DNA of 39,319 nucleotides from Candidatus Woesearchaeota archaeon. Lineage in GTDB: Archaea; Nanobdellota; Nanobdellia; Woesearchaeales; CAZJJJ01. The stretch is taken from NCBI GenBank assembly GCA_046538795.1, contig JBKHIF010000003.1:1-39319 (forward strand), written 5' to 3'. The notes under the pieces were generated by a model that searched no databases, was not told the origin of the DNA, and was given only the letters and a program-made list of their open reading frames with translations. The position numbers and the translations under genes are program-made. Within the stretch, counting starts at the first letter, position 1; each line of letters opens with the position of its first letter. Shown here one piece after another: positions 1 to 39,319 of this stretch.

Positions 1-909
1 CTGGGCAACTTCATCTATGCCTTTTTGACAAAATACAACATTTGCACCTGAATTTACAATCTTTTGGACCATGTTCAAAAGCATTTTTTCTTCCATATCA
101 ATAAATGACTGTATTTGATCAGGAGAAGTAATTGATATCTTTGCATCAGTTTCAGTATCCTTAATCTCTATTGCAGAGTCAATCAGGGCTATTTTTGCAT
201 CTGCCACTTTCCTAGGCATCGAACTATGAACTCTTTCTTTATCCACAACTACCCCCTTAACAAGTTCAGATTTATCTATTGAAGAACCTACCTTTTTTTC
301 TATTTTTATGAATTCCTTATCAAATGAGGACTCACCATTTTCTTTTTCAATTATCTGAAGAACAGAATCTACCACCAATTCTGCAAGAAGTTCTTTTGAA
401 GATTCAGCTCCTTTTCCTGTCATTGCAGTTATCGCAATATTTTTCAGGACATCCTTTTCTTCTTCAGTGCATCTTATTGCAAGTTTTTCAAGGATTTCAT
501 GTGCTTTTTCTGCTGCCATCCTGTATCCTTTAGCGACAACTGTTGGATGGATGTTTTGTTCCATAAGTGCTTCAGCTTTTTTTAGGAGCTCCCCTGCAAT
601 AACCACAGCGCTTGTTGTTCCATCTCCTATCTCATCTTCCTGTGTTTTTGCAACTTCAACTATCATTTTTGCTGCAGGATGTTCGACACTCATCTCTTCA
701 AGTATTGTTACGCCATCGTTTGTTACAATAACATCCCCCATAGAATCTACAAGCATCTTGTCCATGCCTCTTGGACCAAGAGTTGTTCTTACAGTCTCAG
801 CAACAATCTTTGCTGCCATGATATTATTACTCTGTGCGTTTCTTCCGGAAGTTCTCTGAGAACCTTCTGGCAAAATATATATAGGCTGCACCTGTTGATT
901 GTTATTCAT
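1..909 (-). CDS. ths: Thermosome (group II chaperonin) subunit, 3' end outside window
   Basis: Not in the ORF track. Manual translation from ATG 909: [19 protein letters not shown]...[41 protein letters not shown]...[11 protein letters not shown], the TCP-1/thermosome signatures. GGGGAT SD-like motif upstream. Confidence 0.97.
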
Positions 910-1001
910 ATTATTATCCCCCATTATAAATCAATATAGATCATCAAGAACTATATCAAATTTATAAATCTTACCTCAACATATGTCCAGTGGCAGAACT
1001 C

Positions 1002-3032
1002 TTAATACAACAAAGGATCATCTTTTTTCTTATCTTCATCGCTCAAAGGTTTAATTGGCAGTATAAAATTAAAACTGCTTCCTTTTCTCAATCCATCTGA
1101 TTGAGCCCATATCTTGCCATCGTGTTTTTCGATTATCTTTTTGCAGATAGAAAGTCCAAGTCCTGTTGATAGCTGATGTCTCGATTGATCTTCCTTATAA
1201 AATTCAGAAAATATTTTTGTTATTGATTTTTTTCTTATGCCCACTCCATTGTCTTTAATCCCGACAAATACATAATTATTTCCCAGATGATCGTATGTTT
1301 TGAGAGTTATTTTTATTCTGGGCGAAGATTTCACATATTTATATGCATTTGAAAGAATATTATCTATGACTTCTCTTATTTTGAGTTTGTCTATCTTTAT
1401 ATTAGGAATTTCTTTATAATTTTTTGTTATCTTTATTTTTTTGCTTTTTATAATATGATCATGATTTCGTATGGATTCTTCAATCAGAGCTTTCAGATCT
1501 GCTTTTTCAAGTGTCAGAAATGATTTTCCGCTATCCATATGGGCAATCTTAAGTATATCTGTCAAAAGATCATTAAGATATCTGGCATTAGCAAGAGCAT
1601 CAAGTATTATCTTTTTATTCTGAGGATCTGAGGATCTTACATCAAGAACCTGCAAAAGGCCTATAACAGGAGTTAAAGGAGTCTTAAGGTCATGCGCCAC
1701 TTGAGCTATGAATAGCTGTTTTTGCTCCAGAAGAGATTGTATTCGTTCATTTGCATGCTGAAGATTTTTTGTCCTTTCAATAACTTTTTGCTCTTCGGTT
1801 TCTTTTTCCTGCCTAAGTTCTTTTTGAATTTCAAGAAGCTGCTTGTTAATTTTATCGAGATTCTCGGTTTTCACCTTAAGTTCATCAAGCATATCAGAAA
1901 GCTGTTTTTCCTGCCTTTTTTCTCTGGAAATATCTTTATAATGCCAAAGATTTCCTAAAAAATCTTTGTTCATCCTGATTGGAATATAATCTCTTTTTAA
2001 AACCCGTCCATCTTTTAAATAAAATTCCTCGTTATAAGACGATCTTCTATTTTTCAAATCTTCATTAGTCATATCTATGAAGTAACCTGAATCCTGAAAA
2101 AGATGTTTGGACAATTTCATGTTTTTTGAGCAATCTGATGCAATTATAGCTTCAGGAGAAGGTACATCAAACATATTACAAAATGCCTGATTTGCAAAAA
2201 GCACCTTTCTTTCATTATCTTCAAAAAGTATTCCAGAGTTAATACTATTTATCAAATAATTAAGCCTGGTGCTTGTTTCTTTAAAACCTGTTTCTGCATT
2301 CTTTCTTTCAGTTATATCAATAAGAAAGGTGAGTTTTTTACATTTCCCACCTTCAGTCCTTATCTTGACACCGGCTGTAAGTATTGTTATTTTTTTACCA
2401 TCTTTTCTTTCAACGATACATTCACCGCAGATCTTTTTGCCTTTTTTCAGGAAAGAAGAATATCGTTTTTTGTACTCATTTTTCCTGCCTTGGGGAATCA
2501 TCACAGTAAAATGTTTTCCCTGAAGTTCTTCAGTATCTTCATAACCAAGAATATCACAATAAGCAGGATTCACATATTCATAGAATCCCTTATCATCTGT
2601 TATGCACAGCCCTACAGGAACCTTACTTATGATATCAAACATTAATTCTTCTGAAAATTTTACTGTTTCTTCATCCCTTTTTTTGTCAGTAAGATCTATG
2701 AAAAGCTCAATTACTGCTTCTCTTCCCCCATATATTATTGCTTTTTGTATTACTTTTATAATACGTCCTCCAAGAACATCTTTTATTTCAAACTCTCTGA
2801 TTCTTTTAAAATCAGGTTTTTTTTTATGAGGACAATATTTACATGAAATTTTCTTATCAGAAAATACCTTATAACACAATTTTCCGGAAACATTTCCTAT
2901 TATCTTTCTTCCAATATCATTAACATACAATATTCGGCTGTCAGAATCTATTATGACAGCAATAAAAGGAAACATATCAAGAACAGTTTCATCAAATTCA
3001 GTCAACAGATCTTTTCTGCTATAAAGAGTCAT
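1002..3032 (-). CDS. Cytoplasmic multi-PAS sensor histidine kinase
   Basis: Three PAS-like repeats, a coiled coil, H-box AHDLKTPL, N-box NILSNAYKY, G1 DNGVGI, G2 GLGLSICKKII; no transmembrane segment seen. Confidence 0.95.
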   Translation of the reverse strand: MTLYSRKDLLTEFDETVLDMFPFIAVIIDSDSRILYVNDIGRKIIGNVSGKLCYKVFSDKKISCKYCPHKKKPDFKRIREFEIKDVLGGRIIKVIQKAIIYGGREAVIELFIDLTDKKRDEETVKFSEELMFDIISKVPVGLCITDDKGFYEYVNPAYCDILGYEDTEELQGKHFTVMIPQGRKNEYKKRYSSFLKKGKKICGECIVERKDGKKITILTAGVKIRTEGGKCKKLTFLIDITERKNAETGFKETSTRLNYLINSINSGILFEDNERKVLFANQAFCNMFDVPSPEAIIASDCSKNMKLSKHLFQDSGYFIDMTNEDLKNRRSSYNEEFYLKDGRVLKRDYIPIRMNKDFLGNLWHYKDISREKRQEKQLSDMLDELKVKTENLDKINKQLLEIQKELRQEKETEEQKVIERTKNLQHANERIQSLLEQKQLFIAQVAHDLKTPLTPVIGLLQVLDVRSSDPQNKKIILDALANARYLNDLLTDILKIAHMDSGKSFLTLEKADLKALIEESIRNHDHIIKSKKIKITKNYKEIPNIKIDKLKIREVIDNILSNAYKYVKSSPRIKITLKTYDHLGNNYVFVGIKDNGVGIRKKSITKIFSEFYKEDQSRHQLSTGLGLSICKKIIEKHDGKIWAQSDGLRKGSSFNFILPIKPLSDEDKKKDDPLLY

Positions 3033-3044
3033 GATAATCCAAAC

Positions 3045-3419
3045 CTACTTGGTTTTAAGGATTTTTTTTATCCGTTTATTAAGATCAAACATATCAAAAG
3101 GCTTTTCGATATAGTCATCACTTGCAAGCCCACCCATTCCTTTGCTAAGATCATCTGTTTTTGCAGTCAGAAATATTATTGGTATCTTGTTGGTCTTCTT
3201 GTTTTCTTTGAGAAGAGTTGTAACACCCCAACCATCCATTTCAGGCATCATTATGTCAAGAAGGATTACATCCACTGCTTTGGTTTCAAGAAACTTAATT
3301 CCTTCTTTGCCTGATCTTGCAGATATCACTTCCCAATCAGGATTAAGAGTCATCAGATCATATTTTATTGTCTCAGTTACAGATTCATTATCATCGATTG
3401 TAAGTATAGTCTTTTTCAT
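3045..3419 (-). CDS. Stand-alone response regulator receiver protein
   Basis: IDDN, LLDIMMPEMDG, FLTAK, YIEKPF receiver motifs; 124 aa. Confidence 0.95.
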   Translation of the reverse strand: MKKTILTIDDNESVTETIKYDLMTLNPDWEVISARSGKEGIKFLETKAVDVILLDIMMPEMDGWGVTTLLKENKKTNKIPIIFLTAKTDDLSKGMGGLASDDYIEKPFDMFDLNKRIKKILKTK

Positions 3420-3423
3420 TGTT

Positions 3424-3855
3424 TCACCCGGTTATTTTTTCCATGCACCTATAACCCAGATCAGAAGGGTTGCTTTTCTGAAATGCAAATTCATCAATTA
3501 TTTCTCTTATCTGCTCTATCTCAAAAGGCTTTTTCAGAAAACCTTCAGAATATTTTCTTGCTCGTTCCATGATGTCTTTTTCAGTTTTTGCACTTATAAA
3601 GACTAAAGGAATATTTTTTGTCCGGGGATTAAGCTTTATTGATTTTGCCATAGAAATGCCATCTATATTTGGCATCATTATATCAAGAAGGATAAGATTG
3701 ATGTTGTTATCTGCCTTTAAAAGATTCAAAGCCTTTTTTGAATCCTTTGAACAGATCACCTCAAAATTATATGCAGAAGGCAATGCATTGATCATCATCT
3801 TCAATGCAGAAAGTATATATTCATAATCATCCACAATAAGTATCTTTCCTTTCAT
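3424..3855 (-). CDS. Second stand-alone receiver protein
   Basis: VDDY, LLDIMMPNIDG, FISAK, FLKKPF; short C-terminal extension. Confidence 0.92.
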   Translation of the reverse strand: MKGKILIVDDYEYILSALKMMINALPSAYNFEVICSKDSKKALNLLKADNNINLILLDIMMPNIDGISMAKSIKLNPRTKNIPLVFISAKTEKDIMERARKYSEGFLKKPFEIEQIREIIDEFAFQKSNPSDLGYRCMEKITG

Positions 3856-3979
3856 TTTGAAACTAACAATTTTTCAACATTTCTTTACATTTACAGTTAT
3901 ACAAGAAAAAATCAATTTTAGGGGTTTTTATAATTCACTAAGAAAACTGGATTAAAATAGCCATTATTTTATCCTGATA

Positions 3980-4041
3980 GAAAAGTAAAAAGAAAAGGAG
4001 GGAATCAGGGTAAAAAGGTTTTGTCGCAGGAGATTCCCTCC
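3980..4041 (-). terminator. Hairpin plus T-rich tract downstream of the HTH gene
   Basis: Perfect 10-bp inverted repeat GGAGGGAATC (3997-4006) / GATTCCCTCC (4032-4041), followed on the minus strand by TTTTCTTTTTACTTTTCT. Confidence 0.55.
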
Positions 4042-4073
4042 CTTCCTAAATGAATATATTTTGTTTAATTTAA

Positions 4074-4607
4074 TCATGCCTGATGAAGTATTTTTTTAGA
4101 GCCTGAATAAAGCCCCATGGCGCTCATCTGCTCATACTGTTCCTGTGTAAGCGTAAGGTATGATATGGTAAAATTATATTTCTCCTTTAATTCTGCTGCA
4201 ACAGATTTGATCTCTTCTTTGGGAACTTCCTGGCCTATTATGAGAAGATTTGCTTTTGTATCTGTCTCTTTTCCATGAAGTATAATCATCTCCACACCCT
4301 CAATATCTTTTGCCTTTTCTACGAAAAGTTCCGCAACCTTTACTGATTGTTTTATGAAACTTCCAAGAAAATTTGTTTTTTCATTTCTTGCAAGTTGATA
4401 AACCTTGAATTTGCTTATCTTTATTTCATCAAGAACTTCAAGCTTTACGAGCTTTGTTAAAGTCCTATGAGTAGTAGCCATGCTTACTTTGCTTGAATCT
4501 GATATTTCTTTTAAATAGAATTTCTTTTCAGGAAACTGGAAGAAAAGCCTCAGGATGTCTATGAGTTTCTTATCAAATAGATGAGTCAAAAATTCAAGTT
4601 CCTGCAT
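4074..4607 (-). CDS. Winged-HTH protein fused to a degenerate minimal nucleotidyltransferase-like domain
   Basis: N-terminal FYLKEISDSSKVSMATTHRTLTKLVK (HTH). C-terminal MIILHGKETDTKANLLIIG aligns by eye with the MNT ILFGS..DxD strand but lacks GS and DxD. Confidence 0.7.
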   Translation of the reverse strand: MQELEFLTHLFDKKLIDILRLFFQFPEKKFYLKEISDSSKVSMATTHRTLTKLVKLEVLDEIKISKFKVYQLARNEKTNFLGSFIKQSVKVAELFVEKAKDIEGVEMIILHGKETDTKANLLIIGQEVPKEEIKSVAAELKEKYNFTISYLTLTQEQYEQMSAMGLYSGSKKILHQA

Positions 4608-4890
4608 AAATCATTAAACAATATAAGAATTATATAAATCTTTTCATTTTTGAAATAAAATTCCAAAAAAGATAAAAAATTTCATTTTTGAGAATAAGCT
4701 CTAAAAACCAAAAATTAAACAATTTAGAAAAGAAATATAATCAACTATATATAATAATAAATTTGTAACCATTTTTGTGGTAATAATATGTCCCAAAAAA
4801 CAACACCAATAAAAAAACGCCTAAAATTCCAAAATTGTCCAAAATTAAGGTCTAATAAAAAACAAGTTAAAAAAAGAATAAAATCAAAAA

Positions 4891-4905
4891 CGAAACATTT
4901 ATATA
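4891..4905 (+). promoter_or_regulatory. BRE-TATA promoter of ftsZ
   Basis: CGAAACA-TTTATATA; same layout as the tRNA-Gln promoter at 27864-27878. Confidence 0.65.
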
Positions 4906-5058
4906 GTAGTTTGCTTCTAGAAATTGTAGTTTTGTCGATACAGGAGAGGGATTTCAGGGGTAATATTCTAACCCATTTATGAAAGATATTAGTGTCAACT
5001 CTCTTTAAAAAATAATGCCTAAAAAAGCCGATTGAGGATTAAAAGGGGGAAGCGAAAA

Positions 5059-6126
5059 ATGGATTTTGTGATGAATCAACAACAACAGACCACCAACCAA
5101 TTCGATAGCATTGAAGTGGGCCAAGCAAATATAAAAGTCATCGGAGTTGGCGGTGCAGGAAACAACATGGTCAACTGGCTCTATAAAAAAGGAATAAAGG
5201 GCGCTGAAATCATTGCTTGCAATACTGATCAACAACATCTCAATGTAATTGAATCTGACAGAAAATTTCTGATAGGACGTGATAATACTAAAGGACTTGG
5301 ATGCGGCGGTTATCCTGAAAGAGGCGCTGAAGCTGCTCAGGAAAGCATGCAGGAGATCAAAGAAGCTTTAAGGGGTTCTGACATGGTCTTTGTCTGCGGA
5401 GGCATGGGTGGAGGAACCGGAACCGGCGCATGTCCTGTTGTCGCTAATGTTGCCCGTGATGCAGGGGCTATCGTTATAGGAACAGTTACAATGCCTTTCA
5501 AGATAGAAAGAGCAAGAGTTGACAAGGCTGAATTCGGCCTGAAACAACTTAGACAGGTTTCTGATACAGTGATTGTAATTGATAACAACAGACTAGTAGA
5601 GATTGCAGGAAATTTGCCAGTGCAGCAGGCATTTGCTGTGGCAAACGAATTAATAAGTACTATGATTAAAGGAATTGTTGAGACGATCGCAGTGCCATCT
5701 TTGGTCAATCTCGACTTTGCCGACGTTAAAGCAATAATGACAAATGGCGGTGTAGCTGCTATAGGAGTCGGTGCCTCTGACACGAACAACAGGGTTGATG
5801 AAGCTGTAAAGGGTGCATTGAGCAATCCTTTGCTTGATATAAGCTACAGCGGAGCTACAGGAGCAATCATCCAGATCTCAGGCGGAAATGACCTTACCCT
5901 TGAAGAAATCAACAGGATAGGAGAACTTGTAACTGAATCAATGGATCAGGATGCAAATGTCATCTGGGGAGCAAGAGTCTCTGAAGAGATGAAAGGAAAG
6001 CTTACTGTAATGACGATCATAACAGGAGTTAAGTCACCTTGGATATTAGGCAAAATTGATTACAAAAAGCCTACAAGGGAAGCTGTTCAGATGAGTGACG
6101 AACTCGGAATAGAAATCGTCAGGTAA
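5059..6126 (+). CDS. ftsZ: Cell division protein FtsZ (archaeal FtsZ2 type)
   Basis: GGAGNN, GGMGGGTGTG, NLDFAD. PFKIERAR and C-terminal LGIEIVR are FtsZ2-like. ATG 5059 follows a GGGGGA SD (the track starts at TTG 5032). Confidence 0.98.
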   Translation: MDFVMNQQQQTTNQFDSIEVGQANIKVIGVGGAGNNMVNWLYKKGIKGAEIIACNTDQQHLNVIESDRKFLIGRDNTKGLGCGGYPERGAEAAQESMQEIKEALRGSDMVFVCGGMGGGTGTGACPVVANVARDAGAIVIGTVTMPFKIERARVDKAEFGLKQLRQVSDTVIVIDNNRLVEIAGNLPVQQAFAVANELISTMIKGIVETIAVPSLVNLDFADVKAIMTNGGVAAIGVGASDTNNRVDEAVKGALSNPLLDISYSGATGAIIQISGGNDLTLEEINRIGELVTESMDQDANVIWGARVSEEMKGKLTVMTIITGVKSPWILGKIDYKKPTREAVQMSDELGIEIVR

Positions 6127-6218
6127 ATATTTGGTTGGCAAGACCAAATTTCATATTTTTGTTTATTTCTTGCCTTCATTTATACCACCCCCGATGTTTA
6201 TATGAAGGCTATGTTTGG

Positions 6219-6251
6219 TCTTCACCACGTCATGTGGTGAAGATTTTTTTT
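6219..6251 (+). terminator. Stem-loop plus T-run after ftsZ
   Basis: TCTTCACCAC-gtcat-GTGGTGAAGA followed by T8. Confidence 0.7.
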
Positions 6252-6270
6252 ATTTTTTAAAAATTTTTAA

Positions 6271-6789
6271 TCAAATCTTTAAAATATAGTCTGCAAGATC
6301 ATCAATAGAATCTTGCTTTTCAGAAAGAGATTTTCTTAATTCTGTTGTAAGTTTAGTGAATCCCCCTTCTTTGTCAGGAACAAGTTTCCATCTGATGTTT
6401 GTCGAAGGAAATGAATTGTATTCTTCAACTACTGCATCAAGATATAAAAGATCCTTTTTCGGATCGTTTCCGACATAACCCATGTCAACATAAGGAGATT
6501 CGTTTATAACAACTCTTGAAAAAAATTCAAAGAAAGCTGGATTTCCAAAATGTATCAAAGCCTCGTAAGAGTCCATATCAGCAATCTCATAATCTCCTCT
6601 GAGGCGTGATATCTGCTCTCCTAAAGGATGTCCTTCACAAGAACCTTCAAGGTTATAACCTCTTGCCATCAAAGCTGCTACAAGAGGTTTTATTTTCTCA
6701 TCTATAGGCCTTCCTAACGAATCGCTGAATGAATCTATATCAAAGCCCCTTTTATCTTTCAGTTCTGTCTTATAATATTCAAGATCCAT
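6271..6789 (-). CDS. Hypothetical protein with ID..I..LV..L...G....SCEGH motif
   Basis: 172-aa ORF with ATG and upstream TTTTATAAA; the motif loosely resembles the N-terminus of Tyw3-like proteins. Confidence 0.7.
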   Translation of the reverse strand: MDLEYYKTELKDKRGFDIDSFSDSLGRPIDEKIKPLVAALMARGYNLEGSCEGHPLGEQISRLRGDYEIADMDSYEALIHFGNPAFFEFFSRVVINESPYVDMGYVGNDPKKDLLYLDAVVEEYNSFPSTNIRWKLVPDKEGGFTKLTTELRKSLSEKQDSIDDLADYILKI

Positions 6790-6896
6790 GCTAAAGGCGA
6801 ATGATAATTTATTTATAAAACCACCACACTTTTATCACTGAGAAGTTGTTTTAACATACAAAAGAGTATATATAACAAGAAAATATCCTGATTATT

Positions 6897-8453
6897 ATGA
6901 GAGACGTTTCAGTTGGGATTATAGCCCACAATGAAGAAAGCAATATCAGAAGACTTATTGATTCTGTTTTGGACCAGGAAACAACTAATTTTGCCCTTAA
7001 AGAAATCATAGTGGTGTCATCAGGTTCAACAGACAAGACTAATGAGATCGTATCTGGATCTGAAAATAAAGATTCTAGAGTCAGACTGGTAACTGAAACA
7101 CATAGACAGGGAAAATATTCTGCAATCAATATTTTTCTAAAAAATGCGCAGTCAGATATTCTTGTAATGATATCAGGCGATGTTGTTCCTAAAACTAATT
7201 CCATCGAAAAGCTGTGCATGCCTCTTCTGAAAAAAAAAGTGGGTCTTTCTGGAGGACATCCAATTCCGGTTGATTGTAAAGATAATTTTTTGGGATACTG
7301 TATATGGCTTGAGTGGAAGCTACATCATCTGATCTCTTTAGAAAATCCAAAGTTCGGCGAGATGATTGCTTTTAAAAAAGTATTTTCAGAGATCCCGCCA
7401 ACTTCTGTTGACGAGGAAGAGATCGCAAGGATCGTAAAGGAAAAAGGGCTAAAGGGAGTTTATGTTCCTTCTGCTATCGTCTACAACAGAGGTCCGGAAA
7501 ACTTATTGGACTTTATAGAACAAAGGAGAAGAATATATGCAGGGCACATTGCTTTGAGGAAAAAGGGATACATAGTTGCAACCACAGAGAAATTGTCCAT
7601 ATTGAAAAAAATAATGAATTTGCCGAATCAGAGATTTTTCTGGACCATAGGAGTTGTTTTTGTTGAATTATATTCTAGATTTTTAGGTTTAATTGATAAT
7701 TTTATCTTAAAAAAAGATCATTTTGTCTGGAAGATTCTTGCAAAAGACAAAGGTAAAAAAGCAGAATTCCAGGATATCATCATTATTATTCCGACTTTAA
7801 ATGAAGAAGAAAATATAGGAGAACTCATAAATCTGCTGACAGGCATGTATCCCGCAATCAAAATTCTTGTGGTTGACGATGATTCTAAAGATAAGACAAA
7901 AGAAATCGTTAAAGCTCACTCTTATAAAAACAAGAATATAAGACTGATGGTCAGGAAAAATTCAGATGTCAAAGGACTTACAGCAAGTCTTATTGACGGG
8001 ATAAAGGCAGTAAATACAATATATCTGATAGTTATGGATGGTGACCTTCAGCATCCTCCTGAAAAAATAGAAGAAATTAGAGGAGTTTTGGCTAACTGCG
8101 ATGTTGTTGTAGGTAAGAGAGATAAGGTTCTTAAATGGAGCTTTAAAAGAAGATTGATGTCTTTTGTTGCAAACTTACTTGCACACATCAGACTTTTCAA
8201 TAAAAAGAACAGATGTCATGACCTCATGTCAGGTTACTTTGGAGGAAAGACTGAATTATTCAAAACTATTGTCGATAATCATGAAGATGAATTCGTTAAA
8301 GAAGGTTATAAATTTCTTTTTGAATTTTTCAAGTTTAACAGGAAAAATTTGAAGATAAAAGAATTTTCTTATGATTTTGGTATGAGGATGAAGGGTAACT
8401 CAAAAATTGGGAAGAAGGAAATCAAGGCTTTTATCAGATCATTGTTTAGATGA
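6897..8453 (+). CDS. Tandem two-domain GT2 glycosyltransferase
   Basis: Domain 1: IIAHNEE, SSGSTDKT, ISGD, QRRRI. Domain 2: IPTLNEEENI, VDDDSKDKT, MDGDLQHPPE (dolichol-phosphate mannose synthase-like). Confidence 0.9.
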   Translation: MRDVSVGIIAHNEESNIRRLIDSVLDQETTNFALKEIIVVSSGSTDKTNEIVSGSENKDSRVRLVTETHRQGKYSAINIFLKNAQSDILVMISGDVVPKTNSIEKLCMPLLKKKVGLSGGHPIPVDCKDNFLGYCIWLEWKLHHLISLENPKFGEMIAFKKVFSEIPPTSVDEEEIARIVKEKGLKGVYVPSAIVYNRGPENLLDFIEQRRRIYAGHIALRKKGYIVATTEKLSILKKIMNLPNQRFFWTIGVVFVELYSRFLGLIDNFILKKDHFVWKILAKDKGKKAEFQDIIIIIPTLNEEENIGELINLLTGMYPAIKILVVDDDSKDKTKEIVKAHSYKNKNIRLMVRKNSDVKGLTASLIDGIKAVNTIYLIVMDGDLQHPPEKIEEIRGVLANCDVVVGKRDKVLKWSFKRRLMSFVANLLAHIRLFNKKNRCHDLMSGYFGGKTELFKTIVDNHEDEFVKEGYKFLFEFFKFNRKNLKIKEFSYDFGMRMKGNSKIGKKEIKAFIRSLFR

Positions 8454-9458
8454 AGATTGTTCCCATCTTTGACATAAATCACATACAGTCTGTTTTCCAA
8501 CACCAGTAACTTGTTTTTTACGTATATTAATCAATCCAGGACTATTCCATAATCTTTTAAATGACCTTTCATAAATGTTTCCTATATCTTTTGTCTTATT
8601 GGGTGAATAACAGCATACAGAAAAGCCACCATCAGAAAAAATCAATGCTTTAACCCACGGATATACACATCTATGTATTTTGAGATCATCTCTTTCTTCG
8701 AAAAATTTCAAATCCACGAGGTGTTTTTTTTTATGCCAACTAGACTTAAGAAAATCCAGCTGATCCACACCCAAATTACGAGCCAATTCTTTCATCTCGA
8801 ATATCTTATGTTTATTATGATTAAAGATCAGAAACTGAAGCTGAATTAGAGGATGGTTCACAGCTTTCTTGCGTTTCTTATCGACCAATTTTTCAATGTT
8901 TGAAATTACCAAGTCAAAATCACCACCTACACGATACCTTTTATATGTCTCCTGATCGGTCCCGTCAAGACCGATGATAAGATGATCAAGACCAGAATCA
9001 ATAATATTGTCAATTTCAGAATTTTCAATGTTTAAATTCGTAGAAACAGATACAAAAACATTATTTGTTCTCGCATAGCTAATCATCCTGTATATATCTT
9101 TGTTCAGGAAAGGTTCGCCCCAAATATAAAGATGAAGGATAAAGATATATTCCTTAAATTGATCAAATACCTTCTTAAAATCCACAAAAGACATATTTTG
9201 TCTTTTTCGTCCGAACGAGTTTCCTTGGCCAGTAGGACAAAATTTACAGTTCAGATTACAAAAATTGTTTGGATCAATTGTCAATGTATAAGGTCTTCCA
9301 CGAAGATCGGTCTTACCAATCAAGTATTCAAACGTCACCATAAAAAAATTCAGTAACTTCTTTATAGTCATAGTTCGAAAAAAAGCTAACAAATGTATAT
9401 TGGTGCTATCATTAAAAGCAATTCTTATAAACCTGTTAAGTCTTGTGAAATCAGTCAT
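8439..9458 (-). CDS. Radical SAM protein with SPASM/twitch domain
   Basis: CNLNCKFC, WGEPFL, CVYPW...DGGFSVCC...IGNI...CDLC. Confidence 0.93.
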   Translation of the reverse strand: MTDFTRLNRFIRIAFNDSTNIHLLAFFRTMTIKKLLNFFMVTFEYLIGKTDLRGRPYTLTIDPNNFCNLNCKFCPTGQGNSFGRKRQNMSFVDFKKVFDQFKEYIFILHLYIWGEPFLNKDIYRMISYARTNNVFVSVSTNLNIENSEIDNIIDSGLDHLIIGLDGTDQETYKRYRVGGDFDLVISNIEKLVDKKRKKAVNHPLIQLQFLIFNHNKHKIFEMKELARNLGVDQLDFLKSSWHKKKHLVDLKFFEERDDLKIHRCVYPWVKALIFSDGGFSVCCYSPNKTKDIGNIYERSFKRLWNSPGLINIRKKQVTGVGKQTVCDLCQRWEQSSSKQ

Positions 9459-9503
9459 GAAACTGGTCTAAATAATAGAATATTTAAAACCACCCTATAA
9501 ATT

Positions 9504-9656
9504 TTAATATACAATATAGAACGGAAAATTGAAAAAGTAAAAATCGTACCTATCAATTTTACTTATTCTATAACCTCACTTTGCGATTCAAGATGCAAAA
9601 CATGCAATGTATAGAGGAAAACCACTCAAGAAGAATTGTCAGGTGCAGAATGAATC
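9504..9656 (+). pseudogene. 5' fragment of a radical SAM gene, homolog of 18092-19150, ending at the IS end
   Basis: Manual translation LIYNIERKIEKVKIVPINFTYSITSLCDSRCKTCNV*RKTTQEELSGAE* aligns with ILYNISRKINKALTYPINYTYSVTRTCDSRCLTCSIWKSKDKKELSTSEW. Both stops (TAG 9612, TGA 9651) fall on Trp positions. Confidence 0.88.
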
Positions 9657-10586
9657 TGTTATCCCGAAACCACTTTACACTTTAAGTTCATCCCATAGTT
9701 GTCTAGGTGTTTTATTTCCTAAACTTATATGCAGTCTTTCATTGTTGTAATATTTCATGTAGTCTGCAACAGAAAAGAATGTTTCCTGTAAGAATTCAGT
9801 CTTATATGTCTCAAAGAATCTTTCGACTTTTTCGTTCGTTTGTGGTCGATTTACGCATGCAAGCACATGCTTGATTCCTAAATGATTTAGCACATTTCTG
9901 AACGCAGTATTTTGGTGCTGGTTATCACATCTGTTTGTATAATATTGTGATCCATGATCTGTCATTATCGCTTTCGGCTTGCCGAAAGCTGCAATGGCCT
10001 CTTTTAGGAGAGCAATGCTATTTTCAGCAGTTGATCTGCTGAAAATTCCGTAACTGGTTATAACTCTTGTTCTGTCGTCTAAGTATACACTCAGATTTTT
10101 ACCAGAAAAAGGGTCATAACTCCAATCTGTGTGCCAAATATCATTTGGATTTAGAAGCTCATATCTGACCCATTTTCTGGGTTTCTGCGTTTTGATATTA
10201 GGTCTGACAAGGCCGTACTTATTCAAGACCTTTTCAATCTGCCTGTGGCTAATTGAAAATCCTTTATTCCGTAATATGTTCTCAATCCGACAGACCCCGC
10301 ACTTGTATCTCCTTCTTAGATCTATAATTATAACTTCACTATTCGTATTGAGGCTAGTCTCTGGACGACCGGTTTTATGGTCTTTTAGACTATCCCAAAC
10401 TTGTTCATTATAAGTTTTTACAAGATTTGAAATAGTCATACGACTAATATTTTGAGACATAGCCGTTCTTGATGTGGAATTTCCTTTGAGATGTTGTTTG
10501 ACGATCCAAATGCGTTTCTTAAAACTGAGTTTGTACATAACATCACCCAAATAGGAAATGTCATGTAAAGTAAAAAAGTGATAGCA
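9657..10586 (-). mobile_element. IS481-family insertion sequence (about 930 bp)
   Basis: Imperfect 23-bp terminal inverted repeats TGTTATCCCGAAACCACTTTACA / TGCTATCACTTTTTTACTTTACA (15/23) bracket the transposase; no target duplication seen. Confidence 0.75.
9675..10550 (-). CDS. IS481-family DDE transposase (possibly decaying)
   Basis: N-terminal HTH; WHTDWS, YLDDRTR, MTDHGSQY, PQTNEKVERFF, YYNNERLHISLG. NEK replaces the usual NGK and RLH the usual RPH. Confidence 0.9.
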   Translation of the reverse strand: MGDVMYKLSFKKRIWIVKQHLKGNSTSRTAMSQNISRMTISNLVKTYNEQVWDSLKDHKTGRPETSLNTNSEVIIIDLRRRYKCGVCRIENILRNKGFSISHRQIEKVLNKYGLVRPNIKTQKPRKWVRYELLNPNDIWHTDWSYDPFSGKNLSVYLDDRTRVITSYGIFSRSTAENSIALLKEAIAAFGKPKAIMTDHGSQYYTNRCDNQHQNTAFRNVLNHLGIKHVLACVNRPQTNEKVERFFETYKTEFLQETFFSVADYMKYYNNERLHISLGNKTPRQLWDELKV

Positions 10587-10619
10587 CTTAAGAAATAAAG
10601 AAAATCACTGCTCAAGCAT

Positions 10620-10836
10620 ATTAGGAATTTAAAAAATTCCTAATCACTTAAACTGAAACTCTTAGATATTCCCACCCTAAAGGATGGGGTATTAAAGCTT
10701 TCACCAAAGACGTGATGTTCTAATTTCAAAATTCACCTTGCTCAAAGAGTACCCCAATAGGGAAAAGGCGAGGTGCCCTAACGGAGTACACCTGCGGTGC
10801 ATTGCTACAGAGGAGTACCCTTTCAGGGCAAACCCT
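10620..10836. repeat. Cluster of palindromes (REP-like and IS200/IS605-end-like)
   Basis: ATTAGGAATTT-aaa-AAATTCCTAAT (10620-10644); TCCCACCCTAAAGGATGGGG (10670-10689); three GAGTA+hairpin units at 10747, 10784, 10813. Confidence 0.55.
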
Positions 10837-10857
10837 AAATTTAGAAATAAACTAAAA

Positions 10858-12291
10858 TCATTTCCAAAATTGTATTTTTTCTGAAATTTTACCTCGGGTA
10901 CATATAGTATTTCCTGAGATTCTATTTTTGTCGTGGGCAAAATTGCTGGCGATACATCCAGGATGTTTATTGCAAGTTTTTATAAAGATGCATGATTTGC
11001 AGGGTTCATCAAGATTAGCAAAATAAGAATTATATTCTTTAGAATTCCAGATATCAAGAATGCTTTTTTCAAAAACATTTCCAAGCTTAAAATCTCTAGG
11101 AGAAAAAATGCAGGGATAAACATCGCCATTATAATCGATATTAAGAGAATGTTTTGCTGCACATTCTGTTTCTGTAAACATATTGCCTATCTGTATGTTA
11201 AATTTTGAAAACAATTTTACGAAACCATATGATGCAATAGTAAACAGTTTTTGAAGAATTGATGTTTCATACTCTTTTGAAATATCAGGTTTATCGTAAA
11301 AATTTCTTATTCCTGTAAATTTTCTGAATTTGAAAAAATTGAGCTTATGTCTGCTAAATTTCAAGAAGGTATTCAATGCATCAAAAGATTGTTGTTTTGT
11401 AAAGGTATATGAGATATTAACCCTTAGACCATTTCGATTGCATTCATCTATTATTTTTATTAAGTTTGAAGAACTTTTTTCACCTCTCATTTCTGTCTGG
11501 CCAAAATCATAACCGCAAACACCAAAATAAAGATCTATATTTTCATCTGCCAAAAAATCAATATACTCAATTATTTTGGGATGACCATTAGTCAAAATAT
11601 CAACTTCCAACCCTTTAGACTTAGCAAATTTAATATAATCAATAATGTTTGGATCGCTAAATGGTTCTCCACCTGATATGGTCACTATTTTTGTATTTGA
11701 CTTAGCAATCTTATCAATTATTTCCTTAACCTTATTTTTATCAGGTTTTATACTGCTATGTCTTATTTTTTTATCTATAATGCATAATTTGCAATCAAGA
11801 TTACAATTATATGTGATATCTAAAGTCATATTTGAAAGATAGAATCTTTTTGGTTCAGAACCAAGCATATATTTTTTTTTTATTTGCCTGTCCCAATCCA
11901 TAAAATGTCTATGCTTAGGAATAGCTTTATCAAAAATCAGCTTAACCCTAGGTTTTGAATTGTATTTTAGATCAGGATAATATTTTTCATAATCATCACC
12001 AACACCTTTTTCATCGACGATTTTTATAAGAGGACTTATAGAATCAAGAAACTTTAGATAATCATTAAAAGAAAGTAGTATTTCTTTTCTTCTTAAAGAA
12101 CCATGATTTTCTTTCAATGTTTTTTTTTCGTCAAGTATAAGCCAAAGAAAAAATGCAGATTCATTAAGTTCAAGAATCTTTATTTTATTAGCACGATAAC
12201 CACACCTAATATAAAATCGGTAATTAAACCCATAAGTAATCCAGTTTATATTTTTACCTCTTTTGACATATTTATAATCATTTATAATCAT
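10858..12291 (-). CDS. Radical SAM/SPASM protein with N-terminal PqqD/RRE-like domain
   Basis: ELNESAFFLWLILDEKKTLKE (PqqD-like), CNLDCKLC, SGGEPF, full SPASM C...GDVYPC...CKSCIFIKTC...GC...C. Confidence 0.88.
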   Translation of the reverse strand: MIINDYKYVKRGKNINWITYGFNYRFYIRCGYRANKIKILELNESAFFLWLILDEKKTLKENHGSLRRKEILLSFNDYLKFLDSISPLIKIVDEKGVGDDYEKYYPDLKYNSKPRVKLIFDKAIPKHRHFMDWDRQIKKKYMLGSEPKRFYLSNMTLDITYNCNLDCKLCIIDKKIRHSSIKPDKNKVKEIIDKIAKSNTKIVTISGGEPFSDPNIIDYIKFAKSKGLEVDILTNGHPKIIEYIDFLADENIDLYFGVCGYDFGQTEMRGEKSSSNLIKIIDECNRNGLRVNISYTFTKQQSFDALNTFLKFSRHKLNFFKFRKFTGIRNFYDKPDISKEYETSILQKLFTIASYGFVKLFSKFNIQIGNMFTETECAAKHSLNIDYNGDVYPCIFSPRDFKLGNVFEKSILDIWNSKEYNSYFANLDEPCKSCIFIKTCNKHPGCIASNFAHDKNRISGNTICTRGKISEKIQFWK

Positions 12292-12336
12292 CAGAAAATA
12301 AGAGGTAATAGAATCTTATTTAAATTTAAGTTTTTA

Positions 12337-13359
12337 TCAAATTATGATCGATAAGGGAAATATTATTATAAGAAACAGAATTATTGCCTGAAACATATAA
12401 TCTGCAAAAATATATATTTTTTCTGCTAATTGTTTATTGTTCTGAAATATTGCAAATAAAAATATCCTGAATATTTTTCTCCCATCTGTTTTTTTTATGG
12501 GCAAAAAATTTAAAAGACCAACCAAAAAATTAAATAAAATCGTCCAAAGCAAAATATCAAGTAATATTTGTAAACCTGAATTATAGGAAAAACCAACCAA
12601 TTTTTGAAAAAATGAAAAACCAGCATAATTTTTACTAATTAATCCTGCCTGCGATAAATGCAAAAATGTCACTTTTTGCTGTGTTTCAACAACAAAATTA
12701 AGATCAAAAACAAAAATAGAAATCAAAATAAGAATTAAAGCAGACATAATATTTGATAATGCTCCTGATGCAAAAATAGATATCTTCTTAGAATTCGATA
12801 ATTTTCCAAAATTATCCAGATCTGCATCAACAAACCCAAAGGGAAAAAAAGGCAAAAGCAAACAGTTGATACCAAAACACATATCATAAACTTTTACATC
12901 ATAGACCCTAAACATCATATAATGAACAAACTCGTGAATTATTACTGCAATAAAAAAACCAAATATCCAGAATGGATACGGAGAATAAATTGTTCCTTTT
13001 AATACAAAAGGCATTATTGGTACAAAATAGTTGGGAATTTTAAGACCTAAAAGTATGCTTATAAATAACATCAGAACCAAAAAAGAACTGATAAAGAGAC
13101 CAAAAAAACCAAAAAAGGAAATATAAGGGTTTAATTTTTTTAATAGCTTGATTACAGAACAAGGCACTACAGATTTATTTTTAAATTTATAATATATCGT
13201 GAAAATAAAGGGAATTTTAGTTAGATGAACAGAATAATTTCCATGTGAATTTAACAGAAAAATCAGACTGATTAAAAGAACAAATATGATAAAGACATAA
13301 ATAATTAAATTCATAACAAAAAGAAATATTTGATCACTTCTTAATCTTTGCCATCTCAT
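12337..13359 (-). CDS. M50 (site-2 protease family) membrane zinc peptidase
   Basis: HEFVH (HExxH), SGALSN, NFLPIKKTDG (NxxPxxxxDG), many hydrophobic segments; alternative start 13314. Confidence 0.9.
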   Translation of the reverse strand: MRWQRLRSDQIFLFVMNLIIYVFIIFVLLISLIFLLNSHGNYSVHLTKIPFIFTIYYKFKNKSVVPCSVIKLLKKLNPYISFFGFFGLFISSFLVLMLFISILLGLKIPNYFVPIMPFVLKGTIYSPYPFWIFGFFIAVIIHEFVHYMMFRVYDVKVYDMCFGINCLLLPFFPFGFVDADLDNFGKLSNSKKISIFASGALSNIMSALILILISIFVFDLNFVVETQQKVTFLHLSQAGLISKNYAGFSFFQKLVGFSYNSGLQILLDILLWTILFNFLVGLLNFLPIKKTDGRKIFRIFLFAIFQNNKQLAEKIYIFADYMFQAIILFLIIIFPLSIII

Positions 13360-13383
13360 TTAAAAAATAAATGACCATTCTGC

Positions 13384-13458
13384 TTAAGTTGTTATGTCTT
13401 GATGTCCATATAATCTTATTTTCCTTATTTTTTTTCTTTTCACTTCTTGCTTTTCCAT
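13384..13458 (-). CDS. Unannotated 24-aa small ORF, candidate RiPP precursor MEKQEVKRKKIRKIRLYGHQDITT
   Basis: ATG to TAA read manually; TATA box 23-32 nt upstream; co-oriented directly ahead of the M50 and RRE-radical SAM genes. Confidence 0.55.
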   Translation of the reverse strand: MEKQEVKRKKIRKIRLYGHQDITT

Positions 13459-13480
13459 AAAAAAGATAAATATCAGATCA

Positions 13481-13490
13481 TTATATAAAA
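13481..13490 (-). promoter_or_regulatory. TATA box for the small ORF / M50 / radical SAM unit
   Basis: TTTTATATAA on the minus strand at the spacing expected for a leaderless transcript starting at ATG 13458. Confidence 0.55.
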
Positions 13491-13550
13491 GTTACTATTT
13501 TAAGAAAATTGAGGAAAAACATTATAATCATTACTATTAACCATAAAAAC

Positions 13551-14087
13551 ATGAAAATCAGAAATATGGTTGTTTATTTTGTTAGGACTGCAGATAAATT
13601 ATTTTCTTATTTTCAATCTTCCAAAACAATCAGAAGAATTCTCTCAAGATGCATAAATAAAGATATTAAATATAGTGATGTGAGCAAATATGATTTTGAT
13701 GCTTTCAGGGACCTTATTAGATTTTCTAGTTTAAAAAAACACAACAAAAAATTTCACAAAAAACTTTTCAAATCATTAGGCGATAATAAATATCTTATCG
13801 TGGCCAAAAAATCAGGTTTCATATATGGTTGTGTAATTATAAAAAAAATCGATAAAAGATCATGGTTTTTAAGCGATCTTACTGTGCGAGGAAGATTTCG
13901 CGGCGCAGGAATAGGAACTTTACTTGTACAAAAAGCTATAAATATTGCCAGAAAAAATAATGCTAAAGAGGTTGTGCTTAAAGTAAATCAGAAAAATAAT
14001 AAAGCAATTGCATTATATTATAAGATGGGATTTAAAACATCCATTAAAATTGATGACGAGATGATTAAACTTGTTCTGAAACTATAA
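13551..14087 (+). CDS. GNAT (RimI-like) acetyltransferase
   Basis: RFRGAGIGTLL acetyl-CoA motif, NNKAIALYYKMGF; ATG 13551 preferred over TTG 13509. Confidence 0.88.
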   Translation: MKIRNMVVYFVRTADKLFSYFQSSKTIRRILSRCINKDIKYSDVSKYDFDAFRDLIRFSSLKKHNKKFHKKLFKSLGDNKYLIVAKKSGFIYGCVIIKKIDKRSWFLSDLTVRGRFRGAGIGTLLVQKAINIARKNNAKEVVLKVNQKNNKAIALYYKMGFKTSIKIDDEMIKLVLKL

Positions 14088-14117
14088 TTTATATATTACC
14101 GACCATTTTTGCATAAC

Positions 14118-15338
14118 ATGAAAAATATGGTATTAAAAAATGCATTTTATCTTTCAGGCTCTGAATTCTTAAGCAAAGCGTTTTTCTTTATATCACTTTA
14201 TTTCATGGCAAGGGCATATGGCCCAGAAGGAATTGGAAAATACTCATTTGCATTTACTTATGGAAGTATTTTTATGATTTTTGCCAATTGGGGACTCAAC
14301 AATCTCATTATAAGAGAATTAAATGATATCAAAGACAGATCGAGATATCTTGGAAATATCTTTTCTCTAAAACTTATTTTTGGTCTGCTATTTATGGGCA
14401 CATCTGTTTTGCTCGCCTTGATTATTCTTGAAAAAGATATGTTTATTCTCATACTGTTTACTGCCGCAATTCTTTTAACAGACAATCTGACTTCAATCTT
14501 CTACTCCATATTTAGATATCAAGAAAATATGCTTCCTGAAGCCACCATAAAGATTTTTCACAACATCCTGATAGTTAGCCTATCATTATATAACATTTTA
14601 TCTGGCAATGAACTTATTTACATATTTATTTCTTTTTTCATTGGAAAATTATTTGCATTTTTTGTTTCTTTTTTAATTTTTTCTCTAAAATCAAGAATGT
14701 TCATTCCTGAATTAAATAAACAAATAATCAAAAAAATCCTAATAAAAGGATTACCTTTGATGCTAATATCTTTATCAGGACTTATTATCTATAGAGTAGA
14801 TATACTCATGCTAAAATTTCTTAAAGGATATGAGATTGTAGGTTTATATGAAGCAGCGTACAATATAATAAGAAACATAGATTCATTAATGCTCTTTTTC
14901 AGTGTTTCATTCTATTCAAGATTATGCAAGATAAAAGATATAAAAAAATCATTTGTTTTTTTAAAAAAATCATTTATGCAATATTTTGTTTTCATATTAT
15001 TTTTCATCCTTGGAATATTACTATTTGGAAACAAAATAATCCTGTTTATATATGGACCTGATTTTTTAATTTCTGTAAAAATACTTTATCTTATTTCCTT
15101 TGGAGCTATATTTTTATTCTTAAATAAACTTAATATTCATTTTATAAATTCCATAAATAAACCGTGGATAAATGTATTGCTTATATTAGCGGGAGCCATA
15201 TTAAATATAATTCTTAATTTGTTATTGATTCCTTCATTAGGATGGATGGGTGCCGCAATTTCATCAATAACCAGTTATATGTTAATCTTTGGTGTATATG
15301 TTAAAATTATATTTTCACAATCATATAAGAAGTCATAA
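14118..15338 (+). CDS. Wzx/MOP-family oligosaccharide flippase
   Basis: ARAYGPEGIGKYSFA, YRVDILML, VGLYEAAY, LNLLLIPSLGWMGAAISS; highly hydrophobic. Confidence 0.9.
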   Translation: MKNMVLKNAFYLSGSEFLSKAFFFISLYFMARAYGPEGIGKYSFAFTYGSIFMIFANWGLNNLIIRELNDIKDRSRYLGNIFSLKLIFGLLFMGTSVLLALIILEKDMFILILFTAAILLTDNLTSIFYSIFRYQENMLPEATIKIFHNILIVSLSLYNILSGNELIYIFISFFIGKLFAFFVSFLIFSLKSRMFIPELNKQIIKKILIKGLPLMLISLSGLIIYRVDILMLKFLKGYEIVGLYEAAYNIIRNIDSLMLFFSVSFYSRLCKIKDIKKSFVFLKKSFMQYFVFILFFILGILLFGNKIILFIYGPDFLISVKILYLISFGAIFLFLNKLNIHFINSINKPWINVLLILAGAILNIILNLLLIPSLGWMGAAISSITSYMLIFGVYVKIIFSQSYKKS

Positions 15339-16334
15339 TTTTTGCTTAGAAACCAGTCTAGTGGGAATTTTTTTTCTATTGCAAAGAGGATCTGTCTTAT
15401 CATATTTTCGAAACTTCCTATATGTGTGTGTCTTGCAGCCCCCGTGGCAAAGATATCTATAACTGCAATTAAGACATTCTTTAGGTATTTTCATCCATTC
15501 ATCCCTGAGATCAACATATTTATCCCAAATTTTCTTTAAAGATAAAGAATTTATGTTTCCAACAGACTGCTCTTTTTCTGACATCGGACAGGGAACAGCA
15601 GATCCATCAGACAATATATAAATAGCATCAACATAACAAGAACATTCGCTTCCCTTTATCATAGATCTTAATAAAAATCCATTTCCATGCTTTTTATCAT
15701 GTGAAATTTGATTCAATGTTTGGTTGTATTCTTCAGGACTAATTTCATAAGATTTGTCAATTTCTGAACCAGAAGACATATATCTTTCAAAAGATACAGG
15801 AATATTAAGTTTTTTGACCTTACTGATAATCTCACCAATCTTATTATAATTTTTCTTTGAAATAAATATATGCAAAGAAATATTAAAAGAAGACAATTTT
15901 TTAATCTTATCTATCAGAATTTCATATGATCCTTTTCCTGAAATTGATTCGAGATTTTCTTTGCTATCAAATTTGATCCTAAGTTCAATTTGTTTTAGTT
16001 TTGCAAGAAAAGCTATCATTTCATCATCTATCAAGAAAGCATTTGTGTATATTATCGGATGCATGTTATTTTTGGAACAATATTTTAAGTAACTTATAAG
16101 CTCAGGATCACAAAAAGGTTCTCCACCCAAAAAAATAATGTTTTTTACACCCATTCTTTTAGATTGGCGAAGTACTGAAAACCAATCAACATCATCACCC
16201 GGGATATTTTTTGAATAACAAAAATCACAAGAAAGGTTACATTTACTTGTAGTGTGAATTCCAACTGATCTTGGGTTTCTTTGGATAAGATAATATGTTT
16301 TCTGAAATATTTTTGTAAAAAAAGTACCAATCAT
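15333..16334 (-). CDS. Radical SAM/SPASM protein
   Basis: CNLSCDFC, LGGEPF, DGSAVPC, CLNCSYRYLCHGGC...DPLC. Confidence 0.93.
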   Translation of the reverse strand: MIGTFFTKIFQKTYYLIQRNPRSVGIHTTSKCNLSCDFCYSKNIPGDDVDWFSVLRQSKRMGVKNIIFLGGEPFCDPELISYLKYCSKNNMHPIIYTNAFLIDDEMIAFLAKLKQIELRIKFDSKENLESISGKGSYEILIDKIKKLSSFNISLHIFISKKNYNKIGEIISKVKKLNIPVSFERYMSSGSEIDKSYEISPEEYNQTLNQISHDKKHGNGFLLRSMIKGSECSCYVDAIYILSDGSAVPCPMSEKEQSVGNINSLSLKKIWDKYVDLRDEWMKIPKECLNCSYRYLCHGGCKTHTYRKFRKYDKTDPLCNRKKIPTRLVSKQKL

Positions 16335-17020
16335 CTCTTTTCACCAACTATAAAATATCCAAATGAAAAAAATTCAGGAAATAATCTATTTATCCTGAAA
16401 AAATTAATTATCTTATATACTGCCACATAAAAAAAATTTTTTTTGTGTCTTGAAATCTTTGAAGGATAATAACGATTAATAACTTTCAAACGATATCTGT
16501 ATTTTGAAAATAATTTTTTTATTTTTTTAAAAGTCACAACATGGAGATGATCTGAAAATATCTTTTTTGTAAGGTGATTCATGTCTGTTATATCAAGAGA
16601 ATTACCAAACAAATAATAAAATCTGTTGATGATATTAAGGCTGTTTGGAACTGTTATAAAAATAAGATCTCCTTTTCTTTGTTTTTTTGAGATCTGATTT
16701 AACATAATTTCAGGATCAACAAGATGTTCCAGAATATCAAACATGAAAATCGCATCATACCTATTAAGAGGTTTTAAAGCAATTTCATCATTAAGATTTA
16801 CACAAATGGTCTTATAACCCTGATTATTTGCAATCTTAATTAAAGCAGGATCATTGTCAAGAACTGTTATATCTTCTGCATCAATCATTTGCAATATTTT
16901 TTCAGAAAAACCTAAATCCAAAACACTTTTGTTTCTTAATGAAAACATTTTGATTATTTTCCTTTTGAACAAAAAGTAATCTGATGTATCCTCATACCTA
17001 TTTTTTTCTTGCATTGTCAA
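16331..17020 (-). CDS. Class I SAM-dependent methyltransferase
   Basis: VLDLG (degenerate glycine loop), YDAIFMFDILEHLVDP, ITVPN. Confidence 0.8.
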   Translation of the reverse strand: MTMQEKNRYEDTSDYFLFKRKIIKMFSLRNKSVLDLGFSEKILQMIDAEDITVLDNDPALIKIANNQGYKTICVNLNDEIALKPLNRYDAIFMFDILEHLVDPEIMLNQISKKQRKGDLIFITVPNSLNIINRFYYLFGNSLDITDMNHLTKKIFSDHLHVVTFKKIKKLFSKYRYRLKVINRYYPSKISRHKKNFFYVAVYKIINFFRINRLFPEFFSFGYFIVGEKR

Positions 17021-18095
17021 CAGCCGCCCTTAATATTCCAAACCCACAATGACTATAGTTTGGATTGAACTCTCCTGAACACAGAGGATCTTTTCTGTTA
17101 GTATCTTTGAAAATATTATAGGTATATACAGTGCATCCTCCATGGCATTTTCCTGAATTCAGACATCCCAAACATTCATCGGGAGTACATTTCAATCGCT
17201 TTCTTAGTTCTTTTGATGATCTCCATATATTTCTAAGAGAATCATTAAAAATATTCCCATAACTAAGATCATCGTGTGCTTCAGGACATGACTTTACACA
17301 CCCATCCTGCATAACTGTTATGTTGTTGTAAAGAGCAGAACATACACCACCATTAACTTCACTATAAAAATCAATAAAATCAGTAAAACCTTTCTGTTCC
17401 CAATATAAAAACAGTTTACGTAAAAAACCGTTCCACTTATCAACATCTAATGCAAACAATTTGTTGACATCCTTGTCTTTTACAAGATGATATCTTTCAA
17501 ATGCAGGAATCATTCCTTTTTCATCACATAATTCAAATATCTCATCAATATTATCGACATTTTTTTTTGTGACAACAGTAAATGACATCATTCTAAATCC
17601 CGCTCTTTTAACAAGATCGATTTTTTCCAGAAGATCATCATAACTCATATCTGGAACATTTTGAAACTCATAATTTGCTCTTGTATCTGTTTTTATGACT
17701 ATTATCGTGTTTTTTTTATTTAATTTATTTAATAGTGCTTTTGTTAGAAAACTTCCATTTGTAAATATGCTTGTTTGAATCTTTAGAGAATCAGTTAATC
17801 TAATCAGATCAAAAAATCTTGGATACAAAAGAGGTTCTCCTCCCAATATATCAATATTTCCAACACCAAGTTTTTTTGCCTCTCTTATCACAGAAGATAA
17901 TTTTTTGAAATCAATACAATCATTTTTTCTTGAAACATAACAATATCTGCATTTAAAATTACACTCATAATTTGGATGTATCATCATAGTGTAAGGTCTG
18001 TCATAATTCTGCTTTAAAAAGGATAATAACCAGGATCTTACTCCAAGCATTCTGTGAATTTTATATAACCACCTTAAAAAATTATATTTATTCAT
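16998..18095 (-). CDS. Radical SAM/SPASM protein (paralog of 15333-16334)
   Basis: CNFKCRYC, LGGEPL, DGCVKSC, CLGCLNSGKCHGGC...DPLC. Confidence 0.93.
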   Translation of the reverse strand: MNKYNFLRWLYKIHRMLGVRSWLLSFLKQNYDRPYTMMIHPNYECNFKCRYCYVSRKNDCIDFKKLSSVIREAKKLGVGNIDILGGEPLLYPRFFDLIRLTDSLKIQTSIFTNGSFLTKALLNKLNKKNTIIVIKTDTRANYEFQNVPDMSYDDLLEKIDLVKRAGFRMMSFTVVTKKNVDNIDEIFELCDEKGMIPAFERYHLVKDKDVNKLFALDVDKWNGFLRKLFLYWEQKGFTDFIDFYSEVNGGVCSALYNNITVMQDGCVKSCPEAHDDLSYGNIFNDSLRNIWRSSKELRKRLKCTPDECLGCLNSGKCHGGCTVYTYNIFKDTNRKDPLCSGEFNPNYSHCGFGILRAAVDNARKK

Positions 18096-19150
18096 CTTAA
18101 TCCCAACTCACACAGGTAATTTGTATAATATGGATTGCTATGTGTACAAAAACATTTTCTTTTCTTGATATTTTTTCGTATCTTATCAGCTTTTGTTCCA
18201 AAAAAAATTTCGTTAAATGATTTATTAAGCAAGTTACCCATTGATTTTGTATTGTTTGGACAATCCCAAAGTTGTCCTTCTGAAGATATTTCTACAGAAG
18301 AATAACCAGCATAGCAAGGGATAATCTCTTTTTGATATTTTATAGCACGGATTACATATTTATAATATTTCTGCCTCAAATAATTTTTAAAAACAATCAC
18401 AGGAGATACTTTTTTTGCATCACCAGTGCGAGATATTTTTTTCATCACCCACAAAGAATCACTTTTGCTGATTGAAAATCCATCATGGGAGTTATCATAT
18501 TCATTTCGAATTTCTGCAAGCTCAAAACCAAAATGAACAGGTTTTATATCGTGTTTGATAAGATGGATTATTTTTTCGATTTTTTTTACATTATATCTTG
18601 ATATGGTAGTATATGTTCCAATCACAAGATTAGGAAATTGTTTCTGCAGTTGTTTAAGCAAAGCGATTGTTTTCAGAGTTTTTTCAAAAACTCCTTTTTT
18701 TCCTCTTATATGATTGTGAGTTTTTTTAGTTCCATCAAGTGATATATTAAGAATGAGTTTGGTTTTGCCAAGAATAACGAGAATTTTTTTTACTTTTGTT
18801 TCTATTATCTTGGGTATTGTTGCACTAACAGGCATATTTATTATTGCAGGATCATTATATTTCTTTATATAGCTAAAAATCTTTACAAGATCGTTTCTTA
18901 AAAATTGATTTCCTCCGGTTATTGTTATCCAGAATGGTTTTTTTCCAATATCTAATATTATTTTTTTCCATTCAGAAGTTGAAAGTTCCTTTTTATCCTT
19001 GCTTTTCCATATACTGCAGGTCAGGCATCTTGAGTCGCATGTTCTTGTGACAGAATACGTGTAATTTATAGGATATGTTAATGCTTTATTGATCTTTCTT
19101 GAAATATTATACAAAATAAACCTAAATGGAAGAAATACATAATTTTTCAT
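18092..19150 (-). CDS. Radical SAM protein with SPASM/twitch domain
   Basis: CDSRCLTC, TGGNQF (variant of GGEP), CYAG...EGQLWDC...CFC. Confidence 0.92.
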   Translation of the reverse strand: MKNYVFLPFRFILYNISRKINKALTYPINYTYSVTRTCDSRCLTCSIWKSKDKKELSTSEWKKIILDIGKKPFWITITGGNQFLRNDLVKIFSYIKKYNDPAIINMPVSATIPKIIETKVKKILVILGKTKLILNISLDGTKKTHNHIRGKKGVFEKTLKTIALLKQLQKQFPNLVIGTYTTISRYNVKKIEKIIHLIKHDIKPVHFGFELAEIRNEYDNSHDGFSISKSDSLWVMKKISRTGDAKKVSPVIVFKNYLRQKYYKYVIRAIKYQKEIIPCYAGYSSVEISSEGQLWDCPNNTKSMGNLLNKSFNEIFFGTKADKIRKNIKKRKCFCTHSNPYYTNYLCELGLR

Positions 19151-20022
19151 CGTAAATTTTTCATCTCCTTAAAATAATGTTTACTTTTTGATATATCATA
19201 TGTTCTTGTTTGCGTCAATAAATCCACACCATCAAGACTTATTATAGGTCTTATATTTAACAATCTGCAAAAATTCTGGTATAAGAATACAAATGCTCGC
19301 ATAAATTTTTCAGGTATTTTGATTCTGTTTATCTGAACATTATTTTGTTTTGCAATCATCTTGTAATAATCTTTAAACAGTATCTTTTTTCCTGCTATGA
19401 TAAATATTTCATCAGTAAATTTTTGCGCTTTAACCATTACTTCTGCAAGAATTTGCACATCAATTGGTTGTATGATATTATTTCCTTTGCCAATAATAAA
19501 AAACCAACCTTTTTTCATGGCCTCATGCAAAGATCTAAGATTTCGGTTGTATCTCCCAATAACAAGTCCTGACCTTATAATCACATAATTTCCGTAACTT
19601 TGCACAAGAAGTTCAGATTCTAATTTTGTCTTCTCATATATGTTTATAGGATTAAACTTGCTATTTTCATTAAAATTGTTACCAGGACCATGAACACCAG
19701 TAGTACTCAAAAAAATGATCTTTTGGTTATTTTTGCATTGTTCAATTACTTTTTTTGTAAGAAAATAATTGCTTTTCCAATAAACACTTTCATCCAGATT
19801 GAATTCATGAAGTTGTCCTGCAAGATGATATATAATTCTACATTTGGATAAATTTGATAAATCATAGGTCAATACAATACCTTGCTTTTTCAGAAAATCA
19901 CGATCTTTTTTTTTTGATTTTTTTCTTACAAGACAGAAAATTTTCAACCTTTTATTCTGAGAGAGAACTTTTACAAGATTCTTACCGATAAAACCAGTCG
20001 CACCAGTTATAAACACATTCAT
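19147..20022 (-). CDS. NAD-dependent epimerase/dehydratase (extended SDR)
   Basis: MNVFITGATGFIG, YHLAG, YEKTK (YxxxK); ATG 20022 preferred over the track start 20079. Confidence 0.92.
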   Translation of the reverse strand: MNVFITGATGFIGKNLVKVLSQNKRLKIFCLVRKKSKKKDRDFLKKQGIVLTYDLSNLSKCRIIYHLAGQLHEFNLDESVYWKSNYFLTKKVIEQCKNNQKIIFLSTTGVHGPGNNFNENSKFNPINIYEKTKLESELLVQSYGNYVIIRSGLVIGRYNRNLRSLHEAMKKGWFFIIGKGNNIIQPIDVQILAEVMVKAQKFTDEIFIIAGKKILFKDYYKMIAKQNNVQINRIKIPEKFMRAFVFLYQNFCRLLNIRPIISLDGVDLLTQTRTYDISKSKHYFKEMKNLR

Positions 20023-20181
20023 ATTAAACCAGTTTTCGGTTAAAATAGAAAGTATAAATAAATTTCGTAAAAAGATCAAAATGTAAATTCACGCAACATT
20101 TAATAAAAATAGTCTAATGAGAATACACTTATAATCTTATATTACAATAAATTTTATAAATTTGAAAGCTTGCTAAAAATC

Positions 20182-21717
20182 ATGCTTGAAAGTTTTCATC
20201 AATTCCTCATAAATTATAATTTCTATATACTCTTAGGTCATCTTATATTAATTATTACATTATCAGCAATTAATTCCAAATACATAATAAAACTTTTTAG
20301 TCAGATCAAAAAAAAAACATGGATCATTCTTTCTATCATCCTCATAATTTTCTTTACAACAATGGTGGTATTCAACCACTCTCCATATTGGTCTAATGAA
20401 CCACAATGGTGGCACATGATCAATGCGAAATCATTTGCACAATATCAAAGAGCATATCATATCAATGAACCTCATGGACATGCGTTCCTTTTATCACTAG
20501 GTTACTTTATCGGTGGCATAAACAATACAACAACCTATGTTGTCAATTCAATTATAGCCACTATGACTGTGTTCGTTATTTTTCTTCTGACATACACCTT
20601 ATTCAAAAATCAATCCATTGCTCTTATATCCGCATTATTCATGGGAATAATGCCAAGACACATCTTTTTTTCTGGCACAGGAGAAAATGAGGTCTCATCA
20701 ATATTTTTTGTAATGCTTTTTTTGCTTTTTACATTTATCGTTTTTTCAGAAAGAAAAAAGAACCTATATATTTTATCATTGATAACTCTTGCTTATGCCA
20801 TGCAGATACGTATAGAAAACAGCGTATTTATTCTGATATTCATGGGATTAGGAATATTTGATATATATAACTCTACAAAACGAAAAGATATTGTTAAAAA
20901 ATTAGGAATCAGTCTTCTTATTTTTATAATAATTATATCCCCTCTTTCATACTGGATACTCAACTATGGCGCTACAAGGTTCATGATCTGGAACGTCCTT
21001 AAAATCGAATCTTTCAAGCCAGATCCAATTAAAGGAAAAGAAGAACACTATCCAGAATATTATAAAAATGTGCTTTCAGGAAACATCAAAAATTTCTCAT
21101 CATGGTTTTTTAAGCCTTCTGTTCATAATCCATTTATATTAGCATTATTTTTCTTATCTTTCTTATTCATAAAAGAATACAAAATAGAAATGATAATTCT
21201 TTATTCATTGATCGCAATCTATGCATTAATATATATACTATACTATACTGGTTATTTTTTCAGATATATAGTTTATTTCAACGCACCCATAGCAATCATA
21301 TCTGCATTTTCTCTTGTAAAGCTAACAAGACTTATCAAATCAAAATTTCAAAAACATTTTCTTGCAACTTTGCTAGGAATCATATTAGTAAGTTCAGGAG
21401 TTTTTGGCTATGACATGCTTAAAAACCATCCGATTGATACCCAGGAATGGTTTGAAATTGATTATATAACTTTTTCCAACGAAGATTATGTTACATGTAT
21501 GAAGTATGCGTCATTATTTCAATATGGTAAATGGCCTAGATTAACAGAGAACAAAACACAATATTTCATATATACTGACCATGAAAATAATCATCCTGAA
21601 TGTCCTTTCTACAGAAAAGATATCAACAAGTCATTTGATATGAAGGTTATAGAAGAAAAAGAAACCATAATCCTTTACGAAATAACACCAAAAAATCTTA
21701 CATCCGTGGTCTCTTGA
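20182..21717 (+). CDS. GT-C fold membrane glycosyltransferase (ArnT/PMT_2-like)
   Basis: Many hydrophobic segments, NEP after the early TM helices, IRIEN and FRY motifs, soluble C-terminal tail. Confidence 0.7.
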   Translation: MLESFHQFLINYNFYILLGHLILIITLSAINSKYIIKLFSQIKKKTWIILSIILIIFFTTMVVFNHSPYWSNEPQWWHMINAKSFAQYQRAYHINEPHGHAFLLSLGYFIGGINNTTTYVVNSIIATMTVFVIFLLTYTLFKNQSIALISALFMGIMPRHIFFSGTGENEVSSIFFVMLFLLFTFIVFSERKKNLYILSLITLAYAMQIRIENSVFILIFMGLGIFDIYNSTKRKDIVKKLGISLLIFIIIISPLSYWILNYGATRFMIWNVLKIESFKPDPIKGKEEHYPEYYKNVLSGNIKNFSSWFFKPSVHNPFILALFFLSFLFIKEYKIEMIILYSLIAIYALIYILYYTGYFFRYIVYFNAPIAIISAFSLVKLTRLIKSKFQKHFLATLLGIILVSSGVFGYDMLKNHPIDTQEWFEIDYITFSNEDYVTCMKYASLFQYGKWPRLTENKTQYFIYTDHENNHPECPFYRKDINKSFDMKVIEEKETIILYEITPKNLTSVVS

Positions 21718-22411
21718 TACGCTCATCTAGTTTTTTCTTGAACTTATCAAATGCTTTTCCAAGGCTTTTCCTATGATCCTCAAGATTTTCTTTGAGCACA
21801 GTCGAGATATCTTTCTTGGCACTTTTTACATTTTTCTCTATAATAGAACTCCAGTCCCAGCGCCAGGCAGCAGTATCACCAATAGGATTTCCATACCTTC
21901 CAAGCCCGATAACTCTTTCAAGAGGCTGTATTTGCTTTTTCTTTGGAATTTCATCCGGAAATCCAAGGGTTATTATCGCTTGTGCCCTTGCAGATTCAGG
22001 TATTGAACAAATAGATGAAATTCTTCTTTCGTCAAATGCACCTACCCAGCAGGTTCCAAGCTCAAGTTCTTCTGCTGCAAGCATGAGATTTTCTATAGCT
22101 GCAGCACAGTTCTGTATAGAATAAAGCTTTTCTCCCCTTATACCATAGAATTTAGAATTCTTGTCTTCATCAGCCACAACAACTATAATGGCAGGAGCTT
22201 CAGCGACCCAGTATTGTTCAGAACAACTTTCAGCAATAGCCTCTTTTTGGCCCTTTTCTTTGACAATCACAAACTTCCATGATTGCAAATCTCCTGAAGA
22301 AGGAGCATATTGTGCAGCTTCAATAACTGCCCCTATAAGATCAAGAGGAACATCAGTATCTTTGTATTTTCTTATACTTCTCCTGTTCTTTATTGCGTTT
22401 AAGACATCCAT
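21698..22411 (-). CDS. Nitroreductase family protein
   Basis: RRSIRKY, APSSGDLQSWKFVIV, ENLMLAAEELELGTCWVG. Confidence 0.95.
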   Translation of the reverse strand: MDVLNAIKNRRSIRKYKDTDVPLDLIGAVIEAAQYAPSSGDLQSWKFVIVKEKGQKEAIAESCSEQYWVAEAPAIIVVVADEDKNSKFYGIRGEKLYSIQNCAAAIENLMLAAEELELGTCWVGAFDERRISSICSIPESARAQAIITLGFPDEIPKKKQIQPLERVIGLGRYGNPIGDTAAWRWDWSSIIEKNVKSAKKDISTVLKENLEDHRKSLGKAFDKFKKKLDERIKRPRM

Positions 22412-22479
22412 TACAAGAATTAATATCTCTGTTTTGTATTTAAAATTAACTGAAAAAATAAAGAAATAATATGATTAGA

Positions 22480-23937
22480 TCAGAATCCAAATGACCCTAT
22501 GCTTTTTTCAAAGATTTTTGTATTTCCGTCAAGATACTGGAATGAACCATCTTCAAAATCCACAGTTATTTCAGTTCCGGGTTCAATATTTTCTCCAAAC
22601 TCAAACTCCATTGAAACATCCTCAACAAGCTTATCAAGATTTTTAATAATATTTCTTGCCCCAAACTTATCAGGATTTCCTGCTGAAATTATTGCATCTC
22701 TTGCCTTTTGTGTCGGATACAATGAAAAAGATTTTAGCTTGGCATTATTATCGATCACATTTTTTTCAAATATCATATCAAGACTTTCTTTTTCAAGAGG
22801 CGCATAAGGAACAAATTTATCTATACGACCTAGAAGAGCTTCATTAATTCCTTTTTGCCTCAATATTTCTTTTATCCTATCTGATTCCAGATTTTCCCTT
22901 GATTTATCTCTACCTGTCTGGAATCCAACTGTCCGACCCATACTGTTGTCTTCTAGTTGATTTCCTTCATTGCTTGTGAAATATACAAAACCCTTCATAG
23001 GAAATTGATTCCCATTAGTATCTGTTACAAAACCATCGTCAAGAAATCCTCTTAAAGATTCAAAAACAGACCTGTGGACAAGACCAATCTCATCAAAAAG
23101 AAGCATTGCCTGGGGATGTTCTTTCAAACTATTGACTAAATTTCCACCATCATCATAACCAACATAACCCTGAGAACTTCCAAAAAGCCTGTTTACAGCA
23201 GTTCGGTCTCTCAACTCAGAACCCTGAAAATATATCAAGGGAATCCCTAAAATATTAGATGCAGCACGCACAGATGATGTTTTTCCAATACCAGAACCAC
23301 CAAAAAGATAGTTTGAAACAATACCGTTTTTAGGCCATCCCATATGCTTGACACGGATCATCGGTTTTAAAAAATGTGTAAGGGCATAATCCTGAGATAT
23401 TACTTCTTTGCCAAGTTCTTCTTTTAATGCAGGAAAATCAAGTTCTGAAATTAATCTCTCAATATCAATTGTTTCAGTTTCTTCAAGATCTTCTGCCTTT
23501 TGCTCTTTTTGGGCTTCTTCTTTCTTTTTTACAATCTTGGCTCTTGCATCTTCACTTAGATATCCTTTACGAAGCTCAGAAAAAACAGTTTCATATCTAA
23601 GATCATTATTAACATGGATAATTTCCTGATATATATCAACTAAATCATTATATGGCAACGATTGAAGTTTTTCGTAATTAACAGTTGGACAAGCAAAATT
23701 AACCAACCTTGGGATATATCTTGATTTATCCTGACTTTCTTCCTGATTGATTACATTAAGAATGAAGTAATCTCTTGCGTCATCGTTTAATTTAGCTATT
23801 GATACTGAGTATTTTCCACAACTTAGTTCTACAGGTATTTTTTCAAGAGTACCCATCTCCTGAGAAAACCTTTTTTCAGAAAAATTATCAAAATTATCGT
23901 TGCTATAAATGTCCTTTCCAGAATGACTTCCACCCAT
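22480..23937 (-). CDS. Clp/Hsp100-like ATPase with a single (D2-type) AAA+ module
   Basis: VISQD, Walker A GGSGIGKT, RLFGSSQGYVGYDDGG pore loop, Walker B LLFDEI, TSN, LLGRID, FGARNI. Confidence 0.88.
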   Translation of the reverse strand: MGGSHSGKDIYSNDNFDNFSEKRFSQEMGTLEKIPVELSCGKYSVSIAKLNDDARDYFILNVINQEESQDKSRYIPRLVNFACPTVNYEKLQSLPYNDLVDIYQEIIHVNNDLRYETVFSELRKGYLSEDARAKIVKKKEEAQKEQKAEDLEETETIDIERLISELDFPALKEELGKEVISQDYALTHFLKPMIRVKHMGWPKNGIVSNYLFGGSGIGKTSSVRAASNILGIPLIYFQGSELRDRTAVNRLFGSSQGYVGYDDGGNLVNSLKEHPQAMLLFDEIGLVHRSVFESLRGFLDDGFVTDTNGNQFPMKGFVYFTSNEGNQLEDNSMGRTVGFQTGRDKSRENLESDRIKEILRQKGINEALLGRIDKFVPYAPLEKESLDMIFEKNVIDNNAKLKSFSLYPTQKARDAIISAGNPDKFGARNIIKNLDKLVEDVSMEFEFGENIEPGTEITVDFEDGSFQYLDGNTKIFEKSIGSFGF

Positions 23938-24094
23938 TTATCATCACCACTGCTATCTTTATTAAAAAATTAAGAAAAAATTATTTTTAAATATTCCCAG
24001 AAAGGTTTTAATATAATTTGAAATTTCTTTATTTTAGCACAAAATTATCTGTTTCTTAGAAATATTTTAAAAATCATGAATATTAGCCCTCATC

Positions 24095-24769
24095 ATGGAA
24101 AGAATATATGAACTTATCGAGGAATTTGAAGCTTCCAAAGATAACAAGAGAAAACGTTTTGCTATCAATAAAGAAATGATAAGATTGGCTAAAAACGGCG
24201 AAATTTCAGATCTGGTCTTAGGTTCTGCGATAGTTACTTATGGTTTTGATTTTCAAAAAGGAAAAAAAGATATCGGAAAATTGGTCAATCTTCTTAACGA
24301 TAATCCATACCAGCTCGCTGAATATGATTATATTGAACCATCTTTAAGATCAAATGAATCTTCAAGAAGAATAAAAGAAATAGGATTATTATCTGATTGT
24401 CCTATTACAATTGATCCAGATAATAATTATAGATTAACAATAAATTTCCAGGATATTGTATTGAGAATTTTTTCTTCAAAATATATCCAAGGTATATATT
24501 CGTCTGACAAAAACAGGACACAACCGCCAGGTTTTGTAAAATATGAAAACAAAAGCACATCTTTATCAGGAAAACCACGCCTAAGATTCTCAAAAGATGA
24601 CAGTTCTGTCGAACTCAAGAACAAAATGGGACGATTAAATTATTCTGATTTTATCTATTTGGGATATGAGATAGTTCTTCAGAAACTAGGAATAAATGAG
24701 TTCAGATCGATGTCAGATATTGAAAATTATATTGAAAAAACTGATCTAAACAGGCTTTTTATAAAATAA
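24095..24769 (+). CDS. Hypothetical protein
   Basis: 224-aa ORF filling the intergenic gap, upstream TTTTAAAA; no motif recognised. Confidence 0.7.
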   Translation: MERIYELIEEFEASKDNKRKRFAINKEMIRLAKNGEISDLVLGSAIVTYGFDFQKGKKDIGKLVNLLNDNPYQLAEYDYIEPSLRSNESSRRIKEIGLLSDCPITIDPDNNYRLTINFQDIVLRIFSSKYIQGIYSSDKNRTQPPGFVKYENKSTSLSGKPRLRFSKDDSSVELKNKMGRLNYSDFIYLGYEIVLQKLGINEFRSMSDIENYIEKTDLNRLFIK

Positions 24770-24834
24770 GATTATTTAGATTCTGTTTTGTTTAAACAAC
24801 AATCTTTTTAAATTTGTAGAAGTTATTAGCTTTG

Positions 24835-26586
24835 ATGGATTATTCAGAACTTGCAGATCATTATGAAAAGATAGAAAATACTTCTAAACGACTTGAAAAG
24901 ACTGCTCTTATTGCCGATATTCTTAAAAAGACTTCCAAAGATGACAAAAAAAGGATTGTTCTTCTGCTTCAGGGAAGGGTTTTTCCTGAATGGGACGAAA
25001 GAAAGATAGGAATAGCATCAAGGCTTGTCATAAAAGCTCTTAATAAATCAACCGGATCATCTTCTCAGGAAATCGAAAAAGAGTGGAAAGACACAGGAGA
25101 TCTGGGTGAAACTGCAGAAAATCTTGTGTCTAAAAAAAAGCAGTCAACATTGTTTTCATCAAAATTAACTGTTAAAAAGGTATTTGAAAATATTAAGAAT
25201 CTTGCTTTGATGGAAGGAAAAGGAAGCATCGACCAAAAAATGCATCTGATCTCTGAACTTCTTACGTCTGCAAAACCCAAAGAAGCAAAATATATAGTGC
25301 GGACTCTTCTCGAAGAATTGAGAGTAGGGGCATCAAAAGGAACATTAAGAGATTCTATAATCAAAGCATTTTTTGAAGATGTATATGAGAACAGGGATTC
25401 TGATGATACGAAAAAAGAAGAGTTCAAAAAGATAACAGCAAGTGTTCAGAGAGCATATGATCTTACAAATGATTTTTCAGAAGTCGTAGATATAGTTGAA
25501 GAAAGCGGAATTTCAGGACTTGATTCTGTTTCTCTTAAAGTAAACAAGCCAGTTAATCCTATGCTTTTTCCAAAAGCTGTAGATATTGAAGATGGTTTCA
25601 GAATTGTCGGAAAACCTGCAATAATAGAATATAAGTATGATGGTTTCAGGGTACAGATACATAAGGATGAAGATAATGTCGAGTTATATACAAGAAGGCT
25701 TGAAAATGTTACAAATCAGTTTCCTGATGTTGTGGAAAGTATCAAAAAGCAAGTAAAAGCCAAAAAATGCATACTTGATTCAGAGGTTCTTGGAATCAAC
25801 TATGAGACAGGTGACAAGCTTCCTTTCCAGAATATTTCTCAAAGGATCAGAAGAAAATACAATATAGAAGATATGGTCAAAAGAATTCCTGTAGTAATTG
25901 TCATATTTGACATCATGAGACTGGAAGAAGAAAGCCTATTAGAGAATGATTTTTCTAAAAGAAGAGATATTCTTGAAAAGACAATCAATGTAAAAAAAAA
26001 TGAGATTGAACTTTCAGAGAAGATAACCACAGAGGATCTTGATGAGGCAAATAAGTTCTACCAAAAATCTCTTCTTTTGGGAAACGAGGGCATTATGATG
26101 AAATCTCTTTCGAAAGGATATAAGCCTGGTGCAAGGATAGGATATGCAGTAAAAGTAAAGCCGGTTCTTGAGCCTCTTGATCTTGTGATAACAAAGGCAG
26201 AATGGGGAAGGGGAAAAAGGACAGGATGGGTTACAAGTTTCACAGTTTCGTGCAGAGATGAAGACAACAACCTTATGGAGATGGGAAAGGTAGGAACCGG
26301 TGTAAAAGAACTTGAAAACCCTGATTCAAAAGAAGAATTCCTGACTTTCAAGCGATTCACAGATATTCTTACTCCGTTAATCATAAAGGAGGATGGTCCG
26401 ACAATAACAGTAAAACCCGAGATAGTAGTCGAGGTTGATTATGAGGAGATTCAAAAATCGACAAACTATGGTTCAGGTTATGCATTAAGATTTCCAAGGA
26501 TAAAGAGGATAAGAGAAGATCTTAAAGAGCCATGCTCAATAAGAGATGTTGAGAGAATATACAGAGAACAAAGAGGTAGGGGATAA
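24835..26586 (+). CDS. lig: ATP-dependent DNA ligase
   Basis: EYKYDGFRVQIH, DSE, EGIMMK, LDLVIT, ALRFPRI; archaeal N-terminal DNA-binding domain. Confidence 0.97.
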   Translation: MDYSELADHYEKIENTSKRLEKTALIADILKKTSKDDKKRIVLLLQGRVFPEWDERKIGIASRLVIKALNKSTGSSSQEIEKEWKDTGDLGETAENLVSKKKQSTLFSSKLTVKKVFENIKNLALMEGKGSIDQKMHLISELLTSAKPKEAKYIVRTLLEELRVGASKGTLRDSIIKAFFEDVYENRDSDDTKKEEFKKITASVQRAYDLTNDFSEVVDIVEESGISGLDSVSLKVNKPVNPMLFPKAVDIEDGFRIVGKPAIIEYKYDGFRVQIHKDEDNVELYTRRLENVTNQFPDVVESIKKQVKAKKCILDSEVLGINYETGDKLPFQNISQRIRRKYNIEDMVKRIPVVIVIFDIMRLEEESLLENDFSKRRDILEKTINVKKNEIELSEKITTEDLDEANKFYQKSLLLGNEGIMMKSLSKGYKPGARIGYAVKVKPVLEPLDLVITKAEWGRGKRTGWVTSFTVSCRDEDNNLMEMGKVGTGVKELENPDSKEEFLTFKRFTDILTPLIIKEDGPTITVKPEIVVEVDYEEIQKSTNYGSGYALRFPRIKRIREDLKEPCSIRDVERIYREQRGRG

Positions 26587-27353
26587 TGCTTTACTTAATA
26601 GGCCTGGGATTGGGAGATGAAAAAGACATATCAGTAAAAGGTCTTGAGATTGTGAGAAAATGCAATTCTGTATATCTTGAAGATTACACTTCAAGGCTCC
26701 TTAACACCACAAAGAACAAGATGGAGCGCTTGTACGGCAAAGATATTATTCTTGCAAGCAGGAAGCTTGTTGAGCAGTATCCAGAAGACACTATATTAAA
26801 AGAAGCTAAGAAAGAAGATGTAGCATTGTTAGTTGTTGGTGATCCTTTTGGTGCGACAACGCATTCAGACATATTCTTAAGAGCAAAGAACATGGGAGTC
26901 AAATGCAAGATAATACACAATGCTTCTATCATTAATGCAATAGGTGTAGCAGGGCTTGAACTGTACAAGTATGGAAAGACGACAAGCATCCCTTTTCCAA
27001 TGAAGTCTTTTTTTCCTGAAACAGCTTATGATGTGATAAAGCAAAACAATAAAAATAAGCTTCACACATTATGCCTTCTTGATATCAAGGCTCCTGAAAA
27101 CAAGTTTATGACAGTCAACCAGGCAATTGAAGTACTTCTTGACATAGAGAAGAAAAGAAAAGAAAAAGTCTTTACAAGAAAGACCATCTGCATAGGTTGT
27201 TCAAGAATAGGTTCTGATGATGTAAGAATAAAGAAAGGGACTGCACAAGAGCTTCTAAATGAGAATTTCGGAGCACCGCTTCATTCTCTTATTGTCCCAG
27301 GAGAGCTTCATTTTATAGAAGAGGATATGCTTGATATGTGGAGTTCACATTAA
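26586..27353 (+). CDS. dph5: Diphthine synthase
   Basis: MLYLIGLGL, YTS, VGDPFGATTH, GLELYKYGKTTSIP, HTLCLLDI; TAATG coupling with lig. Confidence 0.97.
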   Translation: MLYLIGLGLGDEKDISVKGLEIVRKCNSVYLEDYTSRLLNTTKNKMERLYGKDIILASRKLVEQYPEDTILKEAKKEDVALLVVGDPFGATTHSDIFLRAKNMGVKCKIIHNASIINAIGVAGLELYKYGKTTSIPFPMKSFFPETAYDVIKQNNKNKLHTLCLLDIKAPENKFMTVNQAIEVLLDIEKKRKEKVFTRKTICIGCSRIGSDDVRIKKGTAQELLNENFGAPLHSLIVPGELHFIEEDMLDMWSSH

Positions 27354-27467
27354 ATATCTGATTTGTTCAACAATAAATGCTGTATTTATGATTTCTATGT
27401 TTTTGAAATTCAATGTTGAATCAATAAATCCAGCGCAAAGCAGGATATGCCATCAAAAATCAAGTAT

Positions 27468-27806
27468 TTAGGAATTAAAATTGCCGGAAACTATTCCAGA
27501 ATAATTATCTGAATTAAATATCTCAGATATGTAATATAGCTTTTCTCCTGTAGGATCTTCCTGATAATATTTGGGTTTAAGCTCTTTTATTAATTCTATA
27601 AGAACCTCTTTTTCAAGACCTGAAACCTGTACTTTTTTGCCTGATCTAAAAAAGTTGACATAACCTCCATCTTCAAGCCAATACCTGCCATCCTGCTTAT
27701 CCTGATAGCCGTAGGATTCTGCAAGTTTTATAGCTCTTTCAAAATCTTCCTCTGGAAATGGTACTTTTTCCATCAGTTCTACATCTTTAATAAGATATTT
27801 TGCCAT
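27468..27806 (-). CDS. Hypothetical protein
   Basis: ORF from ATG 27806 with TTTATAAA about 25 nt upstream; no motif recognised. Confidence 0.6.
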   Translation of the reverse strand: MAKYLIKDVELMEKVPFPEEDFERAIKLAESYGYQDKQDGRYWLEDGGYVNFFRSGKKVQVSGLEKEVLIELIKELKPKYYQEDPTGEKLYYISEIFNSDNYSGIVSGNFNS

Positions 27807-27863
27807 CTTGAGACGACAAATCACTTCAATTTTATAAATTAGAGGTTAAAGTAGAGCCAGTTA

Positions 27864-27878
27864 AGAAACATTTATAAA
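27864..27878 (+). promoter_or_regulatory. BRE-TATA promoter of tRNA-Gln(TTG)
   Basis: AGAAACA-TTTATAAA about 30 nt before the tRNA. Confidence 0.7.
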
Positions 27879-27906
27879 GCAAATAGGATTTTTCAGGTTC
27901 ATCTTT

Positions 27907-27997
27907 AGCCCTGTAGTGTAGAGGCCAATCATCCAGCACTTTGGACAATTGTTTTGGAGGAAATGCTGGGACCCAGGTTCAAATCCTGGCAGGGCTA
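27907..27997 (+). tRNA. tRNA-Gln(TTG) with 18-nt intron at 37/38 (27945-27962)
   Basis: Acceptor AGCCCTG/CAGGGCT (A1-U72, typical of archaeal Gln), anticodon stem CAGCA/TGCTG, TTG at 27941-27943, T-arm CCAGG-TTCAAAT-CCTGG, relaxed BHB (CTTT/GAGG, CAA/TTG); no encoded CCA. Confidence 0.95.
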
Positions 27998-28183
27998 TTT
28001 CATATCCGATGCCAGTATTTGAACATCGGCAGAGAACAAGTTCTCTTTGAGTTCATCATCAAAGATAATGAACAATCCTGGCAGGGCTATTTCATATCCG
28101 ATGCCAGTATTTGAACATCGGCAGAGAACAAGTTCTCTTTGAGTTCATCATCAAAGATAATGAACAATCCTGGCAGGGCTATT
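27982..28183 (+). repeat. 92-bp tandem repeat (2 exact units plus 18 bp) starting inside the tRNA T-loop
   Basis: AATCCTGGCAGGGCTATT occurs at 27982, 28074 and 28166 with identical sequence between copies. Confidence 0.95.
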
Positions 28184-28243
28184 GCCTTTCTTTATAATGA
28201 AAGGGTTCACGGTTTGGATTCTCTGCGATGGGAGGAGAAAAAA

Positions 28244-28537
28244 ATGAAAACCGAAATCGTAAAAGAACCAAAAGAAAGAACAGACAGTACAGGCAGAAGA
28301 TGGATTCAAGACCATGAAGAAACATATGACAAAGCAATTTCTAAGTACAAAGAGGCATCCAAAAGCCCTAACAAGAGTTTGATAGTACAATACCTTCAAG
28401 ACATAAGACTTGGCGATAGGTATGCGAAGAGAGCCAAAAAAGCCGTAACTAAAAGCAGAGCACTGCGAATCTTTGGAGTTTTACAAAACATTGATCTTTA
28501 GCTCAAGCAAAAACCATCACAACTACAGAAGGCATAG
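28244..28537 (+). pseudogene. Probable N-terminal remnant of an archaeal tyrosine integrase
   Basis: GGAGG SD and ATG 28244. IQDHEETYDKAI..SPNKSLIVQYLQDIRLG..VTKSRALRIFGVLQNIDL*LKQ resembles, from memory, DPANN integrase N-termini. Stop at 28499; no catalytic domain follows. Confidence 0.5.
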
Positions 28538-28539
28538 TT

Positions 28540-28800
28540 TTGCCTGGTGAAACTTACAAGGAAGGAAAAATCAAAAATATTGATTATATGGAAAAAAGAA
28601 AAACAGAACCTGAAGAGGAAAAAGAGAACTACTTGAAAAGCATCATGGTATATGGAAAAGCGCTTTTCGGAGAAAATTTTGATGAATCAGATATAGAGCA
28701 CATAGCAAAAGAAGAGTCAAAAAGAGTTCCAGAAACATTTGAGCCGACAATTTTAGGAAGGCAATTATTGTTTCTCAGAAAACATCGAAATATTTCCTGA
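28540..28800 (+). CDS. Small hypothetical protein
   Basis: 86-aa ORF with TTG start (ATG alternative at 28588); no motif recognised. Confidence 0.4.
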   Translation: MPGETYKEGKIKNIDYMEKRKTEPEEEKENYLKSIMVYGKALFGENFDESDIEHIAKEESKRVPETFEPTILGRQLLFLRKHRNIS

Positions 28801-29200
28801 GTTCAGGCATCAATAACCTAAGATCTTGCGAAATATTCTTTTTTTCAAGCTCTTCTATTGAAATATATTCAAGTCTTGAAAATTTATCTGGTTCAGCGAT
28901 TGTTGGTACTCCTGAAATGATTTTTGCAAGAAATTTGTTTGCAACTGCTTTTTTTCCATTTGGTGCAATAAATTCAACATTGCCGAAATATTTTAGTTCA
29001 GACAATTCAATCCTGTTTCCAAGCTCTTCATGAACCTCTCTTAATGCAGTCTTTGAAAGTTCTTCTATTGTTGGATTATCCATATCAAGACATTCTGTCT
29101 TTTCTAGTTTTCCACCAGGAGTTTCATAATGATCATGATCCTTCCTATATAAAAGAAGTATGCTTTTTTCTTTGTATATCAAACAACCTGAAAGTATCAT
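28775..29200 (-). CDS. NUDIX hydrolase
   Basis: PGGKLEKTE...ALREVHEELG Nudix box with an internal insertion. Confidence 0.88.
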   Translation of the reverse strand: MILSGCLIYKEKSILLLYRKDHDHYETPGGKLEKTECLDMDNPTIEELSKTALREVHEELGNRIELSELKYFGNVEFIAPNGKKAVANKFLAKIISGVPTIAEPDKFSRLEYISIEELEKKNISQDLRLLMPELRKYFDVF

Positions 29201-29236
29201 GAAAAATAAGAGAATATCTTGTTATTAAATATTTTA

Positions 29237-30100
29237 TCATGAATAAAAATCTGCTTCAAGGCTTGAGAATCCTGCATCGATCTTTACTTCTATATTATTC
29301 TCATTTTCGTCATAATCTTCGCTATAATAGATATTTCCTTCTTTTCTGAAACCATCAAAATCCTTTGCTGCAAATCCTGAATTTACTTCAATCTTCACAC
29401 CACTATCCTCAGGAAAAGTCATGACAAAAGAACTCATGCCTGTTTTGATACTTGCTTTTGTCGGAGAATTTCCAAATATAATCTCAGTCGATGTCATTCC
29501 ACAATCAATATCAAGGTTTCTCACATTAAGATCTCTTAGGTCTATATCAGCACTAACAACACCATAATCAAGATCAAGGTCTACAGGTATAAGCGGAAAG
29601 ACCTCTATATTCCACAAATTGTTTCCAGAAAACAGATATGCGCTTTCTTCTCGTTTTATCTCAACAGATGCTCTGGTATTGTCTTTTGAGGTGATGAATA
29701 CAGGATCTTTTAAAGAATACGTTGTAATTTCATTTTTCAATAAAGCGCCTGTACCTTTTGATATCTTAATATCTCCCGCACCATAGTCTATGTCAACATC
29801 AAGATGTGTTATTATGCTGTCGATTGGAAAAGTCTGTTCTAGTTCTCTTTGTTCTCCTACACCTGAAAACAAAGAAACTGCAGCTACTATGAGAAGTATG
29901 AATATAGAAATTATTATGACCCATCTATTTTTTATGACTATGGAAAGTCCTATGAAAATAAGAAATACCGGCCAAAATTCAACAAAAAGCTCTCCCAGAG
30001 ATATAGATATGACTCCTGCTTTCCTGAAGATGAAAAATAATCCTAAGAATATCAATATGATGCCTGTTACAATATCCCCTTCGGAATCTTTTTTTGACAT
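29237..30100 (-). CDS. LiaF/DUF5668-type membrane protein with C-terminal beta-solenoid (toast-rack-like) domain
   Basis: GIILIFLGLFF..FWPVFLIFIGL TM block; repeats DIDYGAGDIKI, DLDYGVVSADIDL, DIDCGMTSTEI. Confidence 0.75.
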   Translation of the reverse strand: MSKKDSEGDIVTGIILIFLGLFFIFRKAGVISISLGELFVEFWPVFLIFIGLSIVIKNRWVIIISIFILLIVAAVSLFSGVGEQRELEQTFPIDSIITHLDVDIDYGAGDIKISKGTGALLKNEITTYSLKDPVFITSKDNTRASVEIKREESAYLFSGNNLWNIEVFPLIPVDLDLDYGVVSADIDLRDLNVRNLDIDCGMTSTEIIFGNSPTKASIKTGMSSFVMTFPEDSGVKIEVNSGFAAKDFDGFRKEGNIYYSEDYDENENNIEVKIDAGFSSLEADFYS

Positions 30101-30107
30101 TTTTCAT

Positions 30108-30635
30108 CTATTTGTGTTTTTTGAATAAAAGATAAAGTCCAAGTATTATGAGAAGAGAGGGCCAAACAAAACCGAAATCAAGCCATGCAATGTATCTTTT
30201 CATAAGATAAAAAACTCCTACAAAAATAAGCACGATCCCAAAGATAAGTCCTGTTGTCTTGCTGTGATTCTTATGATCTGTTTTTGTTGATTTTTCTGGT
30301 TCAGAAGTCTTTTCTGCCTTTTTCTCAACCCTTGCCTGTTTTATATCCTTTTTGGGATTGTTATTATCTTTCTTATTTTTCTTGTTCTCTGATTTTACCT
30401 TCCCTATGGCGTCTTCTGCAAAAGTATTTTTTGTCTTAGCCTGATTAGGATTCTCAGGAACTATAGCCCATGCAATAATATAGATCAAGACTCCAAAACC
30501 TTCCATGAAAAGAAGTACGACAAATATCAGTCGTACCCAGACTGAATCTATATCAAAATAATCAGCAAGCCCTCCACATACGCCTGCAATCATCTTATCT
30601 TTCCTTGAACGATATAACTTCTTTTGTTCAGCCAT
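30108..30635 (-). CDS. pspC: PspC-domain protein with C-terminal LiaF-like TM hairpin
   Basis: [41 protein letters not shown]; C-terminal [18 protein letters not shown]. Confidence 0.9.
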
Positions 30636-30733
30636 TATGATATCACCAAAAACAGATGTAAGTATTATGAGTCTTATAAATAAATTGTCCTATATATAAA
30701 ATCTTATTATCACTATCTAATCAAAAAGAAAAT

Positions 30734-31342
30734 TCAAAATCTTTTTGGGGCTTGTACTGGATTTCGTCTTCTCTCTTTTGAAATCAATTGCTTAAGCTTA
30801 TCATTTTCTCTCATCAGGCGAAGCTTTTCCTTATCTTCTCTTGCAAGGAAGTGTGCATATTTTGAAAGATCAAAATCCGCTTTTTTTATGTTTTCAGCAA
30901 TCTCAGCGAATCTTATTATCTGGTTCCTTATGTGCGATATCTCTTTTTTTGTTTCAGATAGATTATCGTAAAATTCTTTGTATTGCTTTTCAGTCTCTGA
31001 CAAGAAAGACATCTTTCTTGATATCTCTTCTTTTGCTTCTGAAAGAAATTTGTTTTTTAGCCAGTCCTGCAATAGCCTGAATGATTCTATCCTGTTTTTG
31101 AGATCGCTGTTATTATCTCTCAATCCAGAAACTTCTTTTTCAAAATCTCCTGATATGAAGTTATTCTTTTGATGAAGTTCATTGAATTTCTCAAGCAAAG
31201 TCGATATTTTTTTGTCCTGGGACTGATGATTTTCTGATAGTGTTTCTTTAGTATCCTTCAGTCCTGAATCTATTTTTTCAACTTTTGAGGCCATTTCTGA
31301 AAGTTTTTCTTTCATCTCTTCAAATTCTTTCTTATTGAACAT
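30734..31342 (-). CDS. Coiled-coil hypothetical protein
   Basis: 202 aa, E/K/L-rich heptad pattern. Confidence 0.75.
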   Translation of the reverse strand: MFNKKEFEEMKEKLSEMASKVEKIDSGLKDTKETLSENHQSQDKKISTLLEKFNELHQKNNFISGDFEKEVSGLRDNNSDLKNRIESFRLLQDWLKNKFLSEAKEEISRKMSFLSETEKQYKEFYDNLSETKKEISHIRNQIIRFAEIAENIKKADFDLSKYAHFLAREDKEKLRLMRENDKLKQLISKERRRNPVQAPKRF

Positions 31343-31433
31343 GATATTTTCAGGATAATCATTTTGTTTAAAAAATTATCCGAATTTTTAGTTATCAGTT
31401 AACTTTATAATTAATCACCATATTCCAAAAGAC

Positions 31434-32537
31434 ATGATTCCTGATTCAGCAAAGGCGAGACTAAAGGAGCACTTTAACAATTATAATCTCGACCGCGACA
31501 AGATTAGGCTCATAAGCGGTTCAGCAGAGAACCAGACTTATTCTGAAAAAATTGCAAGGCTTCTTAACGTGGATCTTACAAGATGCCACTGGGAAAAATT
31601 CAAGAATGACGAAACTTATGTGCGTATAGATGAAGGGGTGAGAAGCAGGGATGTCTATCTTATACAAAATCTTGAGCCGCCTCTAGATACAAGAATCATG
31701 GAAGTTCTTCTTTTTGCTGATGCTGCAAAAAGAGGTTCTGCACATAAGGTTTCTGTAATTTTTCCTTGTCTTCCATATTCAAGACAAGACAGGATTTCTG
31801 AAGCAAGAGAACCTATAAGTTCCAAAGTCCTTTCAAAGCTTTTCAGCACATGCGGCATTGACAAAGTAATAACAATTGATCTTCACGCAAACCAGATTGT
31901 AGGTTTTTATGATGATAGAATTTACATCGACAATCTTCCTTCAAGCACGCTTTTCGCTCAGATAATGAACCAATGCCTGATCCAAAAAGATGAAAAATAT
32001 GTAATTGTCTCTCCTGATGCAGGAGGAACAAAACGAGTTGAAAGATTTGCAAAACTTCTTCACCACGATGATGTTGATATTGCATCCATGCAGAAAAAAA
32101 GAGAAAAACATAATGCTGTATCATCTCTCAAACTTGTAGGTAATGTAAAGGATCGAGTTGCAATACTTTATGATGATATTCTAGATACAGGAGGTACACT
32201 TCTAAAAGCAGCAAAAGTTCTGTTAGATGAAGGTGCAGTAAAAGTCCATATAGCAACAACCCATGCACTTCTTAACGGAGACTCAGTAGAGCGTCTTGCA
32301 GAATACCAAACAGAAGGCATAATATCAGATATATTCATCACAGACAGCGTAAGACCTAACAAGGAAAAATATGAGCTTATCAAGAAATCAGGACTTAAAC
32401 TGCATATTATTAACCTCAAGATTCTTTTAGCTGATTGTATTGCAAGGATTGAGACACAAAATCATCTTTCTCCGCTTCATTCTTATAATTACATAGACAG
32501 CCTTTATCACAATATTTTACCTAAATGCATCAAATAA
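31434..32537 (+). CDS. prs: Ribose-phosphate pyrophosphokinase
   Basis: FKNDETYVRI, PYSRQDR, IDLHANQI, VSPDAGG, DDILDTGGT, THAL. Confidence 0.96.
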   Translation: MIPDSAKARLKEHFNNYNLDRDKIRLISGSAENQTYSEKIARLLNVDLTRCHWEKFKNDETYVRIDEGVRSRDVYLIQNLEPPLDTRIMEVLLFADAAKRGSAHKVSVIFPCLPYSRQDRISEAREPISSKVLSKLFSTCGIDKVITIDLHANQIVGFYDDRIYIDNLPSSTLFAQIMNQCLIQKDEKYVIVSPDAGGTKRVERFAKLLHHDDVDIASMQKKREKHNAVSSLKLVGNVKDRVAILYDDILDTGGTLLKAAKVLLDEGAVKVHIATTHALLNGDSVERLAEYQTEGIISDIFITDSVRPNKEKYELIKKSGLKLHIINLKILLADCIARIETQNHLSPLHSYNYIDSLYHNILPKCIK

Positions 32538-32581
32538 GATAGTAATATTTAAAAACAACTTCTGATTTTTCTCTTGAAACT

Positions 32582-32673
32582 AGTCCCGTAGTGTAGTGGC
32601 CAATCATACAAGGCTCTGGTCAATCTTTATTGAGAGAAACCTTGTGACCCAGGTTCGAATCCTGGCGGGACTA
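32582..32673 (+). tRNA. tRNA-Gln(CTG) with 19-nt intron at 37/38 (32620-32638)
   Basis: Acceptor AGTCCCG/CGGGACT, anticodon stem CAAGG/CCTTG, CTG at 32616-32618, canonical BHB (CTCT/AGAG, CAAT/ATTG, two 3-nt bulges), T-loop TTCGAAT. Confidence 0.96.
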
Positions 32674-32848
32674 TTTTCATAGTCCCTTAGAATTCGAACA
32701 TCAGCGGAGAGCAAAGCTCACCTTGAATTTTCCTTTCTATAAGAAAGCAAAATAATCCTGGCGGGACTATTTTCATAGTCCCTTAGAATTCGAACATCAG
32801 CGGAGAGCAAAGCTCACCTTGAATTTTCCTTTCTATAAGAAAGCAAAA
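32658..32848 (+). repeat. 96-bp tandem repeat (2 units) starting inside the tRNA T-loop
   Basis: 32658-32752 is identical to 32754-32848; both begin AATCCTGGCGGGACTA. Confidence 0.95.
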
Positions 32849-32899
32849 CTGCTATTGAAAAGTAAACTTTTTTATATCCTGATTACAAAAATCTACTTT

Positions 32900-33835
32900 A
32901 TGGTTCTTGATTTTGTGACAGGATTAGTAAGCTATGAACCAACTTTTGCAGGAGAAAATATATTGTTCGTATTCATGGCTGCACTCCTGATAATCATGGG
33001 AGTACTAGCAGTATTAACTTCTCTCATAATTTTCATAATAAGCTGCTTTAAGCATTCTATAAGGCTTGATTGCATATTTGATCCTTTGATGAGTGATTTC
33101 AAAAAGATCTACAGAGAAATTTTCAGGTATTATTTTCTCATAACAACAGTAAATTTGATCCCTCTTTTAACATACATCATGTTTCCTTTTATCAGAGAAC
33201 AAATCCTGTATTATTCAATCACGATAGTTTCTGTAATCGCAACTATCTTTCTCCTTATGGTCATAAATTCATCAACAGCCAAATCTTATTACAGATTCAT
33301 AAAAACAAAAAAATTCTCGTTTACATTGATTACAGGAAAACAGTTCTTTACACTTCTTTTTGCAAACTTGTTATACTTCTTTTTGATTTTAGGAGGATTG
33401 GTGGTTTTTGTTTTCCCTGCGATAATATTAGGGCTTATTTTTCCTTTCATAAAATACCCAATAATTGTTGAAAACAAGGGATTTGCAGAAAGCATACAAC
33501 GAGGAGTCCAGCTTTTCAGAAAAGAATTCTGGAACATGGTTTTTTATGTAGGACTATACAGTCTTCTTATCTCTGCTCTTAATTCAGTAACAAACACAGA
33601 TTTTATTTATCTTAATATAATTGGTCTTGTGATCAACTCACTTTTCATAATCCCACTTGGGATATTTCTTATGACAATCATATATGAAAAGATAGAGAAT
33701 GCTTATCTTGAAGATAATTTTAGGTCAAGAAAGACACAAAAGTCAAAAAAACAATTCTTATCAGACATGAAAAAAATAGGCTACAGGGAAAAGCAAATCA
33801 AGGATGCCAAATCTAATAACAAAGAAAAAAAATAA
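32900..33835 (+). CDS. Multi-pass membrane protein of unknown function
   Basis: About 7 hydrophobic segments; ATG 32900 with TATA about 25-30 nt upstream. The track start 32819 lies inside the repeat. Confidence 0.75.
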   Translation: MVLDFVTGLVSYEPTFAGENILFVFMAALLIIMGVLAVLTSLIIFIISCFKHSIRLDCIFDPLMSDFKKIYREIFRYYFLITTVNLIPLLTYIMFPFIREQILYYSITIVSVIATIFLLMVINSSTAKSYYRFIKTKKFSFTLITGKQFFTLLFANLLYFFLILGGLVVFVFPAIILGLIFPFIKYPIIVENKGFAESIQRGVQLFRKEFWNMVFYVGLYSLLISALNSVTNTDFIYLNIIGLVINSLFIIPLGIFLMTIIYEKIENAYLEDNFRSRKTQKSKKQFLSDMKKIGYREKQIKDAKSNNKEKK

Positions 33836-33840
33836 TTGTA

Positions 33841-35151
33841 TTATTTTTTTGTCCTGGATTGTTTTCGAACAGGTGCTTCTGATGCTACAAGAGCAAGTCT
33901 TCTTTTTTCTGCCATGATAACCCAGAAGACTCTTACTGAACTTATGAGTATAGACCCAGTTATAACAATATGTACGATTCCTGCAATCATGTGCATGTTT
34001 TCTATTCCCTGTTGTATCGCAACTTGTACCAAAGCTGCTGCTGCAAGTCCTCTTCCAAAAATGGATGCTATGATCTTCCTGTCAAAAGATCTTTGTTTTT
34101 TTGTAAGGAAATGAGAAAACATCCTTCCAAACATCAGCACAAAAACAGCAACTCCCCCTATAATCATATTTCGTGTATCTGAGAAATCTATTATGATTCC
34201 TATGTAGATAAAAAATATGGTCTTTACAAAAAAAGATATTTCATTATAAAAGAGATGCTGAGATGGTTTCATGGCATTTACGCCCAATTCTCCATTTATG
34301 GCTTTCTTTTTTTCAACCTTAACCTTAGTCGTAACGCCGACAAAGAAGTTTGTAAGGCCTTTTGAATTTCTTAATGTCAGACCAAAAAATAATGCAGACA
34401 GAGCTGCATTTCCTCCAAAAAACTCAGTAACTACTGCTGTTAATATGAGCACTGCAACTGTTAGCATATATTCCTTATTTTCTTTAAAAACATGAGTCTC
34501 AAGAAAAATCCATAATAATGCAAAAAGTATTCCTATGAAAAAAGCGACTGCGACAGAAGACATAAGATTGATTGCTGTCTGTCTGGTACTGAAAGTATTG
34601 AGTTTCATTATGTTGATCATGGAAAGCGAAAAAACTATGCAAAGAACATCTGTAAGCGCTGATTCAAAAGTAAGTTCAGAATAAGTATTTGGGTTTATAG
34701 ATATCTGCTTTAGAAGAGGAATCACAAAACTTGAACTTATTCCTCCAAGCATAAAGCCTGCAAGAAGAGCAAGGTCAAATGGTATCCTGAACAGGAATAA
34801 AACTCCAGTAATCAGACCTACAGATATTATGTAATTTACAAACGTCATGAGAACTCCTGAAGTAAATCCCTTAACTATAGTATCAAGGCTTATCTCAAGA
34901 GAACCATCAAACAAGAGAAAAAGAAGAGCAAAACTTGTGAATACTGAAGTGAAAAAAGGATCAAGATTTGTAACTAAAGATAAACCAAATGGCCCGATAA
35001 GAAAACCAAGTGAAATCAAGAGCAGAGCATCAGGTATAGAAAATCTCCTGAACAGATATTCAGCAAGTTTTCCTAATAATATTACAAGACTTATCCCTAA
35101 AAGTATTGTTGAAGGGTTGGCAAGGTCCATTGAGATTGCAAATAATTCCAC
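33841..35151 (-). CDS. Cation:proton antiporter (NhaP/CPA1 type)
   Basis: IPDALLLISLGFLIGP, LLFDGSL, FESALTD, GRGLAAAAL. Confidence 0.92.
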   Translation of the reverse strand: MELFAISMDLANPSTILLGISLVILLGKLAEYLFRRFSIPDALLLISLGFLIGPFGLSLVTNLDPFFTSVFTSFALLFLLFDGSLEISLDTIVKGFTSGVLMTFVNYIISVGLITGVLFLFRIPFDLALLAGFMLGGISSSFVIPLLKQISINPNTYSELTFESALTDVLCIVFSLSMINIMKLNTFSTRQTAINLMSSVAVAFFIGILFALLWIFLETHVFKENKEYMLTVAVLILTAVVTEFFGGNAALSALFFGLTLRNSKGLTNFFVGVTTKVKVEKKKAINGELGVNAMKPSQHLFYNEISFFVKTIFFIYIGIIIDFSDTRNMIIGGVAVFVLMFGRMFSHFLTKKQRSFDRKIIASIFGRGLAAAALVQVAIQQGIENMHMIAGIVHIVITGSILISSVRVFWVIMAEKRRLALVASEAPVRKQSRTKK

Positions 35152-35246
35152 AACTCATTTTATTGATTCCTTATTTAAATATCTTTGGAAATAAATTCAG
35201 GATGGAGAAAGAAAAGATTTAAAAAAACAATAAATATTGGAATAAT

Positions 35247-36515
35247 ATGGTCATTAAATCATCAAAGGAAAAGATGCATGAAGAGATTTCTCAAGGAATA
35301 TATCGCTTTGTTGTTCCAGGAAATAAGTTCCTTTTTGAGGGTTTCTGGCCTGTAAGAGACGGTGTGACCATGAACTCTTATCTTGTAAAGGGAGAAAAAA
35401 CAGCTCTTATTGATGGAGTTTGGGGAGTTTCTGATACTCCAGAAAAATTTGCACAGATGCTTAAAAAAACAGGAACAGATGCTAAAAATATTGATTATGT
35501 TGTGCTGAATCATCTTGAGCCAGACCACACAGGATGGCTTTCTTATCTTTCTTCTATAAATCCAAAAATTCTGATATATGCATCAGAAAAAGGAGTTGAA
35601 ATTGCAAAAAGCCTCTACAACCTAAAAAATATAAAGGCGGTTAAGACCGGAGACATTCTTGATCTGGGCAGAAGCAAGGTACTTGAGTTTACAGAAATAC
35701 CTAATGTCCACTGGCCTGAAACCATGATGACATTTGAAAAGGATTCAAAGATACTTTTTTGCTGCGATCTTTTTGGAGGATTTGGATACAAAAAGGGTTA
35801 TTATTATGATGATCAAGTATCAGAATTTGATGATTTTTATTATGATGAGTATCTGAGATATTATTCAAATATCATAGGGATGGTGTCTGTTGCATCCAAG
35901 CAGGCAACAATGAAAGTAAAAGATATTCCATACAAGATGATTGCGCCTGGTCATGGATTAATATGGAAGAAAGAGCCCAAGTTTATCGTTAATCTTTATG
36001 AAAAATTTGCCAATTGGCAAAAGAATCCTGAAAAGAAAAAGATAACAGTTGTTGCAGGATCAATGTATGGAAATAGCATGAAAGCTCGTGATTTTGTTCT
36101 TAAAATACTTGACAAGAAAGGTGTTGATTATGAACTTTTCTTTGTTCCAGAAAATCCTTTTGGAGTGCAAAAGAAAAAAAAGCATGTTCCTGGATACCAA
36201 AATGTTTCAGACATATTAAGAAGCGCATGGGAAAGTAAGGGAATGATAATATCTGCTCCCACATATGAATATAAGCTTTTTCCACCAATGGCAGCAGTTC
36301 TTGAAGAACTTGCAAGAAAAAGAATTGGAAACAGGAAAGTTCTTCGCATAGGAAGCTATGGTTGGAGTGGCGGAGCCCAAAGAGATATTGAAAAAATATT
36401 GAGCGATAATTCAGTTTCATGGGAAATGGATGTGTGTGAATTCAAAGGAGCTGCAGACAAAAAATCCCTTTCTGAGATAAGTTCCAAGACCGAATCTCTT
36501 TTGAAATCATTATGA
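35247..36515 (+). CDS. fprA: Flavodiiron protein (FprA family)
   Basis: GVTMNSYL, NHLEPDH, VHWPETM, CDLFG, APGHG, flavodoxin SMYGNS and GSYGWSGGA. Confidence 0.95.
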   Translation: MVIKSSKEKMHEEISQGIYRFVVPGNKFLFEGFWPVRDGVTMNSYLVKGEKTALIDGVWGVSDTPEKFAQMLKKTGTDAKNIDYVVLNHLEPDHTGWLSYLSSINPKILIYASEKGVEIAKSLYNLKNIKAVKTGDILDLGRSKVLEFTEIPNVHWPETMMTFEKDSKILFCCDLFGGFGYKKGYYYDDQVSEFDDFYYDEYLRYYSNIIGMVSVASKQATMKVKDIPYKMIAPGHGLIWKKEPKFIVNLYEKFANWQKNPEKKKITVVAGSMYGNSMKARDFVLKILDKKGVDYELFFVPENPFGVQKKKKHVPGYQNVSDILRSAWESKGMIISAPTYEYKLFPPMAAVLEELARKRIGNRKVLRIGSYGWSGGAQRDIEKILSDNSVSWEMDVCEFKGAADKKSLSEISSKTESLLKSL

Positions 36516-36577
36516 TAAATCGCCTTTCGATAGACTATATAGGGGCAAAATATTAAAACAATGAAATATTTACACTC

Positions 36578-37672
36578 ATGATGGACGATTTAACACCACT
36601 TATAGAGCAAGTCTTCTCTCCTAAAAAAGGGGAAAATGTAGTAATACTAAATGATTTTCCGTCGGATGATCTTGAAATAGATAACGGATTTATAGCAAGG
36701 CGTGCATTTGCAAGAAAATGGCACCATGATTTTCTCAAGCTTTCTGAAAAAAAAGAATTTTCTGTCAATGAAATAATAACCTATGAACCGACAGGCGCAA
36801 ACAATAAGCCTCTTCCAAAAAAAGGCACACAGCTTGGAAAAGAAGTTGATCTTCCTAAACTCCTTGATTCTCTCGGAAAAAAGGATATTGTTATCGCTCT
36901 TACAAAATATTCTGCAACTGCTCCTTTGAAAGAATATGCTGAAAAGAATAATTTCAGAGGCGCATCTATGCCTGGCGTTGACGAAGACATGACAGGTTTT
37001 GAAGCTGATTATTCGCTTGTAAAAAAGAAAGTCGATATTCTGGCAGACAAGCTTACCAAAGCAAAAGGTGCAGCAGTTGAATTTTCTACAGGACACAAGA
37101 TGTTTTTTGATCTTAGGGGAAAGGTTCCTGGGCTAAAAGATAATGGAGACATAACAAAATCTGGAAAAACAGGCAACCTTCCTGCAGGTGAAGCATACAC
37201 ATGCCCATACGAAGGCTTTGAAAAGAAGCTTGGAAAGAGTCTCACAAAAGGAGAGATACCAATGTATATCAAGGAAGAAAGGATGATCCTTAAAGTTTCA
37301 GAAAACAAGATAATAGATATAGTTGGAATAGGACCTAAGGCAGAAGAGCTAAAAAGATTTTTTGAAGAGGATGATGCAAGAAGATATATCGCTGAACTTG
37401 GTCTTGGATGTAATGAGAAAGCAGAATTTTGCGGAAAGACAATCCAGGATGAAAAGATCGAAGGCATGCATTTTGCTTATGGCTATAATGGTCATTTTGG
37501 CGGAGAGATCATAAAAAAGAAATTCAAATCAGAAGATACTATAGTTCATCAAGACATCGTATACAGCACAAGTGCAAAAGTGCATGTAAAACTTCTAGAA
37601 CTGATCTATGATGACGGCTCAAAAGAAACAATACTTGAAGAAGGTAAATATATTGATGGATTATTTGATTGA
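36578..37672 (+). CDS. M29-like (thermophilic metallo-) aminopeptidase
   Basis: GNLPAGEAY, IAELGLG, QDEK, HFAYG, HQD. Confidence 0.85.
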   Translation: MMDDLTPLIEQVFSPKKGENVVILNDFPSDDLEIDNGFIARRAFARKWHHDFLKLSEKKEFSVNEIITYEPTGANNKPLPKKGTQLGKEVDLPKLLDSLGKKDIVIALTKYSATAPLKEYAEKNNFRGASMPGVDEDMTGFEADYSLVKKKVDILADKLTKAKGAAVEFSTGHKMFFDLRGKVPGLKDNGDITKSGKTGNLPAGEAYTCPYEGFEKKLGKSLTKGEIPMYIKEERMILKVSENKIIDIVGIGPKAEELKRFFEEDDARRYIAELGLGCNEKAEFCGKTIQDEKIEGMHFAYGYNGHFGGEIIKKKFKSEDTIVHQDIVYSTSAKVHVKLLELIYDDGSKETILEEGKYIDGLFD

Positions 37673-37685
37673 ATCAATATAAATA

Positions 37686-39032
37686 TCATTTTTTTCTTTT
37701 CCTGAAACCTACAAGAAATTCCTGGACTCCTCGTGGAGCCATCGTGAACATCTCGATCATCATCTTAGGATATGTTGTGTGTTCTACAATGCGCAGTTCT
37801 GTCAAAAATTTCATCACAGGCACTGCCAATAATAATCTTATGACGCCTGAGATCAGGAAAACTGCAATAAATCCTGAACCCATAAATGTTATATTCTCAA
37901 CCACAAGACCTCCCAAAAGGCTTCCTGCAAATAATCCTAGTCCTCTGTAAAACTGAAGATATGTCGTATATCTTGTCCTGTCGCCTTTTCCAGTCACATC
38001 ATAAGTGAAATTAAGAGAAGATATGTCAAATCCGGCCCAAGCAATCCCTGCAAATATCTGGAGTATCATCACAGGAAACAAGGATCTTGGAAAGATCCAG
38101 GAAAAAGGAAGCACTGAGATGAACAATCCTGAAAGCGCAAGTATCTTCTTGTTTCCATAGCGATCCCCAAAATATCCCCACATAGGCATAGCTATGAATT
38201 TTGCAATAGCAACCACAGATGTTGCAACCATGAAATCAAAATAGCTGAAATTAAGCCTGTTTAGCATGTATGGCGTAAGATACGGAGCCATGAAAAATGT
38301 TCCAAAATAAAGCAGAAAATTATACAGTACAAATTTGCCTCTGTTAGTCGTTACGATTTCTCGTGTAAACTTTACAAAATCAAGTCTTCCTTCTTTTGGC
38401 TCTTCATATTCTACATCATACTTCAGACTTAAGAATAACATAGAAAGAAAACTTCCGATGAATCCTACAAAAAAAAGTATCATAAATCCTATGAGAGTAT
38501 TATTAACCATTTCAAAATAATCAAGTATCAAACCTGCACCGACTACAGATATAAGGCTTACCAGATTTCCTATCCTGTTTCTTTTTCCAAAATAAGCACC
38601 TCTCTTATTCTCATCTACAAGATCACCCATCCAGGATGTCCAGGCAGGTACGCTCCCAAAGTTCAGAATAAAATATAATGCAATCAAAGCAATAAGTATC
38701 CACACCCTATATTCTCCCATGAAAAATACAAATATCAGCGGCAAAAAAAGAAAAGTCCTGATAAGAGCTGCAATAACCATCATCTTTTTTCGTGACTTAA
38801 AAAATTCAATAAATTTGTTTGAAAAAAGCTGTATTATGGAACCAAGAAACATAGGAACAGAAGTTACGATACCTGTCTGGAATGTAGTTGCCTTAAGAAA
38901 TACTGCAAATGCCTGGAAATAGTTTTCACAAGCACCCATCATGACAGAGAAAAAACTCCCGTCTAATACAGAATAATTAAGACTTTTTCTTATTTTGTCA
39001 TCTATTATAGGATCATCATGTTTATTATGCAT
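37686..39032 (-). CDS. MFS transporter
   Basis: About 12 hydrophobic segments; WMGDLVDENKRGAYFG, WGYFGDRYGNKKIL. Confidence 0.92.
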   Translation of the reverse strand: MHNKHDDPIIDDKIRKSLNYSVLDGSFFSVMMGACENYFQAFAVFLKATTFQTGIVTSVPMFLGSIIQLFSNKFIEFFKSRKKMMVIAALIRTFLFLPLIFVFFMGEYRVWILIALIALYFILNFGSVPAWTSWMGDLVDENKRGAYFGKRNRIGNLVSLISVVGAGLILDYFEMVNNTLIGFMILFFVGFIGSFLSMLFLSLKYDVEYEEPKEGRLDFVKFTREIVTTNRGKFVLYNFLLYFGTFFMAPYLTPYMLNRLNFSYFDFMVATSVVAIAKFIAMPMWGYFGDRYGNKKILALSGLFISVLPFSWIFPRSLFPVMILQIFAGIAWAGFDISSLNFTYDVTGKGDRTRYTTYLQFYRGLGLFAGSLLGGLVVENITFMGSGFIAVFLISGVIRLLLAVPVMKFLTELRIVEHTTYPKMMIEMFTMAPRGVQEFLVGFRKRKK

Positions 39033-39133
39033 CTTACAACAACTATTGAGAATCGTAACTTGAAAAGATATGGTTTATAATGCTTTCTGTTTAGAAAAAA
39101 TTTTGTGTTATCTGCAAAAAATTTTGGAAAAAT

Positions 39134-39319
39134 CTACTCTTCTTCGTTTGTTTCATCAGAATCTGATTCTGAAAGATTAGATCCTGATTCAGGTTCGGAT
39201 TCTGTCTCTTCACCTACTTTTTCAAGATCATCATCTTCATCTTCTTGGTTTATTGGTTTCATATTTTCTTCAGCATATATCACTTTTGCTGCAGCAACAA
39301 CTTCATCTTCTGATGCAAG
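39134..39319 (-). CDS. C-terminus of a gene starting outside the window, probably DNA gyrase subunit A
   Basis: Manual translation LASEDEVVAAAKVIYAEE followed by a long acidic tail to TAG; resembles the last GyrA CTD blade plus acidic tail. Confidence 0.6.
   Translation of the reverse strand, partial: LASEDEVVAAAKVIYAEENMKPINQEDEDDDLEKVGEETESEPESGSNLSESDSDETNEEE

Follow-up and report, generated by a model that had tools for sequence, protein, structure and literature searches.

The window analysed here, that is the whole stretch of 39,319 nucleotides from contig JBKHIF010000003.1 of a Candidatus Woesearchaeota archaeon, contains a cassette of three co-oriented genes on the minus strand. The first is a small ORF of 24 aa plus TAA (MEKQEVKRKKIRKIRLYGHQDITT, 13384..13458), which is a candidate precursor-peptide gene but may also be an upstream ORF on a leaderless transcript. 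It is followed after 24 bp by a gene for a 340 aa peptidase M50 of the site-2-protease type (12337..13359, PF02163) and after a further 45 bp by a gene for a 477 aa radical SAM/SPASM enzyme (rSAM, 10858..12291, Pfam Radical_SAM and SPASM). A TATA box TTTTATATAA (13481..13490, minus strand) precedes the small ORF, with TTTATATA beginning at -31 from its ATG, and a TATA-like element TTTAAATA (12317..12324, minus strand) lies within the 45-bp gap and starts at -33 from the ATG of the rSAM gene. Throughout the genome, TATA 8-mers peak at -32..-29 relative to the ATG (148 in the bin vs about 12 as background, 637 starts), and TTTAAATA is located at about this peak position. The ATG of the M50 gene has no TATA box at -33..-28 and no obvious Shine-Dalgarno sequence or other ribosome-binding site; the T-rich tract TTTATTTTTT (13362..13371, minus strand) between the small ORF and this ATG could, judged from its letters, act as an archaeal oligo-T attenuator. 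Gene order and promoter geometry are thus directly visible in the DNA. The initial annotation had described one TATA box followed by three co-oriented genes. The common orientation and the 24- and 45-bp gaps were confirmed, but as the rSAM gene carries its own TATA-like box, a single promoter for all three genes is not supported and co-transcription of the cassette is at most probable.

On the other side of the promoter a GNAT acetyltransferase gene is found (13509..14087, plus strand; PF00583, E 3.4e-17; ATG at 13551 with ATTATAAT at -30), which is indeed divergent to the cassette as had been noted. A role of its product in tailoring or immunity had also been suggested, but the gene for a flippase (Polysacc_synt) starts 21 bp after it and the GNAT gene is more likely part of a glycan island, its membership of the cassette being doubtful. 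Its NCBIfam matches are only generic and all below the cut-offs. The island comprises a double GT2 glycosyltransferase, four other rSAM/SPASM enzymes, the Polysacc_synt flippase, a methyltransferase, an NAD epimerase and a PMT_2 glycosyltransferase, and its GC content of 25–29% is matched by that of the cassette. At its other end the cassette is bounded, at the stop codon of the rSAM gene, by a dispersed hairpin-rich repeat (10586..10864, no strand assigned), copies of which were found by blastn on many contigs and often at contig ends, with a summed depth of 50–110 vs 11 and a folding z of -3.39. A gene for an rve transposase (9675..10550, Pfam) lies beyond the repeat, and the cassette thus adjoins an IS. 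Contigs from the metagenome of a second study showed zero differences over 10594-11289 and 11355-13700, the pieces they cover, and since they are identical there a selection signal is unreadable. The best named homologues of the DNA ligase of the host are those of Nanoarchaeota and Woesearchaeota MAGs with 62% identity, in agreement with the DPANN-like host proposed from the letters alone.

The two enzymes

The rSAM protein is a complete radical SAM/SPASM enzyme, as annotated initially. Its CX3CX2C motif is formed by C163, C167 and C170, the columns of which are invariant in 19 sequences, and it matches PF04055 (Radical_SAM, E 2.2e-14, 54.4 bits vs a cut-off of 29.5), PF13186 (SPASM, E 1.7e-14, 54.3 bits vs 21.5) and TIGR04085 (43.7 bits vs 27). 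Seven SPASM cysteines (C377, C394, C431, C434, C440, C446 and C464) are present as required for two auxiliary clusters, and their CX2CX5CX5C spacing is two residues longer than in the homologue P0002 described below. A Foldseek search with the full-length model gave SuiB (1.2e-13), SkfB (1e-12), CteB (7e-12) and PqqE (2e-11) as top hits and ranked such peptide maturases above BlsE, DesII and MoaA. The NCBIfam models of RiPP maturases all scored far under their cut-offs (PqqE 49 vs 381 bits, PapB 45 vs 340), and a PDB sequence search with the full protein matched rSAM cores only.

The neighbouring protein, annotated before as an M50 peptidase, proved to be an intact metalloprotease with HEFVH at residue 142 and NFLPIKKTDG at residue 284, corresponding to the HExxH and NxxPxxxxDG motifs, and with a PF02163 match of E 1.1e-15 (58 bits vs a cut-off of 27.2). 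The catalytic motifs of both enzymes are thus intact. The M50 protein begins directly with a membrane segment and its overlapping hydrophobic windows merge to about six stretches.

Both enzymes are near-orphans in collections of 5.8 billion and 1.84 billion proteins, and for the M50 peptidase the next-best relative shows 30% identity over 36% of the query. A search of genome contigs gave 14 loci for the rSAM enzyme, none of them closer than 32% identity over a segment, and residues 1-127 were unmatched in 40 related genomes. Metagenome contigs added at least 61 loci, the 2114-bp contig of P0002 being absent among the matches listed. An M50 search among the ORFs of all 88 loci listed showed an rSAM/SPASM enzyme accompanied by an M50-like protease in three of them: our own and two unrelated loci, L028 from a metagenome contig and L011 from an Elusimicrobia MAG. 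The pairing of an rSAM/SPASM enzyme with an M50-type protease therefore recurs. Like in our cassette, an rSAM/SPASM enzyme with an N-terminal extension adjoins a membrane peptidase with HExxH (M50/DUF3267 type) in both loci, with Pfam scores for M50 and PqqD just under the cut-off. In contrast to the cassette M50, these peptidases themselves bear a PqqD-like N-terminus (by profile in L028, by eye in L011), and their rSAM enzymes, of which that of L028 has a PqqD-like N-terminus by profile and that of L011 gave no match, are only 24% identical to ours. The best precursor candidate of L011 is a Cys-rich ORF of 69 aa located two genes away and not adjacent.

The N-terminal extension

The Radical_SAM domain starts at residue 159 of the rSAM protein vs residues 28, 63, 44 and 32 in the other four rSAM/SPASM enzymes of the window. 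These Pfam domain starts agree with the earlier observation that a long N-terminal extension containing LNESAFFLWLILDEKKTLKE, about 150 aa in length, is unique to one of the five. Its first ~95 residues (12007..12291, minus strand) are, from profile and fold, a probable PqqD-like RRE, a winged-helix domain. Pfam PqqD matches residues 38-61 with E 0.1 and 13.4 bits vs a cut-off of 23.4, and when the PqqD HMM was run against all six frames of the 1.34-Mb genome the same residues were the sole match (E 0.083). P0002 is the one homologue that aligns over the full length (27% identity, 100% coverage, E 2e-32/2e-33), and its residues 46-108, collinear with residues ~33-90 of our protein, exceed the Pfam PqqD threshold (25.4 vs 23.4 bits). 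In the ESM-Atlas, the model of residues 1-120 has PqqD-family clusters and N-termini of rSAM/SPASM enzymes as fold neighbours (TM 0.60–0.68), and a custom profile on the N-terminal region gave E values of 2.3e-4 and 2.9e-3.

All direct tests on the protein itself, the Pfam match included, stayed below threshold or failed. The query alone matched no Pfam family at an E of 0.01 or better, hhalign returned a probability of 9%, phmmer with residues 1-150 against 1.84 billion representatives found only the protein itself, and a two-sequence profile of the N-termini of query and P0002 had no match among PDB sequences even at E 10. A full-length AF2 model from a 19-row alignment is uninformative in this respect, because its pLDDT over the N-terminus is 24–45. 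Modelling residues 1-115 with a 13-row RRE alignment (mean pLDDT 51, pTM 0.34) gave confident strands E16-20 and E23-27, bridge residues 31 and 35 and the helices H44-53, H75-88 and H97-104, the PqqD-like RRE being composed of three strands plus three helices; Foldseek with this low-confidence model found nothing better than E 4.2. The RRE proposed in the initial annotation is supported weakly and indirectly, by the homologue, by the sole PqqD match in the genome and by the Atlas neighbours, but not by these tests, and taking all of this together we consider it likely that the N-terminus is an RRE.

The small ORF and the proposed pathway

On balance we favour that the rSAM enzyme and the M50 peptidase act together on a peptide or protein. 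Going further, we tentatively propose, with rather less than even confidence, that the three genes of this Woesearchaeota-like DPANN archaeon form a small cassette for the maturation of a RiPP-type peptide, with the 24-aa ORF as the substrate. The transcript would be leaderless and start at the ATG of this ORF, which would encode a basic leader MEKQEVKRKKIRKIR and a C-terminal core LYGHQDITT. Through a PqqD-like winged helix at its N-terminus, the rSAM/SPASM enzyme would bind the leader, and its rSAM core with the two auxiliary SPASM clusters would abstract a hydrogen atom from the core of the peptide. The product might be a C–C or C–O crosslink or an epimerised residue; a thioether is excluded as the core contains no cysteine. 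The membrane M50 from the same transcript would cut off the leader and may also release the product. The RRE fold, the translation of the ORF, its role as substrate and this chemistry are what we infer here. The most specific form of the proposal, namely a Cys-free modified peptide of 24 residues as the first cistron of a leaderless mRNA, into which an orphan RRE-rSAM/SPASM enzyme installs a non-thioether change and which is matured by a dedicated M50, we regard as doubtful in this combination.

The mere existence of the small ORF is within chance. After 20,000 shuffles of the 149-nt spacer, 6.5–7% of the sequences had an ATG ORF of 24 aa or longer in the sense direction, and an ORF of such length is present in 109 of the 371 intergenic regions of 100–400 bp of this genome (29%). 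Its unusual feature is its position, with the ATG at the leaderless spacing of the genome from a TATA box. Of 1215 intergenic ATGs, 36 (3.0%) have a TATA 8-mer starting at -33..-28, and the share is 20% for gene starts called crudely (73 of 371). A small ORF of 20 aa or more at such a distance from a TATA box is contained in only ten of the 371 intergenic regions, the present one counted. Neither a paralogue in the genome nor a Pfam or NCBIfam match was found for the ORF. Its composition is rich in Lys and Arg, as expected of any reading of the A-rich spacer, and the TATA box upstream of it is needed in any case for expression of the M50 gene. The ORF and the M50 ATG are in the same frame with two TAA codons in between, and as there is no sign of an altered genetic code, we rejected that the ORF is the N-terminal part of the M50 protein by read-through. 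A structured RNA leader was also discarded, as the 111-nt region holding the ORF folds at z = +0.47 and has no Rfam match.

In a second explanation, the rSAM/SPASM enzyme and the M50 peptidase are a pair that matures a peptide or protein, and the 24-aa ORF is not their substrate but a leaderless uORF or a chance ORF in the 99-nt leader. Translation of such a uORF would hand ribosomes on to the M50 gene, the start of which follows after 24 nt. In either case the real substrate of the pair would have its gene in another place or be a larger protein, in the way that CrpC acts on CrpA. All enzyme evidence for a maturation pair applies here equally, and the frequency of chance ORFs of this length, the M50 ATG with neither TATA box nor obvious ribosome-binding site and the location of the L011 precursor candidate two genes off are in line with it. 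An archaeal RS-SPASM enzyme with predicted RRE that modifies a large protein is also described in PMC13692751. Against it stand the rarity of the exact TATA–ATG spacing combined with 24 open codons (10/371 intergenic regions) and the fact that the few intergenic spaces of the island offer no other substrate candidate. We consider this explanation possible, if somewhat unlikely.

The rSAM/SPASM enzyme could alternatively be one more small-molecule (sugar or lipid) tailoring enzyme of the surface-glycan island, the extension being no RRE, the M50 a mere neighbour and the ORF noise. This would fit to the surrounding glycan genes and four rSAM/SPASM enzymes in the 25–29% GC tract, these four paralogues being its best relatives in the genome (24–25% identity), and also to the low NCBIfam RiPP-maturase scores, to an RRE being non-significant in every direct test and to the five M50 loci of the genome, the cassette M50 among them. 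Yet the extension is absent from precisely these four paralogues, the only PqqD-like signal of the genome is located in this rSAM, its sole full-length homologue has a Pfam-significant PqqD, the fold ranking favours peptide maturases over BlsE, DesII and MoaA, and pairs of rSAM and M50-like proteins recur elsewhere. We judge a tailoring function unlikely. A third alternative, namely that the two genes are drifting, or came in recently as cargo beside mobile DNA, and have no current function in this organism, is very improbable. It would fit to both proteins being near-orphans in the two large collections, to the N-terminal region being unmatched in the 40 related genomes and to the rve transposase and the multicopy repeat next to the stop codon of the rSAM gene. 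Against it, both frames are intact with every catalytic residue present, the GC content matches the neighbouring island and both genes have plausible expression signals.

The genomes of DPANN archaea are tiny, and these organisms rely on other cells. If the proposed peptide pathway is true, a dedicated DPANN peptide-modification pathway would point to a signal or weapon, secreted or at the cell surface, that is directed at the host or used together with it, and its product would be the first RiPP to be defined in an episymbiotic archaeon. As the cassette is embedded in a cell-surface glycan island the peptide might act at the host-cell interface, and with both enzymes being orphans in sequence their chemistry may be new.

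Comparison with known systems

Pearlin pathways make use of a peptide aminoacyl-tRNA ligase (PEARL) and a scaffold peptide. As no LanB-like or PEARL domain was found among the neighbours scanned, we rejected a pearlin pathway (M50 TglG/TmoG) for our cassette. M50 proteases documented in RiPP pathways are EpeP, TglG and TmoG, and EpeP is reported to be sufficient for mature-peptide production (PMC10885120). The Bacillus epeXEP precedent for a peptide, an rSAM and a membrane peptidase had been named already in the initial annotation: the epeXEP(AB)/yydFGHIJ operon of Bacillus subtilis combines in co-orientation a small peptide gene, an rSAM with extra Fe–S cluster(s) and an intramembrane M50. 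The order of peptide, M50 and rSAM in our cassette differs from it, and epipeptide operons include genes for the ABC transporter EpeAB, whereas a Pfam scan of 27 ORFs of the window found no ABC transporter. In the Foldseek list, the structures of EpeE come at rank 23 or below (E 9e-9), after SuiB, SkfB, CteB and PqqE, and an epipeptide-specific NCBIfam match was not among the best 25 listed. With EpeE ranking this low and transporter genes absent among the ORFs scanned, the cassette was not assigned to the epipeptides (epeXEPAB).

For archaea as a whole the statement that no characterised example exists was too strong. CrpC from Methanococcus voltae, an archaeal RS-SPASM enzyme with predicted RRE, was characterised in 2026, and its substrate CrpA is a large Cys-rich protein that is given ranthionine crosslinks (PMC13692751). 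Predicted rSAM RiPP clusters in DPANN have already been counted by genome mining (PMC12144867). CrpC and CrpA bring together an archaeal RS-SPASM/predicted RRE enzyme and a ribosomal product encoded next to it, for which our cassette has a probable RRE and a candidate peptide; unlike in our cassette, the description of the three-gene Crp cluster names no M50 protease.

SuiB, CteB, SkfB and PqqE+PqqD share the probable layout of our enzyme with an N-terminal PqqD-like domain (putative and only marginally detectable here), an rSAM core and a seven-Cys SPASM domain. With 24 aa the candidate precursor would be of PqqA-like length, and as its candidate core is without Cys it would belong neither to the sactipeptides nor to the ranthipeptides. 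Systems in which an RRE-bearing rSAM/SPASM enzyme is joined by a leader protease are established, and it is plausible that the cassette, with its putative peptide and putative binding head, represents a small modified-peptide pathway of this already known kind.

Architecture of the cassette

As the initial annotation had described, three co-oriented frames lie on the minus strand: a small ORF of 24 codons with an ATG start (MEKQEVKRKKIRKIRLYGHQDITT, 13458..13384), the ORF of an M50 peptidase with 340 aa (13359..12337; Pfam Peptidase_M50, E 1.1e-15) and that of an rSAM/SPASM protein with 477 aa (12291..10858; Pfam Radical_SAM, E 2.2e-14, and SPASM, E 1.7e-14). They are separated by 24 bp and 45 bp, respectively, and a TATA box TTTTATATAA is located at 13490..13481 on the same strand. 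The M50 protein has several hydrophobic stretches and carries both the HEFVH (residue 142) and the NFLPIKKTDG (residue 284) catalytic motif. In the rSAM protein the CX3CX2C motif is formed by C163, C167 and C170 and seven SPASM cysteines are present. As its Radical_SAM domain starts at residue 159 compared to 28, 63, 44 and 32 for the other four rSAM/SPASM genes that the window contains, the long N-terminal extension noticed initially is indeed real. Searching with the model of the whole protein, in which the core is modelled well, Foldseek ranked SuiB, SkfB, CteB and PqqE at the top (E 1e-13 to 2e-11), followed by BlsE, TigE, MoaA, anSME and EpeE. This ranking favours a peptide maturase, other types being less likely; NCBIfam matched many SPASM maturases, every one of them far below threshold.

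The N-terminal extension of the rSAM protein

The extension had been read as a PqqD-like RiPP recognition element (RRE). The Pfam PqqD profile aligned its positions 11–34 with residues 38–61 (E 0.1, 13.4 bits, cut-off 23.4), hhalign against a PqqD-like profile gave a probability of 9%, residues 1–150 matched only themselves among 1.84 billion representatives, and a two-sequence profile found no match among the PDB sequences. Two AlphaFold2 predictions were of unusable confidence across the extension and Foldseek found no match with the low-confidence N-terminal model, whose strands (16–20, 23–27) and helices (44–53, 75–88, 97–104) are compatible with a winged helix but are not evidence for one.

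The single full-length homologue among 5.8 billion proteins, P0002 (100% query coverage at 27% identity, E 2e-32; pairwise 2e-33), exceeds the Pfam PqqD cut-off with its residues 46–108 (25.4 bits), which are collinear with our extension. When the complete host genome was scanned in six frames with the PqqD model, allowing E up to 1, the extension was the sole match (E 0.083). A custom PqqD-like profile, from which the query was excluded and with PF05402 matched by 9 of the 13 sequences in the corresponding alignment, recognized the query in a one-sequence search with E 2.3e-4 (2.9e-3 after removal of P0002) and placed NKIKILELNESAFFLWLILDEKKTLKE on the canonical helix-1 motif. Neighbours of the ESM-Atlas model of residues 1–120 were PqqD-family clusters and rSAM/SPASM N-termini (TM 0.60–0.68), which are leads only according to the caveats of the tool; in one cluster matching this fold 47% of the members carry PF02163. 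Thus, the indirect lines of evidence point the same way, towards an RRE, while the direct tests on the query are weak, and we consider an RRE at this N-terminus to be probable.

The small ORF and its possible expression

Sense ATG ORFs of at least 24 aa occur in 6.5–7% of the shuffles of the 149-nt spacer and in 109 of 371 intergenic regions of the genome, and the length of the small ORF by itself means nothing. It showed no family match and no paralogue in the genome. For long ORFs (637 starts) TATA-like 8-mers begin at −32 to −29 from the ATG, with 148 in this bin against a background of about 12, and from this sharp position leaderless mRNAs seem to be dominant in this DPANN genome. Genome-wide, the signature also includes an A-rich BRE-like stretch at −37 to −33 and a faint G enrichment at −12 to −6; it helps to locate true starts and small genes. 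Upstream of the small ORF, TTTATATA begins at −31. A positioned TATA box is found for 3.0% of 1215 intergenic ATGs versus 20% of 371 crude gene starts, and just 10 of the 371 intergenic regions contain a small ORF positioned in this way. Of the remainder, several resemble genuine small proteins, and one of the ten, a 58-aa ORF on contig C55 of the host genome with a C-terminal membrane anchor (MAKENIRMPSSGGG...), presumably resembles Sec61-beta, which suggests that the filter does pick up real small genes. We slightly favour translation of the small ORF, and a role as substrate of the cassette enzymes is a tentative proposal.

As the ATG of the M50 gene has neither a TATA box at the leaderless position nor an obvious ribosome-binding site, this gene is most simply expressed from the transcript of the small ORF. 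Both share one frame (13360–13458), with two TAA and seven sense codons between them, which we take as a one-in-three coincidence; no sign of read-through or of an altered code was seen. The T-rich tract 3' of the small ORF could, by inference only, be an attenuator; no RNA structure was found in the ORF-containing region (z +0.47). The rSAM gene has its own TTTAAATA at −33 from its ATG, inside the 45-bp gap, which speaks against the single operon with one TATA box proposed initially.

Genomic surroundings

The host genome comprises 1.34 Mb in 97 contigs and is 97.6% complete. The best named homologues of the DNA ligase in the window come from Nanoarchaeota/Woesearchaeota MAGs (62% identity), and therefore the designation DPANN-like stands. 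Two tRNA genes of 93–94 nt (27906–27998 and 32581–32674), one of them without an anticodon call, are probably intron-containing archaeal tRNAs. The cassette is located within a tract of 25–29% GC (6897–21717), which from its gene content reads as a putative surface-glycan island with a double GT2, a GNAT, a Polysacc_synt flippase, a methyltransferase, an NAD epimerase and a PMT_2 transferase. The GNAT, once suggested to tailor the product or to give immunity, is one of these island genes and its link to the cassette is unsupported. Five rSAM/SPASM genes are present in the island including that of the cassette, the other four (8439–9458, 15333–16334, 16998–18095 and 18092–19150) being RRE-less.

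Downstream of the rSAM gene and touching its stop codon, a dispersed multicopy repeat of about 270 bp built from hairpin modules was found (10586–10864). Copies were detected by blastn on many contigs of the genome, frequently at contig ends, with a summed contig depth of 50–110 versus about 11 in the flanks, and variants with internal deletions exist. Its fold (z = −3.39) was equalled by 0 of 200 shuffles and no match was found in Rfam; the element looks MITE- or REP-like. The rve-family transposase gene at 9675–10550 (minus strand; HTH and integrase core by Pfam) is single copy in the assembly although the adjoining repeat is multicopy, and its surroundings showed no terminal inverted repeats of 14 nt or longer.

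Conservation and comparison with known systems

Judged by sequence similarity, both cassette enzymes are near-orphans. No locus close enough for comparison was found in 185,579 species genomes, 40 relatives or the metagenome loci among the matches listed, and the metagenome of a second study shows zero differences over the pieces covered (10594–11289 and 11355–13700). The pairing itself does recur, as an M50-like peptidase adjoins rSAM/SPASM in 3 of 88 loci: our own, L028 from a metagenome contig (313–3285) and L011 from an Elusimicrobia MAG (4622–8307), the latter two encoding a membrane HExxH peptidase. These peptidases have a PqqD-like N-terminus, recognized by profile in L028 and by eye in L011, with Pfam scores slightly below the cut-offs, and look like fusions of an RRE with an M50-like protease. 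A Cys-rich 69-aa ORF lies upstream in L011, and a C13 peptidase with dockerin downstream in L028.

The participation of M50 proteases in RiPP maturation is established, with EpeP acting on epipeptides and TglG/TmoG on pearlins (PMC10885120). The archaeal RS-SPASM CrpC with a predicted RRE was characterized in 2026 (PMC13692751), and genome mining revealed RiPP clusters including rSAM classes throughout DPANN, counting 221 BGCs for Nanoarchaeota (PMC12144867). Our literature search found no published RRE-rSAM and M50 cassette in DPANN, and the combination of RRE, M50 and radical SAM led only to the protease review.

In summary, the initial annotation was largely right in its observations and reasonable in its interpretation, which is unproven regarding the RRE and the precursor role; the candidate precursor is Cys-free and unusually placed with respect to its TATA box. 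The cassette would work like the epe/yyd system, but no ABC transporter is present among the window ORFs scanned and the fold of the rSAM protein has closer matches than EpeE, so that the cassette falls outside this system. With its putative RRE and candidate precursor it fits the generic class of an RRE-rSAM/SPASM maturase with a leader protease, and is thus plausibly a compact RiPP-like unit of a kind already known.
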